From contig CAKZWV010000054.1 in NCBI GenBank assembly GCA_937922005.1, positions 11,855 to 75,854 on the forward strand: a stretch of DNA of 64,000 nt. The letters are read 5' to 3'. Both the position numbers and the translations under genes were made by a program. The notes under the pieces are model-generated. The model did no database searches. It saw nothing but the letters and a program-made list of their open reading frames with translations, and was not told the origin of the DNA. This document shows, piece after piece, positions 1 through 64,000 of the stretch. Within the stretch, counting starts at the first letter, position 1. Each line of letters begins with the position of its first letter. The DNA comes from an uncultured Clostridia bacterium (GTDB lineage Bacteria; Bacillota; Clostridia; Saccharofermentanales; DTU023).

Positions 1-1801
1 TGATGTCATATTTTCCTTGCTCAGCAAGGTCATAGGACTGGGTCCAAGGAACTGCCCTGAGGTTCAATTCAAAGTTATCGGTTCCAAAGATTTCTTCCCA
101 TTGGGCTTTCAAGAACTCGGCTGTCGCTTTCATGGTCTCATTGCCATCAAAGTACATCAGTTCACAAGAAACCTTCTTGCCGAACTTCTCGTGAGCTTTG
201 TCAAAGAGTTCTTTGGCTTTGTCTTTATTAAAGCCATTCTTGCCTTCTTTGTCGATATCTTCGACGATCTTCTTTCCGACTTCACTTTCTCTAAAGCTAA
301 CACCATTTTTCAGGTCGGTTAACCGTCCAGAAGGTACGATATAAGGAGCAGGGACGTCCTTTTTATTGATCTTGGTAGCAATGGTTTCACGATCGATAGC
401 CCAATACAGAGCCTGACGGAAATCCTTATCGGTCAAGAAGGCCTTCTCAGGATTATCAGAAGTCATATTGATAAAGAGCTGCCAGACGGCGGTGGACTTG
501 CTCAGCATGACCCGAGGATCTTCCTCATATTTCTCATAGTTCTGACCAGCCAGACCCACAACGTCGGTCTCGTTCTTTTCGAACATCTGGACAGCTGTAT
601 TGTTATCTTCAACCACTCTCTGATAGACGGTATCAGGATTTTGATACTGCTTAGCGAACTCATCGTCGGGGTTCTTTTCATAGAGACGATATTGGTCTCT
701 GACCCACTCTTTCAGGATATAAGATCCGCAAGAAGGAGTGGTCTCTAAACTGGTCCCATAACTATTTTCAGTACGGTCAGCGTTCATGCAAGCTTCATAG
801 GTCTTCTTGTGAACAGGAGACAAGGGGCCGCCACCCATGAACCAACCCAGGAAATCGTTCTCGGGGATAGCAAAAACAAGCTTGATCTCAAGGGTGTTGT
901 CGTCAAGAGCTTTGATTCCTACATCTTCCCAAGCGACACCGCCTTCTTTGATGTCTTCCTCGGTGATGTCGAGCTTGTGGGCATCCAGCTGATCCTGACG
1001 CTCCTGAACCTTTTCTAGAGCTTCTTTCTTCTTGGTCTCATCTTCGATGGCCTCAGCTTCTTCTTTGGCCTTGTCGATTTCAGCCTGCTCTTCTTCCTGC
1101 TTTTTCAGCTTAATATTGTCTTCTGCGGTACCCAACCAGTACTTTTTAGCATTGACAACTTCCATGGTGCTACCTAAGCTATCCATAGCTCTGGTATTCT
1201 TTAGCTTCGGATCTAGGAGCATCTTATAGGAATACTCATAGGCATGGGCATCAATGACTTCGCCATCTGGCCAGTGTAAGCCCTTACGGATTTTGAAGGT
1301 CCAGGTTTTGCCGTCTTCGCTCATTGTGGGAAGTTCTTCAGCAAAGTTAGGAACAACTTTCATTCCGTCGGTTTCCTTATCGTAGACCATTTCCAGAAGA
1401 CCCGGTAGGATATAACCAAAAACGTCTGCTTCAGCATCGCTCTTCCAAAGGTGAGGGTTCAGGGTTGCAACTTTACCACCCGTAGTTCTCCAGACCTTGC
1501 CCTTTAAGTTCTTCTCGCGGTCACCACCTTCGTTAGCAGCTTTTGTAGTTTCTTCTTCAGAATTAGACTCTTCTGTCTTCTCTTCAGAAGATTTTTCACC
1601 AGCTTCTGTCTTCTCTTCTTCACCGGATTTAGATTCTTCTGTTTCTTTAGACTCTTCGCCATCCTTCGACGCAGCTTGGCTCTCTGCTTCAGCTGCGGGG
1701 GTGTTCGCTGGGGTATTCTGTTGGGCCGGTGGTGTACATGAACTTAAGATAACTCCTAAGATCATGAGGGCTGCCAGAACGATACTTAGTTTCTTTTGCA
1801 T
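1..1801 (-). CDS. ABC transporter substrate-binding lipoprotein, peptide/nickel family 5 (OppA-like); 3' end runs off the window
   Basis: Absent from the ORF track because it is open at the window edge. My reverse-strand translation starts at the ATG at 1801-1799, with GGAGG about 12 nt upstream. It gives MQKKLSIVLAALMILGVILSSC (signal peptide plus lipobox Cys), an acidic Ser/Glu linker, then WRTTGGKVATLNPHLW...EELPTMSEDGKTWTFKIRKGLHWPDGEVIDAHAYEYSY, which is typical of SBP family 5. Confidence 0.8.
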   Translation of the reverse strand, partial: MQKKLSIVLAALMILGVILSSCTPPAQQNTPANTPAAEAESQAASKDGEESKETEESKSGEEEKTEAGEKSSEEKTEESNSEEETTKAANEGGDREKNLKGKVWRTTGGKVATLNPHLWKSDAEADVFGYILPGLLEMVYDKETDGMKVVPNFAEELPTMSEDGKTWTFKIRKGLHWPDGEVIDAHAYEYSYKMLLDPKLKNTRAMDSLGSTMEVVNAKKYWLGTAEDNIKLKKQEEEQAEIDKAKEEAEAIEDETKKKEALEKVQERQDQLDAHKLDITEEDIKEGGVAWEDVGIKALDDNTLEIKLVFAIPENDFLGWFMGGGPLSPVHKKTYEACMNADRTENSYGTSLETTPSCGSYILKEWVRDQYRLYEKNPDDEFAKQYQNPDTVYQRVVEDNNTAVQMFEKNETDVVGLAGQNYEKYEEDPRVMLSKSTAVWQLFINMTSDNPEKAFLTDKDFRQALYWAIDRETIATKINKKDVPAPYIVPSGRLTDLKNGVSFRESEVGKKIVEDIDKEGKNGFNKDKAKELFDKAHEKFGKKVSCELMYFDGNETMKATAEFLKAQWEEIFGTDNFELNLRAVPWTQSYDLAEQGKYDI

Positions 1802-2183
1802 AAAAGTAGTATTCCTCCTAATCATTCCTTACGTATCGGTAATGCATATCCGGATATCTTCGGATATCTTGGCCACGAACCTAGTCCGTCATCCTTGACG
1901 ATAGGCCAAAGATCAGACCATCCGGATCGTACCAAAAATGTCGGTGGACCTGTCATTAGCAAACGACATTTCCAATCGCAAGGGGAATTATATCACAAAA
2001 TCAATAAGTTTACAAAATATTCTCTAAAAAGCTTTGCATCCACAAAAAATGGGGCAAAACAGAAATAGGGAATGGGAAAAATAGGGATAGGGAGCGAGAG
2101 GCAGCTAGCAAGGTCCAGGAACATTTGGGTGTGCTGATTCCTGCGCTGGAATATAGGAGCTGGTCCCCACGCTGGAATATTTG

Positions 2184-4004
2184 TTATAGGGGGGCACAAA
2201 GGTCCCGGAGATAGGCCTTCTCTTCTTCTGTAAGGGAGGGGGCCAGGCGACGGTAGCATTCTTCGTGGTAGGCGTTAAGCCAGGCCAGCTCGGCGGGGGA
2301 GAGAAGGCTAGGGTCGAGGGGGCGTTTGTCGATGGGCACGTAGCAGACCTGGTAGAGGCAGAAGAATTGACCTGACTCGGTTTTCTCAGACTTTCTCACA
2401 AAAAGGTCGTTTTCGATCCGAATCCCATATTGGCCTTCCAGGTAGACCCCGGGCTCGACGGTAGTGATCATTCCTTCCTCCAGGGGCACGGTATTGGGAG
2501 CAAAGCCTAGACGCTGCGGACCTTCATGGACATTGAGGACAAAGCCGACCCCATGGCCGGTGCCGCATTTGTAGTCGTGGCCGATTTGCCAGAGGGGATA
2601 GCGGCAGATGGCATCCAGTTTGGAACCGGTAGTTCCTTCAATAAACTGGCAAGTCATAAGCATAATGGAGGACTTCAATGTATAAGTATAATCCCGTTTC
2701 ATTTGCTGGGGGATTTTATCCGGGTCCTGGAAACAGAAGGTCCTCGTGATGTCAGTCGTTCCCTCTAGGTATTGGGTTCCCGAATCAAGGAGAAGGAAGC
2801 TATCCCGGCCCAGGGGGGTCTCTTTTTCAGCCTTGCTGGGATCATAGTGCATCATTGCAGCATTGGCCCCATAGGCGGAAATGGTCGTAAAGCTGAGATC
2901 TAGGAAATGCTCCTCTTTTTCCTTTAATTCTGCTTCCCAGCGACTGACATCAAGCTCCGTTGGATAGGACCCCTCGCCCCGGTCAGCCCTGTCCAAGGCC
3001 TCCTCCACTTTCTTTTGGAGACGGACTAAGACCACCCCGTCTTTGACATAAGCTTTTTCTACATTCTTCTGTTGGGTGGGGTTTTTCAAGGCTTTGAGAT
3101 GGTCGACCACCCCAATGCCTCCGACGATCGCTGCAGAAGGAGGAAGAGCCTGGAAGAGATGACAGTTGGTATAGTCTTTTTGCACCTGAATCCGGCAAGA
3201 GGCGGGGAGGTCATGGATTGCACCCACAATATCTTCGTAGGGCCGGATCTCGATTCCCGCTTCATTTAGCTTTTGATCTACCTTGTTTTTAACCAGTTTC
3301 TCCTGGTCGAGGAAGATCGTAGCCCCTTTGGCGGGGTCCCGGGCCACAATGGCATAGGAATAGACAACAGGGGAGCAGGGAACATCCGCCCCACGGATAT
3401 TAAAGAGCCAAGCGATATCTGCCAAAGCCGGCAGGAGGAGGTAGTCTAGGTGCTTTTCAGCCATCTTCTCCCGGACCTCCTTCAGGTGGTCGGCAATGCT
3501 GGCCCCCGTGTAGACCTCATCCAAGTAAAAGACATCACCTTTCGCCAAGGCTGGCCGGTCCGCCCAGATATCCTCCAAGAGGTCTAGATCCTCCCGATAG
3601 CTTATTTTCTTATCTTCCAAGGCCTTTTGCAGATTTTCAAAAGAACTTTGCATAAAGGTTGCGCCATCAAAGGCCACCGTCGCCTCATCTGGCAAAATCT
3701 CTGCCAGGCAAGCATCGTAAGTAGGCACCCCGGGGGCCCCCCACTTCATCATCTCAAAATCCGAGCCTGCAATCTCCTTTTCACATTGGATATAATAGCG
3801 GCCATCCGCCCAGACCAAGGCCTTGTCCTGGGTCACAACGGCTACCCCAGCTGATCCGGTAAAGCCAGAAATATAGGCCCGGGCACAATAGTGCGGGGCC
3901 ACATATTCACTCCCATGGGGGTCAAACGAAGGAAAGACGCAGGCATCAATCCCGAGCTTTTCCATTTTATTCCTTAAATTTTTTAACTTTTCATTGGTCT
4001 TCAT
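2184..4004 (-). CDS. Xaa-Pro aminopeptidase / M24 family peptidase (aminopeptidase P-like)
   Basis: 614-aa ORF. The C-terminal M24 motifs HGVGFVLNVHEGP, VEPGVY and IRIEND are present, with creatinase-like N-terminal domains. The likely start is the internal ATG at 4004 (MKTNEKL), preceded by AAGGAGGATTAACAGT, rather than the ORF-track start at 4028. Confidence 0.85.
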   Translation of the reverse strand: MKTNEKLKNLRNKMEKLGIDACVFPSFDPHGSEYVAPHYCARAYISGFTGSAGVAVVTQDKALVWADGRYYIQCEKEIAGSDFEMMKWGAPGVPTYDACLAEILPDEATVAFDGATFMQSSFENLQKALEDKKISYREDLDLLEDIWADRPALAKGDVFYLDEVYTGASIADHLKEVREKMAEKHLDYLLLPALADIAWLFNIRGADVPCSPVVYSYAIVARDPAKGATIFLDQEKLVKNKVDQKLNEAGIEIRPYEDIVGAIHDLPASCRIQVQKDYTNCHLFQALPPSAAIVGGIGVVDHLKALKNPTQQKNVEKAYVKDGVVLVRLQKKVEEALDRADRGEGSYPTELDVSRWEAELKEKEEHFLDLSFTTISAYGANAAMMHYDPSKAEKETPLGRDSFLLLDSGTQYLEGTTDITRTFCFQDPDKIPQQMKRDYTYTLKSSIMLMTCQFIEGTTGSKLDAICRYPLWQIGHDYKCGTGHGVGFVLNVHEGPQRLGFAPNTVPLEEGMITTVEPGVYLEGQYGIRIENDLFVRKSEKTESGQFFCLYQVCYVPIDKRPLDPSLLSPAELAWLNAYHEECYRRLAPSLTEEEKAYLRDLCAPL

Positions 4005-4540
4005 ACTGTTAATCCTCCTTAGGCCCAAAAGCTAGGCCCATACAAAGGGCTAGACCTAGGCCCATGCCTAGGTAACAAAGTCTATGGGCATAATCAGGCC
4101 TATCAGCTAGTAAATCGTACCCGCTCGATCAGGCCTATTAGCTATAAAATAACCATGGAACTCAAGCTAGCACCGCCATGGCTAAGAAAAAGCCATGGAG
4201 TATTTGCTAAATAAACCATGGCAAATAGTCCAGCCTCAGTATAGCACAGTCCAAGGATCTGGTCCTAGTATCGTTTTTCATCTAGAGTCTTAATGGATCG
4301 CCCATAAGAACCTTTCCAGCTGCCTAGGCCAGCCCTGTAAAATCTTGAAAGAAGCCTGGGCTTGTGATAGAATGAGGGCCAATTTAAGGGATTTTCATAG
4401 AGGGTAAGGCTATCATTGCCAACGATGATGAAAATTCAATGAAGAATTGGAATCTCTGACCAACAGGCCCCACTGGGCTCATACCCCCATCGGCCTAGAA
4501 AAGACCCCTGGAGCCCCGTTGGACTTAGAAATGGTTATCT

Positions 4541-5221
4541 ATGCTCAAAAAGCCAAAAAGCGAATATCTCTACTTACCCAATCTATTAACCTATTTTCGA
4601 ATCATCCTGGTTCCTTGCATGATTGCCCTTCAGTACTCCAATTGGGAACACAAGCAATGGACCATCGGGATCCTGATTGCCCTGTCTGGAATCAGCGATT
4701 TTTTGGATGGCTATGTGGCCCGTAACTGGGATCGAATTACAGAAATTGGTAAATTCCTCGATCCCATCGCCGACAAGTTAACCCAATTTGCCTTAGCCCT
4801 CATGGTCGTCTATCGTTTTCCCTTTTTTAAACCCTTTATTTTTCTTTTCCTGGTAAAAGAATTGGTCACTGGGATGATTTCATTTTGTCTGTTAATGAAG
4901 GGGGTCAAGATGGACGGAAGCAAATGGTACGGTAAAGTCTCGACTTTTGTTTTCTACTCCACCATGCTAACTATTTTCTTCTTCCCATCTCTGCCACCTT
5001 TTGTCCATAAACTTTTGATCGTACTGAGCAGCGGCTTTATGCTCCTTGCCTTTGTTTTGTATTTCCTCCTCCTCACCAATATGTGGATCCAGTGTCACGA
5101 CCGACCCACGGTATCTTGGCGGGAGGCAGCCCGCATTCTCTTCAAAAAACAGGGTGGTGAGGTTAAAGAAACCCTATCTCCCATCCAAGCCAAGCGTACC
5201 GCTTCCGAAAGGCGCAACTAA
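4541..5221 (+). CDS. pgsA: CDP-alcohol phosphatidyltransferase (phosphatidylglycerophosphate synthase-like)
   Basis: DGYVARNWDRITEIGKFLDPIADK matches the motif DG-x2-AR-x8-G-x3-D-x3-D. The protein has multiple TM helices. Confidence 0.8.
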   Translation: MLKKPKSEYLYLPNLLTYFRIILVPCMIALQYSNWEHKQWTIGILIALSGISDFLDGYVARNWDRITEIGKFLDPIADKLTQFALALMVVYRFPFFKPFIFLFLVKELVTGMISFCLLMKGVKMDGSKWYGKVSTFVFYSTMLTIFFFPSLPPFVHKLLIVLSSGFMLLAFVLYFLLLTNMWIQCHDRPTVSWREAARILFKKQGGEVKETLSPIQAKRTASERRN

Positions 5222-5338
5222 ACGGATAGGTTCGTTGTAGTATTTAAGTAGATAGACTTAGGGATTAACAAAAAAGCTCATATGATAGATTCACATGAGA
5301 GACTCATATGGTGATAGACTCACAGAAAGGATCTTTTT

Positions 5339-5938
5339 ATGGAACCTAATTCCTCTTCGCTCCATGCCTTCTCCTCCCAGGAGATGGCCAAGCTTCTTAA
5401 CGATCTTCAAGAATCTTTAGAAACCCTTATCTCCAAAGCTAAAGTGATCCCCGGAGAGATCCTTGTCGTTGGCGCCTCTACCAGCGAAGTCTTGGGAGAA
5501 AGTATTGGAAAAGGATCCTCCCTAGAAATAGGCAAACTCCTCATTGATATCATACGAGGCATCTGTGAGGACCATGCTCTCTACCTAGCAGTTCAGGGCT
5601 GCGAACATCTCAATCGTGCCCTAGTTGTCTCTAAAGCCTGCCAAGAGGCTTACCGCCTTCAGAGGGTCAATGCCGTACCCGCCCTTCATGCGGGTGGGGC
5701 CTGCGCCCTTGCCGCCTACGAAAGCCTCCCTGAGGCCCGGATGGTCAAAAGTCTTCGACACCAAGCTGCCCTTGGTATCGACATTGGCGATACCTTCATT
5801 GGCATGCACCTCCGCCCCGTAGTCGTCCCAGTTCGCACCTCTATCGACACCCTAGGCAAGGCCCACATTACTTTCTGTCGGACCCGTCCCCCCTTTGTGG
5901 GTGGAGAGAGGGCCCAATACGACCCAGATCTCCGCTAA
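5339..5938 (+). CDS. UPF0340 / DUF436 (TIGR01440) family protein
   Basis: ILVVGASTSEV...GCEHLNRALVV...PALHAGGA...IGDTFIGMHL resembles the B. subtilis YwlG family. Confidence 0.7.
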   Translation: MEPNSSSLHAFSSQEMAKLLNDLQESLETLISKAKVIPGEILVVGASTSEVLGESIGKGSSLEIGKLLIDIIRGICEDHALYLAVQGCEHLNRALVVSKACQEAYRLQRVNAVPALHAGGACALAAYESLPEARMVKSLRHQAALGIDIGDTFIGMHLRPVVVPVRTSIDTLGKAHITFCRTRPPFVGGERAQYDPDLR

Positions 5939-5992
5939 CCCTAGTGGCGGCCTTAGCCCCTCTCAAGCGATATTAACTCCTATTAGGATAGC

Positions 5993-6616
5993 TTAACCCC
6001 TGTGACAGGTCCCGTCATAGAGTGGCAAGAGCTTTGCCACCTCGGGTTTTTTAGCAAATTGAATGAGTTTTTCATCCTCTTTATAACTGGTATCATCTAT
6101 ATAGTGGGCCAGGCAAAAGAGGATTTTTTTATCCGAAAAATAACTCACTTGGTCCATTGCTAAGTCAAGGGTCAGCCACTGACTGGTGCTGAGTTCCTCT
6201 TCCTGGATCACTACCTCTTGATCAATTGGGTTGAGCTCGCCAGAAAAATAAATAACATCCTTGACGATGCCCCGTTTGGGAGAATAGGTATTAATCATCC
6301 GGAAAGTGGTATCGATATCGACTGTCAAACCGGTCTCCTCCAGGATCTCCCGCCGTGCCGTATCAATCTCCCCTTGGTCACACGCCTCCACATGGCCCTT
6401 AGGAAAGGAATGATGGCCACCCCGGTGTTTTATAATCAAATATTCCGTCTTCTCTTTCCCAAAATCCTGGTATTTTCTCCAAACAATGGCTCCACAAGAC
6501 TTTTCATAAGTGACAGAGTTATCCTCTCTCGCCATAAGCTCCTTAGCCTTTTCCGACATTCCTCGACACTGAGTATCTGTTCCTTTGGGCATGTGCTCAC
6601 CTTTTTGCTGATTCAT
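5993..6616 (-). CDS. NUDIX hydrolase
   Basis: Nudix box ...GHVEACDQGEIDTARREILEETGL. The ORF track starts at 6679, but the ATG at 6616 (MNQQKG) has GGGAG 4-5 nt upstream and is the more likely start. Confidence 0.75.
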   Translation of the reverse strand: MNQQKGEHMPKGTDTQCRGMSEKAKELMAREDNSVTYEKSCGAIVWRKYQDFGKEKTEYLIIKHRGGHHSFPKGHVEACDQGEIDTARREILEETGLTVDIDTTFRMINTYSPKRGIVKDVIYFSGELNPIDQEVVIQEEELSTSQWLTLDLAMDQVSYFSDKKILFCLAHYIDDTSYKEDEKLIQFAKKPEVAKLLPLYDGTCHRG

Positions 6617-6789
6617 AAGCTCCCTTTTCTCCAATATTTTTGCCAGGATGAAAGAGTCAACAAGTCTTTCGATCCCCATATTCTAGGCTCTATGATAAAC
6701 TCAATTCAGGGGAATAGCAAGAAGACAAGCGCCGCCTATCATTCGACAAACACTTCCATCTAGCAGCCTGGCAATAAGGTCTAAAGGCA

Positions 6790-6832
6790 AAAAAACGAAA
6801 AAAAAGGAGGCCCGAATAAAATTCGAGCCTCA
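6790..6832 (-). terminator. Intrinsic terminator between fda and the NUDIX gene
   Basis: On the minus strand, GAGGCTCGAA-tttta-TTCGGGCCTCC is followed by a T8 run. Confidence 0.7.
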
Positions 6833-7017
6833 GTGAGAAATGGAGATCTAAATAATACTAATTTCTTAAACTATTTTCTTATAAAAAGATCCAAAAACAT
6901 TGTTGCTTCATTTAGATCTCATACATTTTGGACTATGGAATCAAGCTTTGGGATTCAGCACTTAAGAGCTTAGCGATCAAGCCTCTCTTGATGAGTGATT
7001 TCGGATCCCGGTGAATC

Positions 7018-7905
7018 CTACTTAATACTTGCCTCATAGATCTTTTCGACAGAATCTTTCAGCAAGGCAGTAAACTCTTCTTCTGACTGACCTTCGTTCA
7101 AGCCTTCTGAAAGGGCTCTAGAGAAGCTCGCAATCATCCCATGATTCTGAGCAAGAAGCTCCACAGCCTTTTCTCTCGAATAACCACCAGAGAGGGCCAC
7201 TACCCGCAGAACCTTAGGATGCTCAATGAGTTCCTTATAGAGGTTCGCCTTGGTAGGAATGGTGAGCTTTAGCATCACCTGCTGCCCTTCCTCCAACTGA
7301 TCCAACTCCGTTAGAATGGCCTTCTTCAAGATCTCCTCTGCCTTCTCTTTCTCCGGGCAGTGGATATCTACTTCAGGCTCTACGATAGGCATCAGGCCAC
7401 CAGCTAAGATTTTCTTAGCATACATAAACTGCTGGTGGACGTTCTCCTTGATACCCTCTTCATTGGCTTCCAGGATGACTGACCGCATCTTAGTTCCAAA
7501 AATATGATTCTCTTGGGCCAGACGAATGCTCTCATCCAGGTTAGTGATGTCTTTCATGAGGCGGACCCCATCTTTGGCATCAGCCAATCCCAGGTCCACC
7601 TTCAGGAAGGGAAGAATCCCCTTATTTTCCCAGAGATACAGGGCTGTAGGCTTTCCTTCAATCTCGCTCTTTACAGTCTGTTGGAAGAGGATAGCTCCGA
7701 GTATCTTTTCTTTACTAAAAGACGGGTTCGTAATCATCCGTGTTCTCATCTCATGGATGAAAGCAAACATTTCATCATCATTCTTATACCGGTCTTCTTC
7801 AACCCCATAAATCCGCAAAGCCTTGGGTGTGCTCCCACCGCTCTGGTCTAGGGCTGCAATAAAACCAGGATTTTGGGCCATTATCTTCAATTGTTCTTGA
7901 TTCAT
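7018..7905 (-). CDS. fda: Fructose-bisphosphate aldolase, class I
   Basis: [35 protein letters not shown]...LKLTIPT...[10 protein letters not shown] is collinear with staphylococcal class I FBA. Confidence 0.9.
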
Positions 7906-8029
7906 GAACGATCCCCCTTTTCTTTTTTGTCTCTTAGTAACAAGACCATTCTAACACAATAAATGGATGAATGCGAATTTCTGTATTTTTGCTCAACAAA
8001 TACTCCCGCCCATCCAGCGAGCATTTTCT

Positions 8030-9244
8030 TTAAAGCTGTCGCAATTTTTCCAGAATGTCATCGAGGACTTCTTGCGAGGAATAAAGAATTTCTAGGCGTC
8101 CTTTGCCGGATCCGCTATCATGGATGGCTACCGGAGCGCCGACATGAAAGGCCAGTTCATCCTGAATTTTTTCTATTTCAAGACTTGTAAGAATTTTTCT
8201 TGCATTTTGCCTATCATTACCTGTTAACAAGTTTGGCCCCAGCTGATCGGCCTTTTGCCCGCTTGAGTCTCCCTCCTGGTTCAGATTCGTTTCCTCAGCC
8301 TTCCCCTGATTTTTCTCCTTCAGGGCCCCCACGACTTCCTCCAGGTGGCGAACGCTCCACTGCTTGTTCAGGACTTCCTCACACAGATGCTCCTGGTCTC
8401 CCTGATCTTCCAAAGAAAGCAAGACTTTTGCATGACCCACCGAGAGATCTCCTGAGGCCATCTTCTTTTGTACTCCTTCTGGCAATTGGAGGAGGCGGAG
8501 GCCGTTTGCGATAGCCGACCTTGATTTTCCAATCTTTTTAGCCAGATCATCCTGGGTTAAATCGTTTTGCTCCAAGAGAAGCTGGTAAGCCTGGGCTTCT
8601 TCAATGGGGTTGAGATCCTCCCTTTGAATATTTTCTACTAGGGCCTGCTCTAAGTGCTGGTCCCGGGTTAAATTCCTCACTAAGGCGGGGATCCTTGTGA
8701 GACCTGCCAGCCTGGCCGCCCGCCAGCGCCTTTCTCCAGCCACCAGGCGGTATTCACCCTCCTGGGCCGTCGGCGTAACCAAAATGGGTTGAATAACCCC
8801 ATTAGCTTGGATCGAAGCCGCTAGTTCCTTCAATTTATCCTCGGCAAAGGCCTTTCTTGGCTGGTCGGCAAAAGGACTGATGCAATCAATTTCAATCTCC
8901 TGGACCCGCTCTCCGTCATCCTGGCTCATCGCTAACTCAGCCGAGCTAGAAGCTTGACTAGAAACAGGCACTTGCCAAGACCCTAACTCTTGGCCCTGAG
9001 TCCCCAAGGCGTGGCCTTGTTCGTCAGGAGCAAGTTTCGCTGAACCAAGTCCTTGCTTTGTCCCTTGGGCTTGTCCTGCGTCTTTTGCAGCTGCAGAGCC
9101 TTCTGGTGGAGCTTGTATTTTTGCAGCTGAAAACATCCCAGAAAGCCCACGGCCCAGGCCCGGCGTCCGACCGAGACCAGGACGGCGGGGTGAAGTATTT
9201 TTCTTTTTTTGATTCTTATCGTCCGACATGTCAGTACTTAGCAA
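8030..9244 (-). CDS. parB: Chromosome partitioning protein ParB/Spo0J with a low-complexity insertion
   Basis: N-terminal GLGRGLSG motif, ParB/Srx box GERRWRAARLAG, and an HTH region (LTQDDLAKKIGKSRSAIANGLRLLQL). About 90 aa of Ala/Gly/Gln/Ser-rich sequence lies between the N-terminal motif and the core. The start codon is uncertain: TTG at 9244 or ATG at 9229. Confidence 0.9.
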   Translation of the reverse strand: MLSTDMSDDKNQKKKNTSPRRPGLGRTPGLGRGLSGMFSAAKIQAPPEGSAAAKDAGQAQGTKQGLGSAKLAPDEQGHALGTQGQELGSWQVPVSSQASSSAELAMSQDDGERVQEIEIDCISPFADQPRKAFAEDKLKELAASIQANGVIQPILVTPTAQEGEYRLVAGERRWRAARLAGLTRIPALVRNLTRDQHLEQALVENIQREDLNPIEEAQAYQLLLEQNDLTQDDLAKKIGKSRSAIANGLRLLQLPEGVQKKMASGDLSVGHAKVLLSLEDQGDQEHLCEEVLNKQWSVRHLEEVVGALKEKNQGKAEETNLNQEGDSSGQKADQLGPNLLTGNDRQNARKILTSLEIEKIQDELAFHVGAPVAIHDSGSGKGRLEILYSSQEVLDDILEKLRQL

Positions 9245-9309
9245 GTCCCTTTTCTGAAAATCGATTTCTTGAAATGATCCAGGACCTGGCCTGGAATATT
9301 TGTTGGAGA

Positions 9310-10149
9310 TTAGCCATTTTGCGCCAGGTTATCTAAGACAACTTGGGCGATGGGTGCCATAAAGGTTGTAGAGAGGCTGGCGTATTTGCTGTATTGATCA
9401 GTGCGTTTGATGAATTCCTTCGCCAGGTCCACATAGGCCTTCCCCCCCTTACTCATCCGGTCGTACTCGATAATGGTGCTCCCATAGCTGGGGGCTTCCG
9501 CCAGGCGAACATTGCGAGGAATCATGGTCTTAAAGCACAGGTCCCCTAGAAAGTCTCGAACATCGGCCTCCACATCCCGGGACAGGCGGTTTCTCCCATC
9601 CGACATGGTTATAATCCCGCCCAGGATGGTAGCCTGAGGCTGGCGCATGGAGTTGACCAAGGCTAAAGAAGTAAAGAGCTGCTTGACCCCCGCTAGGGCA
9701 TAGTATTCGGCTTGGATGGGGATGATGATGGCATCGGAGGCAAACATTGCATTAATGGTGAGATTGCCAAGAGAGGGCGGACAGTCGATAAAAATGAAGT
9801 CGTAGGAGGATTTAAGAGGTTGAATGAGCTTTTTCATCTCATTCAAAGGGTCCTCCAGGCGTGAAAGATCTGATTCTGCCGCAGCCAGGTCTACATGGGA
9901 AGGCAAGAGGTCCAGCTTGGGACGAGCATTTTTCAAAATAGCCTCTTCCAGGCTGTGCTGGCCGGTCAAAACCGTATAGGTGTTGATGGGATTTGGCTCG
10001 TGATAGCCAAGGCCAATGCTGGCATTCATCTGTGCATCGGCGTCAATGAGTAAAATCTTCTTGCCCATGTCGGCCAAGGCGGCAGAGAGGCTGATGCAAG
10101 TGGTTGTCTTTCCTACCCCACCCTTTTGGTTGATCACAGCAATGATCAT
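9310..10149 (-). CDS. parA: Chromosome partitioning ATPase ParA/Soj
   Basis: Deviant Walker A in MIIAVINQKGGVGKTTT. Lies adjacent to parB. Confidence 0.92.
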   Translation of the reverse strand: MIIAVINQKGGVGKTTTCISLSAALADMGKKILLIDADAQMNASIGLGYHEPNPINTYTVLTGQHSLEEAILKNARPKLDLLPSHVDLAAAESDLSRLEDPLNEMKKLIQPLKSSYDFIFIDCPPSLGNLTINAMFASDAIIIPIQAEYYALAGVKQLFTSLALVNSMRQPQATILGGIITMSDGRNRLSRDVEADVRDFLGDLCFKTMIPRNVRLAEAPSYGSTIIEYDRMSKGGKAYVDLAKEFIKRTDQYSKYASLSTTFMAPIAQVVLDNLAQNG

Positions 10150-10191
10150 AGGACTCTCCTTTTCATGATCTGGTCCACCATATCTAATCTT

Positions 10192-12423
<2,232 letters not shown>

Positions 12424-12587
12424 CTAAAACCCCTTTCTCCATTCCATTTCGTATTCACTCTTGAAAAATCTAATCTATGAGATCGCCATTCTTATTACAT
12501 TGCTATTCTTATTACATCACTCAATGCTTTAATCCTACATGGCCAGCACGACCCTTAGACCTAACGGGACCGACATAGCTCCTTAGC

Positions 12588-12878
12588 CTACTTTACGAAA
12601 TGAAAATACTTCTTTGCGCTCGGCAATTCCCTTGTCGGACGCATCTTTTGCGTAATCCGCTCAAAGGAAATCTGACTCAGATAGGCATTCGACTCCGTGA
12701 CAAGAAGGGTCTGCGGCAGGCCATCATCTGTATGAATCAAACGCTTTTCCTGATCCGCCAAAGTTAAAAAATCGTTGTTCGCCGACCTACGTTCCATCGT
12801 CACGGTATCTAAGTCAGAAACAAAAAGAATATCATCTTGGGATAAGAGATAGATCCCTCCAAGGTTAATCACATCCAT
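12588..12878 (-). CDS. DUF370 (RemB/YaaB-like) small protein
   Basis: Sits in the conserved recF-gyrB position. MDVINLGGIYLLSQDDILFVSD resembles the DUF370 N-terminus. GGAGG lies 7 nt upstream of the ATG at 12878; the ORF-track start at 12908 is less likely. Confidence 0.6.
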   Translation of the reverse strand: MDVINLGGIYLLSQDDILFVSDLDTVTMERRSANNDFLTLADQEKRLIHTDDGLPQTLLVTESNAYLSQISFERITQKMRPTRELPSAKKYFHFVK

Positions 12879-12984
12879 AAAATTACCTCCAAATTCTCGG
12901 TCCCTCATTCTACTAAAAATCCCAGATTATTTCAACCGAAGCAAAAAAATACCAAAAAAGTGCTTTGAGTACAAAAAATCAAAA

Positions 12985-14139
12985 TTAAGGGGTTGGGGGC
13001 TTCCAAGGGAAAATTTTCCCATCCTGAACTTCAAACATCGAAGCCTCCAAATCTTGGAGGTGACTTGCTAAGTCTGGATCCAGGTCCGTCCCCGTAATAA
13101 CTGTCTGCCCATCCCGGATCAGGTCAAAGATCATAAAACGCCTAGAGGGGTCCAACTCACTGAGCACATCATCCAAGAGTAAAATGGAGCGCTGACCCGT
13201 TTGCTCCTCGATATAGGAAAGTTCTGCTACTTTCAGGGCCAGGACCAGAGATCTCTGCTGGCCCTGGGAAGCAAAAATTCTCGCATCTAAGTCATTAATC
13301 GTAAAAGCCACATTATCCCGATGGACCCCCGTCTGGGCAAAGGCCCGCTCAAGGTCCCTAGGCCTGTCTTGAACAAATCTCTGCCAAAAGACCTCCTCCA
13401 AGTCTTCTAGGCCCTGTGCCTCATTCACTCCCCTGAGGGTCCGGTAGGAAACTTCAAGTTTTTCTGTCCCCCGGCTCAAAGCAAGAAGGGCTTCCCTTGC
13501 TTTCGTCTCTAGAGCCGCCAGAGTCTTTCTCCTTGCCAAGGCAATCCCTGCCGAAACCTTAGCCAAGGATCGATCCACTCCATCTAGATAAAAATCGAGG
13601 GTTTCCCCCTGCAAATCCTTCAATATCTGATTTTTAGCAGCCAAAAGCTTTCTCATTTGCTGAAGCAGCATAAAATACTCCCGGTCCGTCTTAGAAATCA
13701 AAATATCCAAGAAGCGCCTGCGTTCCCCCGGACCACCCTTAACCAGCTGGAGGTCTTCTGGGGCAAAGATAACCGTTTGCACGAGGCCAAAGAGGTCCGC
13801 AAAGGCATCGAGTTCCAAGCGATTGTAGGAAATCGTCCTCTTATTATTCCCATAGGCAATCGACAAGGTCTTGGTGTCGTAGGGGGTTAAGTCAGGGGTA
13901 CTCTGATTTTCCCTTTCAAAGGAAGCTTCCAAGAAAAAGCTCCCTTGGCCTCGGAAGGCCAGATCTTGGTCTCGGCTGGTCCGATGACTCCTGGCGCAGC
14001 TTAAGTAGTAGATGGCCTCGAGGAGATTGGTTTTCCCCATTCCATTGGGCCCGACCAGGAGATTTACCTTGGGGGAGAAGGCCAGTTCCAAGTCCTCGTA
14101 ATTGCGGAAATGATGAAGTCTGAGGAAATTGAGATACAA
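12985..14139 (-). CDS. recF: DNA replication and repair protein RecF
   Basis: Walker A GPNGMGKTNLLEA, signature SQGQQRSLVLALK, and Walker B ILLLDDVLSELD. Confidence 0.93.
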   Translation of the reverse strand: MYLNFLRLHHFRNYEDLELAFSPKVNLLVGPNGMGKTNLLEAIYYLSCARSHRTSRDQDLAFRGQGSFFLEASFERENQSTPDLTPYDTKTLSIAYGNNKRTISYNRLELDAFADLFGLVQTVIFAPEDLQLVKGGPGERRRFLDILISKTDREYFMLLQQMRKLLAAKNQILKDLQGETLDFYLDGVDRSLAKVSAGIALARRKTLAALETKAREALLALSRGTEKLEVSYRTLRGVNEAQGLEDLEEVFWQRFVQDRPRDLERAFAQTGVHRDNVAFTINDLDARIFASQGQQRSLVLALKVAELSYIEEQTGQRSILLLDDVLSELDPSRRFMIFDLIRDGQTVITGTDLDPDLASHLQDLEASMFEVQDGKIFPWKPPTP

Positions 14140-14142
14140 GGC

Positions 14143-15273
14143 TTAGCGACTCGCTCCACTGCTGCGGATGGGCAGGATAAGGTAATAGTTATCAGTTCCC
14201 ACAAAGGTTAGAGCTGTGGCCGTAGACTTGGTAATCCTCAGTTCGACTGTATCGGAAATAGATAATTTTAAGACATCCATCAAGAAAAATGGAGAATACC
14301 AAAAATCAAATTCTTCTGAACTACTCCCCTCACATGCTACTACCTCTTTGGCTTGGGCTACTGCCAGGTCTGAACTTAAGGTTAACTGCTGGTCTTGTTG
14401 ATATTCAACCTTGATCTGGCGAATATCGTCGGGCCGCTCGGCAATTAGGGAAATCCGCTGGATGGCCTGGAGCAAGTCTTGGCGGTTAATCTTTAAGTCG
14501 CAGAACCAATCGGTCAAATAGATCGACCTAAAATTCATATATTTGCCACTTAAGAGGGTAGTACTCATAACAAAAGTGTCATAGTAAAGACTCAAGAACT
14601 GATTATTGTAAACAAGTTTAACCGTGCTTTCATCATCCTTGACCAGTTTACAGAACATATTGAGAATCTTAAGAGGAATGGAAATCGAAGTCTCCGGCAC
14701 TACCGGGAGCTCAGAGAGATCCATATGGGCAATGGCAATCCGGGAGTTATCTGCCCCACAAAGGTAGAGGCCCTTATCCTCAGTCTCTAGGTAAAGGCCG
14801 TTATATACCGTCAAAATCCCCGTATCGGTATTTTCCTTCATAGCAGAAAAGCTGGTTTGCTCAATTTTACTCTTAAACTCTTTAGCATTGACCTCAAGGA
14901 TATGGCCCTCCTCCAATTTATTAATGGTGGGATATTCATTGAGGTAAAATTCCAAATTAAATTTTGCCGTGCCCGAAATAATCCGTAGCTTGTTTTTATC
15001 CTCCTGGATGTCTAAGGTGACCTCCGGGGCTGAAAGAACCTGAATAATATTATTAAATAATTTGGCCTTAACCAGGAATTGGAAGGACCCCTCCGCTTGG
15101 ATGGCCATTTGCCCTTCAATGTCTAACTTGCCATCGGTTGCCTTAATAAAAAGGAGCCCTTCCTTGGCTTCCAACTGAAAACAATCCAAGTTGGTAATGC
15201 TTTTTGGGTCAATCGCCCCTAAGCCATAGCGTAGTAAGTATTTCAGTTCTTCAGTATTACATGTCAGTTTCAT
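14143..15273 (-). CDS. dnaN: DNA polymerase III beta sliding clamp
   Basis: 376 aa, in the dnaA-dnaN-recF arrangement, with a three-domain beta-clamp-like sequence. Confidence 0.9.
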   Translation of the reverse strand: MKLTCNTEELKYLLRYGLGAIDPKSITNLDCFQLEAKEGLLFIKATDGKLDIEGQMAIQAEGSFQFLVKAKLFNNIIQVLSAPEVTLDIQEDKNKLRIISGTAKFNLEFYLNEYPTINKLEEGHILEVNAKEFKSKIEQTSFSAMKENTDTGILTVYNGLYLETEDKGLYLCGADNSRIAIAHMDLSELPVVPETSISIPLKILNMFCKLVKDDESTVKLVYNNQFLSLYYDTFVMSTTLLSGKYMNFRSIYLTDWFCDLKINRQDLLQAIQRISLIAERPDDIRQIKVEYQQDQQLTLSSDLAVAQAKEVVACEGSSSEEFDFWYSPFFLMDVLKLSISDTVELRITKSTATALTFVGTDNYYLILPIRSSGASR

Positions 15274-15463
15274 AAAGCGATCCTCCTTGATATCTTGGTG
15301 ATCCTGTTTTTTTTGCTGCCCTATAACTAATAAACTAGTAGTTAGATATTAGGGGGTGTTGAAAGTGTTGAAAAGTCCTTGCGAAGGCCTAACGACAAAC
15401 TTGATCCCTGTTGACAAAATCATCATGAATGTTGAAAGCGTGTTAAAAAAGTCCCCGAAGATG
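15274..15463. other. dnaA-dnaN spacer with tandem non-canonical DnaA-box-like 9-mers, a G5 cluster, a TAG-rich stretch and an AT-rich tract (oriC-like module)
   Basis: Box-like 9-mers: TGTTGAAAG 15357-15365, abutting TGTTGAAAA 15366-15374, TGTTGACAA 15409-15417, TGTTGAAAG 15430-15438 and TGTTAAAAA 15441-15449. GGGGG at 15352-15356 is preceded by CTATAACTAATAAACTAGTAGTTAGATATTA. Confidence 0.5.
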
Positions 15464-17098
15464 TCAACAACCTTTCTTTTTTTCCTTGAAGATACTTTTA
15501 CAAGCCTTCTCATAATCCTTGGCGTAACGTTTATCCTCTTTGAGACTCTCAGCCTTTTTCAAGGCATGAAGGACCGTGCTGTGGGTCCGACGAAAGGGGT
15601 CTCCAATTTCTTTCAAAGTCAACGAAGGACAATACTCCCGGATAGCTCCCATGGTCAAGTGACGAACTTCGCACACCTCCTTGGTTCGACTCGTAGAGCG
15701 AAGAATCCGGTCAGGAATTTTAAAAACTTGAGAAAAAATATGGATAATCTCATCCGGACTTGATTCTAAACCTTGAAGATCTTCCTTCGGAACTTCCGTA
15801 TGGTCCAGAACCTTCATATCAATCCGATCTAAGACGGTATAATTGATCCAACATCGGTGACACCAGCCCAAAATACTCCCGACCGTCGGAAAGTCAAGCT
15901 TACAAAAGGCCTGAACATCCTCCGGTTCGTAATGCATCCCATGGAGGTCGGCATAGTGTTGGAATATTTTTTGCGCAAGGGCAGGGGTTGGGGTACCGCC
16001 CATATTGGAGAAATGACTTGTGGCCAGCTTTGATTTGATTTGCGGATTGAGATCGGCTTCACCCGCCAAAAAGCGGTCAGCAATGAGGACCATAAAGGCC
16101 CCGTTGGCTTCAAAATTATTGATAATATTGAGGATTTCCTCTTGAAAGCGCTCCTTTCGGAGGACAAATTGTAAATCATCAATCACAAGAAGCTTGGGCG
16201 TCCGGTATTTTTGGCGAAAATTTGCAAAATTTCTAGCTTTACAGGCTTTTGTGAAGTCATTCATCATCATTTCAGCATTGACATAGAGAAAATTCTCGAG
16301 ATGATGGCTTTTAAGCTTATTCAGGACGGCCCAGACCAGGTGGGTTTTTCCCATCCCACTTGACCCATATAGGTAATAGAGGTTAAGCTCCCCAGGCCTA
16401 AAGTCCTGGCGGAGGGACTTTTGTAGGAAAGTCTCCTCCAAGGACCGCAGCGTAATATAAGCCTCTTGGTTGATCGCATCGATCATAAAATTATCCAGGG
16501 TATAGGGGTAGCCCATTTCCGGAGCAGAAGGCTCTTGCGTTGAAAGCTCTTGGAGCGTGGGCATTTGGCTAGAGGGGCCCATAACGGCAAGCTTTTGATT
16601 TGTTGGTACCTGGCTTGTTGGTATCTGGATTTCTGACTCTTTTGCAGTTTGGCCTCGGAGATCTGGTGTCGGAGTTAGCCAGCTTTGGCAGGTTGGCAAG
16701 GTGCTCACTTTGGAACAAGGGATGATTTCTCCCGTCTGGGTGATCAGATGATAAGAGATGAGCCCCCGGTTGAGGCCGTCTAGGATGGTCGGCCAAAATC
16801 TCATGACAAGGGCCTCGACAGAGTGAGGAATATCCGTGAAAGGACGAACCTCGTCCCACTCATTGATGAGGACAGTCTGTAGGTTAAAGTCTCGCAGGAT
16901 GCCCTGACCTAGGAGGGACAACTGCTTGTGAAAGACCGTCAGAAAATAATCTTGGGGATAGACGATGAGAAAGAGCCGAGATTGGTCCACCCTACAAGTC
17001 TTCAATTCATGGGTAAAAGTATTAAGAATACTTGCACTTTCCATCGAAAGATAAGAGTTAACTAAGCTATCCCATTTTTCTATGGTGACCAGGTCCAT
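15464..17098 (-). CDS. dnaA: Chromosomal replication initiator DnaA (divergent)
   Basis: Walker A GSSGMGKTHL, Walker B LLVIDDLQF, and domain IV ...IGDPFRRTHSTVLHALKK. Lies upstream of dnaN-recF-gyrB. Domain II is long and Pro/Gln/Thr/Ser-rich. Confidence 0.85.
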   Translation of the reverse strand: MDLVTIEKWDSLVNSYLSMESASILNTFTHELKTCRVDQSRLFLIVYPQDYFLTVFHKQLSLLGQGILRDFNLQTVLINEWDEVRPFTDIPHSVEALVMRFWPTILDGLNRGLISYHLITQTGEIIPCSKVSTLPTCQSWLTPTPDLRGQTAKESEIQIPTSQVPTNQKLAVMGPSSQMPTLQELSTQEPSAPEMGYPYTLDNFMIDAINQEAYITLRSLEETFLQKSLRQDFRPGELNLYYLYGSSGMGKTHLVWAVLNKLKSHHLENFLYVNAEMMMNDFTKACKARNFANFRQKYRTPKLLVIDDLQFVLRKERFQEEILNIINNFEANGAFMVLIADRFLAGEADLNPQIKSKLATSHFSNMGGTPTPALAQKIFQHYADLHGMHYEPEDVQAFCKLDFPTVGSILGWCHRCWINYTVLDRIDMKVLDHTEVPKEDLQGLESSPDEIIHIFSQVFKIPDRILRSTSRTKEVCEVRHLTMGAIREYCPSLTLKEIGDPFRRTHSTVLHALKKAESLKEDKRYAKDYEKACKSIFKEKKKGC

Positions 17099-17408
17099 CT
17101 TTTTCCTCCCTATTGGCTTTCCCTAAGAAGGCGGCAAATACTCCTGCCCCCAGCTCGGCAAGTTCGTAGCCTTTGAGGAGGGGGGAGGAGGCCAAATTTC
17201 TTAGGGTCTCCTTATCAGGATAGCAAAGCAAGGTTCTTTTTTCTTGGCAGAAAGCCCGGTCTTATCGTCTCTTTAAAATCTTTGTAGGGCAAATGATGAA
17301 AATGTTGATGGCATGTAACAAAATTTGAACATGTTGAAAAGTCTCGCATCCTGCCTGGTCATCGCCTCTTCGATGTTCAAAACTTGGGAGCTGGGAATAT
17401 TTGTGGGA
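17099..17408. other. dnaA upstream region with additional TGTTGAAAA-type boxes
   Basis: TGTTGATGG 17303-17311, TGTTGAAAA(GTC) 17332-17343 and TGTTCAAAA 17374-17382. The 12-mer TGTTGAAAAGTC is shared with 15366-15377. Confidence 0.45.
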
Positions 17409-18251
17409 TTATTTTTGACAATTAGGGCAATATCTTGAACTTCTTCCTCCGACTTTGCTCTTGACTATTTCGGATTGACAAGTAAAACAAGGTAAACCTT
17501 CCCTTTGGTATACTTTTAAGGATTGTTGAAAGTTTCCTTTTTGGCCATCTATTCCCAGATAGTTGCGAAAACTGCAGCCCTTGGCCAAAATGCCTTCTTG
17601 TAATTTATCGATAATTGTCTGGTAGAGGGTCTCTATTTCACTTGTTAGCATGTCTCTACCAAGTCGGTCGGGACGAATTCCAGCCTGAAAGAGGATTTCA
17701 TCGGAATAGATGTTACCGATCCCCGCCATTAACCTTTGATCGAGGAGAAGGTCCTTGATAGTCCTGGTTCCCTTGGCTTGAATGATTTTGGTCAAATAAG
17801 GGAGGGTGAAGGCGAAGTCCAGGCAATCTGGCCCCAAGTGGAGATAGCCCGCCTGGTTGATGGCAGCTTCGTCCGGGTAGAGATAGAGACGGCCAAATTT
17901 TCGGATATCTTGAAAGGCCAGTTGGGTCCCATCAGTAAAATAAAGGAGAAAACGTAGGTAGGGAAGGTCCAGGGTTTCACCGCTTACTAGGTAACGGAGG
18001 GTTCCTGTCATTCTGAGGTGGAGGAGGAGGCAGCCTGCCTGGTCAGGGGAGTCAGGCCCTTCGTGGGTTAGATTGAAGAGGAGATATTTGCCCTTGCGAT
18101 GGATTTGCTCAATCTTTGCTCCCTGAAGGTTGAGCTGGGAGGGATTTTCAACAGAACTTAGATTAAAGACTTCCAGCTTTTTAATCACTTTATTAAGACA
18201 GGTCGCTCTAAGGCCCCGGGCGATGGTTTCCACTTCGGGAAGTTCAGGCAT
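17409..18251 (-). CDS. mutM: Formamidopyrimidine-DNA glycosylase
   Basis: N-terminal MPELPEVET and a C-terminal zinc finger CFTCQSEIVKSKVGGRSSRYCPNCQ. Confidence 0.92.
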   Translation of the reverse strand: MPELPEVETIARGLRATCLNKVIKKLEVFNLSSVENPSQLNLQGAKIEQIHRKGKYLLFNLTHEGPDSPDQAGCLLLHLRMTGTLRYLVSGETLDLPYLRFLLYFTDGTQLAFQDIRKFGRLYLYPDEAAINQAGYLHLGPDCLDFAFTLPYLTKIIQAKGTRTIKDLLLDQRLMAGIGNIYSDEILFQAGIRPDRLGRDMLTSEIETLYQTIIDKLQEGILAKGCSFRNYLGIDGQKGNFQQSLKVYQREGLPCFTCQSEIVKSKVGGRSSRYCPNCQK

Positions 18252-20343
18252 GATCTTCCTCCTCCTCGTGGGCTCTCGGCCTTTTTTGATCCGGATGCCT
18301 TGGAAAGTCCGTCTTGCCCTGGCAGTCTTGATTCTTTAGCTCGTACTTTTGAAGGGCCCGGACGATGAGGTCGATTTCACTTTGCCAAGGCTGGTAGGAA
18401 AGGTCAGGGGGGAAGGCCAGGCCGGACCGAGGAGATAAATTTCCTTGGGCATAGAAGAAGGGATTTCCCCCTCCGGGCATGGTATCCCGCTTAAACTGAC
18501 TGCGGAAAAAGCGAGAAAGGAATATTTGTAAGGTGGTGGCAAGCTTCGTCCACTCATATTGTTCCCCAAAATACTCCTTTGCTGACAAGAGAAGGGTCAA
18601 AGGACTATCGGGCGGTGTATCCCCAAGGATTTGCTCGATGAAGTAATCGTGAATCTCATATTTCCCGATGATATCCTCCGTCTTTTGTGGGTTTTTACCA
18701 CTAGCATCGACGGAAAGAAGCTCTGGGCTGATATCCCTGCCCAGGATCTCGGTTAGGGGGGCACGGAGGGGAGAGGAAGATGGGAGATCATCGACAAAAG
18801 CGGCGATGATCTTTTGAATTCGAGTTTTTGTGAAAGAAGCGTTGGGATTGTACATGGAGATGGCATCCCCATTGTAGGTCGCCCAACCAAGGGCGATTTC
18901 CGACAAATCCCCAGTTCCGAGCACAATACCGTTGTATTTATTCGCAAGATTCATTAAAAGATTCGTCCGCAGCCGGGCTTGGGAATTTTCAAAGGCGATC
19001 TGGTGGTTGGTCTCATCGATTTCAAGGAGGTCCTGGGTGGCCTTGGAGAGCTGGGTCAAGTCGAGGACCTCTAAGTCCAAGTCCAGAGCCCGGCAGAGGT
19101 CCTTAGCCAGACGCATGGATTGGTCCGTGGAGCCCATAGCAGGGAGGGCGATAGGGAGAATCTGTAGGGGATCCTTTCCCATTCCCTTCTTTTTTTGGAA
19201 TTTTTTAGCTTGCACCGCAATGAGGAGGGCGAGGGTTGAATCGAGGCCTGCTGATAGACCAAGAATCACAGTTTTGCTATGGATCCGATCCATTTTCTGC
19301 GCTAGCCCCGCCCCAGCAGCTGCAAGCAGATAGAGATTTTCCGCCTCCAGGTCCTGGGAATCCCATGGATAGGCTGCTTCAACATTTTGGAAGGAGCCGG
19401 ACTGTGCCAATTCTTGGGAATCAGCCCGATTCAGCTGAAGGCGATGGACCTGTGATTTTCTCAACTTCTGGTAAGATTGCAACAAATATTCCAGCAATCC
19501 TTCCCCATCTTCCAAGGCCTCGTAGCGCTGGTGCTTTTTTTCTTCCGGGCATTCCCCCAACCAGGCATAGAGGAAGGGTTCAGACTTCTCCTGGCAAGAC
19601 TCTCGGAATGAATTTTCAGCGACAGCCCGGGCTACCTGCACCTTCAGAGCAGGGAGGGAATGCGCAAGGACAGGGCGAGCAAGGAGATCGTTTTGGAAGA
19701 GGATCTCGCCCCCTGGGGTAAGAAGGAGGATGGAAGCCAGACCTACAACATCCGAGGGTGAAGCTGTATCCCCGGGGAGGAGGAAGAGACAAGCTTTCTC
19801 CCTTTGAAAGGCTTGCTCTTGATAAAGATTGATTTCTCTAGGATAAAGAGCGTTATTCTTAGCATAATGCAGAGAAAAAGGCAAGGAAGAAGGAGAGTAA
19901 AGCACTTTTGCATCCTCACCCATATCTTCCTCCGTTTCTGTGTTCCACGCTTCATCTTCAGATCCGATGTACCAGGCTTCGTTCTCATCTAAGACCTGGA
20001 TTTGCCCGCCCTGAATGAATTGGATACCTTGGGTGGAAGAAAGGAGGAAAGATTTCTCAGGATAGGGCAAAGTGGCTTGGCGGAGGCCCTGGAGGAATAT
20101 TTCTTCTTCCCCTAGAGTGGGGGGAGAAGTGGCAAAGATCTGATGTGGATCCTCAAAAGTCATGGTATTTCCAAGCACGATAAAGTCAGCATCTGGATCA
20201 ATACTCTTTTCTAGAATATCTTGAAAATCTTTACGATACAGTTCAATGGTATCTTTTACCCCATTTTCTATGGAATGATAAAGGCGGGGGAGGGTGATTA
20301 CTTGCAGGAGATGGACTGGAGGCCATGGAGTGGAGTAGGACAT
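18244..20343 (-). CDS. nadE: NAD+ synthetase (large form; N-terminal CN-hydrolase-like domain appears degenerate)
   Basis: PP-loop LGLSAGLDSTLALLIA, followed by ...GTGDLSEIALGWATYNGD...KYEIHDYFIEQIL. Overlaps mutM by 8 nt. Confidence 0.8.
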   Translation of the reverse strand: MSYSTPWPPVHLLQVITLPRLYHSIENGVKDTIELYRKDFQDILEKSIDPDADFIVLGNTMTFEDPHQIFATSPPTLGEEEIFLQGLRQATLPYPEKSFLLSSTQGIQFIQGGQIQVLDENEAWYIGSEDEAWNTETEEDMGEDAKVLYSPSSLPFSLHYAKNNALYPREINLYQEQAFQREKACLFLLPGDTASPSDVVGLASILLLTPGGEILFQNDLLARPVLAHSLPALKVQVARAVAENSFRESCQEKSEPFLYAWLGECPEEKKHQRYEALEDGEGLLEYLLQSYQKLRKSQVHRLQLNRADSQELAQSGSFQNVEAAYPWDSQDLEAENLYLLAAAGAGLAQKMDRIHSKTVILGLSAGLDSTLALLIAVQAKKFQKKKGMGKDPLQILPIALPAMGSTDQSMRLAKDLCRALDLDLEVLDLTQLSKATQDLLEIDETNHQIAFENSQARLRTNLLMNLANKYNGIVLGTGDLSEIALGWATYNGDAISMYNPNASFTKTRIQKIIAAFVDDLPSSSPLRAPLTEILGRDISPELLSVDASGKNPQKTEDIIGKYEIHDYFIEQILGDTPPDSPLTLLLSAKEYFGEQYEWTKLATTLQIFLSRFFRSQFKRDTMPGGGNPFFYAQGNLSPRSGLAFPPDLSYQPWQSEIDLIVRALQKYELKNQDCQGKTDFPRHPDQKRPRAHEEEEDHA

Positions 20344-20462
20344 GATTTTTTCCTTTCTTAATTTTTGTTTGGTGAGGAGGACGGTAAGAAGCTTAGGGAG
20401 GGCCCTACTAGGACCCTAGCGAGGAGCTCGCTGGGAGCACCAGCGAAAAAGGGACCTCTCCC

Positions 20463-21950
20463 TCATTGCACCTTCCGGACCATGAGACTAAAGAGCTCTT
20501 TCCAGCGGGGGGTCTTGCCATATTGGAGGACCCCGTAGTGGTAAAGGTGGATGGCAAAGTTGGCGACAAAATAAATGCTGATGCTGTGGAGGAGAAGGGG
20601 GATCAGGATTTGCCATATAGCGAGGCTTTGGAGAGAAAAACGGGCATAAAAAACCAAAATCCCAAAAAGGGGGACGTAAGAAAGAATACGGACCCAAAGG
20701 GCACCGGGAGTATTTGTGGCAAGGAGGGCGAGCATAAAAATACCAAGTATCAGGGAGGAGATCGGGGTCGTCAGTTGGCTGAGTTCTTCCGTCCTGTTTA
20801 CAAATGATCCCAAAGAGGCGTAAAGATACGCATAAGTTAGATAAGCGATGAGAAAGATGATCAAGGACATGAGGAGGTTCCTGGGCTGCAGGGTGCTCAG
20901 ACTAAAGAGGGTGGCGACGGGGGGATAATCAAGTTTAATGGTAATGATTTTCGCTAGGGTTGTGAAAAAATAGTAGGCCCAGCCAAAAAAGACGAGCTGG
21001 AGGATACCGACGATGGCAAGACCCAGGACTTTACCGTGGATGAGGGCGGCTGGGGATGTCGATGTAATTAGGATTTCCATGGCACGATTGGATTTTTCGG
21101 CGGCGACAATGGTGGCCGTCCGCTGCCCGTAGGTGAGAATGAAAATATAGAGAATGAGGATCATCGATACTGCGTAAGGGAAGGTGCTCGCCAGGTTTGG
21201 TACCCCCTTTTTGTTCGTAAGCTCCACGAGTTTCATGCTAGCCGGCTCGGTGACCTGAGCAATTTCATCAGTCTTTAATCCCTTTTTTTCTAGGAAATCT
21301 TTGGTAATCTCTTTCGAAATCAGGACCCGCAAGCTGTTGGCCAAAGTGTTTTGCTGGTCGAGATAGAGGGTGTACCAGGCATATTGATCGACATCTTGAA
21401 TAACAAATATTCCCTGGATATTAGGATTAGCTTCCGCAAAGACCAGGTAGTCGAAGGTGTCGTGGGGGCCAAGCTTATCCGTCGCTTCTGCAGTAAGGAC
21501 GGTTTGTGATTTAGAAGAGCCTGTTTCTTCCGAGGCCTTGTCCAGGTTTCTTTCCAGGTTTCTTTCCAGGTCTTTTTCTGGATCCTTTTCTAGATCTTCC
21601 CGTCGAATGACCTTCTGAACATCTTCAATGGTGCTGTAGTAATTTTCAGCGTTGAGCCCCTGGACTTCTAAGTCAGGTAGGGCCTTTTTTAGAAAGGAGA
21701 AATCTTTCAGAAAACCGTTGGGATCTTGGATATAGACAAGTTTGGTCGTTTTATTTGCCGGATTTAAGCGGTGTAGCCCATCCATGAGGAGGGGAGAAAA
21801 AGTTGAAAAGGCAATCAGCAGGAGGGTCACGAGGGTCGCAATTTTAAAAGCCCGGCTGGTGATGTAATTTTTACCCTCAAAGCGCATGACCGTCTTAATT
21901 CCAGAGAGGGTCTTTTGCCAAGAAGAAGGGCAAGTAGCTTCGTGATTCAT
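20463..21950 (-). CDS. ABC-2 type transporter permease (NatB/YhaP-like); no adjacent ATPase gene
   Basis: One N-terminal TM helix, a large extracytoplasmic domain, then about 5 C-terminal TM helices, which is the ABC2_membrane architecture. Confidence 0.6.
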   Translation of the reverse strand: MNHEATCPSSWQKTLSGIKTVMRFEGKNYITSRAFKIATLVTLLLIAFSTFSPLLMDGLHRLNPANKTTKLVYIQDPNGFLKDFSFLKKALPDLEVQGLNAENYYSTIEDVQKVIRREDLEKDPEKDLERNLERNLDKASEETGSSKSQTVLTAEATDKLGPHDTFDYLVFAEANPNIQGIFVIQDVDQYAWYTLYLDQQNTLANSLRVLISKEITKDFLEKKGLKTDEIAQVTEPASMKLVELTNKKGVPNLASTFPYAVSMILILYIFILTYGQRTATIVAAEKSNRAMEILITSTSPAALIHGKVLGLAIVGILQLVFFGWAYYFFTTLAKIITIKLDYPPVATLFSLSTLQPRNLLMSLIIFLIAYLTYAYLYASLGSFVNRTEELSQLTTPISSLILGIFMLALLATNTPGALWVRILSYVPLFGILVFYARFSLQSLAIWQILIPLLLHSISIYFVANFAIHLYHYGVLQYGKTPRWKELFSLMVRKVQ

Positions 21951-21980
21951 AGGTATCGAGAAAAATCCTTTCTGCTGGTA

Positions 21981-22014
21981 ATTTTAAATAGCGAGCAGCA
22001 AGCACCGCTGCTCG
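21981..22014 (-). terminator. Hairpin plus T-rich tail about 250 nt downstream of eno
   Basis: On the minus strand, GCGAGCAGC-ggtgctt-GCTGCTCGC is followed by TATTTAAAA. Confidence 0.5.
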
Positions 22015-22263
22015 CCTTCGCCTAAGACTTGCAGCTTACACGAAAGTTAAATGAAAGAAGGCCAGGCTCGTAACCCTGACATCGTAGGTCTTCCCTTCCA
22101 GGAATCTTCTACGATGGGTGCCAAGCCCGGCCCTCTCCTAGAAAATGAGATCAAACATTATTTTTGAATAAAATGTCGATAAGCTTTCTGCTGTTTCAAC
22201 AGGGCTGCTTCATTCAAGAAGTTGCCTTTTAGGGCAAGGGAGCCCTGTTCAAGATGCTCCCTA

Positions 22264-23577
<1,314 letters not shown>

Positions 23578-23685
23578 TTATTCATCTGATGTGTCAACCG
23601 AGTATATCACTTTCAAGAGAATTTGTCTGTGGCACGCAGATCACAATTGAGCCTATTGCTGGAAAATTTGCAAATAATCCAACCC

Positions 23686-23714
23686 TTGCCTTTCTTTCTC
23701 CCTAGTGCTAGAAT
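23686..23714 (+). promoter_or_regulatory. Sigma-A-like promoter upstream of the Fur-family gene
   Basis: TTGCCT, a 17-nt spacer, then TAGAAT. The downstream leader carries ATTTATTCT twice and a TAGAATA/TATTCTA inverted repeat. Confidence 0.45.
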
Positions 23715-23808
23715 AGATTTGTTTAGATTTATTCTATAACTTAATACCTTACACAAAACCTGATATTTTTTATCAATTTATTCTCACACCTGTAAAGGAG
23801 GAGAGCTT

Positions 23809-24330
23809 TTGAACTCTTTAGACATCGCAAAAAGATGGTTGGCTGATCACAATATTAAGATTACGAATCAGCGAGTCCTCATCGTGGATTATCTTTTGCG
23901 GCATCCAGGGCATTCAACTGCCAATCAGATTTATATAGGGATGCAGCAGGAAGGATCCCAGATGGCACCTGCCACCGTTTATAATAATTTACACTTACTT
24001 GTCGAAGCCGGCGGTCTCCAAGAACTCAATATGTGCGGGAGTGAGAAGGTCTATGACCTGACATTGCACCGGCATGCTCATTTTGTTTGCCTTGGTTGTT
24101 CTTGTATTTCCGATGTGGAACTTGGCGAAGCCATGATTCCCATTTTGGAAAAAATGAAGGAACAAGGCATGCATTGCACCGACTTTGACTTGGTTTTCAG
24201 CGGCTACTGTGATGAGTGCCTGGAGCGCAAGTTGCAAGAGGAAAGGGAAGCCCTCGAGATGCGGAGTGGTTACGCTCGTGATCTCAACCGGGCTAGAGTG
24301 GGTTCCACCTTGCCTTCCTTTATCAACTAA
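23809..24330 (+). CDS. Fur-family metalloregulator (Fur/PerR/Zur type)
   Basis: TTG start with AAAGGAGG upstream. Winged-helix N-terminus, HRHAHFVCLGCSC and CDEC (two CxxC pairs). Carries a ~35-aa C-terminal extension. Confidence 0.8.
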   Translation: MNSLDIAKRWLADHNIKITNQRVLIVDYLLRHPGHSTANQIYIGMQQEGSQMAPATVYNNLHLLVEAGGLQELNMCGSEKVYDLTLHRHAHFVCLGCSCISDVELGEAMIPILEKMKEQGMHCTDFDLVFSGYCDECLERKLQEEREALEMRSGYARDLNRARVGSTLPSFIN

Positions 24331-24386
24331 TCGAAACAAGAAAAGTATAAAGACCCGGCACAAAGCCCGAAAGGAAGAGGTGTGTA

Positions 24387-24782
24387 ATGGAGATCAATAA
24401 GACGGTAGAGGATTATTTGGAGGCAATGCTCATGATCAAGGAGCGCAAGGGTCAAGTCCGGTCTATTGATGTGGCCGACCTCCTCGGAGTCACGAAGCCC
24501 AGTGTGAGCTATATGACAAAACGCCTCCGGGAAGGTGATTATATCACCATGGATGAGAACGGATTAATCAACCTCACCCCTGCTGGGGCTTCCATTGCTT
24601 CCCGGATCTATAATCGCCATAAGACCCTGACCCGGGTCTTTGTTGAGCTGGGTGTCGACGAAGAGACAGCCGCAAAGGATGCTTGCCTGGTCGAGCACGA
24701 CCTCAGCCATGAGACTTACCAGGCCCTCTGCGACTTTCTTTTGGAAAAACTTGATCCGAAGGAGCCAGCGACGGAAGAGTAA
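24387..24782 (+). CDS. DtxR/MntR-family metal-dependent transcriptional regulator
   Basis: EDYLEAMLMIKERKGQVRSIDVADLLGVTKPSVSYMTKRL is a typical DtxR N-terminal HTH. The 131-aa length resembles MntR, with no SH3-like domain. Confidence 0.8.
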   Translation: MEINKTVEDYLEAMLMIKERKGQVRSIDVADLLGVTKPSVSYMTKRLREGDYITMDENGLINLTPAGASIASRIYNRHKTLTRVFVELGVDEETAAKDACLVEHDLSHETYQALCDFLLEKLDPKEPATEE

Positions 24783-24876
24783 CGTCAGTGGCTTGAGACA
24801 ATATGGATTGAGAAAATACAAAAGGCCTGCCTCCTGAGGGTATTCAATAATGTTTCTTCATTCCATTTAGGCCTTG

Positions 24877-24912
24877 AAAAAGGGGAGCATCATGCTCCCC
24901 TTTTATTTTTAT
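24877..24912. terminator. Bidirectional intrinsic terminator between the convergent mntR-like and copA genes
   Basis: AAAAGGGGAGCA-tca-TGCTCCCCTTTTATTTTT. Confidence 0.8.
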
Positions 24913-24923
24913 CATTTTTTTTA

Positions 24924-27890
24924 TCAAATATTTCTTATTTCTACTACTTTGTATCCGATGTCTTCTATGGTCTTTTGGATGGTCCCGTCGCTGAGGTCGA
25001 TTTCTGCGTTGTGACTTTTAAGGGTGGCCATTTTTTCTGGAAGGCTGACCGTCACGTGGACATCGCCAAGGCCTTCTAAGGCCTCTTGAACACGAGCTTT
25101 ACAGTGGTCACACATCATTCCTTCAATAATTACCTGTTTTTTCATATTTGTTCCTCCTTTAGAGATATCATAAACAATATCTTGCGAAACTCGATTTTTA
25201 CTTGGGTTATAAAGGCCGTTTTTTGAGGCCTTTTTCTGATTTTTCTGATTTTGGTTGTTGGGATTATTTGTAGCCGGAAGAAGGGAAAGCATATTCCTTA
25301 CCTGAGGCTGGGGGACTTGGGCCCGCTGGGGCTCGTAAGAAAAAGGATGGTTGACTTGGAAGCGATTGAGGCTGAGAGCGTTACTTACGACGAAGACGGA
25401 ACTCAGGCTCATGCAGGCTGCGGCAATCATCGGATTCAAACTGATCCCCCACTTAGGATAGAGGATTCCGCCGGCAATGGGAATACATAGGACATTATAA
25501 AAGAAGGCCCAGAAATAATTTTCTTTAATTTTACGGAGGGAACGTTTGGCGAGGTCGATGGCACTTCCCACATCCTGTAAATCGGAATGGACGAGGATGA
25601 TATCTGCGGCATCCCTTGCCATATCGGTTCCCGCCCCCAGGGCAATTCCCACATCTGCCCGCATGAGGGCGGGGGCATCGTTAATCCCGTCGCCGACCAT
25701 GGCAACTCTTTTCTTTTGGCCAGGGACTTTATCAGCCTGCTTCTGCGTTTTATTTATTTTTCCATTGCCTATTCCTCCTTCGCTTTGGACTTTTTGGACG
25801 GCAGCATCTTTTTCTTGAGGAAGGACCTGAGCAATGATCTCTTGAATCCCGAGCTCCTGGGCAATGGCTTGGGCAGTTTCTTTTTTATCCCCGGTGAGCA
25901 TGATGGTTTCAAGTCCTTGCCTGTGTAAAGCTTGGATAGCCGCCGGACTGGTGTTCTTAACAAGGTCAGCCGCCGCAAGAATCCCAAGGATCTGGCTAGG
26001 AGAGGCATCATCCGAAGGATCGGCTGAATTTTCTCCTATGGATGCAAGAAACATCAAGGTCTTCCCCTCCTGGGCAAGGTCATTCATGACGGGGTGGAAG
26101 GAATCTAAAGAAATTCCTTCTTCTACCATCAAGGCGTCATTGCCAAGGAGAAGGTGTTTTCCTTCAACCCTACCCCGAAGGCCCCGCCCAGGGATGGCGG
26201 CAAAATTCTCGATTGGAGGTAAGGATGGGGCCTGGGCAGGGGCGGCTTTATGAGTATCTTCATGATCGCTTTCAAGAGCAACTTTATGAGCTGCAAGGAC
26301 GGCTTTGGCCAGGGGCTGTTCTGACCTACTTTCTAAAGCGGCGGCCAGGGTAAGGACTTCTTCAGAGTCGACCCCCTCGGTACAAAGGATGATGTCCGTG
26401 ATATAGGGGGTCCCTTCTGTGAGGGTCCCTGTTTTGTCTAGGATGATCGTATCCACCTCAGCTAGGGTCTGTAGGGCTCCGGCTGTCCGAATGAGGAGGC
26501 CGTGTTTAGCCCCTTGCCCGGTTGCAACCATGATAACCACGGGAGTAGCAAGGCCCAAGGCACAGGGGCAGGAAATGACAAGAATGCTAATAGCCTGTCG
26601 AAGGGCAAATTCAAATGAACTGCCTGTGAGCGTCCAGATAACAAAAGTAAAAATCGCAATTCCTATGACTATAGGAACAAATACTCCTGCAATCTTATCC
26701 GCCAACGACTGAATGGGGGCTTTAGAGGAGGCGGCTTCTTCGACGAGTTGGATGATTTGTGACAGGGTGGTGTCTTCGCCAACGGCCTCTACTCGGAAGG
26801 TAAAGGAGCCGTTTTGGTTGATACTGGCTCCGATCACCTTGTCGCCTGGACCTTTACTGACGGGGAGGGACTCACCGGTAATGGCGGCCTCGTTGACTGC
26901 GCTCAGGCCTTCGGTGACGGTCCCGTCAAGGGGAATGGTTTCACCGGGCTTAATGAGGACAAGGTCACCGACCTTGACATCTTCAATAGGGACCTCTATC
27001 GGAATGCCATTTTGAAGGACCTTTGTAGTCTGTGGTTGAAGGCGGATTAGACCTTCGAGGGCGGACCGGGTTTTCATTTTGGCTTTAACTTCCCAGTACT
27101 TACCGAGGGTGATCAGGGTGAGAATCATCCCAGCCCCCTCAAAATAGAGTTGGTGGCGGTAAAGATGAACTAGGTCATGATCTTGAAAGCCGAGCCCATA
27201 GTTGATGCGCATCAGGGCAAAAATCCCGTAGAGGTAGGATGAAATTGCTCCAACTGCGACCAAACTATCCATCGTTGGATGGAGGCGGATCAGACTCTTT
27301 CCTCCACGTATAAAAAAGCTTCGGTTGATCCATAGAATGGGAGTACATAAAAGTAGCTGAACAAGAGCATAGTTGCTGGCCCCGCCTGTCCCTTGTAAAA
27401 AAGCAGGAAGGGGAAGACCCAGCATGGGGCCCATGGATACGACCATCAAAAGCCCCAAAAGGGGAAGGGAATAGAGAAGGCGCTGCCTCAATTCTTCTGC
27501 CTCTTCTACAAATAGTTGACTGGCCTCGGATGCCTTTCTAGTGCTACTTGACTTAGGGATTGACTTATGGATTGGCTTAGATGTGGCATCTGAGTTAGCT
27601 TTCTGGCTGGCCTCTTTCATCTCGTCTTGAATTTCGGCTTCATAACCGGCCTTCTCCACAGTTCGGACGATGTCCTTCAAGATCTGTTCTTTTCCTTCTG
27701 GACTTTTTTCGACCCTTGGATCCAAGTTTACTCTCATGGATTTCCCCATAAGACTAACTGTGACATCTTCTACCCCGTCTACCTTGCTGACCGCCTTTTG
27801 AACAGCTGCCTCGCAAGCTGCACAGGTCATTCCCTTTACCCAGAAGTTTGCAACTTGATTCTTCTGGATTGAATTCTTTATCTGTGTCAT
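24924..27890 (-). CDS. copA: Copper-translocating P1B-type ATPase with an in-frame C-terminal CopZ-like HMA domain
   Basis: N-terminal HMA GMTCAACEAAV, CPC motif SCPCALGLATP, DKTGTLT and GDGINDAP. The last 73 aa (MKKQVIIEGMMCDHCKARV...) form a second HMA domain. Confidence 0.93.
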   Translation of the reverse strand: MTQIKNSIQKNQVANFWVKGMTCAACEAAVQKAVSKVDGVEDVTVSLMGKSMRVNLDPRVEKSPEGKEQILKDIVRTVEKAGYEAEIQDEMKEASQKANSDATSKPIHKSIPKSSSTRKASEASQLFVEEAEELRQRLLYSLPLLGLLMVVSMGPMLGLPLPAFLQGTGGASNYALVQLLLCTPILWINRSFFIRGGKSLIRLHPTMDSLVAVGAISSYLYGIFALMRINYGLGFQDHDLVHLYRHQLYFEGAGMILTLITLGKYWEVKAKMKTRSALEGLIRLQPQTTKVLQNGIPIEVPIEDVKVGDLVLIKPGETIPLDGTVTEGLSAVNEAAITGESLPVSKGPGDKVIGASINQNGSFTFRVEAVGEDTTLSQIIQLVEEAASSKAPIQSLADKIAGVFVPIVIGIAIFTFVIWTLTGSSFEFALRQAISILVISCPCALGLATPVVIMVATGQGAKHGLLIRTAGALQTLAEVDTIILDKTGTLTEGTPYITDIILCTEGVDSEEVLTLAAALESRSEQPLAKAVLAAHKVALESDHEDTHKAAPAQAPSLPPIENFAAIPGRGLRGRVEGKHLLLGNDALMVEEGISLDSFHPVMNDLAQEGKTLMFLASIGENSADPSDDASPSQILGILAAADLVKNTSPAAIQALHRQGLETIMLTGDKKETAQAIAQELGIQEIIAQVLPQEKDAAVQKVQSEGGIGNGKINKTQKQADKVPGQKKRVAMVGDGINDAPALMRADVGIALGAGTDMARDAADIILVHSDLQDVGSAIDLAKRSLRKIKENYFWAFFYNVLCIPIAGGILYPKWGISLNPMIAAACMSLSSVFVVSNALSLNRFQVNHPFSYEPQRAQVPQPQVRNMLSLLPATNNPNNQNQKNQKKASKNGLYNPSKNRVSQDIVYDISKGGTNMKKQVIIEGMMCDHCKARVQEALEGLGDVHVTVSLPEKMATLKSHNAEIDLSDGTIQKTIEDIGYKVVEIRNI

Positions 27891-27981
27891 GTTGTCCTTC
27901 CTTAATAGCTATGGCTCTTCTGCGACGACTCTATCATGGATCGGCCTAAGCAGAATTTACCTATCCCCAGTATAACAAAAT

Positions 27982-28013
27982 CCTCCCCTTTTACCATTTG
28001 GTAAAAGGGGAGG
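27982..28013. promoter_or_regulatory. Perfect 14-bp inverted repeat upstream of copA (operator or bidirectional hairpin)
   Basis: CCTCCCCTTTTACC-attt-GGTAAAAGGGGAGG, located 92-123 nt upstream of the copA ATG. Confidence 0.4.
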
Positions 28014-28505
28014 TATTATTGTTCATAAAAGTGTTAAACAGGAGATGATTCAAGTATAGTTAGATAACTCTAACTTGTCAAGTACTTTTAGAAAAATTTT
28101 TAAATTTTCTAAAGATCCGATGATACGGGGCTCTTTATGTCTTTTCTTTGATCTTAAATCTGGCCTAAGGGAAGCTTCTGAATAGCAGGCAAGAACTTAT
28201 CTTGACTTTCTTTAGAAAATAGGCAAGGGGGACAGAAACAAGGAGGGCAAGGGTGCTCTGATCTTTTGAGACTAAAGAAAATGATTTGGCATAACTGTAC
28301 CTACAAAAGCTGAGTGTATGGTCTTAGTGTAGGACGGATGGATGCGGTTAATCGAGCCATGACCCGTCTGGATTCGAACATTAATCTGAGTCTATTAGCA
28401 AAGAACAGTTGAATCCTTTCATTCTGCTGACTATTGTTATTTATATGTAATAATAGCAAGCTTATTGAGATTATTCTTCTACATGGAACAAATCTTATAC
28501 CATGA

Positions 28506-28531
28506 GAGAATGTTCCACGTGGAACATTCTC
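28506..28531. other. parS: parS site 1 (26-bp perfect palindrome; core TGTTCCACGTGGAACA at 28511-28526)
   Basis: GAGAATGTTCCACGTGGAACATTCTC. One mismatch to the B. subtilis parS TGTTCCACGTGAAACA. Confidence 0.8.
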
Positions 28532-28586
28532 GAAAAGTTAAACTCCTAAAAGTTGTACGAGACGAAAATGTTTGAGTAATTTATAA

Positions 28587-28606
28587 ATTGTTCCACGTGG
28601 AACAAT
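28587..28606. other. parS: parS site 2 (20-bp perfect palindrome; core 28589-28604)
   Basis: ATTGTTCCACGTGGAACAAT. Confidence 0.8.
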
Positions 28607-28664
28607 CTCTTAATGTTAAATTTCTTAAAAGGGTTTGAGCCGGAAAATGCTTAGGCAGTTTATT

Positions 28665-28686
28665 AATTGTTCCACGTGGAACAATT
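28665..28686. other. parS: parS site 3 (22-bp perfect palindrome; core 28668-28683)
   Basis: AATTGTTCCACGTGGAACAATT. Confidence 0.8.
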
Positions 28687-28800
28687 CTGGCTTGATGGAA
28701 CTTAGGGATTAACATAGAAAAGTAGGACCTTATAACATCAAAAAGATCTGCTAAAAAGTTCCTTTTCAAATATGTTACAATAGCGTAGCAAGTAAAACAA

Positions 28801-28950
28801 AATGAAAACATTTGAACGGAGGAAGTCCGACGTTGAGATACAATGAAATATGTTAAAACACGGTGAGACGGGGTGAAGCACGCTGAAACGGGATAAAGTA
28901 CGTTGAAAACGATGAAGCACGTTGAGGCACAATGAAGTTCATTGAACATG
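28801..28950. repeat. Helically phased 10-bp repeat array, 12 consecutive units (T[G/A]A[A/G][A/G]nn plus 3 nt) and 2 more upstream
   Basis: cgtTGAGATA caaTGAAATA tgtTAAAACA cggTGAGACG gggTGAAGCA cgcTGAAACG ggaTAAAGTA cgtTGAAAAC gaTGAAGCAC gtTGAGGCAC aaTGAAGTTC atTGAACATG. A 10-bp period is not a multiple of 3, so this is not a coding repeat. Confidence 0.75.
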
Positions 28951-29064
28951 CCCAACCTCGCCCAAGATCCAATATTGTAGATCATGATCCATGATCGTAG
29001 CCTCGATCCAACATCGCAGACAAAGAATTAATATCATACAGAGATAGAAAGGTAAAGAATAACT

Positions 29065-29628
29065 ATGAAAGACTTACACCCCTTCCAAGTGAGACGCCAA
29101 GATGTGGCACTCTTCATCATTGATATCCAAGAAAAACTCCTCCCGATCATGCCAAATCCGGAGGAAATAAAAAAACAAAATGAAATTCTCCTCAAGATTG
29201 CAAAAGCCTATGAACTGCCAACCTTATACACCGAACAATATCCCAAGGGACTTGGAGCGACGGTAGAACCACTAGGAAGCCTCTTAAAAGAAACAGCAGC
29301 CATCTACGCAAGTAAGACCGCCTATAATGGCCTCACTCCCGAAATCTTAAAAGCTCTTAAGAAGACAGGTCGGAACCAGATAATTATAGGGGGCATTGAA
29401 ACCCATATTTGTGTCTATCAGACCACAAGAAGTCTACTGGCGGAAGGCTATGAGGTGATTATCAATCAGGATGCAGTAGGCTCGAGATTCACAGGGAACA
29501 AGGCCAATGCTCTAGATCTTTTCACTCAAATGGGTGCAACCGTCATGAATACGGAAACCATTATGTTTGACCTGATGGGCGATGCCAAGGATCCGCACTT
29601 CAAGGAACTCCAGGCTTTAATCAAGTAG
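29065..29628 (+). CDS. Isochorismatase-family cysteine hydrolase
   Basis: ALFIIDIQEKL...QIIIGGIETHICVYQT is a typical isochorismatase-fold motif set. Confidence 0.8.
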   Translation: MKDLHPFQVRRQDVALFIIDIQEKLLPIMPNPEEIKKQNEILLKIAKAYELPTLYTEQYPKGLGATVEPLGSLLKETAAIYASKTAYNGLTPEILKALKKTGRNQIIIGGIETHICVYQTTRSLLAEGYEVIINQDAVGSRFTGNKANALDLFTQMGATVMNTETIMFDLMGDAKDPHFKELQALIK

Positions 29629-29632
29629 ATTC

Positions 29633-32600
29633 ATGTTCCTCATCCAAGGCGAAGAATTATATCAGGTGAATAACTGGATGGCTCAAAGTGCACTGGCAGA
29701 GGCGCAAAATGGTCATCGAGTTTTCCTTATCGTTCCTGAAACCATCAAGGCAGAGGTGGAACGGGCCCTCATTCAGGATTATTCTCCAGACAAACAGGGA
29801 ATCATGTTACTTGAGACCCTGTCGTTTCAGCGTTTGGCAACGAAAATTCTTGGTGACCGCTATCTCCAAGGAGACACCGATGGAAAGAAATTATCCAAGT
29901 CGGCAACGGCCTTCTTGGCTGATCTCTTGATCCACTCAAGCACCCGAAAATGGTCCAGTCTCTCCAGAACAAGCAAAATGGGGAGCCTCAGTCTTGAGGC
30001 AACCGATCTCTTAGCAGAACTTGCCCGTTATGACTTAGATGGAGAGATGCTCCAAGAAATGGCGGCTAAGCTTCCACCTACCCGTTTACGGGGGAAACTA
30101 GAAGATTTGGCCGAGCTAGCAGAACTTCTTCAAGAAAGTGAAAAAACTTTCCATGTTCAGACCAATTTCTCAAGTCTGCGTTGCCTGACAGCTTATCTCA
30201 AAAAACTGAACCAGGAAAAAGAGAGGGAAAAGGGACAGTTGAGCCCAAAATTGAAGGAAGTAAAGCTAAACCCAAAAAAGATGACCGAGCATAATTTGGA
30301 AATCGTAGACCTAGATCTTGAGCGACTTTTTCTTCTTCAAGAAGCCCAAGAGCTGACTGAGATCCGGGTCTATATCATGGGCTTTGGGGCTTGGCGAGAC
30401 TTCACTCAGGAAGAGTATGCCCTTTTGGCAGAAATTGAAAAGGCCTTTCATCAGGTAACCTTGAGCCTTGCTTGGAAAGAGGAGCGAGAGTGGGCCAAAG
30501 ACCACCCGAAGCAGGCTTTCTCTAAACTAAAAGAACGCTTTGCTCCACAAGTACTGAGTCTGGGGCACTCCAAACAGGACAAGACCTGCCCAGTAATCCA
30601 TCTGATACAGAGTCCATCATCCAGGGAAGAGGGAGAATTTGTCCTAGGGGAATGCACGAGACTCATGGAGAATCAGAAGGTTGATCCAAGGTCCATCGCC
30701 ATTGTCAACTATAATCAAGGACTCCAGGAGGAGGACCTGCGACGGGCTGAAGATAAATACCAGGTTAAGACCTCAAAGACCCAAGAGGAAAAGGTTCGAG
30801 AGACTAAAATTTACCAGATGATGGTTGCCTATGTGAAAATACTCCTCCAAGAGGATAGAAATGAAGACCTAATCGGCCTCCTTCGCCTTCTCCAGCCAGA
30901 AGATCTGGAACAGATTGATGCCTTGGAGAATTTCTACCTGGCCCACGGCTGGACTTATCCCTCACAAATCATTAAAAAAGAAAAATACGAAGCCCTTGCC
31001 CCCTATGACCCCTGGTACAATGAAGCTTGGGCGCTCTATGAGCTATGGATCAAGCCCCGGCTCGAAAAAATTGAAAAAATTCAAAGATTGGCGAGAGAGG
31101 GGGCTTTCTCAGAAAGTCTCCAGGCCTTCTCCCAGATGCTCAACGAGGACCTAGACGAGGCATCAGCCAATGCCCGACCCGTAAATTCCCCTCTATCAGC
31201 CAATGCCCGGCCCGTAAATTCTCCTCCATCAGCCTATGCGGCACTCAAAGAAGACATCGAAGCTTTGGTTCAAATTGGAGACAAGGCTCCTGCAGCCTCC
31301 CTGAAGGCAGCTTGGGATATTGTAAATCGCTACCTAGGGGAAGTCACCTATTTGTGCCAAAAGATGGAACAGCAGGACCAAAGCAAGACAGAAGGAGTGG
31401 CTATTCTCAAGACTAAAGAACTCTATGAGGCCCTTTTGGCAGGGGTGGAGGACGTCACCATTAAGCGGATTCCGGCCGGCCTCGATCTTCTTCGCACCGG
31501 CCCCGAAGAAGATATTGTGAACTTTTCTGCCGACTATCTCTTCATAATGGGGGCAAGTTACGAAAATATGCCGAGGCCGGTCCGGCAAAGCGCTATTCTG
31601 CAAGCCCAGGACAGGGCCTATTTGCGGGACTATTTTGGGATAGACCTGCCGGACCAATTAGAGGACGACCTAGAAGGGCAGACCTACCTTTTGCAAATGC
31701 TCCTGAGCCTCCCTCGAAAGGCCCTCTATATCAGCTCTCCATCGCTTGGCCTAGAAGGGACAGCCAAGATTTTTCAGGACCTGGCTGCTACTAAAAATCT
31801 TGCGATCAAGGTCGTAACAGCCCCAAAACTAGAAAACTCCTCCGAATCAAGGCCCCAAGTTGATAATTCTGTCAAGTCCCCTCAGGATCAAGAACAAAAA
31901 GACCTTCTCCTTCCAGGCCTTTTAAGCATCAGCGGGCTCAGTGCCTCCCGGATGGAAGTCCTGAACACCTGTCGCTTCCAGTACTTTGCCCGCTACGGCC
32001 TGGGCCTTCAGGAAAGAGACCTCCATGAAGTAAACCTAGCCTACCGGGGACAAATGCTCCACTTCCTTTTGGAGGAGGCCATTCAAAATCTCATGTTCTT
32101 GACCACGCAAGCCTCTCAAGATGGTCCCGTAAGCGACGAAGAGTACCAGGCCATCTTAGATACTTGGACCGAGACCCTGGGACCTTCTTACTTTGCCAGA
32201 AAGTTCTCTAAGATCCAAGATCCCCGCCTCCGTTCCATCTACGCTGACCCCATGGCCCTCTATGGGGAAGGAATCGCCATGCAAGAAGACCTCAAGCGGA
32301 AAATAGGAGCTATGCGGGAGTATTTGGAGAAAAGAAGGAGGAGGCCGATTTTGACCGAGCAGGTCTTCGAGATTAAAAGAGAGGGCTTGCCGGTACGGGG
32401 CTTTATAGACCGCATTGATTGGATCCCCGAAAGAGAGGGGGTGAGCGACCAGTGGGTGGTTACGGATTATAAGAGTTCTGCCAAGCTCCTCCGCCTGGAA
32501 GACATGGTCCAGGGCTATGAGTCCCAGCCTGGTCTGTACCTTCAGGCTGTGCAAAAGTTGGTCACAAATAGTCCCTTGGGCGGAAAAAACCAACCTGCAC

Positions 32601-33037
32601 CATCTTTGGATCTCCTCGATTTTCAATATGTTGGTATGAAAAAGACAGGATCCATGGAAAGTCAGGTCTACACCTTGGGCTCGAGTGCAAAGAGTTTGGA
32701 GAATGAACTGCATGTCTCAAGTCTCCAGGAAGCTGCTAAGAAAAGCTTTGACTTGAAAGGAGACCCAGACCGCCTAGCTGCCATTCTTGCCGAACTTGAC
32801 GAGATGGGTCGGGAAAAAACTATGGAAAACCAAAAAGCCATCGAGAGGGGCGACATCCAAGCCCAAGCAAGGACCAACGCCGCTGGAAAAGAAATCTATG
32901 GAGGGGGTTCTTATCCCTGTTCCTATTGCCCCTATAAGGAAATCTGCGGCTTCGACAAAAGAGCGCTTGGAAGCTATGTTTGTTCCACCTTGGAAGAGAG
33001 CCAAGCAAAGCTAGAAAGACTAAAGGAAAATGAGTGA
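29633..33037 (+). CDS. addB: Helicase-nuclease complex subunit B (AddB/RexB)
   Basis: FLIVPETIKAEVER N-terminus with no Walker A. C-terminal PD-(D/E)xK nuclease with Fe-S cysteines (LNTCRFQYF ... CSYCPYKEIC). Overlaps addA by 8 nt. Confidence 0.85.
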   Translation: MFLIQGEELYQVNNWMAQSALAEAQNGHRVFLIVPETIKAEVERALIQDYSPDKQGIMLLETLSFQRLATKILGDRYLQGDTDGKKLSKSATAFLADLLIHSSTRKWSSLSRTSKMGSLSLEATDLLAELARYDLDGEMLQEMAAKLPPTRLRGKLEDLAELAELLQESEKTFHVQTNFSSLRCLTAYLKKLNQEKEREKGQLSPKLKEVKLNPKKMTEHNLEIVDLDLERLFLLQEAQELTEIRVYIMGFGAWRDFTQEEYALLAEIEKAFHQVTLSLAWKEEREWAKDHPKQAFSKLKERFAPQVLSLGHSKQDKTCPVIHLIQSPSSREEGEFVLGECTRLMENQKVDPRSIAIVNYNQGLQEEDLRRAEDKYQVKTSKTQEEKVRETKIYQMMVAYVKILLQEDRNEDLIGLLRLLQPEDLEQIDALENFYLAHGWTYPSQIIKKEKYEALAPYDPWYNEAWALYELWIKPRLEKIEKIQRLAREGAFSESLQAFSQMLNEDLDEASANARPVNSPLSANARPVNSPPSAYAALKEDIEALVQIGDKAPAASLKAAWDIVNRYLGEVTYLCQKMEQQDQSKTEGVAILKTKELYEALLAGVEDVTIKRIPAGLDLLRTGPEEDIVNFSADYLFIMGASYENMPRPVRQSAILQAQDRAYLRDYFGIDLPDQLEDDLEGQTYLLQMLLSLPRKALYISSPSLGLEGTAKIFQDLAATKNLAIKVVTAPKLENSSESRPQVDNSVKSPQDQEQKDLLLPGLLSISGLSASRMEVLNTCRFQYFARYGLGLQERDLHEVNLAYRGQMLHFLLEEAIQNLMFLTTQASQDGPVSDEEYQAILDTWTETLGPSYFARKFSKIQDPRLRSIYADPMALYGEGIAMQEDLKRKIGAMREYLEKRRRRPILTEQVFEIKREGLPVRGFIDRIDWIPEREGVSDQWVVTDYKSSAKLLRLEDMVQGYESQPGLYLQAVQKLVTNSPLGGKNQPAPSLDLLDFQYVGMKKTGSMESQVYTLGSSAKSLENELHVSSLQEAAKKSFDLKGDPDRLAAILAELDEMGREKTMENQKAIERGDIQAQARTNAAGKEIYGGGSYPCSYCPYKEICGFDKRALGSYVCSTLEESQAKLERLKENE

Positions 33038-36000
33038 TAAACTAAGGGAGAAAACAGATAAGACGGAATTTGCCGTAGACATTTCCTTGCCCAGCTCGGC
33101 CAGCCCCTTGCCCAGCCCGGCCAGCCCCTTGCGCAGTCCGGACATCCGCTGGACCGAAGACCAGGCCGAGGCCATCGCCTACCAAGAGGAGACGAACCTA
33201 GTGGTGTCAGCCGGAGCAGGGTCAGGAAAGACAGCTGTATTGAGTCAGCGGCTGGCGGGTCGACTCCTAGCGGAAAAAGTCAAGCCGAATGAGATCCTTG
33301 TCCTCACCTTTACCGATAAGGCCGCCCAGAGCATGCGGGAAAAGGTGGCCCGGACCCTGGAGAAAGACCTGCGAGCCACTCCCCATCCTAGTCGTCCCTT
33401 CTATAAATGGCAGAATGCCCTCCACCAGGCCCAGATTTCGACAATCCACGCCTTCTGCCTCCAGCTGATCCGCCGCTACTACTATAAAATTCCTGGCATG
33501 GGTCAAAATCCCCGAGTTCTTGACGGGCAGATCCAGACGACCCTCCTTCAAGAGGCCTTAGACGAAGTCTTAGCTGGGGAATACCAGAAATTAGATGCCC
33601 GGCGGAATCTGGCCTTGCGGAAGGGCTCGTATTTGGATTATTTGTATCAGGCCCACCAGGTCTACAATGGGTCCTACAACAATGAGGGCCTGCGTGAAAA
33701 TGTCCTGCAGATTCTCGACTATATGCGTTCGTTTCCTTTCTATCGCAAGCAAATACTCCAGCTCTTTGCTGGCCAATATGCCGAGGCCTTGCGTTTTGAG
33801 TTGAGCCCCACATGTCGATATTTTATCGATTTGGCCAGAGAGGCGTGGAAAGAGGCCTATGAGGCCGTGGAGACCTTGCAAGACCATCCCTGGCTCCTAA
33901 GTCAGGAGAAGAAGAAGCCTAGCCAGGAGGCAACGCTGGTGCGGACCCTCCTTGACTTTACTAAGGCCCATGAAAAGGATTTTCAGCGGGGCTTTGCGGG
34001 GACGCCTGGAGAGGCTTGGACCATCCTCCATCAGATCTTTGAAGAGGGATGGCCAGGGCTGACCAGTCTCCGGGCCGGGGGACGAGCAAAAAATGCGGAG
34101 GAAAAAGATGATTTTAGGAGGATTTGGGAAGAGAGCTTTTTGCCCTTTGCCCAGCTATGCTCCGGAGGTCTGAAGCCGACCCAGACGGCCTATGAGCGGA
34201 TCCAAGGGGACCGTTATCCTGCCGTCTTTCAAAACTCTCTTGAAGATCTCAAAGGAAATTTAAAATACTCGTTGAAAATTGCCTTTGTTCTTCTTAAATT
34301 AGCCATGAAAACCGATCGGGCCTATGACCGCCTGAAACGCAAGGGAAATTTCTTGGATTACAGTGATTTTGAGCATTTGTCCCTGGAAATCCTTCAAGAT
34401 CCCCAGGTTCGGGAGGATGTCAAGGACCAGTATCGGGAGATTTACCTCGACGAGTACCAGGATACCAACGACGTCCAGGAGGCCATTATTGCCTCCATTT
34501 CGAAAGATAATGTCTTTCTGGTGGGCGACGTCAAACAATCGATTTACCGCTTTCGTGACGCCAACCCCCGCCTCATGCTGTCGAAAATGGAGATGGAACC
34601 GACGATCTACCTCCGGGAAAATTTTCGTTCCGAGCCCGGACTGGTCGCTGTCATCAACCATATTTTTTCCTATTTGATGACTAAGGAGAGCGCCGAGCTT
34701 GCCTATGACGCGACCCAGGAATTGCGGGCGGGCAAGGTCAGCAGGGCAGAAAGCGCCCAGCCTGGCCCCCTCTTTCACGTCTATACCTGGAAGGGGGACG
34801 ATCCCGAGGAGGAGGGAGTGGCGAAGAATGCGGGAGGAGCTCCCGCCATGCCTGGAAAACCCAATACAAAAGAGGATTCCGAGGAGCTGGAGTCTGCCCG
34901 AACGAGCCACATCCTTCAGCCAGCCTTCCCTGCTCCCACCCCCATCCTTGACCTGGCCGAAACGAATCCAGAAGAGACGCTTGGTGTTCAGATTATTTTA
35001 AAAGAAAGAGCGAAGGGACGAAATTGGGAGGATATGGTAATCCTGGCCAGGACCCACGACACCTTAAAAAACTACGCAGATATTCTGAGTGCCTGGAAGA
35101 TCCCCCATGTAATCAGCGATGAGATCCAGACTTTTGACAGTAAGGAGATGCGCTCCATTGCCTCCCTCCTTCAAGTCCTCGACAATGCCAACCAGGATCT
35201 CCCCCTAGCTGCCCTTCTGACGGGCCCTTTTCTGAGTGACCGCTTGACCTATAGCGAACTCATGCAGATCCGCCTCTTTGGCAACCAGCTACAGATCCTC
35301 ATTGACCAAGAAAAGGAAGTTCAAAGCAAACAGGCCCGGCGGACACCCTGGCCCTTTTATCAATGTGTGCAAGGCTACCGGGCCTATTGGCAGGAAAAGG
35401 AAGGAACTCACACAACTTCTAGCATTGGTGCAGATTTCACTATAGTCCCTGAAACCGACCCTACATTAGCGGATCACTTCGATTCCGCCCTCGCTGCCAA
35501 GCTTACAAAGATCTGGGAGGAGTTGACAGCCCTCCGCCAGGAAGCCACCCGTCGCCCCTTCACAGAAGTCCTCTTTAAGATCCTGAACCGAGATGCCTAT
35601 CTCCAGGAGCTTCGGGAGGACCGCTTTGCCGCCGACCGTCTGGATGAAGTCGATCGGGTCAAAGACCTAGCCCTGGCCTACCAAGAAGGAGGGGGAAATT
35701 TGCATGGATTCACCCAATATTTAACGGGGATCATAGCAAATCCTCCCCGCCTCAAAAAGATCAATCTCGAGGGGAAGCCTGCCGCTGTCTCCCTCATGAC
35801 GATCCACGCCAGCAAGGGCCTTGAGTTTCCATTGGTCTTACTCGCCGGAGCGGGTAAGCGCTTCAACCTTAAACAGCCTGAGCGCCTCTTTACCCTCACC
35901 AAGGAGGAAGCCCTGGTGCCCATGCTTTACGTCCCGGCGGAAAATCGGGCCTTCCAGTCTCCCGTCAATTACCTTGCCCTTAAGCGCCACGAAGAGGCTA

Positions 36001-37376
36001 GCCTTGCCGAGGAACTCCGCCTTCTTTATGTGGCTCTGACCCGGGCCTCCGAGGAGCTATATGTCCTCGGTAAAGGTCCGAGTGTAAAGGAAGAAGAACG
36101 CCAGGCCCCCTACCTCGAATCGGCCGACGCCTACCCCCATTTGCCCAATAAAGAGATTGATGCCCTTAAATCCGAGCTTTTCCTCGTTCAATTAGGCCTT
36201 GGCACCCATGCTAAAGTAAATATTCCCGCCCTGGCGCAGCTTTTCGAAGAAAAGTCTCTAGCCATAACGGAGATTAAAGAAAACGTAAAAATGATCTGGC
36301 CAAGCTGGGAGGGAGAGGAGGAAGGAGAGGAAGTTTCCAAGGCCCCGGAGAGCATCCAAAACAGCATCCAAAACAACACCCAAGATAGCGCCCAAGACAG
36401 CGCCCAAATCAGCACCCAAGCCGGCAGACAAGCCGCCCGAGCCATTCCTACGGTTCCTACAAGCTCTGCGGGTCTCACAGAGGCCCCGGCCATCCACCGG
36501 GCATCCAGGTTGGAGCGGTCCCCGGCCAAACTCAGTGTCACCGGGCTCAACCACCTTGGGACAAAGATCAAAGAAGAACTCTGGGCCCAATGGACTCAGG
36601 AGAGGGGGCAGCGGACTCCTTGGGATCTCAATGCCTCCCCGGGTACCCTAGAACTACCTTATGGGGGAGAGAGCAGCGATATCGACCTCTTGGGGGAAGA
36701 AGGGGTGAGTACGGCAGAGATGCCCATCCTTTTGAACGCCTATAAATGGGAAGAGGAAAAGCCGACCCAGGGAGGTGCTCAATACGGGAGCCTTATCCAC
36801 CTATTACTGCAAAAGATACCGGGAGTATTTGTTGCAGAAATGCTAAGAGACGACGGAGAAAGATGGATGAATCATGATATTAAAAATCATGATTCTGAAG
36901 ATATTTCCAACGGATATCATCAATATCTTAAAATATTAGATGTTCTTACGAAGCACCGGGTCATCTTGCCTGAGGAGCTTCCTGCCGCACAAGCTCCGAA
37001 AACTTATGCCATGCTGGCAGGTTTTTACGCTTCTTCTTGGGGGCAGCGGGTTTTGGCTGCAGAGCAAAGGCAGAAGCTCTGGCGGGAGCAAAGTTTTACC
37101 TTAGCGGTGCCTGCTCCGGGGCTGGAGCCGGCCTTGGGAAAGAAGACCCTGATCCAGGGAATCATTGACTTGCTCTTTGAAGAAGATGGAAAGCTCTATG
37201 TTATCGACTTTAAAACAGATGCCCGGACGACAAAGAAAGAACTTATGGATCGTTATTCCTTCCAACTCCGTATGTATGCGCTGGCAGCGGGAAGAATTCG
37301 CCGCCTTCCTGTAGATGCCTGCCTGATCTGGCAACTACGGCAGAATTGCAGTTTTGAACTTAGCTTGCTATCCTGA
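33030..37376 (+). CDS. addA: ATP-dependent helicase/nuclease subunit A (AddA/RexA, UvrD-like)
   Basis: Walker A SAGAGSGKTAVL, YLDEYQDTN, VGDVKQSIYRFRDA, and a C-terminal nuclease motif GIIDLLFEEDGKLYVIDFKTD. Confidence 0.92.
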   Translation: MSDKLREKTDKTEFAVDISLPSSASPLPSPASPLRSPDIRWTEDQAEAIAYQEETNLVVSAGAGSGKTAVLSQRLAGRLLAEKVKPNEILVLTFTDKAAQSMREKVARTLEKDLRATPHPSRPFYKWQNALHQAQISTIHAFCLQLIRRYYYKIPGMGQNPRVLDGQIQTTLLQEALDEVLAGEYQKLDARRNLALRKGSYLDYLYQAHQVYNGSYNNEGLRENVLQILDYMRSFPFYRKQILQLFAGQYAEALRFELSPTCRYFIDLAREAWKEAYEAVETLQDHPWLLSQEKKKPSQEATLVRTLLDFTKAHEKDFQRGFAGTPGEAWTILHQIFEEGWPGLTSLRAGGRAKNAEEKDDFRRIWEESFLPFAQLCSGGLKPTQTAYERIQGDRYPAVFQNSLEDLKGNLKYSLKIAFVLLKLAMKTDRAYDRLKRKGNFLDYSDFEHLSLEILQDPQVREDVKDQYREIYLDEYQDTNDVQEAIIASISKDNVFLVGDVKQSIYRFRDANPRLMLSKMEMEPTIYLRENFRSEPGLVAVINHIFSYLMTKESAELAYDATQELRAGKVSRAESAQPGPLFHVYTWKGDDPEEEGVAKNAGGAPAMPGKPNTKEDSEELESARTSHILQPAFPAPTPILDLAETNPEETLGVQIILKERAKGRNWEDMVILARTHDTLKNYADILSAWKIPHVISDEIQTFDSKEMRSIASLLQVLDNANQDLPLAALLTGPFLSDRLTYSELMQIRLFGNQLQILIDQEKEVQSKQARRTPWPFYQCVQGYRAYWQEKEGTHTTSSIGADFTIVPETDPTLADHFDSALAAKLTKIWEELTALRQEATRRPFTEVLFKILNRDAYLQELREDRFAADRLDEVDRVKDLALAYQEGGGNLHGFTQYLTGIIANPPRLKKINLEGKPAAVSLMTIHASKGLEFPLVLLAGAGKRFNLKQPERLFTLTKEEALVPMLYVPAENRAFQSPVNYLALKRHEEASLAEELRLLYVALTRASEELYVLGKGPSVKEEERQAPYLESADAYPHLPNKEIDALKSELFLVQLGLGTHAKVNIPALAQLFEEKSLAITEIKENVKMIWPSWEGEEEGEEVSKAPESIQNSIQNNTQDSAQDSAQISTQAGRQAARAIPTVPTSSAGLTEAPAIHRASRLERSPAKLSVTGLNHLGTKIKEELWAQWTQERGQRTPWDLNASPGTLELPYGGESSDIDLLGEEGVSTAEMPILLNAYKWEEEKPTQGGAQYGSLIHLLLQKIPGVFVAEMLRDDGERWMNHDIKNHDSEDISNGYHQYLKILDVLTKHRVILPEELPAAQAPKTYAMLAGFYASSWGQRVLAAEQRQKLWREQSFTLAVPAPGLEPALGKKTLIQGIIDLLFEEDGKLYVIDFKTDARTTKKELMDRYSFQLRMYALAAGRIRRLPVDACLIWQLRQNCSFELSLLS

Positions 37377-37414
37377 ACAGACTACACCAGTAACCTCGAG
37401 AAAAGGAGATTCCT

Positions 37415-38083
37415 ATGCAATATCAAATCGTTGGAGATAACCTACCCGTAGCCCTCTTTCGTTTAGAGCCCGGAGAGACCATCATCAGTGAAGCAGGCGG
37501 GAGAGCCTGGTACCAAGGTAATATCAAGACAGAAACCAAAGGCGGTGGCCTAGGCAAGGCCCTGGGACGGGCCCTTACGGCGGAAAGCCTCTTCCTGAGC
37601 CACTATACAGCCCAAGCTCCGGCAGAGATTGCCTTTACCTCTTGCTTCCCTGGGAGTATCGTCGTCAAGGAGCTGGCTGCGGGCCAGAGTGTGGTCTGCC
37701 AGAAGAGCGCCTTCCTCTGTGCTACAGCAGGAGTTAACATTTCTGTCCACTTCCAAAAGAAGCTGGGAGCTGGCTTCTTCGGGGGAGAGGGCTTTATTCT
37801 CCAGAAAATCACGGGACCCGGCTTAGCCTTTTTTGAGATTGATGGCTATTGCCATAGGGTTCCCCTGGAAGCTGGAGAACAGATTGTTTGCGACACGGGT
37901 GTCGTGGCCCTTATGGATGAAACCTGCGACCTGGATATCAAGATGGTCAGTGGACTGAAGAACGCTATGTTTGGCGGCGAGGGATTATTTGATACCGTGA
38001 TCACGGGGCCAGGAGAGGTTGCCCTCCAGAGCATGTCCCGTTTTGCCATGGCCGCCTTGGTCCAGCAAGCGTCGCAAAAGTAG
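37415..38083 (+). CDS. AIM24 / DUF124 (TIGR00266) family protein
   Basis: MQYQIVGDNLPVALFRLEPGETIISEAGG...GGEGFILQKITGPG...GGEGLFDTVITGPGEV is characteristic of this family. Confidence 0.75.
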   Translation: MQYQIVGDNLPVALFRLEPGETIISEAGGRAWYQGNIKTETKGGGLGKALGRALTAESLFLSHYTAQAPAEIAFTSCFPGSIVVKELAAGQSVVCQKSAFLCATAGVNISVHFQKKLGAGFFGGEGFILQKITGPGLAFFEIDGYCHRVPLEAGEQIVCDTGVVALMDETCDLDIKMVSGLKNAMFGGEGLFDTVITGPGEVALQSMSRFAMAALVQQASQK

Positions 38084-38178
38084 GGTAAGAGCGCAGGCAG
38101 CCGTGCCCGGTGCCCTAACAAACGCTTGCAAATTTAATAAGGCGAAATGTGAATAACGTAAGGAAAAATGAGAATTAA

Positions 38179-39603
38179 GTGACAATGACAAATACAGAAC
38201 TACCAGCAAATCTCTTAGCGGGGGCGGAGGTCGTCCCCCTGGAGGAGGCGGCCTATCAGGACTTTCTTAAGCGGGTCGACCGGCTTTTTTATCAGCAGGC
38301 CCTGGCCTCAGCCGACCACAAGGTCAAGATGGGGGCTAATGCCATCCGCCTTGGCCTGGTCCACGAAGGCAAAATCTACAACGTAGCCACTTGCGTCCTC
38401 TACCGCTATAAGAAAATATTCCAGTCCCTGGAGGTTAACTATGGCCCCCTTGTTTCCTTGGACGATCTCCAAGACCCCTGGGTTCAGGCCCTAGCCAAGG
38501 CCCAAGGCTTGGAAGAACAGCTTGTCCAGCTGGCCCAGAACATACCTACTTCAGTGCCCCAAGCCGCCAAGCCTTTCCTGCCAGCTGACCTCCTCCAGGC
38601 CATATTACTGCCTGTTTGGTTGAAAAAGCTGCAGGAGTATTTGAAGAAGGAGATGCACAGGGTGATTCACCTGACTGTGGTACCCCTGATTCACCGGACC
38701 TACTATGCAGGAACCGAGGCCCAGGGAACCAATCCGGCCCTGACCCAGGCGGAGCAGGCCCTTCAGGACGCTGGTTTTAGTCGCCTCAACGAGGCCCGGG
38801 ACGTTGGTTTTAGCCCGGAGGCCCTCGCCAGCCTGCCCCTGACCCAGATGAGTCTTTATTACGCCAAACGGATTGAGGGGAAGACTTTTGAGGAAAATTG
38901 GAAGACCTTGAAATACAAGATGCGGTCCGATTTTAAACGAGGAAAGAAGTATCACCTCAAAATTCGCTTTTTGACCGCCGACGACCTTGAACTCTACGAG
39001 AAGATGCAGGCCCACACAGTGGAGCGTACGGGGGCCAGCGAGTCTACCATCGTTCCCCTAACGACGGCCTTTTTTGAGGCCTATGGGCAGGATTGCCTGG
39101 TCCCCCTCGTGTATCTTAATGTCGAGGACAGCCTGGCCGGGATTCAGGCTGACATTGAGGCCATGCAGGCTAAGATTGACGCCTGGAAGGCCAAGGGCGA
39201 GCCCCAGAACCGCCGTCGGGCCATGATGGAGGAGGCTGAAGAGATTACAAGGGCCCAAGCCCGTCTGGAAGAAGTTAAATCCCTGCGTTCTGAAGCGGAT
39301 TCCGAAGCAAATATTCCCTTAGCCACCGGCCATTTTATGCGTTCTAAGACGGATTTTATCTATTTGCAAAGTGCCGCCTACCGGTCGTATTTGCACTTTC
39401 AGCCCCTAGCCATCCTCCATGAGACCATGCTCCGGATTGCGGTTGAATCGGGCTGTACTTTTTATAATCTCTTTGGAATTCTTTCTCTCGATCCTGATTC
39501 CCCAGATCGGGGGGTCCTCGACTTCAAGGAATCTTTCCAAGGGGATGTCGAAGAATTGATTGGATCCTACGGAAAAGCCCTGAGTTTTGGCTTTTTACAA
39601 TAA
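38179..39603 (+). CDS. FemAB-family peptidoglycan interpeptide-bridge aminoacyltransferase
   Basis: Two GNAT-like halves separated by a coiled-coil insert (IQADIEAMQAKIDAWKAKGEPQNRRRAMMEEAEEITRAQARLEEVK). C-terminal YNLFGI...GVLDFKESFQGDVEELIGSY. The start is GTG 38179 or ATG 38185. Confidence 0.7.
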   Translation: MTMTNTELPANLLAGAEVVPLEEAAYQDFLKRVDRLFYQQALASADHKVKMGANAIRLGLVHEGKIYNVATCVLYRYKKIFQSLEVNYGPLVSLDDLQDPWVQALAKAQGLEEQLVQLAQNIPTSVPQAAKPFLPADLLQAILLPVWLKKLQEYLKKEMHRVIHLTVVPLIHRTYYAGTEAQGTNPALTQAEQALQDAGFSRLNEARDVGFSPEALASLPLTQMSLYYAKRIEGKTFEENWKTLKYKMRSDFKRGKKYHLKIRFLTADDLELYEKMQAHTVERTGASESTIVPLTTAFFEAYGQDCLVPLVYLNVEDSLAGIQADIEAMQAKIDAWKAKGEPQNRRRAMMEEAEEITRAQARLEEVKSLRSEADSEANIPLATGHFMRSKTDFIYLQSAAYRSYLHFQPLAILHETMLRIAVESGCTFYNLFGILSLDPDSPDRGVLDFKESFQGDVEELIGSYGKALSFGFLQ

Positions 39604-39619
39604 TTATCGTTGAGGTCTT

Positions 39620-40930
39620 ATGTCTTCTTTGTCTCCTTCGTCTCTTTCGTCCCCTTCGTCTCTTTCATCTCCTTCGTCCCCTTTGTCGGCCACATCGTCG
39701 ACATTCCTTATACCCCCTAGTTCCCGGCCTTCCAGCTCTGAACTTCGGCCTGCCCCCGTATTGACCGTCGTCATGCCCTGCTACAACGAAGAGGAGGTTC
39801 TCCCCTCCACCAGCGTCACCATGCTAGCCCTTCTAGAAAAATGGGTAGATGCAGGCCTAATCGATCCGGCAAGCCGCCTTTGTCTCGTGAACGATGGATC
39901 CACAGACCGGACCTGGTCTATCATCCAAGACCTAGCCCTCGCCCGAGGAAGAGGGGAGGCCGCCCCATCAGGCCCAGATCCCACCCAATTAGGCGCAGAT
40001 CCCGCCCAATCAGGCGCAGATTCCACCGAATCAGGCGCAGATCCCACTGGAGGGCGACCTCCTGATTCCGGAGTCTGGGGAATCCAGTTCACCCGGAATT
40101 ATGGCCACCAGGCCGCTATTTTAGCCGGAATGATGACGGCGAAGCCCTACAGCGATTGCGTTGTGACCATCGATGCTGACCTCCAGGACGATCCGGAAAA
40201 AATAGCCGACATGGTCGAAGCCTATCGAAAGGGAGCAGAAATCGTCTACGGGGTTCGCCAGGCACGGACTACTGACACCGCCTTCAAACGCTCCACCGCC
40301 GAAGCCTACTACAAGATCATGAACCGCCTAGGGGCCCAGCTCATTTATAACCATGCTGATTTTCGTCTGATGAGCCAGCGGGCCCTGGAGGGGCTGGAGT
40401 ATTTTCACGAGGCTCACCTTTTTTTACGGGGGCTGATTCCCCGGCTAGGCTTGCCCTCCGCCCAAGTTACCTATGATAGGACGGCCCGGACTGCCGGCGA
40501 AAGCAAATACACTCTCCCCAAGATGCTCGCTCTGGCCTGGCATGGGCTTTTGGGCTTTTCGACTGCTATTCCTAAGTTTCTCACAGGAACGGGGATTTTC
40601 TTGGCTGGCCTGAGTTTTCTCATCGGCCTCGTGATGGCCCTTGCGCCCCTTTTTGGCGGTCATCCGGGAGCCCTGGCCTGGTTGACGGTATCCATCTGGT
40701 TCCTGGGAGGACTTATTCTCAGCGCCCTTGGCTATATGGCCCTGTTCCAGGTCGAGATTTTTCAGCAGACCCTGCAACGTCCCCCTTACTTGATCGCTGA
40801 TATCATAGGCAGGGAGCTCCATCGCCCAGGAAAAAAAGGTGCGCCAGGAGGAACCCCAGTGCCAGGAGAAACTTGGGCGCCAAGAGAAATCCATCATCCA
40901 GGAGGAACTCGTGACCAAGAAAAGTCCTAG
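39620..40930 (+). CDS. GT2 polyprenol-phosphate glycosyltransferase (CsbB/GtrB-like) with a Ser-rich N-terminus and a 4 x 7-aa insertion
   Basis: VVMPCYNEEEVL and DADLQDDPE, with two C-terminal TM helices. Confidence 0.8.
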   Translation: MSSLSPSSLSSPSSLSSPSSPLSATSSTFLIPPSSRPSSSELRPAPVLTVVMPCYNEEEVLPSTSVTMLALLEKWVDAGLIDPASRLCLVNDGSTDRTWSIIQDLALARGRGEAAPSGPDPTQLGADPAQSGADSTESGADPTGGRPPDSGVWGIQFTRNYGHQAAILAGMMTAKPYSDCVVTIDADLQDDPEKIADMVEAYRKGAEIVYGVRQARTTDTAFKRSTAEAYYKIMNRLGAQLIYNHADFRLMSQRALEGLEYFHEAHLFLRGLIPRLGLPSAQVTYDRTARTAGESKYTLPKMLALAWHGLLGFSTAIPKFLTGTGIFLAGLSFLIGLVMALAPLFGGHPGALAWLTVSIWFLGGLILSALGYMALFQVEIFQQTLQRPPYLIADIIGRELHRPGKKGAPGGTPVPGETWAPREIHHPGGTRDQEKS

Positions 40931-43900
40931 ACGAACCCAGGTAATCCCCTGGGTTGGACCCTACCTCCCGCAAAAGGAGCGTAACCAAGCGGCCCCGTGT
41001 TGGGCCGCTCTTTTTGCTTGCCTTCTTGCCCTTGCTTGCTTTTTGCCCACCCTGATTGAGAATCGGGGGCAGTTCTACTTGACCAATGACTTCAACGAGC
41101 AGCAAATTCCTTTCAACATATACGTCAATGCCAGTCTCAAGGAGGCCATCCGAGCGCACTTTTCACCTACAGGCGAGGCCATCCGAGCGCACTTTGCACC
41201 CACAGACAAGGCCCAGGAGGACAGCATATCTGCAGGAGGTACCCAGCAATCCCTTGCCTCGGACTCATTAGCTTCCCAGCCTTCCCCGCCTACTCCATCA
41301 TCGCCAGCTACCCCGCCCACCTCATCCCCTTCCGCCTCCCTCATCGGCCGACGAACCGTGGATACCAAGACCTACCTGGCCGAACACCCGCCCCGACCAC
41401 CCCATCCTGGTGCCCAGTGGGCCTACGACTTTGATCTCGGCTCCCCCCTGGTGGGACAATTTGCTTTTTATAACCTTGGAAGCCCATTTTTCTGGCTCTA
41501 CTTCCTTTTTCCACCGGAATCCTTCTACTACCTGAGCGCCATCCTCCTCATCCTCAAATACTCCCTCGCCGCTTTTTCCGCCTCTCGTTATGCCAGCCTT
41601 TTTTTCCGCAAGGGCAAGTGGATTATTCTGACCGGTCTCCTCTACGCTTTTTCGGCTTTTCAGACGGTTAACCTCGTTTTTAATCATTTTCATGAGGTGG
41701 TTGCCCTCTTTCCTTTTTTACTGATTGCCTTAGAAAAGCTCCTCCGTGAGGGGAAGAGAGTCCAATTTCTTGGGGTAGCCGCCCTGTGCTGTCTTTGTAA
41801 TTATTTTTTCTTTGTTTCGGAAATCGTTTTCCTGGCCATATACTTCCTCATTCGTTTTATCTTGCCCAGCTTCCTAGGACCACAGCGGATCAGCCTCAAG
41901 ACCTATGGGCGGGCTTTCCTGGCTCAGGTCAGGACCATCGCCCTGGAGGGACTCTTAGGCATCCTCCTTGCTGGTATCCTCCTCGTGCCTGCCTATGCTA
42001 ATGTCAAGGGCAATCCCCGGGTCAGCGAAGGGGATGAAGTCCCCCTTGTCTGGGAACGAAGCGACCGCCTTTACATGGCCAAATCCTTTTTCCTCCCGGC
42101 TGATACTCCCTGGAGGGAAACCACCTATTACAAATCCTATTGGAATTCCATCGCCTATGCTCTGCCCTTTTTTGGGGCCCTAGCCTGGCTGACCTACCTC
42201 TTAGCCGGATCTTGGAACTTTTTACGAGGAATATTGGTGGTATCGGGAGTATTTGCCCTATTTCCTAAGCTAAATGCCCTATTCTACCTGAATCAAGCTT
42301 ACGATTACCGGCGCTGGTACTTCATGCCTATTCTTTTTGCCAGCCTGGCGACGGCCGCCCTCATGCGAGGCTTGGAGGCCGGTAGCCTCCGCCTCTGGCC
42401 TGCCCCCAAGTCTCGTTCCCGTCAGCTTCCACCAGACCCCCTGCCTAAGGAATCTGTAACAAATCCTCCCCAAGCTTTTTCACAACATAAGCGCCCAGCC
42501 AGGAGGAGAGGGGCCTGGGTCCAATCCCACGCCCTGCTCCTGGCTGTGGGAATTATGGGCCTCATCCTCTGCGGATACTTTCAGGAAAAGAAGAAATTTA
42601 TCGATGACATCCCCCGGGAAGACCGGGTTGACCACTATTTTGCTATCAATCCTAAGCCTGAAAAGAAGCCTACAGGTACCCGCGAATTAGCCTCCGACAG
42701 CCCCAACTCAGGCGCCGAAAGCGCCAGCTACGCTTCGGATCTCCGCAACCCGGCCTCTGAGGCCTTTGATCCCCAAGATCCCGATCCCAAGGGCCTCTGC
42801 CAACTTCGCAACCAGGCTCTCTTTGGCTTTTTTGGGACGCTGTCCCTCCTTATTGCCCTGCAAGTACTCCATGACCTCCGCCAGCCAGCCCCCACCCCAG
42901 TCCAGAAGGGTGCAGGTTCGGCTCATGCCCCCACCCTAGTCCAGAAGGGGACGGGCTCGGCCCCTGCCCCCACCCCTATTCTCAGCTCTGTCACCGCAAC
43001 AGGCCTGAGCATAGCCATCATTCTTGGCAACTGGACCTACATCGATCGGGCCCATATGGTCTACAACGACGAGCGCAACGGCCCCTTCACCCTGCGAGCC
43101 GAAGCTAGCTTCCTTCTCGACCAACTGCCCGCCGACGCCCAAGCCTACCGCTTCTATCAGACCTGGCTCCCCCGCAACATCGGCTGCCTCAGCGGCCTCT
43201 GCGACCTCCGAGCCTTCACCAGCACCGTCGATGGCCCCCTCTTTGCCTATCACCGCTACTTCGGCCGCTATCGTACCGTCCACTCCGACTACAAAAACCC
43301 CGCCGAGTCCACCCTCCTCGGCGAACGCTTCTACCTGAGCTCCTACCCGGCCTACTCCACCCTCCAAGCCCACAAAGACCTTATCCTCCGAGCAGTCCTC
43401 CTCTACAATCCGACCACCCCCTGGGATTCCCAACTCACCCTCCTTACCAATACTCCCTGGCTCAGTCTTTCTTCCTCTTTTCCGCCTCTTCTCAGCTCAG
43501 CCTCGCGGACTCCAGCTAGCACCCCTGCCAGTTCCAGCCCGTTTTCCCTCGCACAAGCCACATCCAAGGCCATGGAGGAGGAGGTCCACGCTGCCTGTGC
43601 GTCAGGCCAATCCGCCATATATCTCTATGAAAGAACCAAAGCCCTTCCCCTCGGATTCCTCTACCGCAGATACTCCCTTGTTGATGATGTCCAGGACGTC
43701 ATGATGTTCCACGTGGAACATTTGCCAACGGGTCAGGGAAAATACGAGGCTTATCGGACTTCCAATAAAGCCTTGTCTTTTCTAGCCTCCTTGCCTATAG
43801 CTCAAAAAGACCTAGACCGGGCCGCAGCCTACGGAGAGAGATGCTTACCTACAGATCTTTTGACGCAGCCCGCCGAACCAGACACAATTGTCGATCACGA

Positions 43901-44495
43901 CAACCCTGACGACTCTGCCAGTCCTGCCGAACCCGCCGAACCGTGGGCTACCTGGGTTGACGAAACGGAGAAGACCAACGAAAATGACAAGGAACAAGAA
44001 GTTGACTGGGAGGGCCAGGTAAAAAAGATCCAAGATTTTCTCGTAGACCGCCACCTCCAAGATGCCCAAGCCCATAATTGGCGTCGGGACAGTCAGGGCC
44101 TGCACTTTACCATTGACGTAGGCAATCGGCCAGGCCTATATTTTCTGTCCATCCCGGCAAGCAGGGGCTGGCATTGCAAGATCGACGGAGAAGAGGAGGA
44201 GATCTTCACCGTGGCTGGTCTTATGGCTGTTGGACTTTCTCCCGGATCCCACCAAGTGGACTTCCTTTTTAAGGACCCATTTTTGGCCCTTGGCCTTAAA
44301 GTGACTGCCCTCGCCCTCATTCTCACGGCCCTCTATGGGGGCCTGGTCCTCCTCTTCAAGCGCCCATCCACCCCATCTACTCAATCCACTTCATCCAGCC
44401 CATCCAGTCCATCTACCCCCTCCACCCAATTCATTTCATCCAGCCCATCTAGTCCATCTACCCCATCCATTCCTTCAAGAAAGGAGCTCTCATGA
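40911..44495 (+). CDS. yfhO: YfhO-family polytopic membrane glycosyltransferase (very long, multiple low-complexity inserts)
   Basis: Many TM helices, an N-terminal LTNDFNEQQIPFNIY (D..Q..PF) motif, and a position immediately after a CsbB-like GT2. The ORF opens at 40839, but GTG 40911 has GGAGG 5 nt upstream. Overlaps the GT2 gene. Confidence 0.7.
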   Translation: MTKKSPRRTQVIPWVGPYLPQKERNQAAPCWAALFACLLALACFLPTLIENRGQFYLTNDFNEQQIPFNIYVNASLKEAIRAHFSPTGEAIRAHFAPTDKAQEDSISAGGTQQSLASDSLASQPSPPTPSSPATPPTSSPSASLIGRRTVDTKTYLAEHPPRPPHPGAQWAYDFDLGSPLVGQFAFYNLGSPFFWLYFLFPPESFYYLSAILLILKYSLAAFSASRYASLFFRKGKWIILTGLLYAFSAFQTVNLVFNHFHEVVALFPFLLIALEKLLREGKRVQFLGVAALCCLCNYFFFVSEIVFLAIYFLIRFILPSFLGPQRISLKTYGRAFLAQVRTIALEGLLGILLAGILLVPAYANVKGNPRVSEGDEVPLVWERSDRLYMAKSFFLPADTPWRETTYYKSYWNSIAYALPFFGALAWLTYLLAGSWNFLRGILVVSGVFALFPKLNALFYLNQAYDYRRWYFMPILFASLATAALMRGLEAGSLRLWPAPKSRSRQLPPDPLPKESVTNPPQAFSQHKRPARRRGAWVQSHALLLAVGIMGLILCGYFQEKKKFIDDIPREDRVDHYFAINPKPEKKPTGTRELASDSPNSGAESASYASDLRNPASEAFDPQDPDPKGLCQLRNQALFGFFGTLSLLIALQVLHDLRQPAPTPVQKGAGSAHAPTLVQKGTGSAPAPTPILSSVTATGLSIAIILGNWTYIDRAHMVYNDERNGPFTLRAEASFLLDQLPADAQAYRFYQTWLPRNIGCLSGLCDLRAFTSTVDGPLFAYHRYFGRYRTVHSDYKNPAESTLLGERFYLSSYPAYSTLQAHKDLILRAVLLYNPTTPWDSQLTLLTNTPWLSLSSSFPPLLSSASRTPASTPASSSPFSLAQATSKAMEEEVHAACASGQSAIYLYERTKALPLGFLYRRYSLVDDVQDVMMFHVEHLPTGQGKYEAYRTSNKALSFLASLPIAQKDLDRAAAYGERCLPTDLLTQPAEPDTIVDHDNPDDSASPAEPAEPWATWVDETEKTNENDKEQEVDWEGQVKKIQDFLVDRHLQDAQAHNWRRDSQGLHFTIDVGNRPGLYFLSIPASRGWHCKIDGEEEEIFTVAGLMAVGLSPGSHQVDFLFKDPFLALGLKVTALALILTALYGGLVLLFKRPSTPSTQSTSSSPSSPSTPSTQFISSSPSSPSTPSIPSRKELS
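43704..43721. other. parS: parS site 4, intragenic (18-bp perfect palindrome ATGTTCCACGTGGAACAT)
   Basis: The 16-bp core is identical to the three intergenic sites. Lies inside the yfhO-like CDS and encodes MFHVEH. Confidence 0.75.
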
Positions 44496-45199
44496 ACATC
44501 CAATACACTAGCATCGCCCTAGCGGATGCCCTTACCACTGTCTGGTCCGGTGGAACAACCACTGAACTCTTCCTTTACCCCAAGGGAAAAACCTATAAGG
44601 ATCGGACCTTTGAAGCTCGGATTTCTTCCGCTACCGTCGACCTTCCTAAATCCACCTATACTAGTCTTCCCGGGGTTGATCGCTTTTTATCCCCCCTAGA
44701 AAATCCCTTTACCCTCAGCCATCCTGGCACCAATCTAAGAACGACACATTTGCAGCCCTTTGAAGTCTATGCTTTCTCTGGTGACCTTCCGACTGAATGC
44801 GAGGGAACCGGGAGAGACTTCAACCTTATGGTCCGAGGCGGAATGGCAGGAACCATGGTCCCCATCAGGGAATCTTTCACCCCTAACTGGCCAGGAGGAG
44901 CGACCGAACGATTCATATATCTCTACTATGCCGGCCAGTCTGAGAGAGAGAAAGAGGGGCAAGATAGAGAAGAGGAAAAGGCGAGAGAGGAGAGGGAGAA
45001 CCTCCAGATCAAGCTCAGCACAGGACAACAACTCGTACTATCCCCCCAGACCCTCCTCCTTGTGACCCTAGATGCTCCTACGGACACCGCCGCTTCCACA
45101 GGTCCCAGCCTTCACCTTGCTAGTAGCTCTGGGCTTCCCCTCCAAGGAGGCGCCCTCCAAGGAGACACCCTCCTAGGAGGCACCATCTACCGGCCTTAA
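44492..45199 (+). CDS. HutD/Ves-like (DUF886) protein with an acidic and a low-complexity C-terminal part
   Basis: VWSGGTTTELFLYP...FEARISSATVDLPKSTYTSLPGVDRFL matches the HutD pattern W-x-GG-x-T-x-E ... R-[IL]-S-x-A ... G-[VI]-D-R. ATGA overlap with yfhO. Confidence 0.55.
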   Translation: MNIQYTSIALADALTTVWSGGTTTELFLYPKGKTYKDRTFEARISSATVDLPKSTYTSLPGVDRFLSPLENPFTLSHPGTNLRTTHLQPFEVYAFSGDLPTECEGTGRDFNLMVRGGMAGTMVPIRESFTPNWPGGATERFIYLYYAGQSEREKEGQDREEEKAREERENLQIKLSTGQQLVLSPQTLLLVTLDAPTDTAASTGPSLHLASSSGLPLQGGALQGDTLLGGTIYRP

Positions 45200-45324
45200 C
45201 TTTTCCGGGCGGGGCCTTCTACCGGCTTCCAACTCCCTTACCGGGAGCCAGCGTCAACAAGACCGACACCGCCCCATGCTCGTTCCTCCACCGATCCCCA
45301 ATTCCCCTTCCGGCCCTTTCTGCC

Positions 45325-45353
45325 TTGCTTTTTAGGCCCTTACCGGCTAGAAT
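45325..45353 (+). promoter_or_regulatory. Sigma-A-like promoter upstream of the two small unknown genes
   Basis: TTGCTT, a 17-nt spacer, then TAGAAT, followed by a leader hairpin (GCAAATC-agccgaac-GATTTGC). Confidence 0.5.
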
Positions 45354-45415
45354 AGAGAAAGTGGCATGCAAATCAGCCGAACGATTTGCCACTGATAATT
45401 GATACGGAGGTAATT

Positions 45416-45826
45416 ATGGCAGACGATTTTAGTATTCTATCGTTAAGCACTATGTACTCAGGAGACGTTGCCGCAAATATTCAGCAGTTCCTCCAACAAC
45501 TGCAGAAGGAACGGGCCGTTCTGGTAGCTGAGTCCAACCATGCGCAACCCAGCTTCGTGGCAGTTACCCTTACCGAAATGGATAAGTGCTCGAATATTTT
45601 GCTGTCCAATGATCCTGAGAAACTTGGCAAATTATGTGTGCACTTGCTTCACGATTATAGAGCCTACGAGGGAAGTCAGACCCTCGGAGAAAAGATGGAA
45701 CCCTTTATGGCATCTCAGCAGAACATCGATGATCTCAAGCATATGCTTACGATGCAAGGATTAGACGACCTGAGTTTAGATTCCGCCATGACTGGGATGG
45801 ACTTTGATTCTGATAGCATGATGTAA
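45416..45826 (+). CDS. Hypothetical acidic protein (137 aa)
   Basis: GGAGG lies 7 nt upstream of the ATG at 45416. I recognise no family. The ORF-track start at 45386 is less likely. Confidence 0.55.
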   Translation: MADDFSILSLSTMYSGDVAANIQQFLQQLQKERAVLVAESNHAQPSFVAVTLTEMDKCSNILLSNDPEKLGKLCVHLLHDYRAYEGSQTLGEKMEPFMASQQNIDDLKHMLTMQGLDDLSLDSAMTGMDFDSDSMM

Positions 45827-45837
45827 GGAGGAAATTC

Positions 45838-46134
45838 ATGGCATTCGACATTACTCAAGACCTCAACATGGTCACGATACAATTCCTTACGGAAAACCCC
45901 CAGGCTTGCGTCCAGCTCATGCATGATAAGGGAACCCTTACAGTCTATGACCCCGCAACGGGCCAGGCTGTAGCCCAACTTTTCACCATGGCCTTCTGGG
46001 ATTATGTTTTTTCTCTGTACAGCAGTGGAAAAGCTAATGAAGTTGGTGAAATTTGCTATAAATATATGCCCGGAATGACGGGCCTTGAGGCGGCGAAGCA
46101 GATCTATGCGATCCGCAACCCCGGGCAACAGTAA
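45838..46134 (+). CDS. Hypothetical protein (98 aa)
   Basis: AAGGAGG lies 7 nt upstream of the ATG, which is 11 nt after the previous stop (operon). I recognise no family. Confidence 0.55.
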   Translation: MAFDITQDLNMVTIQFLTENPQACVQLMHDKGTLTVYDPATGQAVAQLFTMAFWDYVFSLYSSGKANEVGEICYKYMPGMTGLEAAKQIYAIRNPGQQ

Positions 46135-46364
46135 AGCCAGCATAATTAACACGCAAGGAGAAGGCGCAAGCCTTCGGGTCTAAACGAAGTTGTAAGAAGG
46201 TACCGCTAATACCATCTTTGAAGAAAGTAGGCCCCTTTCTAAAAAACAGTAAGTGATGTTCGGTCGCTTACTACCTATATTCTCTGCGGCATACCGTTAC
46301 CCTGCCAGGCAGGACAACGGCATCCGGAGCCAGAGCCTCTAGGTCCCAACTTCACCAATACAAA

Positions 46365-46397
46365 AACCCTGTTTCCACCGTAGCAGGGCTTTTTTTT
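46365..46397 (+). terminator. Weak stem plus T8 intrinsic terminator
   Basis: CCCTG-tttccaccgtag-CAGGG followed by C and a T8 run. Confidence 0.5.
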
Positions 46398-46563
46398 GCC
46401 CAAAAAACTCCGCCCCTCCTGGAAGGCTGTCCCCTGTTGCCATATTTCCTTCCAGGGCTCCTGTCCTGTTATCCACAGTAGCTATGCACCATTCACCCCT
46501 ATCCACAACATCCTATCCTCAGCCCCCCACCCTCAACAAATTCTCCTGTTTCGGCCTCCTTTT

Positions 46564-46592
46564 TTGTCTTCCTTCCCCATCTATGCTATACT
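46564..46592 (+). promoter_or_regulatory. Sigma-A-like promoter upstream of the HTH gene
   Basis: TTGTCT, a 17-nt spacer, then TATACT. Confidence 0.4.
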
Positions 46593-46635
46593 GAACTCTA
46601 AGAATCGTTCAAAATTAAACTAACCCTAATATGAC

Positions 46636-47103
46636 ATGAGCGAACTAACGACACTAACGAATAAACAAGCAAGGGTAGGTAGGATAAACAAATCGAACAG
46701 GGGGGCCAGATTTATGAAAACGCCGATTAGATATGATCATAAGACGAAAGTCAGCGTTACTGAAGACTATCGCTCCGGGGCTTACAGCTACCGGGAACTT
46801 AGCGACAAGTACGGGATTGCCGTGTCTACGATCCGTCAATGGGTGCTCAAGGCTGGCATCACTCCCAGTAAAAAGAAATATCGCAACGGGGAAAAGCCCC
46901 CCACTGCTCAACCAATCCTCCAGCCTAGCTCAGCCAGCGCAGGAGCCTCCCAAACAACGTCAACCCAAGTGCCTGCAGTTCTGCCGGCCAAGAAGCTGGC
47001 ACCCTTAGCGCAAACTACGCAAGAAGTATCAAGAATGAAGGCCCTGGAACGTCGCAGAATTCAACTCGAAATTGAGTTAGCTACCCTAAGGAGCCTCCTT
47101 TAG
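46636..47103 (+). CDS. Helix-turn-helix protein resembling IS3-type OrfA (HTH plus C-terminal leucine-zipper-like helix)
   Basis: YSYRELSDKYGIAVSTIRQWVLKAG is the HTH, and the C-terminus is ALERRRIQLEIELATLRSLL. The start may instead be ATG 46714 (MKTPIRYD). No OrfB follows. Confidence 0.5.
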   Translation: MSELTTLTNKQARVGRINKSNRGARFMKTPIRYDHKTKVSVTEDYRSGAYSYRELSDKYGIAVSTIRQWVLKAGITPSKKKYRNGEKPPTAQPILQPSSASAGASQTTSTQVPAVLPAKKLAPLAQTTQEVSRMKALERRRIQLEIELATLRSLL

Positions 47104-47178
47104 GCGATGCTACCAAGCTATGGAAACGAGTCCCGACCTTAGCTGGGACCCACGCTGACCAGGTGGAGGAGGCCCACA

Positions 47179-49260
47179 ATGAGCCAAAATAAGAATCTAT
47201 ACCGCCTCTTCTTGATAATAAGCTGCCTTGTGGCTTTGGGATTATTTGTTGCTCCCTACCTCAAGATTGTTTTTCAGCCTTCCAGTGAGGCCGTACCAGA
47301 AAAAATTTTTTTCGTTAAGAATGTGCCCGGTTATCGTCTGGTGTTTGGCGGGGACTTGGCTTCTTTTGCCACGTCTGCGGCCCCCCTATCTTCTTCGAGT
47401 CAAAATCCAGCCGACATCTTGCAGGATTTTCCGTCCGGAGCCGTTGTGGTTGAAAAGTTCCCCTGGGCGGCCCTGACTTGTTTGCCCGCCCTGCTTGGGA
47501 TTATTCTGGCCATCTGTGCGCCTACAGCAGAAAAACTCACGGAATATTCGGTCTATTTGACCGGAATCAACGTCATTACCCTCTGTTCTCTGATGGTGCC
47601 CTTTACGGCCATCCTTCAGGGGGCGAATACGCCTTCCCTCATTAGCAACCTTCAGTACAGTATGCATTATCGGATGGCCTGGGGCCTCTGTAGCCAATTT
47701 GGGGTGGCCCTGGTCCAGCTCGGGACGGCGGTAACCCAGTACTACTACCAGCGCCTGAAAAAAGCTCGAGACAAGAAGATGAACTTGGCAAGGTTCCAGT
47801 TTAAAAAGACCTCTATGAAGGATAATACTGTCTCCGACATGCCTTCCCTGTCAACCTCTGCCAGTACCCCAGCCACTGGCCAGCCAGACCCCAATGCCAA
47901 TCTTAACCCCAATGCCAATCCCTATGCCAAGATCAATCCCAGCACCAACGTTAACTATCCGGCCGACTCTTCCATGATGGGGGCCATGAAGCTCACCAAT
48001 CCGCCAGATCCTTCCATGATGGGGGCTGTCCATCCGATGGGGAGTTTTCAATCTATGAGAAAATATCCCCTCTTAGGGAATCGCTTCTTTATGGGCAACA
48101 CAGCTTTGGGCCCCCATCCGACTAGCAACCCCACTATTCCAATCCCCACTCCCACCAGTAATTCCGCTATTCCAACCCCCAGTTCAGCAAATACTCCTAA
48201 CCCCATCCAGGCTCAGCCCAATCTCATTCCGGGAACCTATCCCGGGGCTTTGAGTTCGGCTCTAGCGGGGGCGGAGGGAGAATTTGCTCCACAAATTGAC
48301 TCTGATTTAGGACCGGATGAGGCCAATGGGGAACCGTTCCGCCTGGCCCTGGCCCATGAAGAGGCGGCTATCGCCGATCCAGAGGGTATGGCTCTCGATC
48401 AGCAAAACGAGAAGAATTCCCTGACCATTGACGGGGGTTCGCCTGCACGGAACTCTGCCACCCAGGCCTCCGTGGTGCAAAGATCCATTGCCCAGGGGTC
48501 CTTTGCCAAGGGACCTGTGCCCCAAGGACCATCTGCTCCAAAGCAAAATCCCCAAACGTCCGTGGTTCAGAGGGCAATTGCGCAAGCTCCTGGCGTGCTG
48601 GCGCAAGCGCCTGATATGGTGGCCCCAGCCCCCGATTTAATAGCCCAAGACCCCATGCAACAAGCGATAACGGGGCTTGATCAGTCGATGAGTACTTTTG
48701 CCAGTCAGCGTAGGCAAAGCCAGCAAATAGGCCGAGGCCGATCTTCCTTGGCCATCCTCCGTCAAACTGAGCTTTCCAAGAGCCTAGCTGATGAGGCTGC
48801 CAAGGCAGCTAGTGAAATTAAATTACAAGATGAAACGGTGAAAGGCATGCAGATGTCGGAAACCCTTACCGGAGCCAATTCCACGGGCCTTTCGGATGGA
48901 GAGAAGCTCCTAGCCAGTTTCTTGCCCGGGTCCCAGCGGTCCGGGGAGCAGAAGACGGTCCAAAAGCCGATCGGCAGCTATGCGATGATTGATATGGATG
49001 GGGCAACAGGAGCCAATGAGATCTTTATGAGTGCTAGCGCCAGGGATACTGAAAATGGTAAAGTAGCCCAGAACCAGCAAGAGTCAGAAGTCGTCCTAGA
49101 GGGGGCCAAGGGAGAAAAGATGGCCCAAGGAGAGGCTAAGCTGGCAAAGAATTCTGTAACGCCAGGTAATCATCCAAAGGGCGGATCAGCCCAACCAGGG
49201 ACCCAGTCAAAGACCAAGCCTTTAGCGAAAGCTGGGCCTGGTGTTCATAAAAAGTGGTAA
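47179..49260 (+). CDS. Hypothetical membrane protein with a ~480-aa Pro/Ala/Gln/Asn-rich disordered tail
   Basis: About 5 N-terminal TM helices, then repeat-rich low-complexity sequence (NANLNPNANPYAKINP; SVVQRSIAQG...SVVQRAIAQA). Confidence 0.55.
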   Translation: MSQNKNLYRLFLIISCLVALGLFVAPYLKIVFQPSSEAVPEKIFFVKNVPGYRLVFGGDLASFATSAAPLSSSSQNPADILQDFPSGAVVVEKFPWAALTCLPALLGIILAICAPTAEKLTEYSVYLTGINVITLCSLMVPFTAILQGANTPSLISNLQYSMHYRMAWGLCSQFGVALVQLGTAVTQYYYQRLKKARDKKMNLARFQFKKTSMKDNTVSDMPSLSTSASTPATGQPDPNANLNPNANPYAKINPSTNVNYPADSSMMGAMKLTNPPDPSMMGAVHPMGSFQSMRKYPLLGNRFFMGNTALGPHPTSNPTIPIPTPTSNSAIPTPSSANTPNPIQAQPNLIPGTYPGALSSALAGAEGEFAPQIDSDLGPDEANGEPFRLALAHEEAAIADPEGMALDQQNEKNSLTIDGGSPARNSATQASVVQRSIAQGSFAKGPVPQGPSAPKQNPQTSVVQRAIAQAPGVLAQAPDMVAPAPDLIAQDPMQQAITGLDQSMSTFASQRRQSQQIGRGRSSLAILRQTELSKSLADEAAKAASEIKLQDETVKGMQMSETLTGANSTGLSDGEKLLASFLPGSQRSGEQKTVQKPIGSYAMIDMDGATGANEIFMSASARDTENGKVAQNQQESEVVLEGAKGEKMAQGEAKLAKNSVTPGNHPKGGSAQPGTQSKTKPLAKAGPGVHKKW

Positions 49261-49273
49261 ACAGCTTAAAAAA

Positions 49274-49303
49274 GGGGCGGACCTTGCGATCCGTCCCTTT
49301 TTT
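49274..49303 (+). terminator. Intrinsic terminator
   Basis: GGGGCGGA-ccttgcga-TCCGTCCC followed by TTTTTTG. Confidence 0.8.
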
Positions 49304-49641
49304 GCCGTTTGCTGAAAACCTTCCACCTTTTTCAGCAGGTAGTAGGCTGTTAGCCAATTTTAGGAGTATAAATAAATTGAGAGGTATTCAATTTCTGTTT
49401 TCTATGAAACTGATCCCAGGAGCTTTCAGTGACTTCTTTCCTGAGTTCGAAATCAGTATAACAGGCAAAGCTAAATTGAACCTAAAAGATCACCGACAAA
49501 TTTATTCTTTTTGTCGGAAGCCTTTGACATCCCCCTTTCCGGGGGGATTTTTCTTTTGATGGCTCATTTTGCCACACGCCACTCCACTGCACTGCACCTG
49601 CAAAACCCTTAGTCAATTCATCGACAGCTTATTCAACCCAC

Positions 49642-49675
49642 AAAAAAAGACCAGATAGCACTACGCTATCTGGTC
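49642..49675 (-). terminator. Intrinsic terminator downstream of the amidotransferase gene
   Basis: On the minus strand, GACCAGATAGC-gtagt-GCTATCTGGTC is followed by a T7 run. Confidence 0.8.
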
Positions 49676-49854
49676 TGAACTATTCACGTCTTGACAGTAA
49701 AAAAAATGAAAGGAGTAAAAAAATACTGTCAACATCATGAATAACTTCGAATTAAGTTCATCCTATCACGCTAATAGCGAATTGTCAAGGCACAATCAGC
49801 GAAAATCTTTGTCCTCCGGGGAAAATCTCCAGCTTTCTTATAACAAAATCTCCT

Positions 49855-51051
49855 TTACAGTGGCAGTGATTCTCTCTCTCCCGCAGCCCCAACCAAGGCC
49901 AGGAAGATCTTATTATGGACTTCGTTTCCACGGGTAGTCGGTTGAAAGAGCATTTCTGGGTGCCATTGGACCCCCAAGAGGAAGGGATAAGTTTTCAAGT
50001 AGGACTTCACGTCCGCAATACTTAGGTCTAGGCCCAGACTTTTCCAAAAGCTTGGCGGTTGAGATCCATTGCCTTCAGCTGTTTCCAGGTCGTTGCGGTT
50101 TTCCAGGTTCTTCCGGTCTTCCCGGTCACTCAGCCCATTCCTGGCCAGTTCAATGGCCTCAATAACTCCGTCTTGGGCCCAGGCGACAGCTTTCAGGGGA
50201 GAAGCCACCCGGTCTACAGCCTGGTGGTGGAGGGAATTGACCTCAAGGGTGAGCGACGGAGATTTAGTATGAGCGGTAATCCCCGGCTCGGTTACATGGC
50301 CCGGATCGGCAGCAAGCCCTGGATCTGCTCCGCCTACGATCGCCGCCAGGGCGGAATTTCCTTGAATCTGAACCTTGTGGGTGGGTTGATAGAAGCCACC
50401 CTGCTGGAGGTGCTGGACGGTGCCCCGGCGATCTCGAGGCATTTCGTTTGCCTCACGAGAGGAATTCGCTGCCCCAGGAAGCTTGCTGCCTGCACCAGCA
50501 TGGTCCTCTGCGCTAGCTGCCCGGGGCTCCGTTTCCGCTACCTGGGCCTGATGATCGCCAAGATCTTGGATCAGCGTGCCTCCTAAAAAGACGTTGATAA
50601 GCTGCATCCCCCGACAAATCCCGAGAATGGGCTTTTTCGCTCGGATGGCAGCCGCTAGAACCGCCATGTCGAAGAGGTCACGTTCGGGAAGGCTAGCAGC
50701 GAGATGCACCTCCGGCTCCTCCCCATACCAGGAAGGGTGGAGATCATGGCCCCCAGTGATGACAAGGCCGTCCATGGCAGCAAGCTGGGAGGCGATGGAA
50801 GAAAGAAAAGCAGGCGAGGGAGTATTTGCTGGAGAGTGGAGGAGGGGGAGAATGAAGGGAACGCCGCCATTTTCGGCGATGGCACGGACAAAGTGGTCGT
50901 TGGCATACGAGCGCTCGAGGCCCGCCCAGCCAGGTTCCGTGTCAGCCAAGATGCTGCCCGTGATGCCGATGCGAGGGGGGCGAGGGGGCAGGGAGGAAGG
51001 AGAGCATTGTGAAGCATGCGAAAACTCGGGATAGGAGGTGGAATTATGCAT
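49855..51051 (-). CDS. Class I glutamine amidotransferase / peptidase C26 (gamma-glutamyl-GABA hydrolase-like) with large insertions
   Basis: GICRGMQLINVFLGGTLIQDL (catalytic Cys) and LGVQWHPE. Confidence 0.8.
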   Translation of the reverse strand: MHNSTSYPEFSHASQCSPSSLPPRPPRIGITGSILADTEPGWAGLERSYANDHFVRAIAENGGVPFILPLLHSPANTPSPAFLSSIASQLAAMDGLVITGGHDLHPSWYGEEPEVHLAASLPERDLFDMAVLAAAIRAKKPILGICRGMQLINVFLGGTLIQDLGDHQAQVAETEPRAASAEDHAGAGSKLPGAANSSREANEMPRDRRGTVQHLQQGGFYQPTHKVQIQGNSALAAIVGGADPGLAADPGHVTEPGITAHTKSPSLTLEVNSLHHQAVDRVASPLKAVAWAQDGVIEAIELARNGLSDREDRKNLENRNDLETAEGNGSQPPSFWKSLGLDLSIADVKSYLKTYPFLLGVQWHPEMLFQPTTRGNEVHNKIFLALVGAAGERESLPL

Positions 51052-51072
51052 ATCGGTTACCTTACAATCAGC

Positions 51073-51615
51073 CTATTTTTTGGCCTTGGCTGCTCCCGCA
51101 TTCCCCTGCCCAAGGGCCTGGTTGGCCTTCAGGAGATCACGAATTTCACTGAGCAGAATCTGATCCCGGGTAGGCTTTTCAGCCTCTGCCTTAGCTTCTT
51201 CCTCAGCTTTCTTCTTGGCGGCTGCCTCTTTAGCGAGCTGCTCCTGGAAGAGGGTATCGCTGATGGTGTTGATCATTTTGATCAGGAGGAAAACGACGAT
51301 GGAAATGAGGAGGAAATTAACTGTGGACTGGATGAAATTGCCGTACATGAGGGCGGCTTCAGGGCGTCCGTCAGCAGCGGGCCGGATCACAAATTTTAGG
51401 TGGGTGAAGTTGATACCGCCGAATAGCCAGCCGATGAGGGGCATAAGGAGGTCGTTGACGAGGGATTTGACGATGGCGGTAAAAGCCCCGCCGACGACGA
51501 GGCCAACCGCCAGGTCAATGACATTGCCTCGTGAAATAAAGGCCTTAAATTCTTCGATAATCGTCTTTTTTTCCTTGCCATCCTTGGATTTTTCTGCGCT
51601 TTTTTTACTTGACAT
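51073..51615 (-). CDS. mscL: Large-conductance mechanosensitive channel
   Basis: EFKAFISRGNVIDLAVGLVVGGAFTAIVKSLVNDLLMPLIG. Lys-rich N- and C-terminal extensions. Confidence 0.93.
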   Translation of the reverse strand: MSSKKSAEKSKDGKEKKTIIEEFKAFISRGNVIDLAVGLVVGGAFTAIVKSLVNDLLMPLIGWLFGGINFTHLKFVIRPAADGRPEAALMYGNFIQSTVNFLLISIVVFLLIKMINTISDTLFQEQLAKEAAAKKKAEEEAKAEAEKPTRDQILLSEIRDLLKANQALGQGNAGAAKAKK

Positions 51616-51654
51616 GCAAATATTCCTTTCTTTTTACAGGGAATCTGTTTTGAG

Positions 51655-51696
51655 GATTCCATTTTGGGGATTTCATTTTGGGGATTCTGCGCCTGC
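51655..51696. repeat. Three tandem ~14-bp repeats 40-80 nt upstream of mscL
   Basis: TGTTTTGAGGATT / (C)CATTTTGGGGATT / (T)CATTTTGGGGATT. Confidence 0.7.
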
Positions 51697-52108
51697 TGAT
51701 TGGCAGCCACCGTGGGCTTCATGGCGTTCAGAATGTCCTTTGGCTTGCCTTACCTATAGCAGCGACAGTTAGCCTTAGGGCGTTTACCAAGCTTTCTAAC
51801 TTAGGCCACTTAGCGCTTGCAAAACGTATTAACACCGCACTTTCTAAGATAGCGAATCCCGGAACAAATAAAAAGGCCGGGAAAAGAGAATTTTGGTCCC
51901 CAACACCCTGCTTCTTCTTATTTCACTGAAAAATTCACCGAGAATTCACGAAAAGTCCCAGGACTTCTGTATAATGGAGGACACAGAGTTGAAAAAAGAC
52001 GGTGACCCAGACCCATCCGAGTGCCTTTTTAAGCAGGATATCAGGAAGAGATGAGAGCGATGAGGGTGTGCGAAACTGGCAGGAAGGAGGTCGGGAAAGG
52101 AGAGAACC

Positions 52109-53419
52109 ATGGAGAAAGACGGCAAAACCGGCAAAGATAGCAAAGACAGCAAAGTAAGCAAAGTAAGTAAAGATAGCAGAGAACCTGCCTTGAGATTCAA
52201 GGGCTTTGAAAGAGAGTGGGAAGAGAGGAAGCTGGGGGAGCTCGGCGACACTTACAGTGGTCTTTCTGGTAAAATGAAAAGTGATTTTGGCCACGGAGAT
52301 GCTAGATATATCACCTATCTCAATGTCTTTGCAAATCCAATTACTGACCCGAAAATGACAGAGCCCATTGAAATAGATTCCAAACAAAATGAAGTCGAAA
52401 TTGGCGATGTATTTTTTACGACTTCCTCAGAAACTCCAGAAGAAGTCGGAATGTCCTCTGTCTTACTTGAGAAACAAGATCACACCTACCTCAATAGTTT
52501 TTGCTTTGGCTACCGACCTAGTATTGATATTGATAAGCACTATCTTGCATACATGCTACGCTCTAAGCTCATGAGGGAGCAAATTACCTTCCTGGCTCAA
52601 GGCATCTCCAGATACAATATTTCCAAAAATAAAGTAATGGAAATCAGCGTTCCCTTACCCTCACCAAAGGAACAAATGCTGATTGGACAGTACCTAAGCT
52701 ATCTCGATCGCCTCATCTCCCTCCAACAACAAAAACTCAACAAGCTCGAAGAATTCAAAAAAGCCATGCTCGATAAGATGTTTCCGCAAAAGGGAAGCAG
52801 GGTTCCGGAAATACGATTTCAGGGGTTTACGGAGCCATGGGAGGAGGTTGTTCTGAGTAAATTGGTTAGTCAAGTGACACGAAATGAACCGTCGTCGGAG
52901 GCTCCCATCATGATGATTACAGCAAATGATGGATTTATTGACCAATCAGAGAGATATAATTTTAACAATGCAGGAGAAAGTCTAAAAAAATATATTCTTC
53001 TTAAAAAAGGTGAGCTTGCTTACAATCACGGAGCTTCAAAACTGCGTCCTTATGGTTCCTGTTTTGCCCTAACGAATGAAGATTATGCACGTATTCCATT
53101 TGTTTATCACTGCTTTTCTACAGATACACAAAACCCAGAGTTTCTTTCTTTCGTCCTAAATGGGCAAAGTGTTATGTCTCAGCTGCGCAAAATAATATCC
53201 TCAGGAGCAAGAATGGATGGGTTACTTAACATTTCATTTGATGATTATACATCCCTATCCATATCAATCCCAACTAAAAAAGAGCAAAATCAGATTGTCT
53301 TATACTTCTCCCAGCTCGACCGCCTCATCTCCCTCCACCGACAAAAGCTCGAAAAGCTCCAGTCCCTTAAAAAGGCCATGTTGGAGCAGATGTTCCCTGC
53401 GCCGCCAAGACAAGCTTAA
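52109..53419 (+). CDS. hsdS: Type I restriction-modification specificity subunit HsdS (solitary)
   Basis: Two target-recognition domains, each followed by a conserved helix: LDRLISLQQQKLNKLEEFKKAMLDKMFP and LDRLISLHRQKLEKLQSLKKAMLEQMFP. The N-terminus LRFKGFEREWEERKLGEL is typical. Confidence 0.88.
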   Translation: MEKDGKTGKDSKDSKVSKVSKDSREPALRFKGFEREWEERKLGELGDTYSGLSGKMKSDFGHGDARYITYLNVFANPITDPKMTEPIEIDSKQNEVEIGDVFFTTSSETPEEVGMSSVLLEKQDHTYLNSFCFGYRPSIDIDKHYLAYMLRSKLMREQITFLAQGISRYNISKNKVMEISVPLPSPKEQMLIGQYLSYLDRLISLQQQKLNKLEEFKKAMLDKMFPQKGSRVPEIRFQGFTEPWEEVVLSKLVSQVTRNEPSSEAPIMMITANDGFIDQSERYNFNNAGESLKKYILLKKGELAYNHGASKLRPYGSCFALTNEDYARIPFVYHCFSTDTQNPEFLSFVLNGQSVMSQLRKIISSGARMDGLLNISFDDYTSLSISIPTKKEQNQIVLYFSQLDRLISLHRQKLEKLQSLKKAMLEQMFPAPPRQA

Positions 53420-53422
53420 ACC

Positions 53423-54706
53423 ATGAGAACATTCTTTCGCTGGACCATGCTGGTCTTGGGCCTTGCCCTCCTCGTTTTTATTAGCTACCTGATCGGCGTC
53501 TCCTATGGCCTCTGGCCAAGATTTGGCCCCCAAGACGAGATCGATACCATCCTTCGCCAGATGACCCTTCGGGAGAAGATTTGCCAGCTTTTTATTGTCC
53601 TCCCGGAGCAAGTCATTGAACCAACGGAAAATACAGGCGAGGACCAAGACACGGAGCAGGCCGACCTCAAGCTTTCCCAAAAGCGTACTCCCGGACCTGA
53701 TACCAAACCCAAGCCGGATCCAGCATCCCACCCTGCCATCACCCAAGTAGGCCCAGAAGTGGGAATCGACATGGAAGCCGTCCTCAGCAAATACCCCGTC
53801 GGCGGGTTTTTCCTGAACAGCCCTCACCTCATCAGCCAGGCCCAGGTCCGTGCCCTCACCCAGGGCCTCCAAAAACACAGCAAAATCCCCCTCATCCTCA
53901 CCTGCGACGAGGAAGGCGGCCGGGTTTCCCGCCTTATGGAGACCGTCGGCACCACCCCCATCGGCCCCATGCTTTCCTACCAGGACCAGGGGCCCGCCGT
54001 CGCCACCGCCAACGCCCGCACCATCGCCCGGGACATGACCGCCCTCGGTTTCAACATGGACCTGGCCCCCGTGGCCGACGTCTGGTCCAACCCCACCAAC
54101 ACTGTCATCGGCGACCGAGCCTACAGCACCGACTTCGACCAGGCCGCTGACCTCATCCGAGCTGCCGTCCTAGGTTTTCACTCCCCCTCTAACAAATACT
54201 CCCTCGCCTGTACCCTCAAGCATTTTCCCGGCCACGGCGACACCACAGCCGACAGTCATGACGGGACGGTCTATGTAGAAAAGACGCTGGAGTATTTGAG
54301 GAGGGAAGAGCTAAAGCCCTTTCAGGCGGGGATCGATGCGGGAGCTGACGCCGTCATGATCGGCCACCTCGTCGTGCGCCAAGTCGACCCGACGATCGCC
54401 CCCCTGTCGCACAAAATCACGACCGAGCTCCTGCGGGATGAAATGCGGTTTCAGGGGGTGATTCTCACGGACAGCCTGCTGATGGGGGCCGTGACGAGCC
54501 TTTACACGCCGGAGGACCTGGCGGTGCGGGCCATCGAGGCGGGCGTCGACATGCTCCTCTGCCCTGCGGACCTCGACCGTTCGCTAGCGGCTCTCCAGAC
54601 AGCTGTGGAGACCGGCCGCCTGCCAGAATCCCGGATCGACGCAAGCGTCCGCCGCATCCTGAACCTGAAAGCCAACCGGGGGATTTTGCAGGGAGAGGAG
54701 GAGTGA
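53423..54706 (+). CDS. Glycoside hydrolase family 3 beta-N-acetylhexosaminidase (membrane-anchored or secreted)
   Basis: N-terminal TM/signal segment, DEEGGRVSRL, and KHFPGHGDTTADSH. Confidence 0.85.
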   Translation: MRTFFRWTMLVLGLALLVFISYLIGVSYGLWPRFGPQDEIDTILRQMTLREKICQLFIVLPEQVIEPTENTGEDQDTEQADLKLSQKRTPGPDTKPKPDPASHPAITQVGPEVGIDMEAVLSKYPVGGFFLNSPHLISQAQVRALTQGLQKHSKIPLILTCDEEGGRVSRLMETVGTTPIGPMLSYQDQGPAVATANARTIARDMTALGFNMDLAPVADVWSNPTNTVIGDRAYSTDFDQAADLIRAAVLGFHSPSNKYSLACTLKHFPGHGDTTADSHDGTVYVEKTLEYLRREELKPFQAGIDAGADAVMIGHLVVRQVDPTIAPLSHKITTELLRDEMRFQGVILTDSLLMGAVTSLYTPEDLAVRAIEAGVDMLLCPADLDRSLAALQTAVETGRLPESRIDASVRRILNLKANRGILQGEEE

Positions 54707-54818
54707 AACACGGGGAGTTTTGCAAGTGCCGCGACTTCCATTCTTCAGCTGCAGCCTTCTTATTTCGTGACGTGCCTTTCATTTCTTTGTTCCAGCGCTT
54801 ACAATAGTAAAAAAAAGA

Positions 54819-54838
54819 AAACTTGATTTCTCAAGTTT
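54819..54838. promoter_or_regulatory. Palindromic candidate operator just upstream of the antitoxin RBS
   Basis: AAACTTGA-tttc-TCAAGTTT, immediately 5' of AGGGAGGAGG and the ATG at 54854. Confidence 0.45.
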
Positions 54839-54853
54839 AGGGAGGAGGGTCTC

Positions 54854-55111
54854 ATGAATCTAGCTAAAGTCTCGGCCAATGGCCAAATTACCGTACCTAT
54901 TGAAATCAGAAAATCCTTAAATCTGAAACCAGGTGACAAAATACTGTTTTACCAAAAGCCTAACGGGGAGGTCGTGGTAAGCAATGCTTCAGCCGCAGCT
55001 CTCGAGAAAGCGCAATTGGCCTTCGCCGGAGTAGCTGAAGCTATGGGGGTTCATACGGAAGAGGATGTTCAACGTTTGATCGATGAAGTTCGATATGGAA
55101 AGCAAGAGTAA
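54854..55111 (+). CDS. AbrB/MazE/SpoVT-type antitoxin
   Basis: MNLAKVSANGQITVPIEIRKSLNLKPGDKILF is a typical SpoVT-AbrB swapped-hairpin N-terminus. Confidence 0.8.
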   Translation: MNLAKVSANGQITVPIEIRKSLNLKPGDKILFYQKPNGEVVVSNASAAALEKAQLAFAGVAEAMGVHTEEDVQRLIDEVRYGKQE

Positions 55112-55505
55112 TATGAGAATTCTCGTGGATACCAATGTATTGTTTTCTGCCTTACTATTTCCGAACTCTAAACCTGCGCAAGCGTTGCTTCACATTCTAA
55201 ACGAGCATGATATTGTCTTATGCGATCAAACTATTGCTGAATTGTGGGAAGTAATCGGAAGAAAAGCACCGCAGATGTTACCAGATGCAGAAGTCTTTCT
55301 AGCTGAGATTTCCTATGAGTTAATTCCTGCTGTTCGATACGGCGTAAAATTGATAAGAGATGCTAGTGATCAGCCTATTTTAAATGCGGCGATTGTCTTT
55401 AATGTTGATGTAATCCTTACAGGTGATAAAGACTTTCTAAGTCTGGGTTTAGAGCAACCACAATGTTTAACTGTTTCACAATTTCTAACCCAGGAAGGAT
55501 ACTGA
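55083..55505 (+). CDS. PIN-domain toxin (VapC-like)
   Basis: ILVDTNVLFSAL ... TGDKDFL. The probable start is ATG 55113, 1 nt after the antitoxin stop; the ORF opens at 55083. Confidence 0.8.
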   Translation: MKFDMESKSNMRILVDTNVLFSALLFPNSKPAQALLHILNEHDIVLCDQTIAELWEVIGRKAPQMLPDAEVFLAEISYELIPAVRYGVKLIRDASDQPILNAAIVFNVDVILTGDKDFLSLGLEQPQCLTVSQFLTQEGY

Positions 55506-55675
55506 GCGCTGATTGTATACGTAAATATTATTTCGGCTCCTTGCTTTTTCTCTAGCATTTGGATAAAATAGCTAATCGCTGGTCGTTGTGGCAATGATAA
55601 GCAAAGCATTAGGCAGGACTTATCTTTCAGACTTCTCAGGTGTCTAGAAGATGCTGCAAGCTAGCTAAGAGTTGC

Positions 55676-55763
55676 GGAAGAGTGGCCGAGCGGTTGAAGG
55701 CACTGGTCTTGAAAACCAGCAAGGGTCACACCTTCATGGGTTCGAATCCCATCTCTTCCGCCA
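55676..55763 (+). tRNA. tRNA-Ser (anticodon UGA)
   Basis: Acceptor GGAAGAG/CTCTTCC, anticodon stem-loop CTGGT-CTTGAAA-ACCAG, a long variable arm, T-arm GGGTTCGAATCCC, and an encoded CCA. Confidence 0.92.
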
Positions 55764-55767
55764 AATG

Positions 55768-55812
55768 AAAAGAGCTCCTAGGATTATTCGTTTCTGAGGG
55801 GCTCTTTTTGCT
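55768..55812 (+). terminator. Terminator after tRNA-Ser
   Basis: AAAGAGCTCC...GGGGCTCTTT (one G-U pair) followed by TTGCTTTTT. Confidence 0.65.
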
Positions 55813-55989
55813 TTTTCAGCTGTCTTACTAATGCTAGAATTCTTTAAATAAAAAGGAATAATTGAAAATATCGGTATATCTTCACCAAGAACAACATGGA
55901 GGGGTTCCCGATAACGTAGTGTCAGCAGTGCTGACACAATTGAGCTGAACGAATATACAGAAATCTGCCCCACCGTCAGCAAAGCTTAC

Positions 55990-56199
55990 TTACTTTCCCT
56001 TCTTATTGAAGAAGATGGCCAAAGCAACACACACCACGATCCCTACGACGTACGGAATGCCCGTGAAAAAGGCGACAGAAGGCGGTGCACTATTAACGAC
56101 CGCATTCGTCATATTGTAATAATTGTAGCCCACAACTGCACACATGACGTTAGACAGCAGGACAGCTAAAATCCAGAAAACAGTTGAAAGCTTTTTCAT
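55990..56199 (-). CDS. Small two-TM membrane protein (69 aa)
   Basis: AAGGAGGG RBS upstream of the ATG and two clear hydrophobic helices. Confidence 0.6.
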   Translation of the reverse strand: MKKLSTVFWILAVLLSNVMCAVVGYNYYNMTNAVVNSAPPSVAFFTGIPYVVGIVVCVALAIFFNKKGK

Positions 56200-56322
56200 A
56201 GCAAATTTTCCCTCCTTTGCAATTCACCATTCTCTCGCTCGCAGCCCCTTGTTTCTGTTGCAAGCGATTTGCATTTTGGGCGCAGGTACGCTCACCCTTT
56301 TTATTCCGCCTATATAAAGATC

Positions 56323-57684
56323 TTACTTCTCGAGCAGCCAGTCGATGAGGTTGAGCGACTTGATACCATTATAGGAAGTAATGAAGTTGCGGTCCATGGA
56401 AAGGACTATTTTTTCGTAGTTGTCGGGAATCATGCAAAGGGGGCGCAGTTCCCGGTCACGGGTTTCGGGCACCTGCATGCTTTCCGTGACCTGAATATAG
56501 ACTTTGTTATCGGGCTTTTCAGCGACAAAATCGACTTCGAACTCATTGACCTTCCCGATATAAACCCGGTAGTCACGGCGGAGTAACTCAAGAAAAACGA
56601 CATTCTCAAGGATATGCTCCCGGTCGGCGTCCCGATAGCCAAGAAGCATATTGCGAAAGCCCAGGTCAGAGATGTAGTATTTGCCAAGAGTTTTGAGCAG
56701 CTGCTTCCCTTTCACGTCGTAGCGGCCAACCTGGAAAAACACCAAGGCGTTCAGGAGCATCGAAATGTATTTATCCACCGTCTTCCCGGCCACGCTCTTC
56801 CCGGCCACGCTCTTCTGCTTGCCCGTTGGGATGTCGCCTTCGTTTGAAAGCGACTTGCCCATGCTGTTCGGCGAGGTGATACTACCAATGTTCGAACACA
56901 AAAACAGCATAATTTTCTGCAAAGTGGCCTGGTCAGCCCCGGGATTCCGCTGCAAAACATCCCGCAAGACCACCGTCGAATAAATCCCCTCCAAAGCCTG
57001 CATGCTCCGAGGCTCGTTAAAACGATACTCCCGCAACACGGGCATCCCGCCGAATTGGAGAAAACGCTGGAATATTTGTTCCAAGGAGAGGTCAGACGCA
57101 AAGTCGTAAAACTGCAAAAACTCCGCAAAAGAAAGGGGCAGCATCTTGATCTCAACAAATCTTCCCGACAGCATGGTCGCAAATTCCGTCGAGAGGAGGT
57201 AGGCGTTGGAGCCCGTGATGTAGATGTCGACGTCGAAGTCGATGCGGAAGGACTCGATGGCCTTTTCCCAATGCTCCACGGCCTGAAGCTCATCAAAGAT
57301 GAGGTAGGTTTTCTGGCCGTGGGCGAGGGCGTCGGACTGGCCTTTTGCATGGGCCTCGGAAAGGGCGTCAGAAAGGCCTTTAGCACGGTCTTCGGAGAGG
57401 GCGTCTGAAGGGCCGTGGGCAAGCTGAGCACTGACATGGTCGTAAAAGGCCAGGTAATCGGTCAGCTTGCGGTAGCGCAAAGACTCCATGTTCATGTGGA
57501 TGATACGAGATTCGGGGACGCCGTGGTCCAGAAGATACTGGTGGAAGAGGTCGAGCAAGGAGGATTTGCCGCAGCGACGGATGCCGGTGACAATTTTTAC
57601 CAGGTCGACATCTTTATGTTGGATCAGTTGGTTTAGGTATTGGGGTCGGTTGATTAGTTTCGTCATCTGCCACACATCTGCCAC
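56323..57684 (-). CDS. AAA-family ATPase with DUF4143-like C-terminus
   Basis: RPQYLNQLIQHKDVDLVKIVTGIRRCGKSSLL (Walker A) and LIFDELQ (Walker B). Contains a 2.6 x 12-aa repeat insert. The start codon is ambiguous: GTG 57684, GTG 57675 or ATG 57666. Confidence 0.75.
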   Translation of the reverse strand: MADVWQMTKLINRPQYLNQLIQHKDVDLVKIVTGIRRCGKSSLLDLFHQYLLDHGVPESRIIHMNMESLRYRKLTDYLAFYDHVSAQLAHGPSDALSEDRAKGLSDALSEAHAKGQSDALAHGQKTYLIFDELQAVEHWEKAIESFRIDFDVDIYITGSNAYLLSTEFATMLSGRFVEIKMLPLSFAEFLQFYDFASDLSLEQIFQRFLQFGGMPVLREYRFNEPRSMQALEGIYSTVVLRDVLQRNPGADQATLQKIMLFLCSNIGSITSPNSMGKSLSNEGDIPTGKQKSVAGKSVAGKTVDKYISMLLNALVFFQVGRYDVKGKQLLKTLGKYYISDLGFRNMLLGYRDADREHILENVVFLELLRRDYRVYIGKVNEFEVDFVAEKPDNKVYIQVTESMQVPETRDRELRPLCMIPDNYEKIVLSMDRNFITSYNGIKSLNLIDWLLEK

Positions 57685-57842
57685 CTCCCATGATTCGTTT
57701 CGTCATCTGATAGCTCTTGCGATTTTCTGCCCTCATGATACTAAAACTCTGCTGAAAAGGAAAGTTTCAGACTTGGAAGTCGGAAACTTTCATAAGCTTG
57801 AGCGCTGTTTTGGGGAAAGCTGGGAGATTAGGGGCCAATAAA

Positions 57843-57868
57843 AAGAGCGCAGCTTGCGCTACGCTCTT
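57843..57868 (-). terminator. Terminator downstream of LPXTG gene A
   Basis: On the minus strand, AAGAGCG-tagcgcaagctg-CGCTCTT is followed by TTTATT. Confidence 0.65.
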
Positions 57869-57981
57869 GGGTTACTGCTGAGATGTCAATTACTTGAGAT
57901 GTTTTTGCTTGTTGCCAATTTTTTTCCTGGAATGAGCTCCTAGATTTTTCCTTGGATTTTCACCCTGCCTGCTTTGGGCGG

Positions 57982-59184
57982 CTAATTCTTTTTAAAGAAA
58001 AAGATGCCGAAGGCGAGGAGGGTGGCCGAAGAGAGGAAGAGCCAGAGGGAGGAACTTTCGCCGGTTACGGGGAGGAGGCCGTTGGCCTGGGTAAGACCTG
58101 GGGTCTGCGAGGCGGCTGTGACGGAAGCGTTGCTGGATCCTTGAGCAACTTGGGCCAACTGGGAAGACTTGGCAGGATCGGCAGACAGGGCCGCCTGGGG
58201 AGACTGAGCAGGGAGGAGGTTACTAGCGGAGGCGGCGTCAACTTTCTTTTCAGAGGGAGCAGGTTTGGTTCCCGCCTCTTTGCTAGCTAGGGCACGGTCA
58301 TACAAGATTTCGGCGTGGCAGGTCCCCCGGCGATCCCCACCGAGGGGATTATTGAACCAGTCATAAGACTCAAGAAGGCCAGTGATGGGACGGAAGCCAT
58401 CAAAATACTGGATCTCACGGAACATATAACCCTGCTCGTTGATACGTTGAATACGGGACTGGAATATTTGGGGAAGGTTCATGAATTCTGAAGAATTTTC
58501 TAGAGATGCCCAGACTTGATAAGGAACGCTGACTTCCTCAAAGAGGGGAGAGCGGTCGCCTTCGGGGAAGATGTGACGGACCTCGATGGGGATGGTTTTG
58601 GGCACGACCAAGACGACGATGTCGGCCTTATAGGGGTCGGCGAGAAGCTTGGCGTAGAGGCTTGCGGCGACCTGCTCGAGGACGGCAGAGGGAAGGGTCA
58701 AAAACTGGGCGTCGGGCGTCGCAAAACCAGCGTAGAGGAAGGATTCGGGGAGGTCGGAATGGGTGAAAAAGGCCTTGGCTGCGGGGCTAGCGGCGTCCCA
58801 AGCCTTGTCCATTTCCACCTTGAAAAGGCGGTCAAAGACGGGGCGGCGGTTGTGGAGGTCATAGGCGAGGATAGTCTTGGTGACGGGCTTGGTGGGAGCG
58901 GGAGGGGTGGCTTGAACTGGAGTCGGCTGACCGGGTACCGCTGGAGCCTGCTGACCTACATTGGCCGGACTCACGGGCTCCGCCTTTTCTTCAGCGGCTC
59001 CCTGGGCCCCTTCTTCTGCACCTTCCTGAGCCTTTTCCTCCGCCCGCACCGGCAGACTGGCAAAGCCTTCCCATTGGCCCCCAAAAAGTCTCCACGGCCC
59101 ACCAAGGCCCATGACCATCAAGAGGACCAGACACAGTCCCGTTACACTTTGTAAGCATTTTGTTTGGAATGTTAAATTTTTCAT
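57982..59184 (-). CDS. LPXTG-anchored surface protein, paralogue A
   Basis: Signal peptide, and a conserved domain shared with 62029-63255 (FDRLF..E..D.W...LYAGFAT...ADIVV.VVP..I.IE..H.FPEG......E...VPY.VWASL..SS.FMNLP.IF..RIQ..NE.GY.F.EI.Y..G......LL..YDWF). C-terminal sorting signal LPVTGESSSLWLFLSSATLLAFGIFFFKKN. Confidence 0.8.
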   Translation of the reverse strand: MKNLTFQTKCLQSVTGLCLVLLMVMGLGGPWRLFGGQWEGFASLPVRAEEKAQEGAEEGAQGAAEEKAEPVSPANVGQQAPAVPGQPTPVQATPPAPTKPVTKTILAYDLHNRRPVFDRLFKVEMDKAWDAASPAAKAFFTHSDLPESFLYAGFATPDAQFLTLPSAVLEQVAASLYAKLLADPYKADIVVLVVPKTIPIEVRHIFPEGDRSPLFEEVSVPYQVWASLENSSEFMNLPQIFQSRIQRINEQGYMFREIQYFDGFRPITGLLESYDWFNNPLGGDRRGTCHAEILYDRALASKEAGTKPAPSEKKVDAASASNLLPAQSPQAALSADPAKSSQLAQVAQGSSNASVTAASQTPGLTQANGLLPVTGESSSLWLFLSSATLLAFGIFFFKKN

Positions 59185-59196
59185 CGTTTTCTCCTA

Positions 59197-61853
59197 CATT
59201 TTGGTAGCGTTTCCGACAGGCCGTATATTGAACGAAAACAACATGCGAAAATGAAAGCAAAGTATCCAGTCATCGTTGATTCCCTTGAGACCAGACCTAG
59301 AGAGGCTGTTTCTCGTATAGGAGACTGATGCTATAGGGAGCCTAAAGCACTGATTACGTATAAGCTGGATGAGGAAGCCCCTCCATCCCTGGCTGGTCGA
59401 CCCAAAACAGACCGCACGCCCTTTCCGCTGGCAAATACTCCAGCCCGAAAGTAGCCCTGGCAGCTAGGCCACAAGCCTTGTTCCAGGCCAAGCTGGCAAC
59501 AAAGGCCACACGCCTGCACCAGCAGCACAGCGGCGGGTCGACCGGAACACCCACATGGAAGCCGGTTTACCTCGATTGTCCAAGGAGGTTGTGAGCTTTT
59601 CGCCTTATTAACGATCATGGTACTTTTACCCCGAGTAGACACGGGACGCAAAATTTTCCGCCAGCCGCAAGCCATTGTCCGCTGCAAAATTTGCCACCGC
59701 CGCAAGCATCTGCTGGACGCCGCAAGAATTCACGCCTGCCCGTACCACTCACTCCAACACCTAGGAATCAGACACCAAGATCGACCACTAATAAACCCTA
59801 ATTACACCAAACACCAACCAACCGAGATTCACCAGAATCATTCGAATCGTTAGAAACAATTGGATTTCACGAGGTACCACATGTTTTACTTAGGCATCGA
59901 CATCGGTAAACTTCACCACGAAGCCGGCATGACCGACAACAATGGCAAACGCCTGGGCAAATCGCTGCGCTTTTCCAATACGCACGCAGGCTTTCAAGCC
60001 CTTCTTTCCATGATCGAAGACCGGAAAGGTCTCACGGAGGAGGCCGACAGCCTCCCATCCGACCTCTCCATCGGCATGGAGGCCACCGGCCACTACTGGC
60101 TGGCCCTCTATTCCTTCCTCCTTGCCCAAGGCTTCACCGTCCATGTGATGAACCCTCTCCAATCCGACAGTTTCCGCAACTTCTCCGTGCGTCCCCAAAA
60201 AACCGACGCCATCGACTGCTTCCTCATCGCCGATGTGATGCGCTTTGCACAATTTCAGCCCACCCACCTCGCCGACGAAGACATCCTGACCCTGCGGACC
60301 CTGGCCCGCTTCCGGGAATCCCTCCGAGACACCTGCTCCAACTACAAAAAGCGAGCGGTGACCATTCTCGATCAGCTCTTCCCCGAATATAGCCAGCTCT
60401 TCTCCGACCTCTTTGGGGAGGCCTCCAAAGCCTGTCTCAGGCTCTATGCCAACCCCCAAAAAGCCGCCGCAGCCAACACCAAATCCCTTGCGACCCTCCT
60501 CAAAAAGGCCAGTCGCAACCGCCTCGGCACCGATAAAGCCCGTGAAATCAAAGACGTCGCCGCCCGATCCGTTGGGATCACCATCTGCAGCGCCGCCTTC
60601 GAACTCGAGCTCAACCTCCTTCTCGACCAGATCGACTTTGCCAATCAACAGATCCTCCAGCTCGAATCTGAGCTAGATCGCCGGGTCCGTCGGATTGATT
60701 CGGTTCTCATGACGGTTCCCGGGGTAGGTCCCGCCACAGGGGCCGTAATCCTCGGGGAAATTGGAGACATCCAACGCTTCCCCAAGGCCAAAAACTTGGT
60801 TGCCTACGCAGGTCTTGACCCCACGATTTTCCAATCTGGGGAATACCGTGGCAAAAACAACCACATGTCCAAGCGAGGGTCCCCCTACCTACGTAGGGCG
60901 ATCTGGATGTCAGCCGTCGTCGCCTCCCGGGTCGACCCCGTCTTCGCCGATTACTATGCGAAAAAACGGGCCGACGGTGCAGCTCACGGCACAGCCATTG
61001 GTGCTGTCGCCCGCAAGCTTCTCCACACCATTTACGCCGTCCTGAAAGCAAATACTCCCTACCGCCCTGCTGAACCCAAGCGCTCCGTTCCGCCGCAAAC
61101 CGCAGCCGGACAATGCACCGCCCCGCAGCAACCAACGGCAGCAGCGAACCACGCCGCCCAGTCGCAAATCGCAGCAGCGGACGCCCCGGGCACGCCCCAT
61201 AAAGTTCCGATTCTTAAGAAGAGATCCGGCAAACCCGGCGCACAGACTTGTAAACCCGGCGTACAGACTTACAAACCCGGCGTACAGACTTACAAACCCG
61301 GCGAAAAAGTCTTCTTCCGGGCTGCTTGCCTAGTCCCGACCTCCGAGGCCGCAAATAGCCTCGCCGACTCGGTAACCGACTCTCTGGCCGGAGCCTTTGT
61401 AGGATAGGGTGGAAGTCTAGTTTCGCAGGAGAGCGAACGAGTCCGTTCCCAGGATAGGGCCACAAGCCCCACCCAGGCTTAGGGCAGCAAGTCTCTGCTG
61501 GCAAAGGCCTCACCTTTTCTCCAGCAATTATTCCCCCATTCTCCATCTTCCCAAAGAGAATTCCATACTTTTTACCGAATTCTTTTCAAAAGCACGGTTT
61601 CCCCGGGCTTTTTTGGCATGTCTGCCTTCCTTTCGTTCGGTCCGTCGCCTGCCCATTTTTTCCATCTCTTGATCGCCTTTCGACGCCAAAAAGACAAATA
61701 AACTTGATACATCGCCCGTCCCAAACGCAAAAAAGTTGCTTCATCTGACTTTCGCATGCTCTTTTCGTTCAATATTCACCTGTCAAAATACACTTGCGGC
61801 GCATTTTTCGCCGTCTCTCAGCTCCGTACACCCCCGTTTTTGGCGTGTACTCT
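59197..61853 (+). mobile_element. IS110-family insertion sequence (~2.66 kb) inserted between the RBS and the conserved leader of LPXTG gene A
   Basis: Homology with the gene B upstream region breaks at 59196/59197 and resumes at 61854. The 7-bp sequence TCTCCTA is present at both junctions (59190-59196 and 61854-61860). The element contains a DEDD-type transposase gene. Confidence 0.6.
59881..61407 (+). CDS. IS110-family (DEDD) transposase with a low-complexity C-terminal extension
   Basis: MFYLGIDIGKLHHEA (N-terminal DEDD domain) and ...VPGVGPATGAVILGEIGDIQRFPKAKNLVAYAGLDPTIFQSGEY (IS116/IS110/IS902 C-terminal domain). GAGG lies 7 nt upstream of ATG 59881; the ORF track opens at TTG 59860. 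Confidence 0.88.
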   Translation: MFYLGIDIGKLHHEAGMTDNNGKRLGKSLRFSNTHAGFQALLSMIEDRKGLTEEADSLPSDLSIGMEATGHYWLALYSFLLAQGFTVHVMNPLQSDSFRNFSVRPQKTDAIDCFLIADVMRFAQFQPTHLADEDILTLRTLARFRESLRDTCSNYKKRAVTILDQLFPEYSQLFSDLFGEASKACLRLYANPQKAAAANTKSLATLLKKASRNRLGTDKAREIKDVAARSVGITICSAAFELELNLLLDQIDFANQQILQLESELDRRVRRIDSVLMTVPGVGPATGAVILGEIGDIQRFPKAKNLVAYAGLDPTIFQSGEYRGKNNHMSKRGSPYLRRAIWMSAVVASRVDPVFADYYAKKRADGAAHGTAIGAVARKLLHTIYAVLKANTPYRPAEPKRSVPPQTAAGQCTAPQQPTAAANHAAQSQIAAADAPGTPHKVPILKKRSGKPGAQTCKPGVQTYKPGVQTYKPGEKVFFRAACLVPTSEAANSLADSVTDSLAGAFVG

Positions 61854-61941
61854 TAATAGCTGGTCTCCTATCGACCCACCCCGGAAACTCCCCGGGGGAG
61901 CAGAAGGAAGAAACCCCGTACCTACGGCATCTCTAGCAACG

Positions 61942-61967
61942 CAAAAAGCCCGAGATTTCTCTCGGGC
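61942..61967 (-). terminator. Terminator after LPXTG gene B
   Basis: On the minus strand, GCCCGAGA-gaaa-TCTCGGGC is followed by TTTTTG. Confidence 0.85.
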
Positions 61968-62028
61968 TTTGCCTAGAAAAGCCTATCTATCAAGCTTTTC
62001 TAATATTTTCTTCCAAGAATTTTCTCTC

Positions 62029-63255
62029 TTAGTGCTTTTTGAAGAACAGGATTCCAACAGCCATCAAAGCAGCAGAGCTAAGGAACAGGAAGATGGAATC
62101 AGAAGCACCGGTTACAGGCAGAGTATTCACAGGAGCAGTTGTGGTCGTGGTGTTAGCAGCGGTCACAGGAGCCTGCGCAGCAGGAGCTTGGATCTGAGCC
62201 TGAGGAGCGGTAGCAGCGTCTACCTTTTTCTCAGTAGGAACTTCTTTAGCAGCAGCAACCGCTTTGTCGTAGAAGATCTTCGCATAGCAAGCATCATCTC
62301 CAATTTCTTCTCTGATTTGCATGCCAAACCAATCATAGCCAGCAAGTAGGCCATCGATCTCATTCTCTCCGTTGTAGTAACGGATTTCTTTGAAGGCATA
62401 GCCTTCTTCATTAACCTTTTGGATGCGAGTTTTAAAGATTTCAGGCAGGTTCATGAATTTAGAAGAGTGTTGTAAAGATGCCCAGACTTCGTAAGGTACA
62501 GGGACGATTTCGGTAAGGTTAGCTCTCGTGCCTTCAGGGAAGACGTGAATTGTTTCGATTTTAATGACACGAGGGACGACGAAGACAACAATATCTGCTC
62601 CATATTTATCTAAGGCATCCATGTAGGCTGCTTCAGCGATTCTCTCAAGGTAAGTAGCTCTGTAAATGATAACCGGCTTGATGGTCTTGGTAGCAAAGCC
62701 AGCGTAGAGGTACTTATCTTTCAAGGTTTCGGTATTGTTGTAGAAAGCCTCAGAGATATCCTTTTCAGAGTGCCAACCATCTCTGATTTCAAGTTCAAAA
62801 AGTCTGTCATAGACGAATTTGTTGTTATGAATATTGAAAGCGATGACCTTGACCTTGTTATCTTTAACTTCTTCTTTCAATAAACCAATGGATTCAGATG
62901 TACCCTTAGGTGTTCCATCCATATCGCCCGTAATATTAGCAAGAGCAGCGCCTAAGTCGGCTGGATCCATCGTATAACCTGCAGCAACAGGCAATCCTTT
63001 GACTTTTGCTTCAAGATTGGCCTTGATAGTTGCATATGCGTACGCTGCTTTGCTACCTGCAGCAAGATAATCCGCTTCGGGGAGCAATTCGCTTCCTTTC
63101 ATGCTAAACGTATACGCTGTTACACCGTCTGGAAAAACTAGACTGATTTCGTAGCCTTTTGCTTCGTATGGAGTTGCTGCCATTACCGATAGACTCCCTA
63201 ATACGAACAGAGCCACTAACGGTAAGATTACCAGTAGCTTTTTCACTTGTTTCAT
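62029..63255 (-). CDS. LPXTG-anchored surface protein, paralogue B
   Basis: Signal peptide MKQVKKLLVILPLVALFVLGSLSVMA and C-terminal LPVTGASDSIFLFLSSAALMAVGILFFKKH. Confidence 0.85.
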   Translation of the reverse strand: MKQVKKLLVILPLVALFVLGSLSVMAATPYEAKGYEISLVFPDGVTAYTFSMKGSELLPEADYLAAGSKAAYAYATIKANLEAKVKGLPVAAGYTMDPADLGAALANITGDMDGTPKGTSESIGLLKEEVKDNKVKVIAFNIHNNKFVYDRLFELEIRDGWHSEKDISEAFYNNTETLKDKYLYAGFATKTIKPVIIYRATYLERIAEAAYMDALDKYGADIVVFVVPRVIKIETIHVFPEGTRANLTEIVPVPYEVWASLQHSSKFMNLPEIFKTRIQKVNEEGYAFKEIRYYNGENEIDGLLAGYDWFGMQIREEIGDDACYAKIFYDKAVAAAKEVPTEKKVDAATAPQAQIQAPAAQAPVTAANTTTTTAPVNTLPVTGASDSIFLFLSSAALMAVGILFFKKH

Positions 63256-63261
63256 AGTTTC

Positions 63262-63432
63262 CTCCTATCGACCCACCCCGGAAACTCCCCGGGAAACCGG
63301 AAGGCAGAAACCCCGTACCTAAGGCATCTTTCACAACGCAAAAAGCCCGAGATTTCTCTCGGGCATTGCCTAGAAAAGCCTATCTATCAAGCTTTCCTAA
63401 TATATTTTTCTAAGAATTCTCTCTCTTAGTGC
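63262..63432. repeat. Duplicated leader-plus-terminator intergenic module (second copy at 61855-62035)
   Basis: About 170 bp nearly identical between the two loci: ctcctatcgacccaccccggaaactccccggg...gcaaaaagcccgagatttctctcgggc...ctagaaaagcctatctatcaagctt... Confidence 0.85.
63339..63364 (-). terminator. Terminator after LPXTG gene C (identical copy)
   Basis: Same GCCCGAGA-gaaa-TCTCGGGC-TTTTT hairpin as at 61942-61967. Confidence 0.85.
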
Positions 63433-64000
63433 TTTTTGAAGAACAGGATCCCAACAGCCATCAAAGCAGCAGAGCTAAGGAACAGGAAGATGGAATCAGA
63501 AGCGCCGGTTACAGGCAGGGTGTTTACAGGAGTAGTGGTAGTCGTGGTGTTTGCAGCGGTCACAGGAGCTTGTGCCTGAGCAGCAGGGGCCTGGATCTGA
63601 GCCTGAGGAGCGGTAGCAGCGTCTACTTTTTTCTCAGTGGGAATTTCTTTAGCAGCAGCTACGGCTTTATCATAGAAAATCTTAGCACAGCAATTATCAT
63701 CTCCCACTTCATCTCTGATTTGCATGCCAAACCAATCATAGCCAGCAAGTAGACCATCGATTTCATTTTCTCCGTTGTAGTAACGGATTTCTTTGAAGGT
63801 ATAGCCCTGCTCATTAACCTTTTGGATGCGGGTCTTAAAGATTTCGGGCAGATTCATAAATGTCCAAGAATGCTGTAGAGAAGCCCAGACTTCGTAAGGA
63901 ACAGGGACAATTTCGGTAAGGTCAGCTCTTGTTCCTTCAGGGAAGACGTGAATTGTTTCGATTTTAATGACACGAGGGACGACGAAGACAACAATATCTG
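63426..64000 (-). CDS. LPXTG-anchored surface protein, paralogue C (5' end beyond the window)
   Basis: The ORF track starts at an internal Met (63857), but the frame stays open to the window edge. It remains nearly identical to gene B (HVFPEGTRA.LTEIVPVPYEVWASLQHS...). Confidence 0.8.
   Translation of the reverse strand, partial: DIVVFVVPRVIKIETIHVFPEGTRADLTEIVPVPYEVWASLQHSWTFMNLPEIFKTRIQKVNEQGYTFKEIRYYNGENEIDGLLAGYDWFGMQIRDEVGDDNCCAKIFYDKAVAAAKEIPTEKKVDAATAPQAQIQAPAAQAQAPVTAANTTTTTTPVNTLPVTGASDSIFLFLSSAALMAVGILFFKKH

Follow-up and report, generated by a model that had tools for sequence, protein, structure and literature searches.

In the established ParABS mechanism, ParB is loaded as a clamp and spreads, SMC is recruited, and ParA does the pulling. 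The sopC locus of plasmid F is built of direct repeats in tandem, with the binding palindrome present in every one, and parC of R1 carries ParR iterons phased at 11 bp. parS sites usually lie near replication origins (PMC7333895). For the origin itself, a search rule for the basal unwinding system has been published (PMC8287927), and an unwinding site between dnaA and dnaN has been described in C. difficile (PMC7561715).

Here, we describe a 1.17-kb gene-free gap (27891-29064) in a 64,000-nt stretch of DNA, referred to as the window, which represents 64 kb of an 82-kb contig. The gap is bounded by the start of a P-type ATPase gene (24924-27890, minus strand) and by an isochorismatase gene (from 29065, plus strand). 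A first-pass annotation had placed a gene-strand switch at the gap and had proposed a displaced oriC or a centromere there. The switch was borne out: to its left, 15 of the 19 genes that could be assigned with confidence lie on the minus strand, including parB-parA-gyrB-recF-dnaN-dnaA, mutM, eno, and the ATPase gene, and to its right every one of the next 11-12 ORFs, as far as 49.3 kb, lies on the plus strand. Every gap motif listed in that annotation was recovered in place, and its view that the gap holds no recognizable ORF stood, as the mechanically called ORFs (134, 64, and 52 aa, minus strand) had no Pfam match and overlap repeats absent from the relatives. When the whole window was searched against Rfam at the gathering score, just a tRNA at 55.7 kb was returned; for the gap, E values up to 10 gave sub-threshold hairpin or miRNA noise alone and no known RNA family. 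The middle of the gap (28085-28300) displayed significant structure on neither strand. We consider it probable, with good confidence, that the gap, though composite, is intergenic DNA of a conventional kind separating two divergently transcribed units, in a four-part reading that includes a parS centromere within the gap and an origin at the flanks of dnaA.

Five related metagenome contigs with the same gene order, all relatives being Logan metagenome contigs, were reached through a protein database and exact-protein look-ups and were compared with the window; a scan of genome contigs with the single protein AddB found no relative. Both the order ATPase (minus), gap, and isochorismatase-addB-addA (plus) and the whole stretch from the ATPase gene to parB were retained in relatives down to 73% AddB and 77% DnaA identity. 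All relatives conserve the strand switch as well as the 10.5-kb block that shares the orientation of dnaA, so that the switch is not the unconserved local inversion that the first-pass annotation had allowed for. When five gaps were aligned, the mean column identity was 59%; between the window and L005, the most distant gap compared, identity was 56% over aligned pairs and 25% over all columns, values at which the gap lacks the conservation of non-coding sequence among relatives that marks an oriC. Conservation within the alignment was confined to the block of promoter, operator, and hairpin, to the parS cores, and to the -10 block on the plus strand.

The Cu-type P-type ATPase gene would be controlled from the left third of the gap (about 27.95-28.12 kb). 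A minus-strand sigma-70-like promoter, TTGACA-17-TATACT (28053-28081), faces this gene and matches the consensus at 11 of 12 positions. Inside the promoter spacer lies an operator-like inverted repeat, AGTTAGA-N4-TCTAACT (28058-28075), which contains TAGTTAGATA; its arms were conserved in all relatives and its 4-bp center was variable. No second copy of this repeat was found in the window, and therefore no regulon and no regulator are assigned; the neighboring MntR-like and PerR-like genes are candidate regulators only. Directly upstream of the -35, at the position of an UP element, is an A/T tract (28086-28114, 90% A/T) that contains the inverted repeat TTTAGAAAAATT/AAATTTTCTAAA and ranks as the fifth least stable 30-mer of the window; in the relatives, its A/T richness was kept and its sequence was partly kept.

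The leader between this promoter and the ATPase start codon carries a 14-bp G+C-rich hairpin followed by a T-rich tail (27982-28013, minus strand), a possible attenuator or short-RNA terminator. The minus-strand leader sequence 27885-28048 folded with a z score of -4.35, and the hairpin stem was retained in all relatives, with an insertion of about 70 nt in the loop of L005. No compensatory pairs were seen in the leader, the sequences being too similar, and the hairpin belonged to no Rfam family. Two conserved 9-mers on the minus strand, TTATGAACA (28020-28028) and TGTTTAACA (28032-28040), occupy the initial transcribed region and bear a weak likeness to the lineage DnaA box described below (scores up to 10.4 vs. 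12-15 for the boxes beside dnaA). The promoter with its A/T-rich upstream tract, the repressor-type inverted repeat between -35 and -10, and the strong-hairpin leader would make up the ATPase control region. Three motifs that had been put forward as origin elements, TGTTAAACA (28032-28040), TAGTTAGATA (28057-28066), and the A/T tract, all fall within this one conserved block, and TGTTTAACA is TGTTAAACA read on the opposite strand. TAGTTAGATA is also present at 15339-15348, in the dnaA-dnaN spacer, a match that is not significant alone (about 0.4 expected by our estimate for any gap 10-mer against a 190-bp target, both strands).

The right third of the gap would serve the isochorismatase-addB-addA operon. 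A conserved extended -10 promoter, TGtTACAAT (28773-28781, within 28766-28789, plus strand), was read from the sequence and was unlisted by the promoter scan; the surrounding AAATrTGTTACAATrGC was invariant or nearly so in all five lineages. This promoter would drive isochorismatase-addBA through a leader of fast-evolving 10/20-bp tandem repeats. Within the presumed 5' leader, fifteen 10-bp units, which alternate to form a 20-bp unit, extend over 28801-28950 (plus strand) with TGA[A/G] in register, and the 12-14 helically phased motifs claimed earlier are real: 12 TGA[A/G] (14 T[G/A]A[A/G]) between 28803 and 28943 keep a 10-bp register with one 9-bp step, and the self-identity of the array is 0.51 at lag 10 versus about 0.25 at other lags. 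The array is followed at 28957-29040 (plus strand) by 3-4 copies of a 20-bp GATC-containing repeat with the consensus CAAGATCCAATATCGTAGAC, including five GATC in 28966-29008; L004 has 5.9 copies of this same unit. A second phased array was found nowhere else in the window. One TGA[A/G]-rich spot at 12062-12211 (minus strand) was considered and rejected, as it is an acidic coding stretch of gyrB. The phased array was identical in the conspecific contigs L002 and L003, which gives three independent samples of the species; about four units were present in L004 (90% AddB identity), and none in L005 and L006 (73-75%). The array is a lineage-specific tandem expansion, and the 10/20-bp repeats of the leader appear to be without demonstrable function.

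It is unlikely that the array at 28801-28950 is a functional protein-binding array, whether one of low-affinity DnaA sites (core TTCAAC, minus strand) that forms a DnaA-titrating or oligomerizing locus, or one bound by a direct-repeat-binding regulator that blocks or tunes isochorismatase-addBA transcription. Its strict phasing (14 of 15 units in register), its uniqueness in the window, and its identity across the samples of the species would suit such a role, as would the minus-strand unit consensus GCTTCAACG, which shares six of nine positions with the inferred box TTTTCAACA (one unit reads TTTTCAACG), and the short-period arrays found by the same promoter in other lineages (unit length 20 bp in L004, 17 bp in L005). 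Those arrays, however, have sequences and periods of their own and are placed differently with respect to the promoter, and the array itself is not conserved. By our estimate, the chance of meeting a 6/9 match in one phase or another, on either strand, of a 10-bp repeat is roughly 20%, slippage produces many copies without selection, and neither an RNA structure signal nor an Rfam match was obtained, the fold of the 285-nt leader with the array being no better than shuffles (z = -0.8). The 10-bp phasing is superficially similar to the R1 parC iterons, but no parR/parM lies beside the array and no adaptor gene was found nearby; together with its shortness or absence in relatives and its 6/9 box match, the array resembles neither an iteron centromere nor a DnaA-box cluster. 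Same-orientation, box-related 9-10-mers near an origin could in principle titrate DnaA, as do the DnaA-box clusters outside oriC (B. subtilis DBCs and E. coli datA); unlike in those clusters, the units here match the inferred box at about six of nine positions and are absent from close relatives.

As in Bacillus and Clostridioides, replication would most likely start from a bipartite origin with one part on each side of dnaA (15.3-15.5 and 17.1-17.4 kb), one that uses a lineage-specific DnaA box close to TTTTCAACA. The canonical DnaA box was neither enriched in the window (13 vs. 10.9 expected) nor clustered near dnaA, and a variant-box analysis was therefore performed. We infer the lineage box from clustering and conservation, and because the PWM was trained on the very sites in question, its scan is circular in part. 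The two dnaA-flanking spacers contain at least 11 same-orientation TTTTCAACA-type 9-mers. The exact 8-mer TTTCAACA occurs 10 times in the window versus 2.6 expected; half of these copies lie in or beside the dnaA-flanking spacers, and those five are all in dnaA orientation. In the dnaA-dnaN spacer (15274-15463, minus strand), five 9-mers of the TTTTCAACA type point the same way as dnaA, and the final two are in tandem; CCCCC comes next, and after it an AT-rich trio-like stretch (AAC TAC TAG). This spacer is most likely the unwinding half of oriC, and only two other 30-mers of the window are less stable than its segment 15321-15350. The mutM-dnaA spacer (17099-17408, minus strand; 87.7% identity over the aligned part) holds the second box cluster of the presumed bipartite origin. 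All boxes of the dnaA flanks were conserved in three other lineages, with mean column identities of 93% and 88%. Between the window and L008, the most distant relative, the dnaA-dnaN spacer is 190 nt long in both and 84.7% identical, and third codon positions of dnaN and eno are about 70% identical. The dnaA-flanking spacers are under strong purifying selection, their conservation being far above that of silent codon positions.

Box clusters on both sides of dnaA are likewise found in the B. subtilis incA/B-dnaA-incC and C. difficile oriC1/oriC2 arrangements, and the layout here fits the C. difficile dnaA-dnaN unwinding site (PMC7561715). It also fits the search rule for the basal unwinding system, with tandem boxes on the dnaN side and, beyond them, a short G+C run, NAN trios, and AT-rich sequence toward dnaN (PMC8287927); the box in this bipartite arrangement is inferred and non-canonical, and the trio run is minimal (three NAN). 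Unlike Bacillota bipartite origins, the boxes are TTTTCAACA-like and not TTATCCACA, the trio run is short and begins 8 nt past the C-run, the co-oriented mutM-to-ATPase block replaces rpmH-rnpA upstream of dnaA, and the DnaA is extremely divergent. The DnaA of this Clostridia-like lineage is at most 26% identical to any outside DnaA.

The skew data also point away from the gap; at an origin, the skew would change sign from minus to plus and its cumulative curve would have a minimum. In the local cumulative GC skew (64 kb of the 82-kb contig), a local maximum was found at the gap (29 kb) and a local minimum at 14-15 kb, and the sign change at the gap runs from plus to minus, opposite to that of an origin. 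GC skew in the window is weak and largely tracks the coding strand; plain skew alone therefore cannot place an origin within 64 kb, and a gene-level GC3-skew scan of candidate origins (coding strand, 39 genes) was used instead. The scan peaked at 17 kb (t = 4.2, nominal p = 2e-4, uncorrected for the scan), compared with t = 2.2 at 28-29 kb. The five disputed minus-strand genes had a mean GC3 skew of -0.24, versus -0.29 for reference lagging-strand and -0.06 for reference leading-strand genes, and thus resemble lagging-strand genes. The GC3 scan is best fitted by an origin at about 17 kb, a result that is suggestive without being decisive; no single-origin model within the window accounts for the strongly negative skew of the plus-strand genes at 40-45 kb. 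Counting against the dnaA flanks, the mutM-to-ATPase block (about 10.5 kb, including enolase) would be left head-on to the rightward fork, an arrangement that is conserved.

Some involvement of the gap in replication was weighed in two forms. We regard it as quite improbable that part of the gap binds the divergent DnaA and joins replication control beside the centromere, as a second origin module or as a DnaA-titrating array coupled to parS; the candidate binding parts would be the 9-mer pair beside 28014-28113 and the fifteen 10-bp-phased units with TTCAAC cores at 28801-28950. The stronger form, a displaced or additional oriC in which the box-like 9-mers at 28.02-28.04 kb, the phased array, or both would be bound by DnaA and the A/T tract at 28.09-28.11 kb would be opened by it, is very unlikely. 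Such an origin would co-orient all genes on either side with their forks, and the strand switch lies exactly at the gap and is conserved in relatives; in addition, 28014-28113 is the least stable 100-mer of the window, the weakly box-like TTATGAACA and TGTTTAACA are invariant in all relatives, and parS sites are typically close to origins (PMC7333895). The gap, however, has just five low-scoring box-type hits in 1.17 kb, none above 10.4 by PWM, whereas the best 500-bp window of each dnaA flank has six, most of them scoring 12-15. No canonical TTATCCACA at one mismatch or fewer and only a single one-mismatch match to lineage-type 9-mers were found in the gap, which thus holds no DnaA-box cluster. 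An unstable A/T tract is present, but relative to the two 9-mers it is placed opposite to where the order box-spacer-trio-AT would have it (PMC8287927), and it occupies the UP-element position of a good sigma-70-like promoter. With the gap poorly conserved overall, a local cumulative skew maximum in place of a minimum, a poorer GC3-skew fit than at 17 kb, an array unconserved in relatives, and dnaA flanks that carry conserved boxes and everything expected of a Bacillota bipartite origin, the displaced oriC of the first-pass annotation was not supported.

The centromere that had been proposed as the other reading of the gap was supported, as consensus parS sites were kept in the gap of every relative despite drifting spacers and a ParA/ParB pair is encoded 18 kb from the cluster. 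Three perfect copies of the 16-bp palindrome TGTTCCACGTGGAACA lie in tandem: parS 1 (28511-28526), in the first unit of a 79-bp tandem repeat and with an equivalently placed parS in all relatives; parS 2 (28589-28604), in the unit 28586-28664; and parS 3 (28668-28683). The 79-bp unit carrying parS 2 is exactly missing in the conspecific contig L002, so the parS copy number is polymorphic within the species (two vs. three). A degenerate site with three mismatches (28475-28490) is probably a decayed fourth repeat unit, and a fourth perfect parS (43705-43720) lies within a YfhO-family gene 15 kb to the right; at three mismatches or fewer, the window has five parS matches versus 0.12 expected by chance. 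All five lineages have 2-4 tandem perfect parS in the same gap, with unconserved DNA between the sites; by lineage, there are three at 78/79 bp, two at 78 bp, three at 73/74 bp, four at 50 bp, and three to four at 69/100 bp. None was found in the 13-22-kb dnaA-centered stretches of relatives, from the enolase/ATPase side to the gyrB/parB side.

The tandem parS sites (28.47-28.69 kb) would sit in DNA transcribed from neither predicted promoter. The presumed reader of these sites is the product of parB (8030-9244, minus strand; ParB_N, HTH_ParB, and ParB_C), beside which lies a parA/soj-type ATPase gene (9310-10149, minus strand). ParB from 8.0-9.2 kb would bind parS, load as a CTP-dependent clamp, and spread; the loaded ParB would recruit SMC and be pulled by ParA. 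Bound by ParB within such a ParABS system, the locus would be an origin-proximal chromosomal centromere, and sequence features expected of chromosomal parS were found: a TGTTNCACGTGAAACA-family palindrome, encoded cognate ParA/ParB, an origin-proximal position, and sites kept in relatives. The cluster lies 11-13 kb from dnaA and its flanking box clusters.

With the chromosomal ParABS systems of B. subtilis (Spo0J/parS), Caulobacter, Pseudomonas, and Corynebacterium, this locus shares several copies of the universal-consensus 16-bp palindrome, a position within about 13 kb of dnaA with ParA/ParB nearby, and sites kept while the flanks drift (PMC7333895). Unlike in those systems, the parS sites here form head-to-tail 50-79-bp units in one gap, with a copy number that varies within the species. 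In the closest named relatives, Ruminococcaceae/Clostridia MAGs with 62-64% identical GyrB, a tandem parS pair lies between gyrB and parA, whereas the gyrB-parA spacer here is 42 bp and empty and the parS array is 18 kb off, on the other side of dnaA. The tandem direct repeats with one palindrome each are shared with sopC of plasmid F, here without an adjoining sopAB-type gene. This likeness might suggest the leftover centromere of an integrated plasmid or prophage, which is extremely unlikely given a palindrome of the chromosomal consensus type (TGTTNCACGTGAAACA family), its presence in the same housekeeping gap across all five lineages, the lack of adjoining mobile-element genes, a window whose sole ParAB pair belongs to the chromosomal gyrB-parA-parB set, and the same exact palindrome pairs adjoining parAB in related Clostridia.

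As a chromosomal centromere, the gap would be one more example of a very common arrangement, closely spaced parS pairs being present in at least 120 species genomes. The case is also a cautionary one: a clean strand switch together with A/T tracts, palindromes, and phased repeats is insufficient to call an origin, and here it was comparison with a handful of relatives that resolved the case. Two points could interest specialists: in this Clostridia-like lineage, the enolase-containing block of 10.5 kb that adjoins oriC is conserved although it is transcribed against the presumed fork, and the parS array has left the gyrB-parA junction, where the nearest named relatives have theirs. Biology of a less usual kind is found beyond the gap, in a DnaA that shares no more than 26% identity with any other and whose boxes have apparently been re-specified.

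The gene-free gap (27891-29064) was bounded by the start codon of a P-type ATPase gene (24924-27890, minus strand) and by an isochorismatase-family gene (29065-29628, plus strand). The ATPase carried two HMA domains and scored above the NCBIfam cutoff of the copper-translocating subfamily. Gene calls on both sides bore out the first-pass annotation of a gene-free gap at a strand switch, and each motif it had listed was found in place. To the left, parB, parA, gyrB, recF, dnaN, dnaA, mutM and the genes for NAD synthase, an ABC-2 permease, enolase and the ATPase lay on the minus strand, and only those for a CDP-alcohol transferase, a DUF436 protein, a PerR-like and an MntR-like regulator lay on the plus strand; to the right, all genes up to 49.3 kb (isochorismatase, addB, addA, AIM24, FemAB, GT2, YfhO, HutD and three unknowns) were on the plus strand. 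The order ATPase (minus), gap, isochorismatase-addB-addA-AIM24-FemAB-GT-YfhO (plus) was the same in all fetched relatives' contigs, which also kept the complete run of ATPase, MntR-like, PerR-like, eno, ABC2, NAD synthase, mutM, dnaA, dnaN, recF, x, gyrB, parA, parB and aldolase. Because this flanking order was conserved in every relative, the strand switch is not a recent local inversion unshared by relatives, a possibility the annotation had raised. The right end of the window looked like accessory or mobile DNA, with a solitary specificity subunit of a type I restriction-modification system (52109-53419), a PIN-domain protein (55083-55505), a tRNA gene (55676-55760) and an IS110-family transposase (59860-61407).

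The lineage was represented by metagenome assemblies only. GyrB was 61-66% identical to Eubacteriales, Clostridiaceae and Clostridia MAG proteins, and the organism is therefore Bacillota/Clostridia-like. AddB had five relatives, at 99, 90, 87, 75 and 73% identity, beyond which none exceeded 22%; for DnaA, relatives were found at 99, 90, 85 and 77%, beyond which none exceeded 26%. The gyrB gene (10192-12423, minus) was called at 743 aa, with an N-terminus about 50-100 residues longer than in its homologues, which covered 84-94% of the called protein; part of the extension was an acidic, GAA/GAT-rich stretch (especially 12062-12211), and translation may in fact begin further downstream.

Conservation points to the gap being a divergent control region of a conventional kind, which also houses the tandem parS centromere of the chromosome. 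When five gaps were aligned, the mean column identity was 59%; with the most distant relative (L005), identity was 56% when only aligned pairs were counted and 25% across all columns. Conservation was concentrated in three islands. The first (about 27960-28085) held TGTTAAACA and TAGTTAGATA and adjoined the A/T tract, the three items annotated as origin-like. On its minus strand lay a near-consensus promoter, TTGACA-17-TATACT (28081-28053), directed to the ATPase, with the A/T tract (28086-28114) at its UP-element position. The promoter spacer was an inverted repeat, AGTTAGA-N4-TCTAACT, whose arms were conserved while the 4-bp centre varied among lineages, a signature of a dimeric repressor site that predicts an operator-like element. 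Downstream, a 14-bp G+C-rich hairpin with a T-rich tail (27982-28013) lay within the 164-nt leader, which folded far better than shuffles (z = -4.35), with an outer stem enclosing the hairpin. L005 retained the hairpin arms, with about 70 nt inserted in the loop; no covariation was detected among the aligned relatives, and no Rfam family matched in the gap. The hairpin could be an attenuator, a short RNA or merely a terminator-like element. The ATPase upstream element was nearly invariant (window 27960-28085, minus; 2175-2289 in L004, the 90% AddB relative; 740-853 in L006, a 73-75% relative; 8730-8900 in L005). The second island consisted of the parS cores, and the third, AAATrTGTTACAATrGC (28766-28789), is a predicted extended -10 promoter directed into the isochorismatase-addB-addA operon.

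The first-pass annotation had offered a centromere as the alternative to an origin, and this reading stands. Five parS palindromes (up to 3 mismatches) were matched in the window versus 0.12 expected by chance, and each lineage kept 2-4 in its gap, in repeat units of differing length: three at 78/79 bp in the window and L003, two at 78 bp in L002 (both of the same species), three at 73/74 bp in L004, four at 50 bp in L005, and three to four at 69/100 bp in L006. L002 (1281-1374) lacked exactly one 79-bp unit relative to the window (28511-28683), the gaps being otherwise identical; copy number was thus polymorphic, two or three, within one species. Since the palindromes were kept at 2-4 while the spacers between them were unrelated from lineage to lineage, selection acts on the palindromes and their multiplicity. 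The stretches of 13-22 kb around dnaA fetched from the relatives, running from the enolase/ATPase side to the gyrB/parB side, contained no parS. ParA and ParB were encoded at 8.0-10.1 kb, and by the established ParABS mechanism (PMC7333895) the tandem parS in the gap would form an origin-proximal centromere. The tandem arrangement is not unusual: in an exact-pattern scan, at least 120 species genomes, from many phyla, carried the same palindrome as a pair spaced by 50-80 bp, and about half of the matches listed had parAB inside the 8 kb fetched. Among the matches listed, the nearest named relatives, Ruminococcaceae KHP2 and Clostridia MAGs, carried the identical pair directly between gyrB and parA (L029 3599-3693, L050 5239-5309, L087 3393-3468, L055 5938-6013; GyrB 62-64% identical). 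In contrast, the window's gyrB-parA spacer (10150-10191) was 42 bp long and without parS, indicating that the array has moved.

The helically phased array noted earlier was real, with 12 TGA[A/G] or 14 T[G/A]A[A/G] motifs in a 10-bp register at 28803-28943 and a self-identity of 0.51 at lag 10 versus about 0.25 elsewhere; no comparable array occurred elsewhere in the window. It sat past the conserved plus-strand promoter, within what would be a 275-nt leader, and a 20-bp repeat containing GATC came next, in 3-4 copies. The leader RNA with the array was not structured in a fold test. The array is best read as a tandem expansion that is evolving fast. That it was identical in three samples of this one species would fit a binding function, but such a function is improbable: L004 had only about 4 units (with 5.9 copies of the GATC repeat), the 73-75% relatives had none, and the 6/9 positions shared by the minus-strand unit consensus and the 9-mer type taken as the lineage's DnaA box have, by our estimate, a chance expectation of about 20% for a 10-bp repeat. 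Short-period arrays near this promoter recurred in lineage-specific forms; L005 had an unrelated 17-bp tandem array (9203-9300, 5.5 copies, AAAGCGCACTCCATCAA) upstream, between its parS cluster and the operon promoter.

The proposal of a displaced oriC in the gap did not survive, given box clusters and conservation at dnaA and the wrong skew polarity at the gap. The canonical DnaA box TTATCCACA was neither enriched nor clustered in the window. TTTCAACA occurred 10 times versus 2.6 expected, five of them within or next to the two spacers that flank dnaA, all five in dnaA orientation; with near matches included, box-type sites numbered at least 11. The gap had five box-type matches only, all weak. 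The flanking spacers (15274-15463 and 17099-17408) were near-invariant in three other lineages (mean column identity 93% and 88%). The dnaA-dnaN spacer measured 190 nt in the window and in L008, the most distant relative, with an identity of 84.7% between them, compared with about 70% at the third codon positions of dnaN and eno. Toward dnaN its layout, TTTTCAACA-C-TTTCAACA, CCCCC, TAATATCT AAC TAC TAG TTTATTAG, matched the basal unwinding system rule of box, spacer, NAN-trio and AT-rich region (PMC8287927), and the spacer matched the unwinding site that the bipartite C. difficile origin has within its own dnaA-dnaN spacer (PMC7561715). Segment 15321-15350 ranked third among the window's least stable 30-mers, and the least stable 100-bp stretch (28014-28113), a point for the gap, fell inside the latter.

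Cumulative GC skew reached a local minimum at 14-15 kb and peaked locally at the gap, opposite to what an origin in the gap would give. Coding-strand GC3 skew was negative in most genes wherever located, so raw skew mainly follows the coding strand; candidate origins were therefore ranked at gene level, by how well coding-strand GC3 skew distinguished "leading" and "lagging" genes. The scan peaked at 17 kb (t = 4.2, nominal p = 2e-4, uncorrected for the scan), on a plateau of 14-24 kb, compared with t = 2.2 at 28-29 kb. The five minus-strand genes between dnaA and the gap averaged -0.24, undisputed lagging genes -0.29 and leading genes -0.06 (Welch p = 0.02 versus leading, 0.48 versus lagging). 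Also counting against dnaA was a stretch of strongly negative skew, at 40-45 kb, for which no model with a single origin inside the window accounted. This region (YfhO-family and HutD genes) had a coding-strand GC3 skew of about -0.39, an elevated G+C of 0.55-0.57 and many in-frame tandem repeats, e.g., a 9-bp unit x 11.9 at 44363-44469. GC3 skew favours dnaA, though not decisively. Most likely, the origin is of the bipartite, dnaA-flanking type normal for Bacillota; the 10.5-kb mutM-to-ATPase block would then be head-on, and is conserved as such. Promoter use, ParB and DnaA binding and the initiation site are all predictions from sequence and conservation.

The initiator itself was extremely divergent. 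Outside its own small clade, the closest match to DnaA (15464-17098, minus) in a set of 5.8 billion proteins had 26% identity (E = 7e-20), no DnaA_N domain matched, and the TIGR00362 score was 165 bits against a cutoff of 344; GyrB on the same contig shared 61-66% identity with its counterparts in ordinary Clostridia. In domain IV, the recognition motif was RRTHSTVLHA, versus GRDHTTVIHA in B. subtilis, and the conserved 9-mers flanking dnaA were TTTTCAACA-like, unlike TTATCCACA. These features suggest that the initiator/box pair has been re-specified in this lineage.
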